From positions 1 through 64,000 of the forward strand of contig NIVC01003464.1 in assembly GCA_002269645.1 (NCBI GenBank): DNA of 64,000 bases, in the 5' to 3' direction. Positions 1 to 64,000 of this stretch are shown here, piece after piece. This DNA is from Macrostomum lignano (Eukaryota). A program made the translations under genes and the position numbers. The stretch's first letter is position 1; every line of letters begins with the position of its first letter. A model generated the notes under the pieces. That model ran no database searches. It was not told where the DNA came from and saw nothing but the letters and a program-made list of their open reading frames with translations.

Positions 1-150
1 AAAGAGATGTAAAAGAGAGAGAAATGAGGAAGATCGAGAGAAGAGGGAGAGAAGAGAGAGGAAAAAGAGAAGAGAGGAGAGGAGAGAGAGCTCAGAGAAG
101 AGAGACAAGGATGAGAGAGAAGAGAGAAAACAGAAGAGAAATAGAAGTTT
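1..150. repeat. GA-rich low-complexity tract
   Basis: Almost exclusively A/G with (GA)n and (GAA) runs. Confidence 0.85.
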
Positions 151-195
151 CAAAGGATCCAAGGATGTAGGGAGAGTCAGAGGCAGAGGCCAGAG

Positions 196-1160
196 TTACT
201 GTTGAATTTCAATGCCCTCTGTCCGAAACAGTGGAATATTGGCCTGATCCATTGTATGCTGCACAGAGCTTACTCTCTGTGTAGTTCCTGCTGCGTTTGA
301 TGAGGAGGTGAAAATTTGACTAGGATTTTCAGTATGAACGGATACCCAAAAAATCTCATTAGTCGGTTTGATTTTCAAGTTTGTCACTAATAAGGTTACT
401 GGCAGACTGCAACAGAATCATAGTAAAAAGCCGGATGACCCCGTGATGATCTTGCTGTTCTATGGTATCCATCTATCTTGTTGAAAAAGAAGCTTGAGAG
501 ATCTTTTCGGAAATGGTACAACACTCCGATTAGGATTGTCTTTCGCACTGCCAAGGTGGGTCAATTTGTCAGCAATTCAAGTCCCGTGTTCCTCGTGCTC
601 TAGTTGCAGGTGTCGTCTATAAATTTTGTTGTTCTGAAGATCAGAATATCTCTTACGTGGGAAAAACCAAAAGACACCTGCACACCAGAGTTAGGGAGCA
701 TTGGCTGAAAAAATCTGCTATCCAGGACCACCATCTGGAATGCAAGGGCTGCTGTGACAGAGAACAGATTGAATTGTTTAAAATTATCAACCGTGCTAAC
801 TCTGAATTCAAGCTTAGCATTCTTGAAGCGCTGCACATCAAAGCTCAAAATCCCAGTCTCAATGTGCAATTGCTACATAGTGGTGCGGGCCACCTTCTTA
901 GGGTGTTTTGAGTTTGACTATTTTTTGTTGCGCGTACATTTGTTTTTTACATCTGTTTGCCTTCTCTCTCTCTCCCCTCTCATTATTCTCACTTAACTCC
1001 AACCCTAATTTTTTATGTTTTCGTACATTGGTTACCCTCCCGTTTTCAATTTGACACTTGAGATAGTACAATCGTTTGCTTATTTATATTGAGTGTTTCG
1101 TTCAGTGATAAAATAAACCCTGACGACGGCCCTAGTGGGTTGAAACGCGTTGGTTTTCGC
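196..1160 (+). mobile_element. Penelope-like retroelement (PLE), 5'-truncated and degenerate: RT thumb + GIY-YIG endonuclease + 3' UTR
   Basis: Translation across frameshifts gives LLNFNALCPKQWNIGLIHCMLHRAYSLCSS...NLTRIFSMNGYPKNLI (PLE RT thumb), IRIVFRTAKV, then VAGVVYKFCCSEDQNISYVGKTKRHLHTRVREH...LSILEALHIKAQNPSLNVQ (GIY-YIG; stop at 911). A hammerhead motif follows in the 3' UTR. Confidence 0.9.
1115..1156 (+). ncRNA. Minimal type I hammerhead ribozyme (PLE-associated)
   Basis: AAACC-CTGACGA-C-GGCCC(TAGT)GGGTT-GAAA-CGCG-T-T-GGTTT. Core CUGANGA at 1120-1126 and GAAA at 1142-1145; stem I AAACC/GGTTT; 5-bp stem II with two G-U pairs; palindromic ACGCGT stem III. Confidence 0.85.
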
Positions 1161-2586
1161 CATAAATGTTGATCTTAAGCTTTATTTATATGATATCAAA
1201 ATTGTCTACTTTATACGTAACATACATAGTATAGACTAGGTATAGCAATAAGCCAAATGAAAGTTACATTATGATTTATTTTCTGATTTTTCGACTCTGT
1301 ATGTTAGAGTCTTAAATAAGACTTAAGTCAAGACAACAAAAAAATCAGATTTAGGATTTAGCATATCAAACTCATATTCATGATTCAGAATCATAGCACT
1401 TGTACTTTAATTAGCTTTACTACTGTATTCAATATTTCTTAATAAAAATCTAGCTAGCATTATAAAAAATACTTTTTAATGTAATTACCTTATTTCCTTC
1501 CTCTTAATTGTCCCACGTTTAATTGCCCAAAAACTTAAATTTTTTTCAAACACGACCTTTTGGATAAAAGTAATACAAACAGTATAATACTGTTACTTAT
1601 AGTAAAGGTTAACATGTTTATATCCCAACATGTTTTCTCATAGTATTACTCAACTTAATTTAATTTTTAAGCATAATGTTTGTTTTAATGTGGCAATTTA
1701 TTTAAACGTAGAACTTTAGGTGATTTTGTCCGAGGCATCCTAGGACCTAGTATTGATTGACTGGTTAATCAGAAACCTACTGTACTGACTGACGAGATAG
1801 AATTGATGAATAAAAAGGAAAAGGCTTTTCAAATAAGTCTAGGCAATCTCCTAGTCCTAGTTTACTGCATTAAATTATTAAGGTCATTATAAAGTGGTAT
1901 TCTTTCGGAGGACGTCATTACTTAACTTACCATTTTCGGTAGACGATCACGATTGAAATTTGTCCCTGTTCTCTGTTTTCACTGTGTGGTGCACTGTACT
2001 AGATTCTTTTGTGCGCAGTGTGCGCATGCACCCCAAAATTTGAAATCGCACCCCTGAAATTGAAAAAGTGGGTGCAGTTTAGGTGCAGTCTCATGTCATA
2101 ACCTATTTCCTTTTTAAGCCTTAAAGCCTTTTTGCACTGCCTTGAAATAAGAAAAAAGAGGAATTGGGCATAGATTGCGATTTTGCGCCTTGTCTCAGTA
2201 AAAAATATTACCCACATGCACAGGAGAAGGAAATTTCAATTCAAAAAGGAATATTTATCCCAGATATCTAGATATCTGGATATTTAGGCCTATCCTATTC
2301 CTATACAGGAATTTCTGGCTGTAAGCCTGTATAGCAATGATCATTATGCATATAGGGCCTACCCATATACCCTACCCATATAGAGAGAGAGAGAGGGTAT
2401 AATACCATGTTCCACTTTGTAAGGCATAGATAGTTCTTATTTCTTTATACTAGATAACTAGGCAGGCCCTAGGCCTATATAGAATTGATAGTGAGGCCTC
2501 CATGCAATGGGGCTATTTCATTCAAGATATCATGTATGACATGCAAGTAGTTTAAGGCTTAGAAAAGAAAGACAAGAGGTATTATA

Positions 2587-3863
2587 TGAAGGTTGTCATA
2601 AATTTGCTGACAACTACAAATATCAAAGAAACAAAACAAAGAACAGTTAGGCCTAATTGTCAACATTGCATTTCTCAACATAGTTGCCCCCAAGCTGCAT
2701 ACATTTGTGCCATCTCTCTGGCAGCTTGCTGCTGTCCTGGGTGAAGAATTCCATGGGGTCCCTTGTACCTACTGGCTGATGGCCGAGCTGAGTGCAGAAA
2801 GGCTTCTATAGCAATGGCCACAAAGAGGCTCTTTCATTTTAGGAAACAACCAGTAGTCACTAGGGGCCAGGTCAGGAGAATAGGCAGGGTGAGGCAGCAA
2901 CTTGAAGCCTAGTCTCCTGATGACATCCATAGTTGCATTGTAGGTATGCGGCCTAGCATTGTCCTACTGCAGCACAGTGCCCCTGGTGAGCCATTCCAAT
3001 ATTTCACAGTAGTACTGGGCATTGATGGTTCTGCCTTCAGGTAGCCACTCAATCAGCAAGATGCTTCTCTGTCCCAGAACACGGTGGCCATGTGCTTACC
3101 TGCTGACTATACTGCCTTGGCCTTGACTAATTGGGGTTTGTGAATAGCCTTCCAGATGCTGCTCTGCTGTTTCGTTTCCAGTTCGTAGAAGTAAAACCAC
3201 ATTTCATTACCAGTCACCAGGCAGCCAAAAAGTCAGGCTCATTTTGATAGGCATTGAGCAGGTGGCAGCACATCTGGACCCTCTCTTGCAGTTGGACAAG
3301 AGTCAGCAGTTTAGGGACCCATTGTGCAACAACTTGTGTCATATGTAGATGGTCAGAGATGATGAAAAGAATGCTCTTCATTGGTATTGCCAACAAGTCC
3401 TCTAACTGCCTCAGGGTTGCTCCACAATCATCATCCAGGGTATGCTGCACACGCTGGATATTGTCACTAGAAGTAGATGACCACGGTGCACCTAGGCAGG
3501 GAGCATCATCAACTGTCTCCTAGCCGTCCTCAAAGCACTGCACCCACTTTGACACAGTTTGTTTTGAAGGTGCATCCTCACCAAAGATTTGCAGTAGCTT
3601 GCAATAAATATCAGCCTGCTTCTTCTGCTGCTTCCACAAACAACCAAATGACAGTGCGCTTGGCAGCTTCACTTTTCTCTATACTGGCTAGAAGGGTGGT
3701 TTGAATGCCACTCAATTTCGGCTTTATCTCAAAAGCCAAAAGGAAGATTTTCCATAGACAATAAGATCAATGGTGCCTTAGTCTATAACAAAAATTTTGC
3801 CCCAAAGTACAAAAGAAACAGATGCTATATAAGTTTGTCAGCAAATTTATGACACAACCCTCG
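2587..3863 (-). mobile_element. Mariner (Tc1/mariner) DNA transposon, full-length but inactivated
   Basis: Imperfect ~30-bp TIRs (TGAAGGTTGTCATAAATTTGCTGACAA at 2587; TTGTCAGCAAATTTATGACACAACCCTCG ending 3863), TA on both flanks, 1277 bp long. Minus-strand transposase remnants WVPKLL, VTGNEMWFYFYE, QDNARPH and LLPHPAYSPDLAPSDYWLF with stops and frameshifts. Confidence 0.92.
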
Positions 3864-5496
3864 TACTTTTCAAACTTAATCATTTCAAAGCAATTTTCAT
3901 ATTAAGTGATTGTCATAAAAACTAATATAATGATATAATAGGGCCTATTTAAAGTGCTAATTTATAAAACTACTAGAATTTATAATATATAAAAAACATA
4001 AAAAGATTACAAATCTCTAAAATTTTAGGCTTCATTACTTAAGCTTAGCAAGGGAACTCTTTGCTTTGCTTGAAACCACAATGGCTATCACCAAAAAGTT
4101 TTATTCTTATTACTATAATGAATTACTTATTACCAAAATTACTAAAATATCTTGTGATTGTAATTTAACCAATTATAGTCTATATATAACACAGTAGATA
4201 GTATGTAAATATGCAAAGCAAAGCATAATACCTAAGAATTGATTGAATTATATATAGTCATGTGTATATAAGTTGCATGTACTATATTATATGCACTTTA
4301 TAGTAGAATATCTAAAAATAAGTAAACATGTTAGCAAGGCTCTCTCTAGCAAAACTAGAAACTATTTAGAGGTAAGTAAGGGTCTATTACAACTTAAACT
4401 ATATATCTTTTTGGCTATAAAAATTTTCATGGCAGATAAAATAACCTAATTGGCAAACAAAATAAACAAAATGACTATGAAAATTAGTAAACAAAAAGTT
4501 AACAAATAAAATGACCACATACCTATCATTGCATTAACTTATTTTGGCTTTTTGAATCCTGATTTCTTCCTAAGCTAAAAGCCATTAAATTGAAGTTTTT
4601 TATTTTTAAACTCAATACATTAAGGTGATATATATAAACATAATATGTACTATTAAGCATATATAGATGCCTAGGCTAGCCTAGGACTATAGTATAAAGA
4701 TAAGAAGCTACATTTCTATTCAAGAGGCAAGTTTACCAAAAAAAGAAATAGAAATTTCGATAAGAGATCTTTTAATATCATTTGCCTTTCTTATATAGCT
4801 CCATTGATATAGAGCTTATGTATAAACTAATAGTCTATACTCAAAAAATAATGTAGCACCCACTGTCCAAGTGTGGCTCTGTCTTAATCTTATAAGAATA
4901 ATGAGCCTTCATTAAAGTAGAATACAATACTTTTATTATAGTTTAATATATAGATTATATTTATAGGAAAAGCCTAGCCTAGTCAATATTGTCTCATTTT
5001 TATAAATGCTTAGATTATTTTAGAATTATTGCTTTAAAACTAAGTAGTATTGAAAACAGGAGCATCAAAAACATGCAATATTTCTTTTTCAAATTTGTTT
5101 GCCTGTGTTTCATCCTAAGCTAACATATTCAGGGCAATTACTATTGGTTCATATTGGGTTGTAGATATTTATTGATCAATAGTGTTTAAAAAAAATTATA
5201 GATATTGTGCTGAAGGATCGAACAAAATCAAAGACAGTTTTAATGCAAATTGTATGTAGTCCAAGTACAAGTCAAGTCAGTTTAGCCAGTGTAGAAAAGC
5301 AAGTATACTGTCCATCAGAGCACTTTGAGCTTATGCTCTACACCCTTAATCATCAGCTGCAGTAGCGAGGTTAGTATATAGGAACTGTATCCATGCTGCA
5401 AGCGCAGTCATCAGATGCTGCTTAATGAGATTTAAGATGGCATTATTCTATGGCCTGTACTGTCAGTAGCGAGGTTAGTATCTAAGAACTGTATCC

Positions 5497-7162
5497 ATGC
5501 TGCAGGCGCAGTCATCAGACGCCGCTGCTCAAGTAGACAACCTGCCCGAGCCTCTATCGGCCAGATTTGTCGATTCATTCGCTTATAAAACTGTGCGCGA
5601 CCGGCTGCCAGTGATCCTAGCCAAGGTGGCCGACTCAGTGTGTCGCAGAAAGTCGGAGTTTAATTCCACCAACATGGACCGAGTCAAATCCGTCATCATT
5701 GGCGGCGTCTCCCGGTTGCGCAACGAACTGCAGACAGACAAGCCGCTGCTGCCGCTGTCCGACTCCGCCTCGGACACGACCGCTTGGAATGACTACCTGG
5801 CCGAGCTGACTGAAACGCTTGGCCGAGCGCCGAGTTGGTTTAAAGAGCCCTGGCTGTATGTTGAATGCTACATGTATAGGCGGCTGCTGGAGCTGGTCAA
5901 TCTAGCCGATCTGACGGTCGGCATTGATCTGTTCGCGCCCGAGAAACGGCAAAGTTTGCTTGGCTCCGCCGCGCTGGCTGCCGCTGCCGCCGAAGCCGCT
6001 CTGGCAGCCGAGGCCGAAGCAGAGGCTGCCAACGGCGCGCCTCAGCTGCGCCGGCTGCTCCGGCTCTGCCTGTCAGCCAATCTGGCCGACCTGTCGCTGT
6101 CAGCTTTGGCCGAGGCGCACCAGCTGGCCGCGGATGACGCCAACTCCTCCGGATTGATCATCCTGCTGGACCACACCGATCAGTTTGTCGACTGTTTGCG
6201 CCAGCGCGGTCCTGCTGTCGCTGTTGTGCATGTGAGCTCCGACTGGAAATACTCTGCACACCTGGAGTGGAATTTGTCACTAATATATTTACACGGAATT
6301 CAAATAGGCATAGCATTCTGACTCACGCCATCAACCCCTGTGTGAGCGTGTGTATGAGTGCGTGCCTGTGTACAGTATTGGCGCCCTTGTGTGTAATGTG
6401 TTCAGGAGTCAGCGCCGATAACTATATCGGCGTGTATTACTTCACTGTGTTATTATTATGATCCAGAGTCCCCTCCCCCCCCAAAATTCCAGGTGTGCGC
6501 ATTGACGACATTTCTCGTTCTCTGAGTACGTGTTTGAGCAAGACTGAATGTACAATCATGTCCCGCAGATCGTGCTGGACAACGTCGGCCCGGAGCTGGT
6601 GTCGGACCTCTGCCTAGCCGAATGCCTTCTACGCGGTGGTCACGCTGGAAAAGTCCGGCTGCACACCAAAGCGGCGCCCTGGTTTGTGTCCGACGCTACT
6701 GAACTGGACTTGGCTGCCACGCTTGACTGGCTGGCCTCCGGCTCGGCCGGCCAATCATCCGTCCAGCTGGCCGAGTCGCTTCGGTCTCGCCTGTCTACCG
6801 GACAGCTATCGTCCGGTAGCGACCCGTTTTGGACAACTTGGCTAGCATTTGCCGACATGGAAACTTCGCCGCTGGGCGCAAAGCTTTATAAAAAGCTGAG
6901 CCAGGCTGACTGCGTTGTGCTCAAAGGCGATCTCAACTATCGCAAGGCCGTCAGTGATCTGGCCTGGCCGCCAACCGCACCATTGGCCAAAGCCGTCGGC
7001 CGCTTCCGTCCGGCGCCTCTGCTGTTAGTTCGCACTCTCAAATCGAACGTGGTGGCCGGTTTAGCGCCCGGACAAGCCGAGGCGGCCGACGCTCAGCATT
7101 CCGACTGGATGGTGGCCGGTAAATGCGGTGTTCTGCAGTTCCTGCCTGCGGAGAATGCTTGA
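5497..7162 (+). CDS. ARMT1: Damage-control phosphatase ARMT1 / DUF89 family; join(5497..6231,6569..7162), 442 aa
   Basis: FAYKTVRDRLPVIL, PWLYVECYMYRR, NLADLS, IVLDNVGPELVSDL, KGDLNYRK, LVRTLKS motifs. GTGAGC...CCGCAG intron (6232-6568) joins the two ORFs in frame. Confidence 0.93.
6320..6460 (+). mobile_element. Dispersed SINE-like family X, partial copy in ARMT1 intron
   Basis: CCCTGTGTGAGCGTGTGTATGAGTGCGTGCCTGTGTACAGTATTGG shared with copies at 8255, 36845 and 42400; ends in a TTATTATTAT tail. Confidence 0.65.
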
Positions 7163-7320
7163 CTTTTCCCTGGCTGACTGACTGACTGACTGACTGCTTA
7201 GTCCAGGCAAACAGATTCTAAAATGATGTACGGTAGTAGAAGAGATTTAAAAATACAGATTGGCGCAGAATTCTACAAGTATAATAAAAATATAATATTT
7301 GATTGCTGCCCCCCCAATTT

Positions 7321-7538
7321 GGCCAGATGTGCAACCGACGCATCTGAAGGCTGCGTACGGCTGTTCAGTCCAAGGACTGGGGGTTGAAACACACACCCTC
7401 AATTACCCCAGCTAATGCTGGCACCCATGCAGAGTTTTAAAGTGTTTTTCTCAATGACACAAATTGTTCCAGTGGAATCGGGAATCGAACCCCCGACCTT
7501 CAAGTCGTGAGTCCAACTCTCTAGCCACTAGGCTACAC
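7321..7538 (-). mobile_element. tRNA-derived SINE (copy 1)
   Basis: Reverse strand has an A-box (TAGCCTAGTGG) and a B-box (GGTTCGATTCC). The 3' part CCCCCAGTCCTTGGACTGAACAGCCGTACGCAGCCTTCAGATGCG is identical to the copy at 24001. Confidence 0.85.
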
Positions 7539-8254
7539 AGTTAATGAGAAATTAGTCAGTATAAATATTTTTCGTGATTTCTCATTACCAGTAACTGGTT
7601 GAATTTTGTAAAGTTTGAAGACAGTGCCTGTATTGGTTCAAAAGTTATAACATCCATCCCGTATTCCATCCTATTTAGAAATATAAAAAGCTATCTTTAC
7701 TACTCATGAAATTAGACGAACGCATTTTTTGCAAGTGATGTAGTAAGCTATTTTAGAGGATTATGAAGTGTTTGTTTGTAATTGCACATAGAATATTTCA
7801 AACGGCAGATTTCATGTCAGCACGAAATGTCATGTGCAGTTAGCAATGTTGCAGGCGTTTGAATCTATGGCGGAAAAATAGTGGCTTTGCTAGTACCATA
7901 TCTGATGGCATCCTTCGGGATAATTATTGGCATTGGTAATCAGGAAATCTATAGGAAACTTTAGACTAGAAAGTTATCACTCTTTTTCAACTATATATTG
8001 TCATTTTCTTTCGTTCATGTTGATGTGTTATTAGTCTTGCTTACAAACCGTTTTGAGCTTCCTATCTGCCTCTACTAGTGAATTGCGGCCATTCAGTCAA
8101 TGCTAAAATGTGATTTAACTGATTTCGTGTTTTTGCACACTGAAAAAGTAAATGTTACTAATACAATGTACGTCTTGTGTTTCTATTTACTATCACTTTC
8201 ATTATTTCATTCGTGATTACAACTAAGTGAATTCAGGGTTATTGTGCGATTCAC

Positions 8255-8458
8255 GCCCATGAGGGCCAGCCCCCGAGGCACAGAGTGTACATGCCTGACG
8301 ATTAGACAGTCAGTCAGTGCCGCTGTACACCCTGTGTGTGCCTGTGTACAGTATTGGGGCACTTGTATGTGCTCAGGACTCAGCGGAATGTGCGGATTTG
8401 CCTCAGTGCTGCTTTATGGCGAGTCGATGTCGCTATTATTATTAATTATTATTAAATC
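8255..8458 (+). mobile_element. Dispersed SINE-like family X copy
   Basis: CATGAGGGCC...GTGTACATGCCTGACGATT...GTACACCCTGTGTG...CAGCGGAATG, ending in an (ATT)n tail; homologous to 29075, 36845 and 42400. Confidence 0.7.
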
Positions 8459-8552
8459 AATGTCTAACGATTTCAGCCAAACAAAGACTCAAAAGAACCA
8501 AGAGCCGTCTATTAGATTAAATAAAACTCGATCATAAATTAAATTATTAGCG

Positions 8553-9153
8553 ATGCCGCCAAAAGCAGCAAAAAGTAAAACAACCAAGACTGCTGCTGCT
8601 ACTGCTTCGGCAAAGAAGACCCAGAAACAGCAAAAGGTGTCTGCTGAAGTGGAAGCCGACGACTCGCTACCGAGCAAATCGACTCCAGGTAAGAAGCGCC
8701 GGCGCACCCTGCCAATCAGACCGGCCCGGCAAGGCGGCCACTGCGTACTGATTTCGCACCTGCCGACGGCCTGCGCGAGCCGCAGCTTCGCCGATTTCTC
8801 AGCCAATTCGGCCGGGTTCACCGTGTCGAGTGCCCCGCTCGAAGTCCGGAGCCGGCAACGCCAAAGGCATCGCTTTTGTTGAAATGGCCGAACCGGCAGC
8901 TGCCAAGACGGTGGCCGAAACGCTGGATAATTACCTAATGTTCACCCGGCTGCTCAGGTGCAAGGTGGTGCCGGATCCAAAACGATTGACGTTCGCGTCG
9001 GACGGCCGGCTGAAGAAGCAGCCCAAGGCTAAGGAGCAGCCGACTGCCGTTTCTACAAAAGACTCCGCGGCGGCTGCGCGCGGTCGTTCGCGCCGATTGC
9101 GCGCTAAATTGCAAAGATTGAAGCAGTTGGATCCGGAGTTCGAGTTTGCTTAA
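8553..9153 (+). CDS. NIFK: NIFK / Nop15-like nucleolar RRM protein; intronless, two apparent 1-nt deletions (~8766, ~8828)
   Basis: Lys/Ala-rich N-terminus, then repaired RRM VLISHLP-GLREPQLRRFLSQFGRVHRVRVPRSKSGAGNAKGIAFVEM and the NIFK/Nop15 signature AETLDNYLMFTRLLRCKVV. Confidence 0.8.
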
Positions 9154-9423
9154 GCCTGGTTTCCAAGGCCCAGTTGATCGCCTTGCTTTTGTGACGCCTA
9201 GTTGACGTTAAAATAAAATATATGGACGCGCATCGCATATTATTGCATTTTTTAATCTGCGAAATACTTCGTTCTTCAGTAATTTCATTAAATCAGTAAC
9301 AAGGCATTTCTTGGAAGCTAGCTTCAGCATAATCGTATTATTTTTATGCATATTGGCTACCTTACCATGTTGTCTGTACCAGCACCGTGCTAGAGCGTTT
9401 AGTTGTAATATTTAATCAATGCT

Positions 9424-10335
9424 CCAGATCCTCTTAGTTCTATCCTAGCTATACCCTCCCAGATCCTCTTAGTTCTATCCCAGCTATACCCTCCCAGATC
9501 CTCTTAGTTCTATCCTAGCTATACCCTCCCAGATCCTCTTAGTTCTATCCTAGCTATACCCTCCCAGATCCTCTTAGTTCTATCCTAGCTATACCCTCCT
9601 AGATCCTCTTAGTTCTATCCCAGCTATACCCTCCCAGATCCTCTTAGTTCTATCCTAGCTATACCCTCCCAGATCCTCTTAGTTCTATCCTAGCTATACC
9701 CTCCCAGATCCTCTAGTTTTATCCTAGCTATACCCTCCCAGATCCTCTTAGTTCTATCCTAGCTATACCCTCCCAGATCCTCTAGTTCTATCCTAGCTAT
9801 ACCCTCCCAGATCCTCTAGTTCTATCCTAGCTATACCCTCCCAGATCCTCTTAGTTCTATCCTAGCTATACCCTCCAGATCCTCTTAGTTCTATCCTAGC
9901 TATACCCTCCCAGATCCTCTAGTTCTATCCTAGCTATACCCTCCCAGATCCTCTAGTTCTATCCTAGCTATACCCTCCCAGATCCTCTAGTTCTATCCTA
10001 GCTATACCCTCCCAGATCCTCTAGTTCTATCCTAGCTATACCCTCCCAGATCCTCTAGTTCTATCCTAGCTATACCCTCCCAGATCCTCTAGTTCTATCC
10101 TAGCTATACCCTCCCAGATCCTCTTAGTTCTATCCCAGCTATACCCTCCCAGATCCTCTTAGTTCTATCCTAGCTATACCCTCCCAGATCCTCTTAGTTC
10201 TATCCCAGCTATACCCTCCCAGATCCTCTTAGTTCTATGCCAGTGATACCCTCCCAGATCCTCTAGTTCTATGCCAGTGATACCCTCCCAGATCCTCTAG
10301 TTCTATGCCAGTGATACCCTCCCAGAACCTCTAGT
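9424..10335. repeat. Minisatellite, 34-35 bp unit CAGATCCTCTTAGTTCTATCCTAGCTATACCCTCC (~26 copies)
   Basis: Tandem periodicity read directly. Confidence 0.95.
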
Positions 10336-10462
10336 TTTATTCGAGCAAACCTCCAAGCCATATTCTGATACAACTTCTCGTAAACGAATGACTTGTGTTC
10401 CTCACTTTTTCAAATAAAATTGATAATCTTGAAAAATACTTGCAGCAACAGCATCGGCAGCC

Positions 10463-10702
10463 ATGAGCAAAGCCCAAAATCCCGAACTGAAAAATACCTG
10501 GATAAGCGCGTCTCAATCCAGCTCAACGGCAAACGTCGTATTAGCGGCGTATTGCGCGGCTTCGACCCTTTCATGAATGTGTGCTTGACGAAGCTGTCGA
10601 GATTCTGCGGCCTGACCAGCAACAGCAGCAGCAGCAGCGCATGGGCATGATTGTGGTGCGCGCAATTCCGTTGTCATCCTGGAATGCCTAGACAGGATCT
10701 GA
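10463..10702 (+). CDS. SNRPG: Small nuclear ribonucleoprotein G (SmG); intronless, three apparent 1-nt deletions
   Basis: Repaired translation MSKAQNPELKKYLDKRVSIQLNGKRRISGVLRGFDPFMNVCLDEAVEILRPDQQQQQQRMGMIVVRGNSVVILECLDRI*; matches the SmG pattern MSKAHPPELKK...GILRGFDPFMN...IGMVVIRGNS. Confidence 0.88.
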
Positions 10703-10865
10703 TCTGAAAAATAGCCTTATTGATCTGCTATTGATTGAATGAAATAACAAAATTCAACAATTTTTCTATCTCAATTGTTCATAGCAAGTCCGTGCTAGTT
10801 TCGAATAAAAAAATGTTTTGATATTAACCAGCTTACAGTACCCTGTTAGTGCCGAGATGTTAACA

Positions 10866-11592
10866 CCCCTCTAGATCCTAGAGTTGGTAGCGTCACCACC
10901 CCTCAAGATCCTAGAGTTGGTAGCGTCACCACCCCTCAAGATCCTAGAGTTGGTAGCGTCACGACCCCTCAAGATCCTAGAGTTGGTAGCGTCACCACCC
11001 CTCTAGATCCTAGAGTTGGTAGCATCACCACCCCTCAAGATCCTAGAGTTGGTAGCGTCACCACCCCTCAAGATCCTAGAGTTGGTAGCGTCACCACCCC
11101 TCTAGATCCTAGAGTTGGTAGCATCACCACCCTCAAGATCCTAGAGTTGGTAGCGTCACCACCCCTCTAGATCCTAGAGTTGGTAGCGTCACCACCCCTC
11201 TAGATCCTAGAGTTGGTAGCGTCACCACCCCTCAAGATCCTAGAGTTGGTAGCGTCACCACCCCTCAAGATCCTAGAGTTGGAAGCGTCACCACCCCTCT
11301 AGATCCTAGAGTTGGAAGCGTCACCACCCCTCAAGATCCTAGAGTTGGAAGCGTCACCACCCCTCAAGATCCTAGAGTTGGAAGCGTCACCACCCCTCAA
11401 GATCCTAGAGTTGGAAGCGTCACCACCCTCAAGATCCTAGAGTTGGAAGCGTCACCACCCTCAAGATCCTAGAGTTGGAAGCGTCACCACCCCTCAAGAT
11501 CCTAGAGTTGGAAGCGTCACCACCCTCAAGATCCTAGAGTTGGAAGCGTCACCACCCTCAAGTTCCTAGAGTTGGAAGCGTCACCACCCCTC
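10866..11592. repeat. Minisatellite, 33 bp unit CCCCTCAAGATCCTAGAGTTGGTAGCGTCACCA (~22 copies)
   Basis: Tandem periodicity read directly. Confidence 0.95.
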
Positions 11593-13461
11593 TCCCAGCT
11601 CTCTAAACTTAGTAGGCATCTTATTTCCCGTAAGGCCTGTTTTCTATTTGCTAGCAGCCTGTTGTTTCTGTAACTAATCTACGAAAAAATGTTAAATATT
11701 TCTTGCAGTAAAGAACTATGCTCCGGTGGCTGACCTGTTATTGGGAACTTAATTAATGTAATTTTGCTTGCATTTTCGCTAAATAATGTAACATTGTTTT
11801 GCGTAATTTTATGCTTTTTAGGTTCAATAAAGTAAGTGTTGGTGATTAATCACGGTTGAAATATGTCATTTGAAACCTGACACACTTGAGCGTATGAAAA
11901 GTTTTTTATGCTTATGTTCTTCTAGCTCGTATTTCTTGTTTCAACATTAGGACATAGGGCTCAGAAGCACAGATATAAAAGGTGATGATATTAACTCCTG
12001 TATCACTCTTGTCCGTGTACTACATGTAAATAACTTCATTCCGACAGTAGTCGAAATTATAGTAGAGTAGTTATTTTCATTCTGCTCTGGCGTCCGCTTG
12101 GGAATTGCTTTGAGCTCAGTCTAGTTATAGCCAGCAACGAAAGCAATATCTGGTCATCTCTTTGTGCCAACAGATCGCGCGGAATCCATCAGCTTGCTGA
12201 TTGTGTGCCTGCCAGTGCAATCTTTGCATGGAAAATGGAAATATATATTGCTCAAGCCAGTTATTCAGTCAGTTTCGGGTGAAGCCGAAGCTTCCACACG
12301 ATGCAAAAAAATAGCGTGAACTCCTCCATCCATATCGCTAGCAGTTGTCTATTAGTGAGTTCCCTTCTGTCCCAAACTGCGTTGATTACTTTTCCCAGAC
12401 TGAATCGCGTTTTTTCGTTGGTTGGAATTCCTGCGTGGTCGTGCGCCTGTTTTTTCTCTAAGATATTCGTAAGATTGCCCGGCTATTGCATTCATTTCTG
12501 CTTTGGTCTTTGCGAAAACCAAGTCAATCCCGATGATATTCCGATGGTTCTGCCCGGTTTCCAGAAAGTTTATACCGCATTCCATCGGCTTTTATTGAGA
12601 AGTGTTAATATTATGAATAAATAAGAAACCATTGTTGCTTATGCCTTGACGAAGTCTGTCGCGCGATAGTCCTCGAATGTTGGCGTGGTTGGGATAAGTG
12701 CCGCTGCGGGGCGTGAAAATCCCACGCTACTTGCCGCCGCTAATACTCTCTTGTCAAGAGTGATTCTCGTTGCGTAGATCTCAGAGCTGTCGGCTGCAGC
12801 TTCTCTCTTTAGACCTTGCATCGTTGCTATCGCGGGATTCGATTCGTCAATTCCCAGTAAGACCTCACCTTCAAGGGCTCCTTTCTCACCGGTATGGCAA
12901 TCTAATTAATAATCTGGCTGCGGAAGAGGCTGTAAGTGGTTCCGCTAGCGCCTACGGATCTGGCTAGCCGGAGCACTGCAGCAGTGCTAGCGATTCTCTT
13001 CGATGCTTTAAGCGCCGCTGCAGAGGAAAAAGTAATACCTCTACACTTGCACTTGCTCGGAGATTAGAATTCGATTAATGGCCGCGCCAATAGCAGCAGC
13101 AGAGGACGTTTTTTCGCTTCAATCCGAATTTCAAATTCCAATATATCGAAGTTAATGGTTACAAGTTTTTTAAATCAATAAACGCTCGTATCAGAGCTGA
13201 TTCGCTACTAATGGAGTGAACAATAGTGAAATATATATTTATGAATTTGTGCAGAAGAAGGGCTCGTTTCTCTTCTTCAACTAGGACATTGATGTTTAAC
13301 TTGGTTTATTTCTGTTTTCAACCTGCACGCAATGGTATATATTTATCGAACGTTCATGTAAGCTGGTTTATGCAGCTTAACTAGTACACTGATTGAAGCA
13401 ATATCAGTCTGGGATTTTTTCATTCTGGTTGTCTTTGACATGGCCGTCTTTGTCTGTTGGC

Positions 13462-14201
13462 TCACCTGCCCCATGGCATGCTTCCGTAGGCTCGCTTTCC
13501 CCATGGCATGCTTCCGTAGGCTCGCTTTCCCATGGCATGCTTCCGTAGGCTCGCTTTCCCCATGGCATGCTTCCGTAGGCTCGCTTGCCCCATGGCATGC
13601 TTCCGTAGGCTCGCTTTCCCCATGGCATGCTTCCGTAGGCTCGCTTTCCCCATGGCATGCTTCCGTAGGCTCGCTTTCCCCATGGCATGCTTCCGTAGGC
13701 TCGCTTGCCCCATGGCATGCTTCCGTAGGCTCGCTTGCCCCATGGCATGCTTCCGTAGGCTCGCTTGCCCCATGGCATGCTTCCGTAGGCTCGCTTTCCC
13801 CATGGCATGCTTCCGTAGGCTCGCTTTCCCCATGGCATGCTTCCGTAGGCTCGCTTGCCCCATGGCATGCTTCCGTAGGCTCGCTTGCCCCATGGCATGC
13901 TTCCGTAGGCTCGCTTGCCCCATGGCATGCTTCCGTAGGCTCGCTTGCCCCATGGCATGCTTCCGTAGGCTCGCTTTCCCCATGGCATGCTTCCGTAGGC
14001 TCGCTTTCCCCATGGCATGCTTCCGTAGGCTCGCTTGCCCCATGGCATGCTTCCGTAGGCTCGCTTCTCAGCATCGAATTCTTGATCTTCCCCGCCTTCA
14101 GAAGCTGAGGCAGCCCCGGAAGCGCACGTGATGGCTAGAAATAGCAGCATAATGGCTAGGTGAGCTCGGCCCCACACTGCAGCTGTCGTCCATGGCTTCA
14201 T
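13462..14201 (-). CDS. Neuropeptide precursor: signal peptide + acidic spacer + 20 x AYGSMPW-G-(K)R; one 1-nt deletion near 13529
   Basis: MKPWTTAAVWGRAHLAIMLLFLAITCASGAASA (hydrophobic signal), SEGGEDQEFDAE-KR, then 30-bp units encoding AYGSMPWGKR. Unit variation is at the synonymous Gly codon (GGA/GGC). The repaired frame ends WGR-stop (246 aa). Confidence 0.9.
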
Positions 14202-15171
14202 CCTAAGAAAATAGAGGAGTGAAATATTAAAAGCAATGATGAATTGACACCGCGTGCGTTTATCTTCGACAGGCCTGTGTAGTCAGTTAATCAGAGATGG
14301 ACCACCATCAATCAGCTGGCATACGTTTGCATAGACAAGGCGTTTCACTATATGCGCCGGCGATTAATTTAAATAGTGACAGCGCGATAAATTTTGCGGA
14401 TATTAAAATTTCCTTGCTAGGTGGTAGGTTCCTATGGTTCCTGAGTCGTAACGTACAAATTTTAGTTCGATTTCCGAAGTTTCCCGTGTGTTATCTAAAC
14501 GAATGTGGCCTGTGCTTTATTGATCTTCCTAATCTTTACTGTCTCACAGTCAAGGATGCTGCGATTGATCCTAAGAATAGCATCATTTGTCGGTGTGTTC
14601 GATCGTCTACAAAGCACCTTTTTAGCAGGTGTACCGTCTCTGGTTTGAGCATAGCCAGTTCTTGATTAGGTTCTCAAAAAGTTCTTGAATTTACTCATGC
14701 CAAGCTTCACTCACTTGATTCTCGCACTTACTTTGGACAGCTTGACTCCAAGAGGGTACTCGTTCTCTCTCCTTCGGTGCCTGCCTGCGTGAAGATTTTT
14801 CAGTTCACTGAAACTTTCAGGACCGGCCTGTCTTCCGATCGCTTTCTTACTTGCTGCGAGAAGCGAAACTGCGAAGCTCTCCCTACTGGAATTTTATTGA
14901 CTGAGCCGCGATCCCTTGCGCTCATCCCGACATCTCCATCGCAGGTGGCGCCCGCCACCCCATCTCGCCCCCACAGTTCCGATAAGCGCGTCTTCTCTGC
15001 CTGCCGTAGTTGATTGGGCGAATTGGGAGCGAATCAGTGCGCGGAATGCCAAAGCACTGTGTTTTGGGTCGCCTTAGTGGTAATTGGGAGAAAACTAAAT
15101 TAAACAAAATTATTGGTCCCGGATCTGCTATACACTCCCGAAAACTGTAAACGAAGCAAGGGCTTGTAGCA

Positions 15172-15845
15172 TGTCTAGATCGAGTGAGAGTAGCTTGTGT
15201 CGAGTAGGAGTAGCTTGTCTAGAGTAGGAGTAGCTTGTCTAGAGTAGGAGTAGCTTGTCTAGAGTAGGAGTAGCTTGTCTAGAGTTGGAGTAGCATGTCT
15301 AGAGTAGGAGTAGCTTGTCTAGAGTAAAAGTAGCTTGTCTGGAGTAGGAGTAGCTTGTCTAGAGTAGGATTAGCATGTCTAGAATAGTATTAGCTTGTCT
15401 GGAGTAGGAGTAGCTTGTCTAGAGTAGGAGTAGCATGTCTAGAGTAGGAGTAGCTTGTCTAGAGTAGGAGTAGCTTGTCTAGAGTAAAAGTAGCTTGTCT
15501 AGAGTAGGATTAGCATGTCTAGAGTAGGATTAGCATGTCTAGAATAGTATTAGCTTGTCTGGAGTAGGAGTAGCTTGTCTAGAGTAGGAGTAGCATGTCT
15601 AGAGTAAAAGTAGCTTGTCTAGAGTAGGATTAGCATGTTTAGAATAGTATTAGCTTGTCTAGAGTAGGAGTAGCATGTCTAGAGTAGGAGTAGCTTGTCT
15701 AGAGTAGGAGTAGCTTGTCTGGAGTTGGAGTAGCTTGTCTAGAGTAGGATTAGCATGTCTAGAATAGTATTAGCTTGTCTTGAGTAGGAGTAGCTTGTCT
15801 AGAGTTGGAGTAGCTTGTCTAGAGTAAAAGTAGCTTGTTTAGAGC
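15172..15845. repeat. Minisatellite, 20 bp unit AGAGTAGGAGTAGCTTGTCT (~33 copies)
   Basis: Tandem periodicity read directly. Confidence 0.95.
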
Positions 15846-16726
15846 TGAAAAGAACTCGAAAGTCGAGCAGAAGAACAAAATAAGGTCAGCAAAGTATAAA
15901 TATCATCCATCACTTGAATCAATCACAGCATTGAATTTTCAAATTTTCACATAAACCTTAGAGCAACTGACATGGTGACCGCCTGATCCGAAGATTTGTA
16001 TACGAGCGTAAATCTGGATTCCAGGGCTAATTGAGTCTCAGATTGATCACTTATCAGAGAATTATTTCGTTGTCAAATTAGATACGAGAATTGGTTTCTA
16101 CGCTTGTACCGGCAAATTATGATTGTTTTTTAACTATAGGGCTTCTCCGGCACGCAGGCTGGATTTAAATCCACGTTGTTTCAGAAAAGAGATTTGGGAG
16201 CACGGGATCTGAAAGATTGCGAGAAAGGTAAATGAGAGGGAAGCCGTGAAAGAGCAGCAAATCTAGTTGATGAGTTTGAAGCCTTTAGAACTATATTTAG
16301 AAGCTTTTGTACAAAGAACCAATTAATTATGTCGTCTTCGGCTTATGACTGAGCAACGGTGAAGCCGCTTAACGCTATCACAAACTTAACTGAGCAATGT
16401 GTGCATGTAGATTTGTAGGTCGAGACTCAAGCCACTATCATGACAGTCAGTGATTTGTTTACCTGAACGTTGTAAAGAGTGGCACTCTTCTTTATTAATG
16501 CCTGTCAGCTGCAACAAATAGCTCGTACTTGCGCTGGGGCACTGGGGGTAGCTCAGCGGTAGACGCATGTAATTCTCGTGCCAAATTACATTGGTTTGAT
16601 TCCATGCGTGACTGCATATTAATTTGGGGCTTGTGCATGAAAATTTGCCGGGAGTTGGTGGGAATTCTGGCTCATGAAGGCCAATCTCCAAGACACCGTG
16701 CGTATATTCCTGAAAATGAGTAAGTC

Positions 16727-16830
16727 AGGGCCGCTGTGTACCTTGTACACCCTGCGTGAACATGTGCCCCGTACATATCTGTGTTTGTGCGCTCAGATGT
16801 CAGGGCAATGGGCATGGCTGCTTGCCTCCT
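16727..16830 (+). mobile_element. Degenerate family X copy
   Basis: GGGCCGCTGTGTACC...GTACACCCTGCGTGAACATGTG...GTGCGCTCAG resembles the copies at 8255 and 29130. Confidence 0.45.
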
Positions 16831-18346
16831 TGCGGGCTGCAAGTTGACTGTCGCCTGAGATTTGAGGCAATTACCCGAAGTCCCTGCAAACTAAGTAACG
16901 CTAATGATAGTATAAAAGGCTAATATAAGATTATATGCCGGGATTTATCGGTAGAATTGGGTATCCGTGGCGCTGGCATGTCATAAGGCAGTCGACGAAA
17001 CGCCGAGTATTACGGGGTCAGTACCGGCTGTGAAAAGTAGCCTGCTAGCTGGAGTCGCAACAGGTGGTCTAAGACAGGCCAATAGGTTCGCCGGAGTCCT
17101 TGTCTCGGGAATTGATGCAACAGCACGGTCTCGACTACGACCGTCTCGTACCGTCCGAAACAACGACGCTCTCTGGTGGTTAGATAGATAAATAGATCTG
17201 TTGTGATGTTAAACATGAATCAATGTAGACCCGCTCTCTCTGAGATTCTTCCTTCACTCACTCAATTCACGCGCTCTGGTTACACCAAACGGGAACGGCT
17301 TCTTTTGTAAAACCAAGAAAATAAAATGTAACAAAACTTTAGCAGAAAGTTTTAGGAGAAAAATCAACAGTTCACGATTATGACACAGAAAACCTAATGA
17401 AAGGTACGATTGTGACAATTTGGTTTGCAATGCGAATGCAGTGAAATATCCAAAGCAGAAAAGTGGAGGATAAAAGCCCGGAGAGGAAAACTTCATGCAG
17501 ATAAGAGTATACAAAGAATTGTCTCTGTCGCTGATCGATGTGGAAGGTGAAAAACTGCAACTGACGAGAGCTACCCTGCTGCTCAGTCGGCGCGGTGGGT
17601 GGTGAAGTGGTTGAGGAGTGGAAGACAAGGCGTATGCATAGCTCGTTTACATCGCAAAAGTTGCTTGTTGGTGGCACACGCCAAATTTCGGCCTTGGAGA
17701 GCATGTTCGCGGTGCGTGCCCTGGCCTAGCCCTGGCGGTGGCTTGAGACGACAGAAAATAGCAACTATAGGTCTGATCGCTTCAAGACCGACCAGCTGGT
17801 ATTATTGGACTATATTAACGCCGCGCATTGAGGTGCAAACACAGCCTAGTCACTATATACGTGACGGTGTATTGAGAGCTGATTAACCTGTCAATCAAGA
17901 TTTATTGGCGAGTTGAGCAGGGCTCGCCAGTCTCGTCATGCGTATCGCTTCTCAGCCTTAACCTCCCCGTCATTCTGCTCTGCGCTGACTCCTTGCCTCA
18001 CCATTCACAATTTCTGGCTAACTCACCTTTTCCCAGCCCGACAACTGTTGTAGGTCAGCCTAATGTGATATTCATAAAAGGCTGCCGAGAGTGCTGAATG
18101 TTTGGGTACTCCAGTCTTTCAGCCGAATACGATTTTCTATAGCCAATCTTTACTTGTCATTTCTTTTCTGTCTCGTTGATAATAACTCAGGTGTTGGCAG
18201 CTCAAGAAACGCTGAGTCCTCAAAGCAGGATAGAAGGATATATGGTTAAAGAAGGGTGCAGGTTAAGAATGCAGACAAGGATATTAAGGATACGGCTGCA
18301 CAGGTAGGAAACACAATAGACGCTTGAGTCTACTCTCGGATCTGTA

Positions 18347-19758
18347 TTTGCACAGCAGCCAAGTGAAAAAAATTGATCCTTGCCAACACTCCCAACCCTG
18401 CAGTCTGCGCGTGGCGTTACCTTTTCGGTTTCTTTTCAACAACTCATTTGCATAAAGTGCACGCCGAATGTCGTGGTGAAGTTCTTGAACGTTCGGAGAG
18501 ATGGCGCTTAGTTGTTTTTTTCCGAATTCGGCTATTTAACAAGGTTAGCAGTCTACAATGTAAGGAAAGGATCTGCGAAGCTAATCAAGCCTTACTTCAT
18601 CGAGCTAATAATAGCGCACACTAAAAGATGATGCTCCGAGGAAGATACAAGCCACTCTCCGATCGTCTCGTAATAAGTAGGAGGAAAGATAGGTTTGGGG
18701 CAAATTTTTGTTGATTCATACGAACGTATGAGATTATAGTAACTAAAAAATGAACAAACAAGAAGACGAATAGGGACATTGGGAGTTCCGTCAACTGGGT
18801 CACTCGATCTTTCCAGCTGGTCCGTCTCTCAGAGTCAAATGCAGACTGCTTCTGCTGCTGCTGCTGAAATGTCACGCGCGCCGAACTTCTGCATTAGTCA
18901 GTCAAAGCGCTGAGTCTGTCTTCAAAATAGACGACAAACTGAAGACAAGGAGACGGACTTGATCGATGCCGTTCGCCAAAGTCTGCACGGAAATCATCCG
19001 CAGTGGCAGCCCACAGCGCACGCAACCGAGCTCAGGGCCATGCAAACCTAGCATTATCGAAAAGCTGCTACCCAATCCGATATCTGTTCACGAATGCTTT
19101 GCAATGTCGTATTAACTTTTTTAAAGCTGTTTTCGCGCTACTGCAGACATCTCGCGTTATAATTAATTCGATCTTTGATTTATTAGGCAAAAAAATTATA
19201 CCCTCCTGACTGACTAACATCAATAATGTTGCCGGCGGAATTCGACGTGAATCAGAGGAACCAGAGTTTTTTATTGACGATCTCGCAACAGTCTAGGAAC
19301 CACTTCATGGTTTTCAGCCAGCCAGTTGCAGCAACGATATGCCTCCTCATTGTTCTAGTTTTTTTACGAGCTACCTTATCTGAAGTGGCTTCACTGGATA
19401 TTTTAAATAACCAATGCAACGATTTTTCTCATTTGTTTGTCTTATAAAGGAAGTCTAATTTGGTTTCATTTTAGTACGAGCGGGTTTCCAGCATAGATAA
19501 CATTTAGCATGCTACGAGCTTCCTTACATTGTAGACTGCTAACCTTGTTAAATAGCCGAATTCGAAAAAAAACAAATAAGCGCCATCTCTCCGAACGTTC
19601 AAGAACTTCACCACGACATTCGGCGTGCACTTTATCAGTAAAGCATGCATGCAAATGAGGTGCTGAAAAGGAACCGAAAAGGTAACGCCACGCGCAGACT
19701 GCAAGGGTGTTGGGAGTGTTGGCAAGGATCAAATTTTTTCACTTGGCTGCTGTGCAAA
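18347..19758. mobile_element. Non-autonomous DNA element with ~220-240 bp terminal inverted repeats
   Basis: 18347-18567 and 19520-19758 are near-identical inverted copies (TTTGCACAGCAGCCAAGTG...CTACAATGTAAGGAA). GTA on both flanks (18344-46, 19759-61). No transposase inside. Confidence 0.75.
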
Positions 19759-21371
19759 GTATTCTCAAGAGACAAGAAATACACTTTCCTTCTACTTCAA
19801 TACGAGAGTATACTGCATAGTTCATATATATTTATTATCCCTGCTGGATTGCAATCCTCCGAGGCTGTCATTGTCACCGCTAAAAGCAGCTTGAGGCTTT
19901 AAAAATAGTTATACGAGCTATAGTCAAAAGTCAGCCAGTCTGCTTGGGCTTAAAGTTTGAGAACGTGAAGGGACTGACCTAATCTCTATTGAGGGGATCA
20001 GCCATTATGCTAATGCCCTACTTCTTATCAATCAGGATTTACTGCCATTCAAAGAGAGAGTAGTCAAAGCCGAAATCTCTTTTCCTATTCGCGCATCGAA
20101 AAATTGGATTCCGCAGCTGTCACAGGTGACAAAATGCGTGGGTCGCAGCGATAATCTCTCGAATGGTAACTTCAGGACTAACTGCTCACTTTTAAGGTTA
20201 GCCATCTTCGACTTAGAATGCCGCTATTGACTCTAGAGTGCATCACTTTAAAGATGATTTTCTATTGTTCAATTCTCTGAAGCACCTTCACAGCGTCGAC
20301 GCAGCAGGCGTCTTGTTTGACAATAAATTGACGTCTTCATTTCAAATCCAATACGATGACCGACAGAGCTTGTATCTCGATCGAACAGTTTGCTATCAAA
20401 CGAGGCCAATTTTTAACTAGCCACGACACTGGCTTGTACTTCGTCGATTCGTACATCAGCGCCTGGGATCTAATGTTGAATTTGAATGCTACACTCTAAC
20501 CAGTCTTGCTCTGATTACCACCGGTCAACTACTAGCTTGTACATTTATATCGATTACTCCAGAAAGGATCCCAATTTCATTTGAGACTCAAACGTGCTCT
20601 AGTCTGTCTTTTGACTTTGTTGATTGATGAAATCCGACCGAGGTTTTTCGACTATCGTCTGTGCCCTGAACTCAAATCATTATAGCGACTGGGTCAATCA
20701 TTAGTGAGTTGATCATAAAGCGACCGTGGACGCTGAACAAAGGACAAAGAAGGACGCCAGCAGCAACATCTTTCAGAAAAATCATGGTCAAGCATCGATT
20801 TCCATGTAGTTAAGATCAGAATTATCAAATTGCTTGCCTCCTCCCATCTGTCTGTTGTCAACTGGGAATTCTCAACTTGGTTGGCTTAGCAAAGATTTAT
20901 ATCTCAAATGAAACAGGGCCTAAATATCTGTGCTGAAGTGCAGAAAACGACCCTTCCGGCCTCTCAGACCTTTTATCATCAGATTGTTCCTGCTTATCTG
21001 ATTAGTGACTTGAAATTGGTTCCTAATGTCGCATCATTCTTCTTGTTAATTTAATCGCTGTTTACTATCCTTCTGTCTACTATCCATTATTGATTTTGAT
21101 ATTCCAGAACTTTCAGCCTTATTTTGAAAATATATATGCTTGCACTTCCGCGCAGTTTGTATTGGAGCCAGCCAGCTGTTACCACGACTTAAATTATGCT
21201 GCGCCTGTTCACTTGGCTCATTAATTATTAATTATTTCATTTTAGCCAGCAATATACGCTCGTAGATGAAACTTTTCTACACAGCTTGATCCGGGTTTAA
21301 GCAGGAGTAAAAAAGAACGCAACAGTGCCAAATTGACCTATTTAGTGGGAATATTATTGTTGAAGTGATGC

Positions 21372-22663
21372 ACTCACTGACTTGGTGAATGATTCACTCA
21401 CTGACTTGGTGAATGATTCACTCACTGACTTGGTGAATGATTCACTCACTGACTTGGTGAATGATTCACTCACTGACTTGGTGAATGATTCACTCACTGA
21501 CTTGGTGAATGATTCACTCACTGACTTGGTGAATGATTCACTCACTGACTTGGTGAATGATTCACTCACTGACTTGGTGAATGATTCACTCACTGACTTG
21601 GTGAATGATTCACTCACTGACTTGGTGAATGATTCACTCACTGACTTGGTGAATGATTCACTCACTGACTTGGTGAATGATTCACTCACTGACTTGGTGA
21701 ATGATTCACTCACTGACTTGGTGAATGATTCACTCACTGACTTGGTGAATGATTCACTCACTGACTTGGTGAATGATTCACTCACTGACTTGGTGAATGA
21801 TTCACTCACTGATTTGGTGAATGATTCACTCACTGATTTGGTGAATGATTCACTCACTGACTTGGTGAATGATTCACTCACTGACTTGGTGAATGATTCA
21901 CTCACTGACTTGGTGAATGATTCACTCACTGACTTGGTGAATGATTCACTCACTGACTTGGTGAATGATTCACTCACTGACTTGGTGAATGATTCACTCA
22001 CTGACTTGGTGAATGATTCACTCACTGACTTGGTGAATGATTCACTCACTGACTTGGTGAATGATTCACTCACTGATTTGGTGAATGATTCACTCACTGA
22101 TTTGGTGAATGATTCACTCACTGACTTGGTGAATGATTCACTCACTGACTTGGTGAATGATTCACTCACTGACTTGGTGAATGATTCACTCACTGACTTG
22201 GTGAATGATTCACTCACTGACTTGGTGAATGATTCACTCACTGACTTGGTGAATGATTCACTCACTGACTTGGTGAATGATTCACTCACTGACTTGGTGA
22301 ATGATTCACTCACTGACTTGGTGAATGATTCACTCACTGACTTGGTGAATGATTCACTCACTGACTTGGTGAATGATTCACTCACTGACTTGGTGAATGA
22401 TTCACTCACTGACTTGGTGAATGATTCACTCACTGACTTGGTGAATGATTCACTCACTGATTTGGTGAATGATTCACTCACTGACTTGGTGAATGATTCA
22501 CTCACTGACTTGGTGAATGATTCACTCACTGATTTGGTGAATGATTCACTCACTGATTTGGTGAATGATTCACTCACTGATTTGGTGAATGATTCACTCA
22601 CTGATTTGGTGAATGATTCACTCACTGACTTGGTGAATGATTCACTCACTGATTTGGTGAATG
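21372..22663. repeat. Highly homogeneous 24 bp minisatellite GACTTGGTGAATGATTCACTCACT (~54 copies)
   Basis: A single variable site (GAC/GAT); internal palindrome GTGAAT-G-ATTCAC. Confidence 0.97.
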
Positions 22664-24000
22664 GTTCTCCATTTGTTCCGTTATCATTTCCTTCACACTG
22701 GAAGATGACGTCATTCAGAAAGCTGTCCTCGAAGTGCCGCTGCTGTTTTGAACTTTTGCTTCTTCTTCCAAAAAGGGGCAAAGCCCAATTTCCTTTCGCT
22801 TAGCCTCTTGTATTCAAGTCGCTACAGCGCTCTCAGTGTGGTGCGAAATTTAATACACAAGACTGCGAACAGAACATAGTCTCATTATTCTGGCCCAGTA
22901 AAACAAATGACTGATAGCAACATAGCCAAGGGGAGATTCTGGGTAGATTAGTCCCTGATCGAGATGGATTGTATCGGCTAAGGTCTGCAGGTATTGGATG
23001 GGAGAAATTGACTTGTCTGAAATCTGGCCCTGCTGGAAATCCGATTACCAGACAGCCTGTTGGCTCTGGTTCGTGGCTGAGTTAGTCAGGAAAGGGTAGG
23101 GATCTGGGATCGGGATCTGGATCGTAAAACATTGAGTCTGCAAATGAAACTTCAATTTTTATAGTGAATCTACATATTTATTGAATAATAAAGGTTTACT
23201 TGGAACAATTATTTATTGCTTTATAAAAGGTGACTCCAGCTGACCAAAAGACATTATTGCCATATTTGCAAGCCAAAAAAGGTAAAAAAACAGTCTGTTT
23301 AAAAAAGCTGTATCCTAAAATCAGATTCTACACATAGAGCTACTGTATAAGCGGAAAATAAAACGAAAAAAATAAAACGAAAAATAAATACCAAAAGGAA
23401 TATTGGGCAGTTAGTTTTGTTCGCTTAAACTTGAATAGCGCCTGTTTGCGTCTAGCAAAAATAAATATTAATGATCGAAAACTGCTACTGTAAAGTAGAT
23501 AGTCAAGTAGCAATATAAGCGCATTTGTTCAGACTGATTTGGAATGTGATGATTAAGGAATGCACAGTTCTGAGTCAGGACTAGCCAATTTAGAGTTCGA
23601 CTTTCGTATCGTTTAAAAAACTGCTTAAAAAAGAAAATGAAAATTGGTGCAAAATAAGTATCTATAAAATGTAATAGCGTGGCAAGGTTTCAGCTGTATA
23701 CTACACAATTCAACTGCGTTTTTGGGCATAAGTGAACATTTTATTTAGTTGGAGTTGTTGCCTTTCTGGATTTGACCATAGACGATTAAGAAGAGTTACC
23801 ATTTCAGTATATAGGATCGTACCATAGACATTCTGCATAAGCTACACTTTATGAGCGAAGGACGGAGTCACTACCATAGACTATTCTTTGTTTTCTTAAA
23901 ATAAATTTCAAAAATGACTGGGCAGTTAATGGTTTTAATAGAGTTTTTGCCATAGACAGTTCGTTGTTTTAACTAATTTTAAACTGATGTTATCGAAAAA

Positions 24001-24268
24001 GGGGTTGCAGCCTAGTGGTTAGCTAGAGCGTCGGATTCACGACTGAAAGGTCGGGGGTTCGATTTTTCTCGACCCACTCCGGAACAATTTGTGTCCTTGA
24101 GCAAGACACTTAACTCTGCATTGCTTCAGTTCACCCAGCTGTAAAGCTGTAGCTGGAGTAGTTAAGGCTGTGTGTGGCGACCCCCAGTCCTTGGACTGAA
24201 CAGCCGTACGCAGCCTTCAGATGCGCAGCGCAATTGCTGCGGCTGAGCTGTCGGTTGTACATCTGGCC
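24001..24268 (+). mobile_element. tRNA-derived SINE (copy 2) with CORE/Meta-type central domain
   Basis: tRNA-like head GGGGTTGCAGCCTAGTGG...GGATTCACGAC...GGTTCGATT; central TGTGTCCTTGAGCAAGACACTTAACTCT...CACCCAGCTGTAAA; 3' part shared with 7321-7538. Confidence 0.85.
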
Positions 24269-24948
24269 ATTATGTGATACCAATAATATGGCCATGGCCA
24301 TGGTACTACAAACAAAATGATTTTCACTTATTCCTGGAAAAACTGTTTAAAAGGTATATTATACAAGTCACAAGAACTGGAATGTAATTAAGTATATTAA
24401 CGCTATATACCATTTGCCTTTGCAAATCTAAGTTCCATAGCTAGCTAGAGGCCAATTAAAGTTAAAATCGTTAAACTTAATTTTTATGGGGAAATTTTAA
24501 ATTTTCTACTTTCAATGATTTCATAGTGAAACTTCTGACCTGAAGTCTTTAAAAAATTGATGCAATCAACTTTTTCTGCTTTGATTGACATTGGAGCTTG
24601 CATTGGCAAAAGCAAATAAATAATGGTACTGACATGGATAGGCAACTATTTACACTGAAGGAATACTTTATAGCAATAATAATATTAATAACAACAAACC
24701 AATCAGTATTCAACTGTGCGGTACATTTCAAAATACGAGCGTAAGTGTCAGAATTAACAGCATAATAACCAGTACAAGAATACCAAACTTTAGAATGAAT
24801 ACAGCTCCATCCATTCACATTGACATCCAGAAACTTTCATTGAAGATAGCCACGAACTGAAAATTAGTTTAAGGATTAATTTAGTGAGCAATTAGTGCAT
24901 TGTTATTTGTTGTTTTCATTCTACCTGGCTCTAGATATGAGTCTGGAC

Positions 24949-25401
24949 CACAGATACTAGAATAACTAGATGGGCCACTCAGCACATTTGCGTGTAAGCT
25001 ACTTTCAGTTCAGTAGCAAGTTAAACAGAAGCATTTTAATGTATTTTTAAAGCCAAGGCTTATTTATTGACTCTTACCCCGCTTTAAACCCTCTAAATGT
25101 GCCTTTCCACACTAAACCCCCCCCGCCCCGCCCCCAATTTAATTGCCTTTCTCGGGGGAATTCCAGCCTAAAGCTGCCATGTACATTTCAGTGGACTGGC
25201 CAATGTACATTATTGCTGAATCAATTAGCAAGTTGTTTACGGCTGCAAGCTTGGGCTTCTAAACTTATTAAAGTCATTTCAGTTGCCTTTATTTTTATAA
25301 AATAAAGCTTATATATTCTTCTTTGCTACTGAACTGAAAGTAGAAATGTTTTACTAAGTATATACGCCTGAGTGGCCCATGTAGCTATTTTAGTATCTAA
25401 G
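24949..25401. mobile_element. hAT-like MITE (453 bp) with perfect 8-bp TSD
   Basis: TIRs CACAGATACTAGAATAACTAGATGGGCCACTCAG / CTGAGTGGCCCATGTAGCTATTTTAGTATCTAAG; GTCTGGAC at 24941-48 and 25402-09. Second copy in opposite orientation at 42998. Confidence 0.85.
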
Positions 25402-25479
25402 GTCTGGACTGGGATGGCTTTTCCAGATCCTCATTTTTCACAGGAAATGACACAGCAAAGGGGATCGTTTAAAGACATC

Positions 25480-25800
25480 AAATATATCGATGTTACCATT
25501 CCAGATTCTAGGTCTAGATCTCGTTGGCGCTATAGGCCTCTAGGCGTAGCTACGCTATGGCTACTACTCCAGATTTTAGATCTAGATCTCCTTGACCTAG
25601 GCCTTTAGATGTATCTGCACTTTGGTTACTGCTCCAGATTCTGGGTCTAGATCTCCTTGTCCAAGGACTTTTGATTCAGTAGCTGTATTTTGGTTACTGC
25701 TCCAGATTCTAGATCTAGATCTCCTTGTCCTAGGACTTTTGATTCAGTAGCTGTACAGTGGATACTGCTCCAGATTCTAGATCTAGATCTCCTTGAAACC
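25480..25800. repeat. Degenerate ~67 bp tandem repeat (TACTGCTCCAGATTCTAGATCTAGATCTCCTTG...)
   Basis: TACTGCTCC recurs at ~25629, 25696 and 25763. Confidence 0.75.
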
Positions 25801-25836
25801 GAATATTCCCAATCCTGATTCAGCGGCCCGCCTCAC

Positions 25837-28800
25837 CGGCCAGCCTGCTGGCCTCGGTGCCGACGTGCTCCCGCTCGGCCAAGGCCAGTTCGCGGCGGCG
25901 CCGCTCCTCGGCCAGCGACAGGCCGCCCAGCTCCTGCCGGGTGAACTCCTGCAGGCTGTAGCCAGCCAGCACCCGACGGATTCGAGCTTTTCGATCGGTA
26001 GCGGCGGCCGAGTCGTCGAATTCGGCATGGCTGACGTTATTTGGGCCGCGGAGCGCCATCGAGTTCAGCTGCTCCTGCACTGACACGGACTTGACGTGGC
26101 TGTTGGAGGCGTACCGGCGCTGCGGCAAGGGTGGCGGCTGCTGCTGCATTGGCCGGGGAGGCGGAACTTCTGGCGCGTTCAGCGAAGTCACAGAGAGGGC
26201 CTGCTCTACACGGGGTCTGCGATTGACTGCAATAGATTTGATTGGTAATTATAGGGTATTTACTAGAGCGTGGAATTCATTTGTTTCATTACATACTACT
26301 AATAGTAGTTTTCAGTAGGCAAAATATTTTATTAAGTTTAGAAAAAAATTGTGCTTCTTTAAATAGCTAGAATTAAATGAGGGCTTTAAAAGAGCCCTTG
26401 TACGGGCTGAAGGGCTAAAATACTGATCAAATAAGACTGAAATTTCACATCGTAGAAAATTCAATATGAGGGCCGCCAAAGAACGCCAATAATTTTGCAT
26501 GGTCCTTATTGTATTAAAGTTTCTACGATGTGAAATTGCGGCGTTATGAAAGTTTGGTATTTTGAAAGCGACCCAATTAAATACTCAGATCCTAGATGAA
26601 GAAGGTTCACACTGAATGGTTGTGAACATGTGGCTTCTTTAAAATTCGCTCGTTCGAGCTTAACTTGTTCCAACAGCAAGGTCTAACTCCTTTTCACTGC
26701 GAAGCTCCCTAGAAACGAGCCTGGGACCTCTTCAATAAAGCGATGCAAACGCTGGCTCACCTTCTGAATGACCGCCCACGCTCGGACGCAACGACGGGTT
26801 GCTGATGCCAGACGCGCCAAAGTATCCGCTCTCGCCGTCGGCCTCGCCGTAGTCGTAGCCGCTGAGGTCGACTGCGTTCAGCGCAGGCGTCGAAACCGCC
26901 GCTCGAAGCGACGAAGCGGCAGACCGCGCTGTTGATGGGCCGGCGCCTCCGACGCCGCCTCCGGCAGCAATAAGTCGGCGAGGAAATTTAGCGGCCAAAT
27001 CGATGCACTCGCCGGTGTCCAAGTCGGTCTCCAGGTAGGTGCCGCGGTTGCCAAGGCGTCTCCGATTGGCACCGGTGACGGCGACTGCCGCAGTGCCCCG
27101 CCTGCCCAGTTCGGCCATGAAGTCGGCGAGGCCGGACTTTCTGCGCCGGTGCTCAGCGTAGGCGGCCTCCAGCGCGGCCAGCTCGGATTCCAGGCGGCGG
27201 CGAGTCCGACGGAACTCTACGTCGCCGCTGTCGCCGCCGCCGGCAATGTCGATTTCAACGGTTGCAGCAGGGTCCGAAGACTGGCACTGGCGGGCGATCT
27301 CCATCTCCTGGCGGCGCCGCTGCCGCCCGATGACTGGGTTGGACGGCTTGGCCTGGCCCGGCTGCAGCAGGTGCCGCCGGTACTCGCTAGCGAATGCCAG
27401 ATCGTCTCCCTGGTACATGGCGCCCATGGCGATGATGTTGGCTATGAAGCTGAGCAGCGGCTCGCTCAGCTCCGCCTGCTGTTCGGCCTCGCGAATCTCC
27501 TGGCGCAGCCGTTCGGCCGTGGCGGAGGCGACCGGGTGGGAGCCGATGAGGCGGAGGCAGTGCTCGCGGCGACGCTCCAGGGCGGCCTTCTCCCGCTGCA
27601 GCTGGATGAGCAGCAGCAGCAGCTCGTCGTGCGGCTTGCCGAGCAGATCGGAGGCGGCGATGCTCATCCGCTTGGCCAGGCCGCTGACCGGGTAGCGGCG
27701 ACGGATCTCCTCTAGGGGCGCCGTGGCCTGCCGATCGATGGGATACTCAGTGAGAGATACTCAGTGAGAGATACTCAGTGAGAGATACTCAGTGAGAGAT
27801 ACTCAATGAGAGATACTCAGTGAGAGATACTCAATGAGAGATACTCAGTGAGAGATACTCAGTGAGAGATACTCAGTGAGAGATACTCAGTGAGAGTTAC
27901 TCAGTGAGACATTCGCAATGAGAGATACTCAGTGAGAGATACTCAGTGAGAGATTCTCAATGAGAGATACCCAGTGAGAGATACTCAGTGAGAAATACTC
28001 AGTGAGAGATACTCAGTGAGAGATACTCAATGAGAGATACTCAGTGAGAGATACTCAATGAGAGATAATCAATGAGAGATACTCAGTGAGAGATACTCAA
28101 TGAGAGATAATCAATGAGAGATACTCAGTGAGAGATACTCAGTGAGAGATACTCAGTGAGAGATACTCAATGAGAGATACTCAGTGAGAGATACTCAATG
28201 AGAGATACTCAGTGAGAGATACTCAATGAGAGATACTCAGTGAGAGATACTCAGTGAGAGATACTCAATGAGAGATACTCAGTGAGAGATACTCAATGAG
28301 AGATAATCAATGAGAGATACTCAGTGAGAGATACTCAGTGAGAGATAAGCAGTGAGGGATACCCAAGAGATAATCAGTCAGAGATACCCAATTAGAGATA
28401 ATCAGTGAGAGATACCCAATGGGAGATACTCAGTGAGGGATACCCAATGAGAGATACTTAGTGAGAGATACCCAGTGAGAAATACTCAGTGAGAAATACC
28501 CAATGAGAGATAATCTGTGAGATATACCCAATGGGAGATACTCAGTGAGAGATACTCAGTGAGAGATACTCAGTGAGAGATACCCAGTGAGAAATATTCA
28601 GTGAGAGATACTCAATGAGAGATACCCAGTGAGAGATACTCAGTGAGGATACTCAATGAGAGATCTCAGTGAGAGATACTCAGTGAGAGATACTCAATGA
28701 GAGATCTCAGCGAGAGATACTTAATGAGAGACCTCAGTGAGAGATACTCAATGAGAGATCTCAGCGAGAGATACTCAATGAGAGATACTCAGTGAGAGAT

Positions 28801-31800
28801 ACTCAATGAGAAATACTCAAACTCAATAACCAAAAGTCTATCGTATACGCAGAAAAGAACGCTTGTTCCTGAACTCACCAGCACTTGAGTATCATCCATG
28901 GCGGGGTCCTCTCTCACAGTTTCAATCATCCGCAAGTTGCCGGCTGGGCTGCCGCCGTTTGTCCAGCGCGGCCCGCCTGCAGGAAGACAAGTCGGACGGC
29001 CCGAGATGGAGAAGAGGCAGGTCAGTTCAGTGGAGACGTACGTGTTTGCCTCTGTACTCAGAGAGAGTACTGTTCCCACCCATGAGGGCAAGGTCGCAAG
29101 ACATAGTGAGTGTGCCATACATGCCTGACAATAAGAAACTAGGGGCCGCCGTGTGCACACCCTGTGTGAGCGTGTGTACACCCTGTGTGAGCGTGTGTAC
29201 ACCCTGTGTGAGCGTGTGTACACCCTGTGTGAGCGTGTGTACACCCTGTGTGAGCGTGTGTACACCCTGTGTGAGCGTGTGTACACCCTGTGTGAGCGTG
29301 TGTACACCCTGTGTGAGCGTGTGTACACCCTGTGTGAGCGTGTGTACACCCTGTGTGAGCGTGTGTACACCCTGTGTGAGCGTGTGTACACCCTGTGTGA
29401 GCGTGTGTACACCCTGTGTGAGCGTGTGTACACCCTGTGTGAGCGTGTGTACACCCTGTGTGAGCGTGTGTACACCCTGTGTGAGCGTGTGTACACCCTG
29501 TGTGAGCGTGTGTACACCCTGTGTGAGCGTGTGTACACCCTGTGTGAGCGTGTGTACACCCTGTGTGAGCGTGTGTACACCCTGTGTGAGCGTGTGTACA
29601 CCCTGTGTGAGCGTGTGTACACCCTGTGTGAGCGTGTGTACACCCTGTGTGAGCGTGTGTACACCCTGTGTGAGCGTGTGTACACCCCGTGTGAGCGTGT
29701 GTACAGTGTATGTGTGTCGACATGACTGCTTGTCTCCTCACTGGCTGCGGGTCAGCTGGAAAAACCTCAGACGATTTCCAGTTCATCAAACCGACACTCA
29801 CCGCCAGCTCCAGCAGCAGCAGCAGCAGCAGCAGGTGCTACTCCGTTATTGACGTGAACAGATCGACTGACATACTGCCGCTGGTATTGCTGCTGCTGCT
29901 GTTGTTGCTGCTGCTTCCAGACTGCAGCAGTGTTGGGCTCACGAACCACCGCGTAGTGAGCCTCCTCTGGTTCATCAGCAACGCGACGAAGACTGCCGCT
30001 GCCCCTACTAGAAGCAGCGGCAGAGTAGACAGCGTAAGGCAGCTGATAGTCCGGCTGCTGCAGTCCGGCGCCTCGAGCTACCGGCTCTCCTGACAGGTCG
30101 AGGTTCGGCTGCGACACGGTCAGCTGGCGACGATAGTTGCGCAATTCTGAGCCACCGCCGCCGCCCAGTTGCCGATCGCGCTGAAGATCGCTGCTGGTAA
30201 CTACCGTGTCTGTTAGTGTAATGAGTGACGCTGTGGCATCAATGAGTGACGCTGTGTCATTAATGAGTGACGCTGTGGCATCAATGAGTGACGCTGTGGC
30301 ATCAATGAGTGACGCTGTGTCATTAATGAGTGACGCTGTGGCATCAATGAGTGACGCTGTGGCATCAATGAGTGACGCTGTGTCATTAATGAGTGACGCT
30401 GTGGCATCAATGAGTGACGCTGTGGCATCAATGAGTGACGCTGTGGCATCAATGAGTGACGCTGTGTCATTAATGAGTGACGCTGTGGCATCAATGAGTG
30501 ACGCTGTGGCATCAATGAGTGACGCTGTGGCATCAATGAGTGACGCTGTGGCATCAATGAGTGACGCTGTGGCATCAATGAGTGACGCTGTGGCATCAAT
30601 GAGTGACGCTGTGGCATCAATGAGTGACGCTGTGGCATCAATGAGTGACGCTGTGGCATCAATGAGTGACGCTGTGTCATTAATGAGTGACTTCTTTGTA
30701 AACAATACTAACTTGAGAGTAAGCACGGAGTTTGAAAACTCACAATTACTGCCGTACATGTCCGAGTGTCTCTGAAATTCAAATCGAAAAATGCTACTAA
30801 TTACTAAAAGCATACAGTTAACTTTCTTGCCTTAGACTAACATTATCTGTGTAGCTATCGTCTCACTCTACCACTCCCCGTTGTCATTCTCACCTGACGC
30901 TACCATTTCCGGTTGCAAGTTACACCCAGTAACACAACCATTTCCGGTTGCAATTTACACCCGATAATACAACCATTTCCGGTTGCAATTTACACCCGAT
31001 AATACAACCATTTCCGGTTGCAATTTACACCCGATAATACAACCATTTCCGGTTGCAATTCACACCCGATAACACAACCATTTCCGGTTGCAATTTACAC
31101 CCGATAATACAACCATTTCCGGTTGCAATTTACACCCGATAATACAACCATTTCCGGTTGCAATTTACACCCGATAATACAACCATTTCCGGTTGTAAGT
31201 TACACCCGATAACACAACCATTTCCGGTTGTAAGTTACACCCATGACACTACCATTTCCGGTTGCAATTTACACCCATGACACTACCATTTCCGGTTGCA
31301 ATTGACACCTATGACATTACCATTTTCATTTGCAATTTACACCTATGACATTACCATTTCCATTTGCAATTTACACCCATGACACTACCATTTCCGGTTG
31401 CAATTGACACCTATGACATTACCATTACCATTTGCAATTTACACCTATGACATTACCATTTCCGGATGCAATTTTTTTCCGGTTGCAATTTCCATTTCTG
31501 GTTGCAATTTACACCTACTCGTAATAACACAGGTTATTTCGGTTATTTCCGGTTGCAGATTACGCCATCTTTACCTGCGCATGACCAGCCCAACCGCTGC
31601 TAATCTGGTTTTGCCGCTGCTGCACCTGCGGCTGATGGGCGGAAGTCGCCACCAGCAGAGCCTGGTACCAGTCGTCAAACTCTTCGGGCGTACCGGTGCT
31701 GAGGTACACTGCCACCTGGTTAGGCTCTTCCAGCTGGGAATTAAACGAGTTGAATTTTGTTGGAATTCTTTCGATTGGCGTGTCTCTAGAAAATATTAAA

Positions 31801-33208
31801 CAAATAGTTTTACAACCCTGGGTACCTTAATAGAGCTTCGATATTGCCCGGTAGAATCGTGGGACTGAGTCACTCTGGCGGTTGACAACAGCAGGGCGTA
31901 CAGGCACTCTTTGCTGTCTGGATCTGCAGAATTGTATGTCAGGGCGTAACTGGTGCGCATATTGGGCCAGTTTATGGTCACGGTATGCCGGTAGCCACTC
32001 ACCTTTGTACAGGTACAGGCAGTGGTCACTGAGGACCGCCCATCGACGCTTCCAGCCACTTATGCCATTGGCTGTCTCCTAGAAGGAAAGTTCAAGTGTC
32101 TGCTTTTAGCTAGGCTTGGAGTGTCTGCATTTAGATACTCCAGTTTTTAGTGCGTCCAGGTACGAGGCTGTGAATAGGGAGTGGGTAAGACTGTAAATAG
32201 GGAGTAGATAGACTGTGAATAGTGAGTGGGTAAGACCGTGAATAGTGAGTGGGTAAGACCGTGAATAGGGAGTAGATAGACTAAATAGGGAGTAGATAGA
32301 CTGAATAGGGAGTAGATAGACTGAATAGAGAGTAGATAGACTGAATACGGAGTGGGTAAGACTGTGAATAGGGAGTAGATAGACTGTGAATAGTGAGTGG
32401 GTAAGACCGTGAATAGGGAGTAGATAGACTGAATAGGGAGTGGGTAAGACTGTGAATAGGGAGTAGATAGACTTGAATAGGGAGTGGGCAAGACCGTGAA
32501 TAGGGAGTAGATAGACTGAATAGGGAGTGGGTAAGACCGTGAATAGGGAGTAGATAGACTGAATAGGGAGTGGGTAAGACTGTGAATAGGGAGTAGATAA
32601 GACTGTGAATAGAGAATAGATAAGACTGTGAATAGGGAGTAGATAAGACTGTGAAAAAGGAGTAGATAAGACTGTGAATAGGGAGTAGATAAGACTGTGA
32701 ATAGGGAGTAGATAAGACTGTGAATAGGGAGTAGATAAGACTGTGAATAGGGAGTAAGTAAGACTGTGAATAGGGAGTAGATAAGACTGTGAATAGGGAG
32801 TAGATAGACTGTGAATAGGGAGTAGATAAGACTGTGAATAGGGAGTAGATAAGACTGTGAATAGGGAGTAGATAAGACTGTGAATAGGGAGTAAGTAAGA
32901 CTGAATAGGGAGTAGATAAGACTGTGAATAGGGAGTAGATAGACTGTGAATAGGGAGTAGATAAGACTGTGAATAGGGAGTAAGTAAGACTGTGAATAGG
33001 GAGTAGATAAGACTGTGAATAGGGAGTAGATAAGACTGTGAATAGGGAGTAGAAAAGACTGTGAATATGGAGTAGATAAGACTGTAAATAGGGAGTAGAT
33101 AGGACTGTGAATATGGAGTAGATAAGACTGTGAATAGGGAGAGTAGACTGTGAAAACTCACGTATCTCAGCAGGTAGCCCTGACGATCAAGGCTTCGCAT
33201 TGGTGGCA

Positions 33209-33240
<32 letters not shown>

Positions 33241-33248
33241 AGCGACAT
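25837..33248 (-). CDS. PH-domain/coiled-coil protein, PLEKHA5/6/7 (Kramer)-like; exons 33162-33248, 32003-32078, 31826-31923, 31575-31733, 30744-30771, 29802-30209, 28879-28976, ~26761-27729, 25837-26205; 3' end not located
   Basis: Spliced PH domain DRQGYLLRY|ETANGISGWKRRWAVLSDHCLYLYK|DPDSKECLYALLL...|...FDDWYQAL with GT-AG junctions in phase. Later KRMSIAASDLLGKPHDELLLLLIQLQR coiled coil and YLETDLD. One junction (28879 to ~27729) is out of phase. Confidence 0.78.
27742..28812. repeat. Intronic minisatellite, 14 bp unit GATACTCAGTGAGA (~75 copies)
   Basis: Tandem periodicity; array ends ~13 nt from the 3' splice site. Confidence 0.95.
29075..29705 (+). repeat. Family X copy with internal 21 bp unit GTACACCCTGTGTGAGCGTGT expanded (~26 copies)
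   Basis: Family X head (CATGAGGGC...ACATGCCTGAC...GGGCCGCCGTGTG) runs directly into the array. Confidence 0.9.
30219..30690. repeat. Intronic minisatellite, 21 bp unit AATGAGTGACGCTGTGGCATC (~22 copies)
   Basis: Tandem periodicity; abuts the 3' splice site at 30210. Confidence 0.95.
30900..31560. repeat. Intronic minisatellite, 35 bp unit AACCATTTCCGGTTGCAATTTACACCCGATAATAC
   Basis: Tandem periodicity, degenerating towards 31560. Confidence 0.9.
32170..33155. repeat. Intronic minisatellite, ~23 bp unit GTGAATAGGGAGTAGATAAGACT
   Basis: Tandem periodicity; begins immediately after the first donor of the PH gene. Confidence 0.92.
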
Positions 33249-33519
33249 GAGCAAAGAATGTTTTTCAAGATTCAGGGCTGTAAAAAGCATGCATTACACT
33301 AATGATTAATGCTATTAGATTCTTAGAAACTATTGACAATGATTTTAAAAGCTCTATATAGTCCTGTAGTAGAATTATAGGACAATTTGAGTGCCGCACA
33401 ACTAATGTACACTTGGATTGTGAGCAGTCGGATAAAAATGGGGGTTAAAGGGTTGATTCAATCATTCTATTGGGTGCCAAGCAGATCTCTGGGGCGGACC
33501 TGTTTGGGGAGGATGCGGA

Positions 33520-34103
33520 GGGGGGGGGGGTAAGACGCGAGACCAGTAGCGCATGGACCCCTGAAGATCTCAGTGGACTGGTGTCAACTTCTACAACTTC
33601 TAGCTCCTGTGCTTAGTGCTGGAATCTAATGCGGATTCGACAGTATGGAGAAAAGAGTGTAGTGTAAAGCGAAGAGTGTAGATTTTAGATTTTAGAGTGT
33701 GTAGAGTGAATATTTTATAGCGTAGATTGTAGTGTACAGTGTAGATAGCAAAGTGTAGATTTTATAGTATAAATTGCAGAGTGTAGATTGTAGAGTGTAG
33801 ATTGCAGACTGTAGATTTAAAAGTGTAGATTTTTATAGTATAGATTGTAGAGTGTAGATTGTAGTGTTGATAGTAAAATAAAGAGTGTAGATGGTAGATT
33901 GTCGAATGTAGATTATAGATTGTAGCGTGTAGATTGTAGAGTGCAGAGTGCAGATTGTAGAGTGTAAAGTGTAGAATTTAGAGTGTAAAGTGTAACAAGC
34001 ATGAAGATTTTACACTCAATACTCTCCTTCAAGGCCTCCTAGACTCATTTCCAGTCCAGGCAAGTTTCAGGGGTCCCTGCGCAGGGCCAATACCCCCCCC
34101 CCA
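33520..34103. mobile_element. Degenerate inverted-repeat-bounded element enclosing a (GTGTAGA/TTGTAGA)n tract
   Basis: GCGCATGGACCCCTGAA...TGGACTGG preceded by a G run (33520-33581) is inverted with CCAGTCCA...TTCAGGGGTCCCTGCGC followed by a C run (34048-34103). Confidence 0.45.
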
Positions 34104-35159
34104 GTGTGTACTCTGTAAACCGCAGCTCAATCGAGAGAGACGCGCTGCTCAAGCAGTAAGAAAATCGATTGCCTAAAGCGGCAAAAAACAATGAAAACAT
34201 GAACGGTTGAGGAGAGCTACTGCTGGCGTATTGAAAAACACTATCCTGTATTGGAATGAACTTTAAACTACTGCTGATCGGGCGTGTCCTGGGTAAACGG
34301 CAGGAGAAACTATACGCGTATTTTTCAAAGCAAATTCCTCGTCATCTACTTAGTTAAATAAATAAGTCTAGAAACAAACTCTGTGCAAAACCACGCACCA
34401 ACGGTTACTACATGCATTTATTAGATTTAGGGAAAACCTAGGATAATAAATGGGGAGACAACAGTCGGGATGAATCTAATATAATAAGCTAAGAGTACTA
34501 GTGCTCCATTCGCTAGATTGGGAGTACGAGTTGTCAATCATTGAAATTAGAATACGGTTTAGTTACAGGTGAACTAGCAGATAAAATAGATTTAATTAAC
34601 ACGCGGTGAAAGACCTAATACATAAGCCTAATACACTTCACCTGGGTTGGCATTTTGAAAGAAAAGTTACATCATAGCAAATGTGGCAGCTAGGGCTTTT
34701 GACAGATAAATGACTACAGAAAAAGCAAAGTTCCGCTTCTGACAGCCCGACTTGTAGCAGCACCAACTCAAGCGAGTGGTTAAACTTCTAAAACTGAAAA
34801 AGTCGACAGTGTAAAAATTTTAATAAAAAAAACTAAAAATCAAATGTCAAAAAATAAAAACAAAATCAAATACAAGAAGTCATTCCACTCTATTTCCATT
34901 GTCAGCTCACATCAGTTGTACAACAGAAACAAGAAATTTATCCAGTTGGAAGAGCTAGGCTGAAAACTGTCAGAAATCGCAATTCAGTTAAACAAATTTC
35001 ACAAAACACGAATGCGGATAGGGGCGGATGCGGTCACAACGAGTGCTTGATGTTGAATAGGGTTTGGATAGAAATAGTTAAACTGCCTTTAATACACTGC
35101 TGCCTGATACCCAATATACGACTATCTGCATGGCTCGCTGCAAAATCTGCTTTCAGGAT

Positions 35160-36055
35160 TTGGGAGGCTAGCCTAGCAACTGAAGATCTGGGAGGCTGGC
35201 CCAGCAACTGAGGATCTGGGAGGCTGGCCCAGCAACTGAGGATTTGGGAGGCTGGTCCAGCAACTGAGGATCTGGGAGGCTGGCCCAGCAACTGAGGATC
35301 TGGGAGGCTGGCCCAGCAACTGAGGATTTGGGAGGCTGGTCCAGCAACTGAGAATTTGGGAGGCTGGTCCAGCAACTGAGAATCTGGGAGGCTGGCCCAG
35401 CAAGTAAGGATTTGGGAGGCTGGTCCAGCAACTGAGGATCTGGGAGGCTGGTCCAGCAACTGAGGATTTGGGAGGCTGGTCCAGCAAATGAGGATTTGGG
35501 AGGCTGGTCCAGCAACTGAGGATCTGGGAGGCTGGTCCAGCAACTGAGGATCTGGGAGGCTGGTCCAGCAACTGAGAATTTGGGAGGCTGGTCCAGCAAC
35601 TGAGGATCTGGGAGGCTGGCCCAGCAAGTAAGGATTTGGGAGGCTGGCCCAACAACTGAGGATCTGGGAGGCTGGTCCAGCAACTGAGGATTTGGGAGGC
35701 TGGTCCAGCAACTGAGGATCTGGGAGGCTGGCCCAGCAACTGAGGATCTGGGAGGCTGGCCCAGCAACTGAGGATCTGGGAGGCTGGCCCAGCAACTGAG
35801 GATTTGGGAGGCTGGTCCAGCAACTGAGGATCTGGGAGGCTGGCCCAGCAACTGAGGATTTGGGAGGCTGGTCCAGCAACTGAGGATCTGGGAGGCTGGC
35901 CCAGCAACTGAGGATTTGGGAGGCTGGTCCAGCAACTGAGGATCTGGGAGGCTGGCCCAGCAACTGAGGATTTGGGAGGCTGGTCCAGCAACTGAGGATC
36001 TGGGAGGCTGGCCCAGCAACTGAGGGTCTGGGAGGGCAGCCCAGCAACTGAGTAT
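35160..36055. repeat. Minisatellite, 28 bp unit GGGAGGCTGGCCCAGCAACTGAGGATCT (~31 copies)
   Basis: Tandem periodicity read directly. Confidence 0.95.
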
Positions 36056-36844
36056 CTGGGTGGTGGGCAGGTATAAGCAGGTTGGGGCAGCTCAAGCCAG
36101 CAGACATATTTACTGAAGAGTTCGGCAAGTAAGTATCGGAGCCCGGTCGAGGCCCAAAAAATCAACAGCGAAAAATCGAATCAAAAATGATAAAAAACTG
36201 GTTATAAAAACGCTGAGGTGATAAATATAGGTCTATATATTCGTTGCAGACGCAATGCAGAGTGTGGGCTGGCTTGGCTTGGGATTTCGAGGTGCAAATT
36301 CTCAAATTCTGTCTTCGGTGCAGAATTACATAAACGGTACAGACTGGTGCAGGGTGCAAGGCAGCCCAGTGACAACACAGAATATTCATAGCTAGGTTAG
36401 ACTGCAGCGACCTAGAACACAGCGACAAAGAATTCAGCGACAACAGCAATATACTACTAAAAGCAACTACAGCTTTTTTGATACTATTTTTATGCGAATT
36501 TAAACAGTTTGAAACGCATCAATGCTATGGACGCTAAACCTGCCAGTCTACAAAATAGGCGTGTTTTCGTGTATTTGGAGTACAGTTTTCAAAATTTTCA
36601 ACAGTAAATATCAATTGTGTCAAGTTGGAGTAGTCTGTCAACATCGAGTCTGCAGACTTTTGAACTTCTGCAGGGGTCAGAGAGGCTCATCAGAGTAAAG
36701 GGTAGGGTAGAAATGATTGATTTAAAGTGTCTTGTTTGGTCATAAAGTACATGTACTTTTACTTTTACAGGCAGCCTCTGACGCATCTGACAATGTAATG
36801 GCCGATAATGGCAGCGTATGGTCGAGGGGTTGTCATGATTTACA

Positions 36845-37470
36845 GCCATGAGGGCCAACCCCCAAGGCGCAGAGAGTGTACATGCCTGACGATTGGAAAG
36901 TCAAAGCTGGCCGATGTACACCCTGTGTGAGCGTGTGTACACCCTGTGTGAGCGTGTGTACACCCTGTGTGAGCGTGTGTACACCCTGTGTGAGCGTGTG
37001 TACACCCTGTGTGAGCGTGTGTACACCCTGTGTGAGCGTGTGTACACCCTGTGTGAGCGTGTGTACACCCTGTGAGAGCGTGTGTACACCCTGTGTGAGC
37101 GTGTGTACACCCTGTGTGAGCGTGTGTACACCCTATGTGAGCGTGTGTACACCCTGTGTGAGCGTGTGTACACCCTGTGTGAGCGTGTGTACACCCTGTG
37201 TGAGCGTGTGTACACCCTGTGAGAGCGTGTGTACACCCTGTGTGAGCGTGTGTACACCCTGTGTGAGCGTGTGTACACCCTATGTGAGCGTGTGTACACC
37301 CTGTGTGAGCGTGTGTACACCCTGTGTGAGCGTTTGTATGAGTGCGTGCCAGCGGAATGGGCAGAATTGCCTCAACGCTGGTTGTGGGGTGATTTCGCCG
37401 AAGCGCTTGCGCCAGGGTGCCCCACAGCCCAGCTGCGAGTTATTAATTAATTATTAATTAATTATTAAAT
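36845..37470 (+). repeat. Family X copy with the same 21 bp unit expanded (~20 copies) and an AT-rich tail
   Basis: Head CATGAGGGCCAACCCCC...GTACATGCCTGACGATTGGAAAGTCA, array 36915-37335, tail (TTAA/ATT)n at 37440-37470. Confidence 0.9.
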
Positions 37471-37586
37471 ATGAATTTTTACTTTCTAAGAAAACGTACA
37501 GAATGTTCTACCTCTCAGCCCTTCTAAGCGCGCGTTTTTAAATACTACATCTGTATCATACTATAACAGGTTATCTAATAATGAAT

Positions 37587-40500
37587 TTAAACTTCGAGCT
37601 CCACAGAATTGCGAAGATTCATGCTCAGCACACGGCCGCTGCCGCCGCTGCCGCCGCCGCCGCCGCCGCCGACTCCGTAGGAGCTCGGGAAGAATCCGGG
37701 CTCGCTGCGATTCCTCGGCAGGCCGCGCCGGCTGCCAAAGCCCTGAGCTGTGCCGGCGGCAGCGGCGGCCGAGGCGTTTGTCGACACCACTTGGGCGGCG
37801 GTGGCTGTCGCCGGCTCGCAGCTGTTGGTCCGGCTGCGCACCTCCGAGATGAGGCGGCGCCGGGTCTCCGGATAGTCGGCCAGGGCGGTCAACACGGCGT
37901 CGTGCACGGAGACGAACATGACGGATTTGTCAACGAACTCGCAGCGATCCCGCATCCGGCGCACCTGGTGCTTGCAGCCGGCCAGCAGAATCTGCACCCC
38001 GGCCAGCTGGTAGTCGGACACCAAACTCGTCAGGAAGGTCGCCCCGACGCTGTCGATATAGTTCACCCCGGAGCAGTCTACGATCACGTGATGCAGGCCG
38101 CCGGAGTCGTGCTTCTCAACGTCATCGTCTCGAGCTTTGTCAGCTTTAACCACGTCGGCGACCGTTGCCTCTTCAGCCCCATGGTCGTTGTCTGAGTCAA
38201 CGCCGCCGCTGTCCGTCTTGACGTCCACGGAGGCTCGACGCTTCGGGTCGAAGCCGGTCAGCTTGACCAGGCGGTAGCGGAAGTTGTCCACGCTGGCAAA
38301 GTACAGGGCGCCGTCGAAGCGGAATACGACCACGCCAGGGATCTGGGATTTCATTGGTTGCGACGGCAAAATTTTTGGTTGCTGGGGGACTGATTTTAGT
38401 TAGAGACAGGAGCTGTGTGCACCCTGGCGCACTTTAAGCGACATTGTCACACGATTACCGCTGAGAGGCATTACTGCCCATTCCGCCGACTCCCCTGAGA
38501 GCCAAGCCGAGATTCAAATTCAGCCCCAAATTAATGTGACTGCACTTGGAATCGAGCCTGGGCCGCGCTGGACCACCTGGGCCACGCCCCCCCTCAGGGG
38601 ACTGTCTCGGTAATTGTTAGTTTTATTGGCTGAATTCCAGTGATTGTTTAATGCCTTGAGAATGATTCACACAAAAATTTTCAGTGATTCACAGACAAAT
38701 TACAGACGACTATTACTCCCACAAGCTCCACTGCCGTTGTCACCACTGTAAACTCGAACTTCATCACCTAGAGCAGCCAGCCTCACCTGCAGGGCATCCG
38801 GGTAGAACCGGGTGTCCTTGTAGATGTCGGTCATGGGCAGCCGGCCCAGAATGGAGGCGCCAGGCGACTGTGTGCGGCAGACCACCGTCAGCAGGCTGTA
38901 GGCGAACCCGATCACCAAGCCGTAGCTCACGTTGCCAATGACAACGCCTAGAAAGCAAACTAGCCAGATGCTCAAATCGTATTTGGACATTCGGTACAAT
39001 CGGCGAATGTCGGCGAACTGCATGAAGAGGCCTTTCAAAGCCACGATGATTATGCTGGCCAGCACCGCCGTGGGCAGCGGCTTGAACAGCGGGCCCAGCA
39101 CCAGCAGCACGAGCAGCATGAGAGATGCGGCTACCAGGCTGGTCACCTGGGTGCGCCCGCCCATGTCGTCTTGGACCTAGATTGAAGTGGAAGGTTGACT
39201 GCGATTCTGACCTGTTTGCTTTTGAGGATTTTTCTGAGCTGTTGCTTCTGGGGATTCAGATCTGTTTGCTTGTGGGGATTCAGATCTGTTTGCTTTTGGG
39301 GATTCTGAACTGTTTGCTTGTGGGAATTCTGAACTGTTTGCTTGTGGGGATTCTGAACTGTTTGCTTGTGGGGATTCTGACCTGTTTGCTTTTGGGGATT
39401 CTGAACTGTTTGCTTGTGGGGATTCTGAGCTGTTAGTACAGCTTGCAGATTCACATTGATTTGAGCTAGTAGAATCAGATATTTATTTACCTAATAATTA
39501 CGTATTAGATTTGAGTCGTTAATCTGGGACTTGGGAATGAAGACAGGAATTCCTGATGGTACCTGACACAGCAATGTGTTTCATCGCATACTAATGCGTG
39601 AATGCATACACCTGACACTGCCTCACCTGAGATCTGCTAAGCGACCCGGCCGAGAAATAGCAGCCAAAGCAGGCACCAACAGAGTTTACCAGACCGCAGG
39701 CCAGCAGCTCCTGGTTGGAGTCCAGCGGATAGCCGTGCCTGTCAGCGTACAGCTTGCAGATGGAGAAGGTGCAGGCGTACATGATCACAGCCAGCTGGGC
39801 CGCGTCCTGCACCACCTGGGGGAACAGCGACACTGGCGGCAGGCGGGGCGCCGACAGGCCGCTGGGTATGTCGCCAACCACGGCTACGCTGTAAGTGGCC
39901 TGGGCGGGGGGAGATGAAATTCAAGATACAATGTTGTCGGCACACAAGAGAATGGCAGTCCAGCTGAGAGAATGGCAGCCCAGCTAAGAGAATGGCAGCC
40001 CAGCTGAGAGAATGGCAGCCCAGCTGAGAGAATGGCAGCCCAGCTAAGAGAATGGCAGCCCAGCTGAGAGAATGGCAGCCCAGCTGAGAGAATGGCAGCC
40101 CAGCTGAGAGAATGGCAGCCCTGTGGAGAGAATGGCAGCCCAGCTGAGAGAATGGCAGCCCAGCTGAGAGAATGGCAGCCCAGCTGAGAGAATGGCAGCC
40201 CAGCTGAGAGAATGGCAGCCCAGCTGAGAGAATGGCAGCCCAGCTGAGAGAATGGCAGCCCAGCTGAGAGAATGGCAGCCCAGCTGAGAGAATGGCAGCC
40301 CAGCTGAGAGAATGGCAGCCCAGCTGAGAGAATGGCAGCCCAGCTGAGAGAATGGCAGCCCAGCTGAGAGAATGGCAGCCCAGCTGAGAGAATGGCAGCC
40401 CAGCTGAGAGAATGGCAGCCCAGCTGAGAGAATGGCAACTCAGTGGAGAGAATGGCAGCCCAGTGGAGAGAATGGCAGCCCAGCTGAGAGAATGGCAGCC

Positions 40501-43500
40501 CAGTGAGAGAATGGCAACTCAGTGGAGAGAATGGCAGCCCAGTGGAGAGAATGGCAGCCCAGCTGAGAGAATGGCAACTCAGTGTAAAGAATGGCAACTC
40601 AGTGGAGTGAATGGCAGCCCAGTGGAGAGAATGGCAGCCCAGTGAGAGAATGGCAACTCAGTGGAGAGAATGGCAGCCCAGTGGAGAGAATGGCAGCCCA
40701 GCTGAGAGAATGGCAACTCAGTGGAGAGAATGGCAGCCCAGCTGAGAGAATGGCAACTCAGTGTAAAGAATGGAAACTCAGTGGAGTGAATGGCAGCCCA
40801 GTGGAGAGAATGGCAGCCCAGTGGAGAGAATGGCAGCCCAGCTGAGAGAATGGCAACTCAGTGGAGAGAATGGCAGCCCAGTGGAGAGAATGGCAGCCCA
40901 GCTGAGAGAATGGCAACTCAGTGGAGAGAATGGCAGCCCAGTGGAGAGAATGGCAGCCCAGCTGAGAGAATGGCAACTCAGTGTAAAGAATGGCAACTCA
41001 GTGGAGTGAATGGCAGCCCAGTGGAGAGAATGGCAGCCCAGCTGAGATAATGGCAACTCAGTGGAGTGAATGGCAGCCCAGTGGAGAGAATGGCAGCCCA
41101 GCTGAGATAATGGCAACTCAGTGGAGAGAATGGCAGCCCAGTGGAGAGAATGTCAGCCCAGTGGAGAGAATGGCAGCCCAGCTGAGAGAATGGCAACTCA
41201 GTGGAGAGAATGGCAGCCCAGTGGAGTGAATGGCAGCCCAGTGGAGAGAATGGCAGCCCAGCTGAGATAATGGCAACTCAGTGGAGAGAATGGCAGCCCT
41301 GAAAATAGAATGGCAGCCCTGAGAAAATAATAACAACCCAGCGAAGAGAATGGCAGCCAAAATAAGGATACTGTTAGCCCAACGTACAGCCAGACCCAGC
41401 ATTGCTCTCACCTGGAATTGGGCAAAATGCGAAGACAGAGCGCCGGCCACAACAAGCGTGAGCTCCACCGGCACAGGAAAGCGGCACCGCTTGGCCAGCC
41501 GTGGATTGATGAACAGCCTGAACAGCAGCAGCACGCCGATGCACAGCGCGGAGATCACCATGCTGGCTGCGTTGGCGCCGCCGATGCGTTTGAACACGTC
41601 GGCATAGGTGAGGGCCAGCTTGAAGAAGCCGCTGTGCCGGGGCACCTTGATGCCCAGCACGGATGGCACCTGGAAGATAAGGTTTTTTATTGAGGTGTCT
41701 GGCCTTTTGAGTGCTCTTGCACTTTTTTAGTTGTTTTTGCGTGCGCCCTAGGCGGCCATCTCCAGACCAGTTCTGGCTGGTTGGGGGGGGGGGGCGCTCG
41801 TCCCGGCTTGAGTCTTTCCCCGCGGCGGCCACTGATTGGCTGGGCTTGTGTTTTTGTGTTTTTCTTTTCTGGCCCCCAGTCAATCAGATCTGCTCGGCGG
41901 GCACGCTGATTGGCTGAGGGGTCGTTTCTTTTGTTTGGCGTCTCTCTCTCTCACGCTGTCTGCCCCTCTACTCTGTTAAGTGGTATATAGTGCTCAAGCC
42001 TGGCCCAGCCAGCTCCCCGCTCTCCGCTCCGCGCCCCACGCCTAGCTCTCTAAACTAAACCAGCGATACTCAGGCGAGCCGTGTCTATACGGTCTCTTAC
42101 TACGAAGATTCAATTAATTGCGAGCAAATAAAGCGGTCAGGTGGTAGAGATATTCGAACGAGCCTCACAGCTTCTGGCACCGGTAAGACCCCCGAGTTGA
42201 TTCGCTTCTTTAGCTTTTCCGAGGCCTTACCGTAGCAGTGGTTCCATAGCTAGAGCGTCATCACGCCTGCGACTGTGACCACTGCGGCACAGCAGCGGAT
42301 TGTGTATTCTTACCGGTTACTTTATATAGTGTGTACAACCTACAGTATCGAAACTAGAAGCACTCGAGATCACAACACCAGAGGGATCGAACTATTATCG
42401 CAGAGCGTCGTCACGCCTGCTCGCATCCATACAAGTACAGACAGAGCGTCACTACGCCAATACTGTACACAGGCACGCACACGCTCACACAGGGTGTACA
42501 GCAGCCCTTTGACTTTCTAATCGTCAGGCATGTGCACTCTCTGTGTCACGGGTACAAGTTGTAAACAAGTCGTGAAAGAGTCGCCTAAGAGTCAATTTGA
42601 GGCGTTTTATTGTCTGCGACCGTAGGGTCGTATCTGAGGCGTGCCAGAGTCGCTGCAGAATCACTGAGCTGCATCTAAAGCGCATCTGCATCATTTTAAG
42701 AATTAGAATCGCATTTCACATTTATATAGCAACTCTATTTAGTCTACTTGAGTTAGTAGATAGTTAAGCGCTAACACAGCGATACTTAGACGACTTTTTC
42801 ACTACTCTTTTACGATTCTGCAACTCATGTGATGCGTTCGTGACTCAATTAACAGCCGCCTCTTGGTCCAATTAAAGTTGTTTGAGTCGTTGAAAATCCA
42901 CAAGAGAGCCCAGAGTCGCTAGTGAGTTGTTCCTGTCCCGGTAGCTTTTACAACGGGAGGTTTCGCGGCAGAGAGAGCCCACCGAGCCACTCTGACCCAC
43001 AGATACTAAAATAACTAGATGCATGGGCCACTCGGGCATATATACTTTAAAAAAAGCTTTCTACTTACAGTTCAGTAGCAAAGGAGAATACATAAGCTAT
43101 TTTATAAAAATAAAGGCAGCTGAAATGACTTTGATAAGTTTAGAAGCCCCAAGCTTGCAGGCATAAGCAACTTGCCAATTGGTTCAGCCATAATGTACAT
43201 TGGCCAGTCCACTGAAATGTACATGGCAGCTTTAGGCTGGAATTCCGAGAAAGGCAATAAAAATTGAGGCGGGGCGGGTCGTGTGGAAAGGAGCTGGTTG
43301 GAGGGTTTAAGCTGGGGGTAAGAGCCAATAAATGAGCCTTGGCTTAAAAAAATTAATTTAAATTAAAATGCTTCTTTTTATCTTACTACTGAATTGAAAG
43401 TAGCCTACACGCTAATGTGCTGAGTGGCCTATCTAGTTATTTTAGTATCTGTGCTCTGGACCCCAAAAGCAAATGTAAAAATAACTCCAATTGCCAACCA

Positions 43501-45782
43501 ACCTGCGAGGTGAGCACGTGAAACGCTGCACCAGTGGTGAATCCGCTAACCAGAGGCGTGCTCAAATAAGTAGTGATGAAGCCGAATCGAAGCAGCCCAA
43601 GGCCCAGCTGGATGAGCCCGGCCAGCAGGCTGACGCTGAGCGCCACCTCGGTGCGGTAGGCGGCAGCGTCTGGCGCCTCGGTAATCAGCGTCCCGTTGAT
43701 GCTGTCGCCCGTCTCGTTGCCGACCAACGCGGCCAGTGTTGTCGAGGACGGCGGCGACGGAGCGGTCCCCTGGCTGGCGAGGCGAGTGACCGGGACGGCC
43801 ACCATGAGGCTGGAGATGGCGAAGGTGCCCATGCTCACCTGCGTGTGAACGCGAATGATTTTTCGTATACTTTAATAGGCCCTTTAACTCTGACGTCATT
43901 TAAGCTCGTGAGCTGGTTTTTTCCGTTAGGGAATTCTTAGGTGTCATTCGGCTTAGCAAAATAAATAGATTCTTAACGCCGCAGGTGAGAGTCTAGCGCC
44001 AGTTTAGCGCTACAGGTGAGAATCTAGCGCTAATTTAGCGCCACAGGTGAGAGTCTAGCGCCAATTTAGCGCCACAGTTGAGATTTTAGCACCGAATATG
44101 AGATTCTAGCACCAATTTAGCGCCACAGGTGAGATTTTAGCACCGAAGATGAGATTCTAGCACCAATTTAGCGCCACAGGTGAGATTCTAGAGCCAATTT
44201 AGCGCCACAGGTGAGAGTCTAGCGCCAATTTAGCGCCGCAGGTGAGAGTCTAGCGCTAATTTAGCGCTGCAGGGGAGTCTTAAACGCCAATTTAAAAGAT
44301 TTTTCAAGAAACATGACACTCCATTTCCACTAGGGGAGGGGGTAGCCGACACGGCATTATGTTTTGGCATCCGTTTGAAAAATCTTGATGAAAGAATTTA
44401 TGTTTGCGTTGCAGGCCCAATGACAGTTTCGCCAGTTTCGCCAGTGCTTTGCAGAAATAAAGCTTTGCACAGAGACGAATAAAGGTCGTAGACAGAATCT
44501 TTTACAGCATCATAAACAGGACGCAAAAAAACATAACTTACAAACAGCCATTAGCGAACTGGGGTTCATCAAGTTTAGGTCTTGTGAAGTTTAGGTGAAG
44601 TGAAATTGAGGTCTTGTGAAGTTTAGGTGAAGTGAAATTGAGGTCTTGTGAAGTTCAGGTATTTTGAAGTTGACGTCTTGTGAAGTTCAGGTATTTTGAA
44701 GTTGAGGTCTTGTGAAGTTTAGGTGAAGTGAAGTTGAGGTCTTGTGAAGTTCAGGTATTTTGAAGTTGAGGTCTTGTGAAGTTTAGGTGAAGTGAAGTTG
44801 AGGTCTTGTGAAGTTCAGGTATTTTGAAGTTGAGGTCTTTTGAAGTTTAGGTGAAGTGAAGTTGAGGTATTGTGAAGTTTAGGTGAAGTGAAGTTTAGGT
44901 GAAGTGAAGTTGACGTCTTGTGAAGTTCCGGTCTTGTGAAGTTCAGGTCTTGTGAAGCTTAGGTGAAGTGAAGTTTAGGTGAAGTGAAGTTGACGTCTTG
45001 TGAAGTTCCGGTCTTGTGAAGTTCAGGTCTTGTGAAGCTTAGGTAAAGTGAAGTTGAAGTGAAGTTAAGTTGAGGTCTTGTGACGCTTAGGTGAAGTGAA
45101 GTTAAGGTCTTGTGAAGTTGAGGTGAAATAAAGCTCAGCCATTGAGCTTCGCAACCCGCCCCTCCCAGGAACTCACCTGACGCGAAGTGCCGAACAAAAA
45201 GTACAGCAGCAGCGGATAGAATCCCAGGTAGAGGCCGCACACTGGCGGCAAGTCAGCCAGCATAGCGTAGGCCATGCCCTGCGGTATGTTCATGATGCCA
45301 ACAGTCAGGCCAGCTATGATATCCGCCACCAGGTCCTTCTTCAGCTTGTAGTGTCGCATGATTGTCACGCAGGGCAGCAGGCGGAGCAGGCAGTTCAGCA
45401 GGCATCGGCCAGTCGGCTTGTGACAGGCGGCTGCGCCGAAACGTTCGGCTACGCTGCGCGCCTCGCCCCCGAATCCGCTGGGCGCCTTCGGCCGGGTGAA
45501 ATGGTAGCGGGCGTCAAAGCCGGCCTGGGAGAAAATTGGCCGACTGACGTGCACCCGCTTGCTGGTGACGGAGTGACCGTGCGGCCTGCACCGATGGATA
45601 TGCGGCGGTGGCGGCGGCGATGTCTGCTTGGCCTGCTGCGCCTCATGGTCATCGCCGTCGACTTGGGCGACATCGTCGGCGGCGTCAGCTTTGGCGAATG
45701 CAGTCTCGTCCTCCTCGGCTATGCCAGCGTGGTTGCTATCCAGGCGTCTGAGCCTGGCGCTGGCCGAGCGTTCTTTGGGCAT
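37587..45782 (-). CDS. SLC26 (SulP/prestin-pendrin family) anion transporter; complement(join(37587..38342,38787..39176,39627..39899,41412..41669,43503..43838,45177..45782)), ~872 aa
   Basis: [30 protein letters not shown]|[40 protein letters not shown]|[15 protein letters not shown] domain ([27 protein letters not shown]). All junctions GT-AG and in frame. Confidence 0.93.
39235..39430. repeat. Intronic minisatellite, 24 bp unit GGGATTCTGAACTGTTTGCTTGTG (~8 copies)
   Basis: Tandem periodicity. Confidence 0.9.
39948..41335. repeat. Intronic minisatellite, 20 bp unit CAGCTGAGAGAATGGCAGCC (~69 copies)
   Basis: Tandem periodicity with a homogeneous left block and a mixed right block. Confidence 0.95.
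41832..41990 (+). promoter_or_regulatory. Putative Pol II promoter (two inverted CCAAT boxes + TATA)
   Basis: CTGATTGGCTG at 41832 and 41906, GTCAATCAG at 41879, TATATAG at 41984; AATAAA downstream at 42127. Confidence 0.4.
42079..42124 (+). other. Degenerate spliced-leader (SL) exon-like sequence
   Basis: ACGGTCTCTTACTACGAAGATTCAATTAATTGCGAG (42089-42124) matches ACGGTCTCTTACTGCGAAGACTCAATTTATTGCATG, the Macrostomum lignano SL as I recall it, at 31/36. CCGT at 42079 matches the SL 5' end. Confidence 0.65.
42400..42550 (-). mobile_element. Family X copy (reverse orientation)
   Basis: Reverse complement reads CACAGAGAGTGCACATGCCTGACGATTAGAAAGTCA...GTACACCCTGTGTGAGCGTGTGCGTGCCTGTGTACAGTATTGG. 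Confidence 0.7.
42998..43453. mobile_element. hAT-like MITE (456 bp), second copy, inverted relative to 24949
   Basis: Same TIRs and interior; flanks CTCTGACC / CTCTGGAC (imperfect 8-bp TSD). Confidence 0.85.
43981..44270. repeat. Intronic ~31 bp tandem repeat CAGGTGAGAGTCTAGCGCCAATTTAGCGCCA
   Basis: Tandem periodicity (~9 copies). Confidence 0.85.
44570..45125. repeat. Intronic compound repeat built on GAAGTT(G)AGGT / CTTGTGAAGTT
   Basis: Low-complexity tandem structure. Confidence 0.85.
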
Positions 45783-46019
45783 GCCGTGTGTGGCCGGTGC
45801 TGCAATACAATGCACAAGCTAAGTTAATAGCTTGTAAATCTGTCATAAGTTATATGCCATGATAAGAGCGAGCCAAATTCTATATCGCACAATTATAGAT
45901 TAAAATATTGCGTAATAAACTAACTCGTTGGGGCGTTATTGCTTTTCAATAACCTATTTTTGGCCCAAATTATGTTTGAAGTCCGGCCTAAGCCATGATG
46001 GATACATAGGAAAAATTGG

Positions 46020-46790
46020 ACAATTCCTGACACCTAGTTGGGCCACTTCTGACACCTAATTTGGCAACTACTGACACTAGTTAGGCAGTTTCTGATACCT
46101 ACTTAAGCCACTCCTGACACCTACTCGGGCCACTCCTGATACCTACTCGGGCCACTCCTGACACCTACTCGGGGCCACTCCTGACACCTACTCGGGCCAC
46201 TCCTGACACCTACTCGGGCCACTCCTGACACCTACTCGGGCCACTCCTGACACCTACTCGGGCCACTCCTGACACCTACTCGGGCCACTCCTGATACCTA
46301 CTCGGGCCACTCCTGATACCTACTCGGGCCACTCCTGACACTTACTCGGGCCACTCCTGACACTTACTCGGGCCACTCCTGACACCTACTCGGGCCACTC
46401 CTGACACCTACTCGGGCCACTCCTGACACCTACTCGGGCCACTCCTGACACCTACTCGGGCCACTCCTGACACCTAGTTGGGCAACTCCTGACACCTAGT
46501 TGGGCTACTCCTGACACCTAGTTGGGCCACTCCTGACACCTAGTTGGGCCACTCCTGACACCTAGTTGGGCTACTCCTGACACCTAGTTGGGCCACTCCT
46601 GACACCTAGTTGGGCCACTACTGACACCTAGTTGGGCCACTCCTGACACCTAGTTGGTCCACTCCTGACAACTATTTTGGCCACTCCTGACACCTAGTTG
46701 GTCCACTCCTGACACCTATTTTGGCCACTCCTGATACCTACTCGGGCCACTCCTGACACCTATTTTGGCCACTCCTGACACCTACTTAGG
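46020..46790. repeat. Minisatellite, 22 bp unit CACTCCTGACACCTACTCGGGC (~34 copies)
   Basis: Tandem periodicity. Confidence 0.93.
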
Positions 46791-48917
46791 CCGGCCGCAG
46801 TTTCGCACCCGGGCTTTACAATAATGAGTTCTAATTAAGGCACGAGCTGAACTCATTTAAAAATCATATAGGGCTGTATATATTCTGTATAGATCAGATA
46901 TAGGACCGAACAAGTTTAAAAGAAACGAAAAAATCAAACTTACTGGAAATAAGTTTCTGGACAATTTGCGGGAGAATCAGCTGTTAAAATTATTCTGACC
47001 TCGGTAAAAACTGCGAGTACTAATGAGTTTAACACCAATTTATGCTTTTAAGAAACTTAATTAAGCACTTGAACGCACTTGAATAGTTCTAGGAAGCAAC
47101 CCAATAAAATGTTTAAATAGCTAAGTGGGCAGTCCAGCGGAGAGACGAAAGTAGATTTAACATTGCCTGTCAATATTCGCTTAGTTGCTATGCGGTTCAA
47201 TTAATTTCACAGCGGAAATGGCCACTGCGCAAATTTTATCTATAAATTGTTAACAGCCTGGGGGTTGGGCCAATGAATAATCTTCTCTGTCCCGTAAATT
47301 TTCCAACCACCAGGACTAACCAAAGCTGTTTGGGTGATAAACTAGTAATGACTGACAAAAAAAACTCACAGCAGGTATATTACCCCATGTACTGGGCAGT
47401 GGCAAGCTTGCTCTCTATCTACTGCTGCCAATTTCAGTCTGTCTATTTGCCTGAAAAGAAATTCTGAAGTAATTTGCTGCGAACTTTGTGCTAAATTGAA
47501 ATTATTTACACTGTATTGCAGTAACTTTATGCGTAGAAAACATTATTAGGCTTTAAAATAGCTTTAGTTTTATTTCACCAGTAATATATCATTTTCTAGC
47601 CAATGTGTATCTGAATTTGAAAATCTATTTTAATGGCCACTTTATCATTGGGTCTAAAATTAGTTTGAAATCAGGGGCTAGATTAAAAGCCAGATCTGAC
47701 TTTATAGATTTTACCTATAGAGTGGAGTTTGGTGACCCTAACTTTTACCTGATTTTACCAGATATGACCTGCCTTTAGTGTTATCATTATCATTATTAAT
47801 ATCAATATTTTAATTTTATTACACAGTAGACAAAGTTAATTACTAGCAAAGACAAAAATTGCAGAATTTATTCTTGAAAGTTAAAATAATATTTTTATAA
47901 ATTATTAATTTGTTTATAAAAGCTTACACTACAGGTTCTGCATAGATTTTAAATGCATTCGTTTGTTGCATTTAATAGAATAAAGAAATATTTATCTAAA
48001 TCACGATCTAAATCAATCTATTTTCTTGTCATTTTGTATCATTACATCTATAGTATAATTGTATAAACAATGGTTTTTATAAAAAATAATATATTATAAC
48101 GAGACTTGTAATTTTTTAAATTGTCATTCCTTAACAATCAAATGTGCTCAAATCCAGATAAAATATTTTGATATACACAATCACTATATTGGAAAACTAC
48201 AGCAATACATGGCCATGGTCATAATAACCCATAGCTAAATTAATATAAATTTCTTTTCTTTTCGAAAGTGTTTTCACAGTGAGAAAAGCTATTTTCAGTA
48301 ATCTTATTTTCAGTACATCTTATAATAAGCTTCACCAAGGTCCCTAAATGTTTCAATACAAAAAATATCTGCAAATTTTGCTTCAGATATGTCGATCACT
48401 TTGTTTTTGCAAGGGGTTGAACCAAAACTGTAAAAAGTACTAGTACATATCATCCTTATGTTTAAAAAAATTCATATTGATTTTGTCTGATTATAGCGGG
48501 GTCAATCGATTGAGAGACTACTCTAAATTGATATATATCTTTGGGAAATACTAAAATAGAAAAAAATGGAGAAGTACTGTAGCTACCACAGAACGATCAC
48601 TCGAGAACGTCAATTGAATGGATTTAATGGCTTTTTAAATTTAAGCAAGTTTTTATTATTTTTTTATTATCGCAGGCCTTTGTATGAAAGGTTAGTAAAA
48701 CATTCTGTTATGAAATTTAATAAATACATTTTCAACAAATCTGGTAAACACAGAGAAACTTATTGTTCAACAAAGATAAACAATGTTTGTTTTTTCTTTG
48801 GATCTTAAGTTTTTAAATTCATTTTATTTCCGAGCTTACTATATACATTATGATATAATATTATTCATTAAAACTGGTATATTGTTGTTTGGATACACTT
48901 ATTTTGCTTATGGACAA

Positions 48918-48921
<4 letters not shown>

Positions 48922-48971
<50 letters not shown>

Positions 48972-48981
48972 CGTGTGTGTG
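48922..48981. repeat. (GT)n microsatellite
   Basis: Direct reading. Confidence 0.97.
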
Positions 48982-50619
48982 TAAAGCGCTATAGCTCGTA
49001 ACATTCGCACGTGCATTTTGAATTCTTGGCTTTGTCCCACCATAAAATTCATGCATGGCGACGCCCCTGCTATATATATACTATACTATACTATATGCTA
49101 TATATATATATTATTGGGTATTGATCGTTTGAGAAAAGTTAATTCGTACCTACGAGTAGTACATGTACATTTATATACTCATGAGTATGTCAATCTGCCA
49201 CAGATACAAATGCGTCAGCATCAACATGTCAAGCAAATTAAAACTGAAGAGGAAATAAGCCACTGCTGTTTACTACACTGATGATATTACTCATCTCATC
49301 CATTAGATCTCATTAAATGAGTAATTGGGCCATTAGAGAATTCTCTAAAAAACGAAAGTAACCTAAATTTACCTCATAATTAAATCGTACCAATACTACT
49401 GGTGAGTATTATTGAGTGCTTGCTGCGAAGTGTTATTGCTCCATCTTTACCACGAACTTTACTGTAGCAACTTAAAGTTCAATTAGTGCTATTATTGGTC
49501 CTAACAGCTCTATAAATTTATATGTTGATTGATCGAGACTCCTCGTTGCCCATGATACTCGCAGGGACTTACTTAAACTTGAAGTAGTCTGGATACTCGT
49601 AGTAGCAGTACATATCAAACACGCATGTCGCAATAATACCAAGCAGTCTGACTTTGGCCGTAGGGTGCACATAGCTGCTAATACGTACAATATCGCGCAA
49701 CGGTGGAAATTGCGCGTTATAAGCTTTCATGGCCCCTGTGGGACTCAAGCAGCTGTAATAAATATTTTATTCGCTTCAACAATTGTGTCCCAGCACGAAT
49801 AAAAATTTTGCATATGTGCTCATGAGAGACTCATAGAGGCACAAAAGACAGCTTGAGTCCTACAGATAATTGGTGTAGATTCGGTAAGTTGAGGCCGACC
49901 GCTACCAGCGCTGTCACGTACTGGAGTTGCGGCAATGATCTCAGACTGACCAAACGCCAAAAACATTCGTTTCAAATCGGTGCACAAACCAATGCAGCAT
50001 AACAAATCGACAAATATTGAAATCTCCGTTTCTTAGAATTTGAACTTGCAATGAAATGAATTGAAATCGGTATATGGTAGGTATTATTGAATTTGAATAG
50101 CATCTTTTCAATGTCACTAGGGTGAATCAATTGCAATATTCAAAGAATTGCTTATTGAAAAATTTTAAGAAAGGGCCGCTTTATTTTCTGGTAGAAAAAG
50201 AAGAAGACCTCTCCCTTTGGCAAAGCAGAAAGAAGCTCGCAGACATGAAGGCAAGCAGTGAGAAACGCCCTGAGGGCAGAGATGCCAGTCCAAGTCCCAA
50301 TTTTCTGCGTTCGCCGAACGAACCACTGACTGAAGCCGCGGCTCCGCAGTCGACCGAATCACGCGATGTCCTTTTTTGAATGAACTTTTTTCGTCTTCTA
50401 CAAGAAAATGGAAGATGGAAAAACAGAACTAGACACGCCTAACTAGAGATGAGGTCAAGTCTGTGGGATAACATATACGTCAATACAGCATTTCTTGGCT
50501 TCGAAGCTTTCAAGATGAACAGCAGTATCTTGTAATCAAAATCTGTCTATGGCTAAAAACTGTTTTGATGGGAACAGAGTGTCAATGAAGGTCGGGACCT
50601 CAGGTCTACCATAGTTAAG

Positions 50620-50930
50620 CTCTTGTCCTGACACCAACCCGTGGCACTCCTGACATCTGCGTGTACTTGAGCTACTCCTGACACCTACTCGGGTCACTCC
50701 TGATACCTACTCGTTCTACTTCTGAAACCTACTCGGGCCACTCCTGACATCTACTTAAGCCACTCCTGACACCTACTTGGACCACTCCTGACATCTACGA
50801 GTACTTGGGCCACTCCTGACACCTACTTAAGCCACTCCTGACACCTACTTGGACCACTCCTGACACCTACTTGGACCACTCCAGACATCTATTTAAGCCA
50901 CTCCTGACACCTACTTGGACCACTCCTGAC
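50620..50930. repeat. Second array of the 22 bp CACTCCTGACACCTAC family
   Basis: Same unit as 46020-46790, more degenerate. Confidence 0.85.
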
Positions 50931-51679
50931 CCACAGTCGGGGAGCTATGAGAATTTTCAGGAAAAAAATAAATCTTCCTCAGACAGCTTTCCCGACGTAT
51001 TTTTTGCTTTGCCGTCGCCAACTGAGCTAAACTTCACCCATCGAACCCGGAGTCGAAGTGAAAAAGTGGGGAGAACCCGGGCTGATTGGGGAGGAGGGGG
51101 AGAAGAAAAGAGTCAGAACGTGATCCCATGACGGCCGAATTAATTTTCTTTCCTTCCCCCATTTACCAAACCACTCGCCGCCATGGCTACCGTCCCGGAG
51201 ACCCCCAGGGGGATGGTGATGCCGGTAGGACGGCACTTTCTTTCGGCGCTTTCCCATAGTAGAGAGAGAGAGAGAGAGAGGGCCTTGACTACCCGCTCTT
51301 AACTTTTCCCTACTCGAATTTTTTACTTCGCGGGTATCTTGCGGAAGAAGCCAAGAAGCGCGTGCGCGTCCGAGTCTCTCTTTCGCGCTAATCAGGTCAA
51401 TCGTCCCTGGGGGATGGCCGTAGTCAACGATATCCCCTGCCTAAGCTTGATCGGATAAGGTCGTTCGCTCAACTCGGATTCAATCGTGTTTAAACGACAG
51501 CGGCCGTGTTTTATTATGGTTTGAAAAATTTGATTTTGTGTAATGTTAATTTCACTAGTGGAAGTCTAACTTTAGCCTGCCGTAAAATTGGATTGCTGGA
51601 AATTCTGACAACTAAATCGGAATTTTCTAGGAAATACGAACAGCACGTTGCTCATAATTTTGACACAGGAATTACAACT

Positions 51680-51930
51680 TTCCAGGAAATTAGCGCCCTA
51701 AAGTCCTGTCCAAGAAAATCCAACTTGCTATGAAATTGGTATCTCAGAGTCCTGGCAAATAAAATCCAACTTTCCAAGAAATTGGTATCTCAGAGTCCTG
51801 GCAGATAAAATCCTACTTTGCAGGAAATTGGTGTCTCAGAGTCCTGACCCAGAAAATCCAACTTTCTAGGAAATTGGTGTCTCAGAGTCCTGACCAAGAA
51901 ACTCTGACACAAAAACTTGAATTTTCCAGG
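51680..51930. repeat. Degenerate ~46 bp tandem repeat (GAAATTGGTATCTCAGAGTCCTG...)
   Basis: About 4-5 copies. Confidence 0.75.
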
Positions 51931-52914
51931 AAATAAGTTGCTCAGTGCTAATTTTGTTATATTCGACTGGTGAGAACTTTCAATTTGGCATCACAGAAAC
52001 ATCAGCTATAAATAAAATACTATAAATTAGTTTGTAACTAAGGCCTGACGATGCTTTTTCGGCAAGAGCGGCTTCTCGATTTGCCGAAAGAATGACCAAA
52101 GCCTTTGGCAGGGGGTTACCAAGACCAGTGAAAAGCTGGATTCGAACAAGGAAAACCACTTTGCCCCTGCAAATCAGTGCACTAGGAGACAAAAGCTAGA
52201 AGTGAAAACATTGCCAAAAAGACGGTTAGCTAAGGTGGCGACGGTCGCTTCACGGAGACCTAAGAAGGCTCGAGAGGGGTTTCGGGTCAAAGAAACGGAA
52301 GCAAAGCAATTTATGCAGCCTCTCTCCATCATCATCAGTAGCAGCAACATCATCATCATCATCAACGCCATCGAGTCTGTCTAGTGAGTGATTGCGTCCT
52401 AGCTGGGAGCGAAGTCAACTGGGATTTGGTGATCAGTCCGCCCATCCCCCTTGTTTAAGTTCCCTCCCTGACCCTCTCTTTCTTCCCCTTCTCCCCTCTC
52501 CCCCAAGTTCCGAGACCTTGCTGCACAGCCGTCCCAGCTGACGCGAGGCGGTGGGGTGCGGCCGCAGCGCAATTAGCGACAAGAATTATCCTTCGCAGAA
52601 CCGACGAGGGTCAAAGGCGCTCCAAGGGACTAAACGGACTTGGTTTAAAAAAACATAAGATAAGAATTTTACCAAAGCAATGTACTAATTCCTGGTTAAT
52701 TAAGGTTTCTTTATCTTTTTTTAAGTCGGAACACCTGAATGTTAACTCAGATGTCTGGTATGGTTATAGCAGCAGAGAGCAGCTCTGCCGTTAGCGCGTC
52801 AGGATGCCCAGGTTCGATTTCGTGCGGGACCAAATTCATTTGGGACCTGTCGTACACAGTAATCGCACAGAGAGTGTACATGCCTAGTCTTTTACTTAGT
52901 CTTCTTAGTCTACT

Positions 52915-53270
52915 GAAGCTAAACTAAACTGAAATAAACTAAACTAAACTAAACTAAACTGAACTGAACTAAACTAAACTAAACCAAACTATACTAAACT
53001 AAACCAAACTATAAAACTAAACTAAACTAAACTAAACTAAACTAAACTAAACTAAACTATACTAAACTAAACTAAACTAAACTATACTAAACTAAACTAA
53101 ACTAAACTAAACTAAACTAAACTATACTAAACTAAACTAAACTAAACTAAACTATACTAAACTAAACTAAACTACTAAACTAAACTAAACTAAACTTAAA
53201 AACTAAACTAAACTTAAACTACTAAACTAAACCTAAACTATACTAAACTAAACTAAACTAAGCTTAGCTT
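52915..53270. repeat. (CTAAA)n microsatellite
   Basis: Direct reading; follows a partial family X segment (52850-52885). Confidence 0.95.
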
Positions 53271-53989
53271 AACCTACATTCAAGTCTAGACAGACGGCCC
53301 GAATTTATTTTCCAACTGCACCTCCCCGCTACTCGAGCTCTCGAACTGCGATGCACAATACAAGGGTTCGAACATAAGACCTCAATCAGCTCCCGTATCG
53401 AAGCTAAAGCGAGGTCAGTTCCAAACCAATCCAACTAACCCGACCTCGGCAACAATTGATCAGCCAACTCCCCCCACCCCCAGCTTACTAATCGAGTTGG
53501 CTATCGATCTGGGCAAGCAGACAGTTCAGCCCCGACAGCTAATGAAGTCCCGGCTGCTGGCTGGCACAGAAAATCCATGTAGCTAACTGTCGTTTGAGGC
53601 GGCCTACTCTCGGTCTCGACTTGAGTCTATTTTAGCCGGAAGTGAGAGGGAGAGAGGCTGTTAGTAAAAGCGGATCAGCTCGGATGCAACAGAGTTCGAT
53701 GCGGTACAGCTAATCCTAGTCCTAGCCCTAACCCTAGTCCTTAAACCTGGGGCCCCATCTGGCATTCGGGATTGCGACACTCTGCTCTTGGGTGCGCGTT
53801 TGCTGCGGTGCTCAGTTGCGAGGATTTTTCCGAAACTAAAGCCAAAGAAAAAAAAGATTTTTTAGGCAGCTAAATGGCAAGCAGTGCAGTTATAACCAAT
53901 GAGAGGAAGCACTTTTAGGGACGGATCAGAGTGACGGTTTGGGGCGGATCAGAGTCCGCTTCTTTGAGACTAATTTGACCGGAAAAACT

Positions 53990-55540
53990 GGTGAGAAGAG
54001 TGACCGGGTGAGAGGAGTGACCGGGTGAGAGGAGTGACCGGGTGAGAGGAGTGACCGGGTGAGAGGAGTGACCGAGTGAGAGGAGTGACCGGGTGAGAGG
54101 AGTGACCGAGTGAGAGGAGTGACCGAGTGAGAGGAGTGACCGGGTGAGAGGAGTGACTGGGTGAGAGGAGTGACCGAGTGAGAGGAGTGACCGGGTGAGA
54201 GGAGTGACCGGGTGAGAGGAGTGACCGGGTGAGAGGAGTGACCGGGTGAGAGGAGTGACCGGGTGAGAGGAGTGACCGAGTGAGAGGAGTGACCGGGTGA
54301 GAGGAGTGACCGGGTGAGAGGAGTAACCGGGTGAGAGGAGTGACCAGGTGAGAGGAGTGACCAGGTGAGAGGAGTGAGCGGGTGAGAAGAGTGACCGAGT
54401 GAGAGGAGTGACCGAGTGAGAGGAGTGACCGGGTGAAAGGAGTGACCGGGTGAAAGAAATCACCGGGTGAGAGGAGTGACCGAGTGAGAGGAGTGACTGG
54501 GTGAGAAGAGTGACCGGGTGATAGGAGTGACCGGGTGAGAGGAGTGGTAACCGGGTGAGAGGAGTGACCGAGTGAGAGGAGTGACCGAGTGAGAGGAGTG
54601 ACCGGGTGAAAGGAGTGACCGGGTGAAAGAAATCACCGGGTGAGAGGAGTGACCGGGTGAAAGGAGTGACCGGGTGAAAGAAATCACCGGGTGAGAGGAG
54701 TGACCGAGTGAGAGGAGTGACTGGGTGAGAAGAGTGACCGGGTGATAGGAGTGACCGGGTGAGAGGAGTGGTAACCGGGTGAGAGGAGTGACCGAGTGAG
54801 AGGAGTGACCGAGTGAGAGGAGTGACCGGGTGAAAGGAGTGACCGGGTGAAAGAAATCACCGGGTGAGAGGAGTGACCGATTGAGAGGAGTGACCGAGTG
54901 AGAGGAGTGACCAGGAGAAAGGAGTGACCGAGTGAGAGGAGTGACCGAGTGATAGGAGTGACCGGGTGAGAGGAGTGACCGAGTGAGAGGAGTGACCGAG
55001 TGAGAGGAGTGACCGAGTGATAGGAGTGACCGAGTGAGAGGAGTGACCGAGTGAAAGGAGTGACCGAGTGAGAGGAGTGACCGAGTGAGAGGAGTGACCG
55101 AGTGAGAGGAGTGACCGAGTGAAAGGAATGACCGGGTGAGAGGAGTGACCGAGTGAGAGGAGTGACCGGGTGAGACGAGTGACCGGGTGAAAGGAGTGAC
55201 CGGGTGAGAGGAGTGACTGGGTGAGAGGAGTGACCGAGTGAGAGGAGTGACCGGGTGAGACGAGTGACCGGGTGAAAGGAGTGACCGGGTGAGAGGAGTG
55301 ACTGGGTGAGTAGAGTGACCGAGTGAGAGGAGTGACCGGGTGAGAGGAGTGACCGGGTGAGAGGAGTGACCGAGTGAGAGGAGTGACCGGGTGAGACGAG
55401 TGACCGGGTGAAAGGAGTGACCGGGTGAGAGGAGTGACTGGGTGAGTAGAGTGACCGAGTGAGAGGAGTGACCGGGTGAGAGGAGTGACCGGGTGAGAGG
55501 AGTGACCGGGTGAGAGGAGTGACCGGGTGAGAGGAGTAAG
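53990..55540. repeat. Minisatellite, 17 bp unit GAGAGGAGTGACCGGGT (~90 copies)
   Basis: Tandem periodicity, with a higher-order ~180-bp block duplicated at about 54460-54630 and 54690-54860. Confidence 0.95.
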
Positions 55541-56160
55541 GATTAAGTACGAGTAAGTGGGAAATATTGCGCGAACAGCAAATAAAGATTTAGTGCAACT
55601 GGAAGCGAATCTGATACGGCAAAGAATGCGAGTCGCAATTATCGCTCATCTTTTTTGTCGATTTTGGCAGCAATTCAAATGAATTCTGTTCTATGATGCG
55701 AAGATTATCTACTTTTTGGGATATTAATGAGCCAAAATTATACATTTATTTAATTGGCAGTTTAGTACAGATTACATGTAAAACCCCCGTGAAACATCCC
55801 TAACTTACTTTTCAAACAAACAAACTCGGAATGGGAGCAATGCTTTTCGATAATTAACCAATAGAGGGATTTACACAGACAAGCTAGAGCTGATAATGAC
55901 AAGTAGAAGGATGGGAAACTACGTCTCTTTGAAAATTTCGGGAAGATTTATCAAACTAATGAGTCGAACTGTGCTCATTTTTTCGATTTTTAAGCGCAGG
56001 ACATTCACGTAGGATGTAAAATTTATCATAGAATCCCAATTTTCTAAACAAAAAGCTCCGTGAATGTCCTTCTACTAACGTAGTTTCCATTCCTTCTACT
56101 TGAGCAGTCCTTGGACTACTGCTGAAGTACAGAAAGGGGGACGCTACTGTAGTCCATGGG

Positions 56161-58147
56161 TCACACTGCCGTGCTGTAGCCCTCGTCGTCTTGAGGATGC
56201 GGCTTGTGCCCGATCCCGGCCGCCGGGCAAGCCACCAAAGGAAGCCGCTGCTGCACCTGCTGCGGCTGCGGCGCCTGCTGCTGCCTTCCATCCGGGATGC
56301 AGTCGTCAACTTTGGAGGCGCGCAAGTAGGTACCCGAGGCTGTCGAAGCCGCGGCGGCTGTACCCGGTGCCGTCGGCGGCCCCTTGGCGATGGTAGCGTA
56401 GAGGTCGCCGTGCAACGGACACGGCCGGGCGGCCGCAGCAGCCGCCGACGCCGAGCCGCCAACTGACGGTGTGGGCCGCGAGCCCGACGGCGTCGGCAGG
56501 GTGGCTGAAGCCGCCGAGGTGCCAGGCGGCTCGTTGCCACCGCAGCCGTGCACCGGACACACCGGAAACAGTTGCCGCGTTGAGTTACCGCCGCCACCGC
56601 CTCCGCCGACTCCGCCGTGAACCGGACACTCGCGATGCAGCTGCAGGGTATATTCAGCCTCCGGATGAGCCGGCGGACGCGGCTGTTTCTTCATCGTCCG
56701 TCGCTCGTTGACGCCAATTTCAATTTGCTCGCCGCCGGCTGAGTAGAATCCGTTCTCTCGAGACTGCAGCAACTGGCTGTAGCCGCGCTGCTGCGGCTGC
56801 TGCTGCTGCTGCTGCTGCTGCTGGTTCGCCTGCAGCTGGTGCTGCTGCAGTTTGCCGTCGCGCTGACGCCGTCTGGACGCCCCTGCCCGGGTGTAGTGAT
56901 AGAAGAACACACCGCCAATCATGAGCGCGCACGTGATGACAACGATGACGCCCACGCTGACCACCGTCACCAGCTTGCGGCTAACCGCCGCCGAACGAGT
57001 CGAGTCAACCGTGACTCGGTGCTCCAGGCTAGCGTTACCGCGACCGTTGGCAACTCTGCACCTGTACAGGCGCGAGTCGCGTGCGGCGGCGCCAACAATG
57101 GTGAGGCTGGCAACGAAGTTCACCTGGCCGGAGCTGCGCCACATGTGGTAGCGCGGCTGCAGCGGCAGCACGGAGTTGGCCGTCTCGGAGCCGTAAAGCC
57201 ACACGACTTGGCCGGGCGGGTCGCTGTAGAAGCTGCAGGACAAGGTGACATTGTCGCCCTCGTTGACCCGATGGACAGTCCTGGTGCTGCTGACCGAGTC
57301 AACGTACACCTCCGGCAGGCACTGGAACTGCGACTCGTGAGTTGTCTCGTCGAACAGGTGCACCCCCGCCATGCCACTGTAGCCGGTGCCCGGTCGGCCG
57401 GCGGCCCGGCGCACTGCGGACTGCCGGTGACGTTCAGACCGGACCGCTCGCGTACTGCTTGCCGCGCCAGCGGACCAGCCAGCGCAGCCGGCAGTCGCAG
57501 ATCCAAGGATTGTTGGACAGGCTGAGCAGTCGCAGCTGAGAGCCGTCCAAGTTGCTGGCCATGAGGCCTGTGTTTGGCAGGGTCTTCAAGTTGCAGTTCT
57601 GTAGGTCTAGCAGTCGCAGCCGGTGGAGGCCGTTGAAGGCGCCCTCGCGAATGATGAGGCGCACAGTGTGCCGGAGACTGAGTTCGAGCAGGCTGCTCCG
57701 TTGGTACTCGAAGAAGCCGCGGCTGAGCACGACTTCTCCGGGACTGCCGCCCATGTGCAGCACCTGCAGGTTGACCAGCGGCCTCAGAAAGTTGTTGTTT
57801 CGAATGTTCAAATAGTTGTTGGAGATGTCCAGCTTCACCAGCTTCTTCAACGGCTTGAAAGCTCCGTCGGAGATCTGCTCGATCTTGTTTCCGTCAAGCA
57901 GCAGGGTGGTGACGTTCACGTAGCCCGTGAAGGAGTTGTCATGCAGATTGCGGATGAGGTTCCGGCTTAGCAGGAAGTCTTCAACGTCTCGCTCGCTCGT
58001 CATCGAGGGCACGTCTTCGAGTTTGTAGCCGCTGCACACCGCCCGCTGTTTGAGCCGGCCATTGTGCTGGACGTTGACTCTTGAGCACGCGTCCGCTGCG
58101 CCGCTGAATAGCAAAATGAGCGACAGCGGTGGCAGCAACAGCAGCAT
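56161..58147 (-). CDS. Kekkon-like LRR-Ig single-pass transmembrane receptor; intronless, two apparent 1-nt deletions (~57450, ~57395)
   Basis: Signal peptide, ~7 LRRs, LRRCT NNPWICDCRLRWL...PQCAGPP...FQCLP, one Ig domain (EGDNVTLSC...VVW...DSRLYRCRVANGRG), TM LVTVVSVGVIVVITCALMIGGVFFY, Gln-rich tail ending DDEGYSTAV*. Confidence 0.82.
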
Positions 58148-58493
58148 TGCTGTTTTGTCGCGTGTCGAGTGCTTATTTTCTGGGAGCAGAGGAAGAGCAG
58201 ATCTGCAACAGGATGAGGCGGGATGGGCGTCGGTTTAGCATAGCCGTCTGAATATAAGCACATTGGCGTATTAATTCCATGCTGGGCTTGGCCAGGATTC
58301 CCCCTTGCGACCAACCCCCCCCCCCCCACCCTGAGCTGCCTGCCTCTCTCCCCCATCTTCCCGCCTTCCTCCCCGACATCCTCCTATCCAGTCTCCTTTG
58401 CGCCCCCCCCACCCTTGGTGTCGGTCGATGAATCGGTGGCGCGAGAAGTGGCCAGCGGCAGACGGATGAGTCGGGGACCCCGCGCTTAGAGCA

Positions 58494-58494
<1 letters not shown>

Positions 58495-58566
<72 letters not shown>

Positions 58567-58568
58567 CT
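58495..58568. repeat. (GT)n microsatellite
   Basis: Direct reading. Confidence 0.97.
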
Positions 58569-58606
58569 GGACCCAGCGGCGTGACCACATGGGCCATACA
58601 GTGGGG

Positions 58607-61242
58607 AATCGACGAGTGTCATAGTCGGGCAGCGGGGAGCGGGGTAAGAAAAAGGGATTGGAGTTGGAGCTCAGAGGAAGAATTGAGATCGCGCGAGCAG
58701 AGCGAAGATGGAGCTTTAGCCGGGTTGGGAAGATAGAGAAGTGGTGGGAGAATGAGAATAAACGGTTTATTGCTAAGCGGTTCCATCCGGCAGATTTTTT
58801 ATTATCGCTGCAACCTACTAAGACATCTGAGTCTCACTTCGCTTCACTTGTCTTGTTTTTTATTTCATTTTCAAATTATTTTTTTCTCACGGAAATATTT
58901 TTCGATACATATAGGCAGTCTATCTCACTTTTACACTTCGGTTTGAGAGAAGTCGTCCAATAATCTATAGATCTAGCTGGATAATCTATAGACCTAGCTG
59001 GATAATCTATAGACCTAGCTGGATAATCTATAGATCTATCTGGATAATCTATAGACCTAGCTGGATAATCTATAGACCTAGCTGGATAATCTATAGACCT
59101 AGCTGATAATCTATAGATTAGCTGGATAATCTATAGATCTAGCTGGATAATCTATATACCAAGCTGGATAATCTATAGATCTATCTGGATAATCTATAGA
59201 CCTAGCTGGATAATCTATAGACCTAGCTGGATAATCTATAGATCTAGCTGGATAATCTATATACCAAGCTGGATAATCTATAGATCTAGCTGAATAATCT
59301 ATAGACCTAGCTGAATAATCTATAGACCTAGCTGGATAATCTATAGATCTTGCTGGATAATCTATAGATCTAGTTGGATAATCTATAGACCTAGCTGGAT
59401 AATCTATAGACCTAGCTGGATAATCTATAGATCTAGCTGGATAATCTATAGATTTAACTGGATAGTCTATAGATGTACCTGGATTATCTATAGACCAAGC
59501 TGGATAATCTATAGATCTAGCTGGTTAATCGTTAGAATACACTCATTCGCAGTGCTATCCTCAGTAAACAGGCATCCTGATAAACTCAGCCGTGTTTCAA
59601 CCCGATGTGTCAGTCAATTCTACTCTGGCAAAAGCAGTTTCACCCGGTTGCTGCTGTTTGTCTGTCAAGCACTTTCTTTCAAACTTTTCGCGCTCTAATG
59701 TCCGGATGAAGAAGAAATTGATAGGTTTGGCATGGTTGAGGCAATAAATCCCTGCTGCCTACGCCTAGCCGTGCGCCATCAATTCCTGTCCATACTCTCC
59801 CCCTCCCCCATCGCTGTCCCCATCAGCTGGCTGAAATCTTGTCGCAGATGTAAAAAACACAGCTAAAATTTGTGTGTATTCTCGCACGCCCACTGATTCA
59901 GTCCAGTCCAGTCTAAAAAAGAGCGAGAGGGGATAGGGGAAAGGAGGATGAAAATCGACGAGTGTCATAGTCGGCAGCGGGGAGCGGGTAAGAAAAAGGG
60001 ATTGGAGTTGGAGCTCAGAGGAAGAATTGAGATCGCGCGAGCAGAGCGAAGATGGAGCTTTAGCCGGGTTGGGAAGATAGAGAAGTGAGTGGGAGAATGA
60101 GAATAAACGGTTTATTGCTAAGCGGTTCCATCCGGCAGATTTTTTATTATCGCTGCAACCTACTAAGACATCTGAGTCTCACTTCGCTTCACTTGTCTTG
60201 TTTTTTATTTCATTTTCAAATTATTTTTTTTCTCACGGAAATATTTTTCGATACATATAGGCAGTCTATCTCACTTTTACACTTCGGTTTGAGAGAAGTC
60301 GTCCAATAATCTATAGATCTAGCTGGATAATCTATAGACCTAGCTGGATAATCTATAGACCTAGCTGGATAATCTATAGATCTATCTGGATAATCTATAG
60401 ACCTAGCTGGATAATCTATAGACCTAGCTGGATAATCTATAGACCTAGCTGGATAATCTATAGATCTAGCTGGATAATCTATATACCAAGCTGGATAATC
60501 TATAGATCTATCTGGATAATCTATAGACCTAGCTGGATAATCTATAGACCTAGCTGGATAATCTATAGATCTAGCTGGATAATCTATATACCAAGCTGGA
60601 TAATCTATAGACCTAGCTGGATAATCTATAGATCTTGCTGGATAATCTATAGATCTAGTTGGATAATCTATAGACCTAGCTGGATAATCTATAGACCTAG
60701 CTGGATAATCTATAGATCTAGCTGGATAATCTATAGATTTAACTGGATAGTCTATAGATGTACCTGGATTATCTATAGACCAAGCTGGATAATCTATAGA
60801 TCTAGCTGGTTAATCGTTAGAATACACTCATTCGCAGTGCTATCCTCAGTAAACAGGCATCCTGATAAACTCAGCCGTGTTTCACACGATGTGTCAGTCA
60901 ATTCTACTCTGGCAAAAGCAGTTTCACCCCGGTTGCTGCTGTTTGTCTGTCAAGCAACTTTCTTTCAAACTTTTTCGCGCTCTAATGTCCGGATGAAGAA
61001 GAAATTGATAGGTTTGGCATGGTTGAGGCAATAAATCCCTGCTGCCTACGCCTAGCCCGTGCGCCATCAATTCCTGTCCATCCCACTCTCCCCCTCCCCA
61101 TCGCTGTCCCCATCAGCTGGCTGAAATCTTGTCGGCAGATGTAAAAAACACAGCTAAAATTTGTGTGTATTCTCACGCCCACTGATTCAGTCCAGTCAGT
61201 CTAAAAAGAGCGAGAGCGGGATAGGGGAAAGGAGGATGAAAA
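58607..61242 (+). repeat. ~1.3 kb head-to-tail duplication (58607-59952 / 59953-61242), each copy containing a 21 bp GATAATCTATAGACCTAGCTG array
   Basis: Both copies start AATCGACGAGTGTCATAGTCGG and end GGGGAAAGGAGGATGAAA; differences are mostly 1-nt indels and array length. Confidence 0.92.
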
Positions 61243-61609
61243 TAAAAGATATTCTCCTCATCTCAGTCAGTGCCCAGCTGCCGGCGTCTTCTCCAGTTTT
61301 TAGTTGAGGCAGGAAAACGCGAATCATCGCCAAATCGAAATTGTTGAAAGGAAATTGGCGGTAATTGGCCAAAGCCACTCCCTGGTGGCATTGCTGACGG
61401 CCCGCATATTCAATGCTCAGAGTCTGTGCTCAGATTGGACTGAACATTCCTTCATTTGTTGGAGAGTTAATTTCGCAAATTCAATGCATTTGGATTGAGC
61501 AGTCTTTTAGCTTTTTAGCTTTTTGCACTGCTTATTGAGGTCTATCAGAGTTGCAAATGAACATTGTGACTGTGTGACAGTTGCTGAGTGAACTGAACAC
61601 TCAACGAAC

Positions 61610-62250
61610 TGGAGTGAACTCAATGAGCTGGAGTGAACTCAATGAGCTGGAGTGAACTCAATGAGCTGGAGTGAACTCAATGAGCTGGAGTGAACTCAAT
61701 GAGCTGTTCAGAGTGATCGACTCAATGAGCTGGAGTGAACTCAAATCAGCTGGAGTGAACTCAAATGAGCTGGAGTGAACTCAAATCAGCTGGAGTGACC
61801 TCAATGAGCTGGAGTGAACTCAAATCAGCTGGAGTGAACTCAAATGAGCTGGAGTGAACTCAAATCAGCTGGAGTGACCTCAATGAGCTGGAGTGAACTC
61901 AAATCAGCTGGAGTGACCTCAATGAGCTGGAGTGAACTCAAATCAGCTGGAGTGAACTCAAATGAGCTGGAGTGACCTCAATGAGCTGGAGTGAACTCAA
62001 ATCAGCTGGAGTGAACTCAAATGAGCTGGAGTGAACTCAAATCAGCTGGAGTGAACTCAAATGAGCTGGAGTGAACTCAATGATCTGGAGTGAACTCAAA
62101 TCAGCTGGAGTGAACTCAAATCAGCTGGAGTGACCTCAATGAGCTGGAGTGAACTAAACGAACTAGAGTGAACTCAATGAACTGGAGTAAACTCAATGAA
62201 CTGGAGTAAACTCAATGAGCTGGAGTGAACTCAAATGAGCTGGAGTGAAT
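61610..62250. repeat. Minisatellite, 19-20 bp unit AATGAGCTGGAGTGAACTC
   Basis: Tandem periodicity. Confidence 0.93.
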
Positions 62251-64000
62251 TAAGAACTCAATGACCTCGAAACATGAAACTATCATTTACACATTATGAA
62301 GCACTGTTGTTATTGTTAGCTTTTAATCAACGCCCACCCCCTTCCAGCGTCCATAGGACCTCTCGCCGCTTGCCTGTTGCTAAATATTTAATTGAGCATT
62401 TTTCACAGTACCTGTAGAGAATGCAGAGATGTAAAACCGTGATGAGTTAGACGCATGAAGCCCTCATGACAGTCGTGGCCACGCTTCCTGACAGGCCATT
62501 ATATGACTCATCATAGCGAGAAGTTAAGCCAGAGTTAGTAGCCACTTCATATCTGAGAACTATTGGTAGATAATAGACAGGTAGATAGGTGAGTAACGCC
62601 CCCACATTGAAAGCTAACTGATATAGATCAATCAATCAATAGTTTAAATGAGCAAGTTTGCAAAGTAATTTAAGTGCACTTTAAGTGCTTGTACGGTTGA
62701 ATCTTGAATACTTTACTGGAGGCCAATTTTCAATGCAAATTAATAATTAAAAATGCAAATGAATCCATGTGGCTCAACGATTGTCTATGGCCGAAACCAT
62801 GTACGGGGTAGGGCATTGAATTTAAGACATCGAGTAGACTTGAAAATCAGACTTGAATTCAACTGCTCTGTGTATTAAACTCAATGCTCTATCTGTGCCA
62901 TAGACAATAGACGGTGTTTCGACCATAGACAAAAGTAGAAACATTATTTGATTTTGATTGGCAGTGTCTTAAAATGAAACGCTCAAATTTTTGAATTGTT
63001 CTTTCTAGACGGAGATTTGTCTATGGTAAAACTATATTTGGTTTGATCACAGGGTATTGTTATAGGGTAGATTTGTAGCGACCTTCTGGATGCATACTTT
63101 AAATATGATGAATAAATGATAAAGACTTGCGATTAGCTCACCGGAACCGGAACTCCGAACCAGGAGCTGGGAACTGCGGTCTACGGTCCAAAGAATTTCA
63201 GTCGAACTTGGGCAAACTTGGGCAGGCAACTGCTTTTTAAAGAGGAAGAAATAATGTTATTCTTACTGAACTATTCAGGCCAGTTGTTGGAAAGTCTTCT
63301 TCCTTCGCTTTCTCTATCCTCTCTCTCTCTCTCTCTAGTTATCCTTGCCAACTATGGGGATATTTCTACTTTGAGGGGGTCCCCCCCAGTTCCACTGACC
63401 CATGGCCCACAGTCCAGCCCTACTATTGGTTGGCATCTGTCCACCCTGCTGAATCGTCTCGTCTGTAGGCTGAGGGTGCGGATAGTTAGTAGCCCCGGCT
63501 TATTCTTATATTATTCATCTTTCAGTAACCATTCGACCTTATTCGTGGCTTCCATAAACTCCTGGGTTACGAGATCAGCTTAACAAGATACTTGCGCTGG
63601 GAAGAAAAGCGCATTGTCTATGTAGCAATGATGTCTTTTTTGCCCCCCCCACCCGACTGTTATCGATTCCGAACTAGGGAAGAAACTGCATGGGGAAGTT
63701 TTATTTAGCTGGTCGCCTACCTGAATAGCAACTGGCGCGACAGGCTTTAGGAGAGAAATTCGATATTGCAGCTGAGGGTCGGGGGGGGGATGGCAGGTCC
63801 GGCATTCCATTCGAGTATTCACTGCCGGCCCCATGCACCAGCTTACTAGATATCGGGCTCCTTTTTACAATCTTGATACGATCGGCACTAGGCCAAGGCT
63901 TGAACACTGAACTTCACTGGCTCTTGGTCAAGCGTTAAGAAATAATCAAGTACATCGGGTGGGGGACAGAGCTTGCTCTAAAGTAAAATAAATGGCTACT

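What the first reader, a model, noticed from the sequence alone, without database searches (positions are those of the whole stretch)
13462..14202. Prepropeptide with 20 identical AYGSMPWamide peptides
Seen: signal peptide, acidic spacer, KR, then 20 x AYGSMPW-G separated by KR and ending G-R-stop. The only unit polymorphism is the synonymous Gly codon GGA/GGC, which marks this repeat as coding, unlike the many non-coding arrays nearby. A 3' splice site (TTTTCTTAG) lies 1 nt before the ATG. Established: prohormone convertase cleavage at KR, carboxypeptidase trimming and PAM amidation of Gly would release AYGSMPW-NH2. Inference: I cannot place this PWamide in a named family; candidates to test are MIP/AstB Wamides and APGWamide/cerebral peptide. 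It may be an uncharacterised flatworm neuropeptide. Repeat-maskers would hide it.
Basis: partly seen in the sequence, partly recalled or inferred. Interest (0 to 1): 0.75.

Follow-up and report, generated by a model that had tools for sequence, protein, structure and literature searches.

The report
Macrostomum PWamide neuropeptide precursor gene
This is a real flatworm (Macrostomum lignano) neuropeptide gene encoding about 20 tandem copies of AYGSMPW-amide, but the peptide and its family (flatworm NPP-5/"PWamide" Wamides) are already published, so it is a correct call of something known.

Summary
The minus strand of 13462-14201 holds an ATG, a signal-peptide-like N-terminus, an acidic spacer, KR, then 20 thirty-base units encoding AYGSMPWG(KR). 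As assembled, the window encodes 17 complete units, an 18th fused to an out-of-frame tail, and units 19-20 in another frame.

The same locus in the GenBank Macrostomum lignano assembly (NIVC01004687.1) is 99.8% identical over 17.9 kb. There the gene is an intact 741-nt ORF with 20 copies ending G-R-stop. Of 30 indels between the two sequences, 25 are 1-nt homopolymer differences, and the same kind of deletion breaks the neighbouring Sm/LSM gene in the window. The frameshift is therefore most likely an assembly error.

The gene is not new. GenBank lists it as a hypothetical protein (PAA46830.1/PAA69966.1, modelled with only 5 copies). AYGSMPWamide was synthesised and tested by Dandamudi et al. 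2022 as a product of a Macrostomum Wamide propeptide. Peptide and architecture match the flatworm NPP-5/PWamide family (planarian SAWRDMPWamide, confirmed by mass spectrometry; schistosome AAYMDLPWamide). Receptor and function are unknown.

Verdict: a correct neuropeptide call, already known, of low interest.

The parts
14203..14211 (-). Polypyrimidine tract plus AG (TTTTCTTAG), 1 nt upstream of the ATG. Candidate 3' splice acceptor, for either cis-splicing or spliced-leader trans-splicing.
   Evidence: Sequence read. 38.8% of M. lignano genes are trans-spliced (PMC5730564). Use of this site is inferred, not shown.
14103..14201 (-). Start codon and signal-peptide-like leader, aa 1-33 (MKPWTTAAVWGRAHLAIMLLFLAITCASGAASA).
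   Evidence: Kyte-Doolittle hydrophobic core at aa 15-25 (above 2.5), small-residue c-region and an ASA|S site. 100% identical to the N-terminus of GenBank PAA46830.1. Aligns with the Smed-NPP-5 signal peptide from M18.
14061..14102 (-). Acidic spacer SEGGEDQEFDAE followed by the first KR cleavage site.
   Evidence: Translation. Same position as the spacer ENSDLIDAL-KKR in Smed-NPP-5.
13462..14060 (-). Array of twenty 30-bp units encoding AYGSMPWG plus KR; the last unit is AYGSMPWG-R-TGA. The Gly codon (GGC/GGA) pattern across units 1-20 is CAACCC CAACCC AAAC AAAC.
   Evidence: The intact equivalent is at L021:7267-7866.
13529..13531 (-). Frameshift site in unit 18: a run of three G where every other unit, and the same unit in NIVC01004687.1, has four.
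13404..13461 (-). Sequence past the true stop. It is read as coding only because of the frameshift; the as-assembled ORF ends at TGA 13404-13406. It is really the start of the 3' UTR.
   Evidence: The L021 ORF stops at the TGA equivalent to 13462-13464.
13305..13310 (-). AATAAA polyadenylation-signal-like hexamer about 150 nt after the TGA at 13462-13464.
   Evidence: Sequence read. Its function is inferred.

Best explanation
The locus is a single-coding-exon neuropeptide precursor gene of the flatworm Macrostomum lignano, belonging to the flatworm NPP-5/'PWamide' group of Wamide peptides.

Proposed mechanism:
1. The mRNA, probably spliced or trans-spliced at the acceptor 1 nt before the ATG, is translated into a preproprotein of about 246 aa.
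2. The signal peptide directs it into the secretory pathway.
3. Prohormone convertases cut at each KR (a single R at the C-terminus).
4. A carboxypeptidase E-type enzyme trims the basic residues.
5. Peptidylglycine alpha-amidating monooxygenase converts the exposed Gly into a C-terminal amide.
6. The result is 20 identical AYGSMPW-NH2 peptides per precursor (17 from the sequence exactly as assembled), presumably released from neurons to act on a still unidentified receptor, most plausibly a MIP/sex-peptide-receptor-type GPCR.

The 1-nt deletion in unit 18 of this window is most likely a long-read assembly error, not biology.

Shown: sequence anatomy, identity with the GenBank M. lignano gene, an intact copy at the same locus, and similarity to NPP-5.
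Inferred from established prohormone processing: cleavage and amidation.
Unknown: the expressing cells, receptor and physiological role.
For: Anatomy: ATG, leader, acidic spacer, KR and 20 x AYGSMPWG(KR).

Identity:
- P0073 (PAA46830.1, PAA69966.1, UniProt A0A267DC19, M. lignano) is 99% identical over aa 1-96, E 6.6e-57.
- Contig NIVC01004687.1 aligns to window 21328..3474 at 99.79%.
- That contig carries an intact 741-nt ORF with 20 copies and the same Gly-codon pattern.

Error signature:
- 25 of 30 indels between the two sequences are 1-nt homopolymer differences, against 5 mismatches.
- Window-specific deletions also break the adjacent Sm/LSM gene, which is intact in L021.
- The public M. 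lignano assembly is PacBio/Canu-based and highly redundant.

Second copy: paralog NIVC01001276.1 also has 20 units. It differs within the array only at the Gly third position and by one A-run deletion.

Literature:
- AYGSMPWa was synthesised as a product of a Macrostomum Wamide propeptide (PMC9234716).
- NPP-5 peptides are SAWRDMPWa and PNWKDMPWa (confirmed by MS) and AAYMDLPWa and AAYIDLPWa (PMC2953531).
- The S. mansoni PWamide gene marks a neuron subcluster (PMC11349301).

Similarity: BLASTP against Smed-NPP-5 gives 47% identity over 107 aa including the leader. The same precursor layout is seen.
Against: - No transcript, peptide or expression data could be examined here for this locus.
- The signal peptide was judged by a hand-made hydropathy and -3/-1 check, not by SignalP.
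- The second peptide that the 2022 paper attributes to propeptide Mlig032062.g1 (GRTNNKNVFRWa) is encoded nowhere in the window or in the two GenBank loci. That published gene model may be a different paralog or a different transcript structure.
- Two of three assembled copies carry a frameshift, so a real defective copy is not excluded.
- Pairwise and HMMER E-values for repeat proteins are inflated. Unrelated multi-copy precursors (GSEFLamide, myomodulin) also score highly.
- AYGSMPWa gave no current on three Macrostomum DEG/ENaC channels, so no receptor is known.
Confidence: 0.9

Rival explanations
1. The window copy is a genuinely frameshifted allele or duplicate. It would be a partly degraded gene copy in the polyploid DV1 line, still able to yield 17 amidated peptides plus an aberrant C-terminal tail.
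For: Two of the three assembled copies (the window and NIVC01001276.1) have 1-nt deletions at different units. The DV1 genome carries extra chromosome copies and 180 Mb of duplicated blocks, so redundancy could relax constraint.
Against: Both deletions lie in homopolymer runs. 25 of 30 indels between the window and the near-identical NIVC01004687.1 are of this type, with almost no substitutions. The same kind of deletion breaks a conserved Sm/LSM gene in the window three times. The same G4 to G3 change recurs five times in the nearby 33-bp array.
Confidence: 0.12
2. The peptide is a true orthologue of the bilaterian MIP/allatostatin-B system, not merely a flatworm-specific PWamide, and signals through a MIP/SPR-type GPCR.
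For: It has a C-terminal Wamide. Planarian NPP-5 peptides carry two Trp (W-x4-W) and are classed as 'Wamide' by Collins et al.. Dandamudi et al. treat the Macrostomum precursor as the Wamide propeptide and report a longer MIP-like peptide, GRTNNKNVFRWa, from it. MIP is listed among polyclad flatworm peptides.
Against: AYGSMPWa has one Trp only, with Tyr at the upstream aromatic position. Its aromatic spacing is x4, not the x6-7 of MIPs. The MIP-like peptide is absent from this locus. No receptor data exist. Short-peptide similarity cannot establish orthology.
Confidence: 0.35
3. The array is a non-coding minisatellite like its neighbours, and the reading frame is fortuitous.
For: The window is full of equally homogeneous arrays. 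All six frames of the 30-bp array are open.
Against: It is the only array with an in-frame ATG, a leader and KR/G processing grammar. A gene is annotated here in GenBank. The peptide is published. The precursor resembles an MS-validated planarian precursor, leader included. Copy number (20) and peptide sequence are conserved between paralogs.
Confidence: 0.02
4. The precursor is related to arthropod GSEFLamide/EFLamide precursors, which were among the best HMMER hits.
For: Many hits with 40-60% identity are x-MGSEFLGKR or x-PGSEFLGKR repeat precursors. They share A-x-G-S...G-K-R with AYGSMPWGKR.
Against: Most shared residues are the processing signals (GKR), summed over about 17 repeats. The C-terminal motif that defines peptide families differs (-MPWa against -EFLa). 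A myomodulin-type precursor (PMGMLRLGKR) scores the same way, so the match reflects architecture and not descent.
Confidence: 0.03

Closest known systems
Macrostomum lignano gene BOX15_Mlig029361g1/g2 (PAA46830.1, PAA69966.1; UniProt A0A267DC19), and the AYGSMPWa peptide attributed to propeptide Mlig032062.g1 in Dandamudi et al. 2022 (PMC9234716)
   Same: Same species. The 47-aa N-terminal region and the AYGSMPWG(KR) units are identical. The genomic locus is the same as NIVC01004687.1 (99.8% over 17.9 kb), with the same downstream Sm/LSM and ARMT1-like neighbours.
   Different: The GenBank product has only 5 peptide copies, although the annotated 740/741-nt span holds 20. The implied 450-nt 'intron' lies in an array that contains no GT dinucleotide, so the model is probably an artefact of a collapsed transcript. 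The window has a 1-nt deletion in unit 18. The published propeptide is said also to encode GRTNNKNVFRWa, which none of the three loci encodes.
Flatworm NPP-5 / PWamide precursors (Smed-npp-5; Sm-npp-5 and Sj-npp-5, Smp_340860; Maritigrella GVWSNDPWamide)
   Same: Layout is signal peptide, short acidic spacer, dibasic site, then tandem short peptides ending -PW-Gly-KR. The peptide fits A-[Y/W]-x-x-[M/L]-P-W-NH2: AYGSMPWa against (S)AWRDMPWa and (A)AYMDLPWa. BLASTP gives 47% identity over 107 aa.
   Different: The peptide has seven residues rather than eight. It has Gly-Ser where the others have a basic or hydrophobic residue followed by Asp. It has 20 identical copies, against 5 identical copies plus one or two variants in the planarian and a much shorter, 111-aa precursor in the schistosome. 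It has no C-terminal non-repeat peptide.
Myoinhibitory peptide / allatostatin-B (Wamide superfamily)
   Same: Multi-copy precursor of C-terminally Trp-amidated peptides. Flatworm NPP-5 is grouped as 'Wamide', and the 2022 study treated the Macrostomum gene as the Wamide propeptide.
   Different: The MIP signature is W-x6-7-W-amide. Here there is a single Trp with Tyr four residues upstream. No receptor evidence exists, and the peptide did not gate the three Macrostomum DEG/ENaC channels tested.
APGWamide / cerebral peptide prohormone (planarian cpp-1: VPGWa, TPGWa)
   Same: Short Trp-amide peptides in multi-copy precursors.
   Different: Those are tetrapeptides ending -PGWamide and are encoded by a separate flatworm gene. 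Here the peptide ends -MPWamide and has seven residues.
Arthropod GSEFLamide/EFLamide and molluscan-type myomodulin precursors
   Same: About 10-residue periodic units ending G-K-R in many identical copies. These gave high HMMER scores.
   Different: The C-terminal pharmacophore differs (-EFLa, -LRLa). The similarity is confined to processing sites and A-x-G-S.

Membership tests
Flatworm NPP-5 / PWamide neuropeptide precursors | N-terminal secretory signal peptide | tested here: met
   Hydrophobic core at aa 15-25 and an ASA|S cleavage-type site (heuristic only). The leader aligns with the Smed-NPP-5 signal peptide.
Flatworm NPP-5 / PWamide neuropeptide precursors | Tandem short peptides ending Pro-Trp-Gly, flanked by dibasic cleavage sites | tested here: met
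   20 x AYGSMPWG with KR between units. Smed-NPP-5 has 5 x SAWRDMPWG-KR plus PNWKDMPWG.
Flatworm NPP-5 / PWamide neuropeptide precursors | Peptide core A-[Y/W]-x-D-[M/L]-P-W-amide, as in planarian and schistosome members | tested here: inconclusive
   Ala, the aromatic residue, Met, Pro and Trp match. The conserved Asp is Ser, and the peptide is one residue shorter. Maritigrella GVWSNDPWa shows that the core varies.
Flatworm NPP-5 / PWamide neuropeptide precursors | Amidated peptide detectable in tissue; neuronal expression | not testable with these tools
   MS confirmation exists for the planarian and neuronal expression for the S. mansoni miracidium. None was available for this gene.
MIP / allatostatin-B (Wamide) | C-terminal Trp-amide | tested here: met
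   Each unit has ...PW-G-KR. Amidation is inferred from the Gly donor.
MIP / allatostatin-B (Wamide) | Second conserved Trp, W-x6-7-W spacing | tested here: not met
   AYGSMPW has one Trp, with Tyr at -6, giving x4 spacing. The MIP pattern is taken from PMC3890597.
MIP / allatostatin-B (Wamide) | Activates a MIP/SPR-type GPCR or a Wamide-gated DEG/ENaC channel | not testable with these tools
   The only published assay found no response from three Macrostomum DEG/ENaC channels. No GPCR has been tested.
APGWamide / cerebral peptide | Tetrapeptides ending Pro-Gly-Trp-amide | tested here: not met
   The peptide ends Met-Pro-Trp and has 7 residues. Flatworm GWamides are encoded by cpp-1.
GSEFLamide / EFLamide | C-terminal -SEFL-amide | tested here: not met
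   The hits share only A-x-G-S and GKR.

The most novel reading that the evidence does not exclude
The M. lignano PWamide gene really encodes 20 identical AYGSMPWamide copies, four times the number in the public protein model. On this reading it is the macrostomid representative of NPP-5, and its PWamides are the flatworm branch of the MIP/Wamide system, acting through a MIP/SPR-type receptor. That would give an experimentally tractable entry, in a transgenic flatworm model, to the still unknown function of flatworm PWamides.
Probability: 0.3. Interest if true: 0.35.

Novelty: already known. Interest (0 to 1): 0.2.

Why it matters
The gene confirms that a repeat-rich stretch of the M. lignano genome hides a bona fide high-copy neuropeptide precursor. 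It also shows two practical annotation problems:
- Long-read homopolymer errors frameshift the array in two of three assembled copies.
- The public protein model collapses 20 peptide copies to 5.

For flatworm neurobiology it places the Macrostomum peptide in the NPP-5/PWamide family, which is also present in schistosomes and has no known receptor or function. It opens no new question, because the peptide itself is already in the literature.

Tried and rejected
- **The search for homologous proteins with the 265-aa ORF:** nothing found, although the exhaustive HMMER search later found the GenBank protein. The word index evidently misses it.
- **The search for homologous proteins with a GRTNNKNVFRW + AYGSMPW composite query:** nothing found.
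- **Exact look-up of the as-assembled ORF:** not on record.
- **Degenerate back-translated DNA pattern against metagenome contigs:** 19 isolated single matches and no arrays. These are chance hits.
- **Search for the second published peptide, GRTNNKNVFRW:** looked for in all six frames of the window and of L020/L021, by tblastn and by fuzzy regex. It is absent.
- **Neighbouring ARMT1-like exon, tried for organism identification:** best hits were only 44-47% identical, so uninformative.
- **Pfam on the precursor:** only a sub-threshold ATX_III match, treated as chance.
- **Rfam and tRNA scans of the window:** nothing.
- **McVeigh et al. 2009, the original npp-5 paper:** not available in the library.
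- **Supplement of the 2022 JBC paper:** the text held does not contain the propeptide sequence.
- **Splice donor hypothesis:** I considered that CAG|GTGAGC overlapping the stop codon is a donor leading to a downstream exon. I rejected it because the GenBank product ends at GR-stop, an AATAAA lies about 150 nt downstream, and no further peptide-like exon was found downstream.

Full report
**1. What the window contains**

On the minus strand an ATG at 14201-14199 is preceded by TTTTCTTAG (14211-14203) and one G. Translation gives three parts:
- MKPWTTAAVWGRAHLAIMLLFLAITCASGAASA
- SEGGEDQEFDAE
- KR

Twenty 30-bp units follow, GCCTACGGAAGCATGCCATGGGG[A/C]AAGCGA (AYGSMPWGKR). They start at 14060 and recur every 30 nt to 13491. 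Tandem Repeats Finder reports period 30, 20.0 copies and 98% matches.

The leader has a hydrophobic core at residues 15-25 and a small-residue ASA|S site. This is a hand-made check, not SignalP.

The Gly codon alternates GGC/GGA in the order CAACCC CAACCC AAAC AAAC. That pattern suggests block duplications.

**2.

Unit 18 is 29 bp. Its run of G is three long, not four, at about 13529-13531. The consequences are:
- The ORF as assembled (14201..13404, 265 aa) has 17 complete units.
- An 18th AYGSMPW is fused to an out-of-frame tail.
- Units 19-20 and the G-R-TGA ending (13464-13462) are in another frame.

**3. Is it coding or just another satellite?**

The window holds roughly twenty large tandem arrays, and some are just as homogeneous. 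All six frames of the 30-bp array are open. So neither ORF length nor the single synonymous variable site is strong evidence.

The distinguishing feature is the processing grammar. A six-frame scan of the whole window for three or more regularly spaced G-[KR]-[KR] motifs without stops found this array and one other cluster, three motifs at about 58312-58405. That second cluster is not a repeat array and has no ATG or leader in front of it.

**4. Related sequences**

An exhaustive HMMER search of 1.84 billion representatives returned P0073. It is 96 aa, 99% identical to residues 1-96, with E 6.6e-57. It corresponds to GenBank PAA46830.1 and PAA69966.1 and UniProt A0A267DC19, named 'hypothetical protein BOX15_Mlig029361g1/g2 [Macrostomum lignano]'. 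Its sequence is the same leader and spacer, four AYGSMPWGKR units and a final AYGSMPWGR.

The two encoding contigs are from assembly GCA_002269645.1:

| Locus | Contig | Gene length | State of the array |
|---|---|---|---|
| L021 | NIVC01004687.1 | 741 nt | Intact ORF, 20 units, ends GR-stop, same Gly-codon pattern as the window |
| L020 | NIVC01001276.1 | 740 nt | 20 units, a different Gly-codon pattern, a 1-nt A-run deletion in unit 12 |

All three loci share downstream Sm/LSM and ARMT1-like genes.

**5. The frameshift is probably an assembly error**

- L021 aligns to window 21328..3474 at 99.79%, with 5 mismatches and 30 gap openings.
- Of those 30 gaps, 25 are single-base homopolymer length differences. 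They include five more G4 to G3 changes in the 33-bp array at 10864-11592.
- Window-specific deletions at 10662, 10581 and 10490 split the neighbouring conserved Sm/LSM gene over three frames. That gene is intact in L021.
- The public assembly is a Canu assembly of PacBio data. It has 180 Mb of near-identical duplicated blocks, and 15% of the genome is simple or tandem repeat (PMC5730564).

I put about 85% on an assembly error and about 12% on a real defective copy. Either way the locus can still yield at least 17 peptides.

**6. Annotation problem in GenBank**

The annotated gene spans 740/741 nt but the product has 96 aa. That implies a 450-nt 'intron' of exactly 15 units. The array contains no GT dinucleotide at all, so a canonical intron is impossible there. 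The 5-copy model is most likely a collapsed short-read transcript. This is an inference from lengths; I could not see the GenBank feature table.

**7. What is already known**

- The string AYGSMPW occurs in one work in the searchable literature, held as both a preprint and a journal article. This is Dandamudi et al. 2022 (PMC9234716).
[quoted passage not shown] Neither peptide gave any response on three Macrostomum DEG/ENaC channels.
- GRTNNKNVFRW is not encoded in the window or in L020/L021. That gene model may be another paralog or a different transcript structure. This point remains unresolved.

**8. Family**

Collins et al. 2010 (PMC2953531) list the flatworm NPP-5 peptides:
- Planarian PNWKDMPWa and SAWRDMPWa (five copies), both confirmed by MS.
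- Schistosome AAYMDLPWa and AAYIDLPWa.

Their supplement classes npp-5 as 'Wamide'. It gives the precursor as signal peptide, ENSDLIDAL, KKR and then tandem -DMPWG-KR units. That is the same layout as here.

AYGSMPWa shares Ala, the aromatic residue, Met, Pro and Trp with SAWRDMPWa. BLASTP of the intact precursor against Smed-NPP-5 gives 47% identity over 107 residues including the leader, with E 2e-22. That E-value is inflated by the repeats.

Other relatives in the literature:
- A polyclad has GVWSNDPWamide.
- The S. mansoni PWamide precursor is 111 aa.
- The S. mansoni gene, Smp_340860, marks a neuron subcluster.

Families considered and not accepted:
- APGWamide-type peptides are encoded by a different flatworm gene, cpp-1.
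- The MIP signature W-x6-7-W is not met.
- High HMMER scores to GSEFLamide and myomodulin precursors reflect shared G-K-R periodicity, not descent.

**9. Mechanism**

The steps are signal-peptide cleavage, convertase cleavage at KR, carboxypeptidase trimming and Gly-directed amidation, giving 20 x AYGSMPW-NH2 ([M+H]+ 810.360). These steps are inferred from the well-established prohormone pathway and from MS proof for the planarian homologue. They are not shown for this gene. Receptor and physiological role are unknown.

The acceptor next to the ATG fits the high rate of spliced-leader trans-splicing in this species, 38.8% of genes. Its use here is untested.

**10. Verdict**

This is a correct identification of a neuropeptide precursor. 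However, the gene is in GenBank, the peptide is published, and the family is named. The useful additions are:
- assignment to the NPP-5/PWamide family;
- the true copy number, 20 against 5 in the public model;
- recognition of the frameshift as a probable assembly artefact.

Novelty: already known. Interest: low.

Noticed in passing
window 10457-10696 (+): The Sm/LSM-family gene next to the precursor is split over three reading frames in the window by single-base homopolymer deletions at 10662, 10581 and 10490. It is intact in NIVC01004687.1. This indicates that the window sequence carries uncorrected long-read indel errors.
   Followed up: yes
L020:10001-10740 and L021:7126-7866 (GenBank NIVC01001276.1 and NIVC01004687.1): The public protein models PAA46830.1 and PAA69966.1 contain 5 peptide copies, although the annotated gene span holds 20. 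The implied 450-nt intron lies in an array with no GT dinucleotide, so it is probably a collapsed-transcript artefact.
   Followed up: partly
window 10864-11592: The 33-bp tandem array shows five G4 to G3 differences relative to the same array in NIVC01004687.1. This is the same error type as the frameshift in the neuropeptide array.
   Followed up: partly
window 29150-29705 and 36915-37338; 58960-59530 and 60306-60815; 46025-46792 and 50664-50930: Three pairs of separate tandem arrays share the same repeat unit: a 21-bp unit CGTGTGTACACCCTGTGTGAG, a 21-bp unit ATAATCTATAGACCTAGCTGG, and a 22-bp unit TCCTGACACCTACTTGGGCCAC. They may be dispersed satellite families or parts of repeated elements.
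   Followed up: no
window 37587-45815 (-): An SLC26/SulP-type anion transporter gene (Sulfate_transp and STAS domains) is spread over several exons. Large tandem arrays (39947-41358, 44571-45124) lie between its exons.
   Followed up: no
window 5497-7162 (+): An ARMT1-like damage-control phosphatase gene (PF01937) in two long exons. The best database relatives are only 44-47% identical. It is syntenic with the neuropeptide gene in both GenBank contigs.
   Followed up: partly
window 56161-58147 (-): A leucine-rich-repeat plus immunoglobulin-domain protein with a poly-Gln region (LRR_8, Ig_3/I-set).
   Followed up: no
window 26732-27667 (-): A 311-aa ORF in a GC-rich stretch (56% GC) with no Pfam match. 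It may be an exon of an uncharacterised gene.
   Followed up: no
window 14166-14195 (-), residues 3-12 of the ORF: The n-region of the leader reads PWTTAAVWGR, a W-x5-W-G-R string that superficially resembles a MIP-type Wamide. It lies upstream of the hydrophobic core, so it would not be released as a peptide. Probably coincidence.
   Followed up: no
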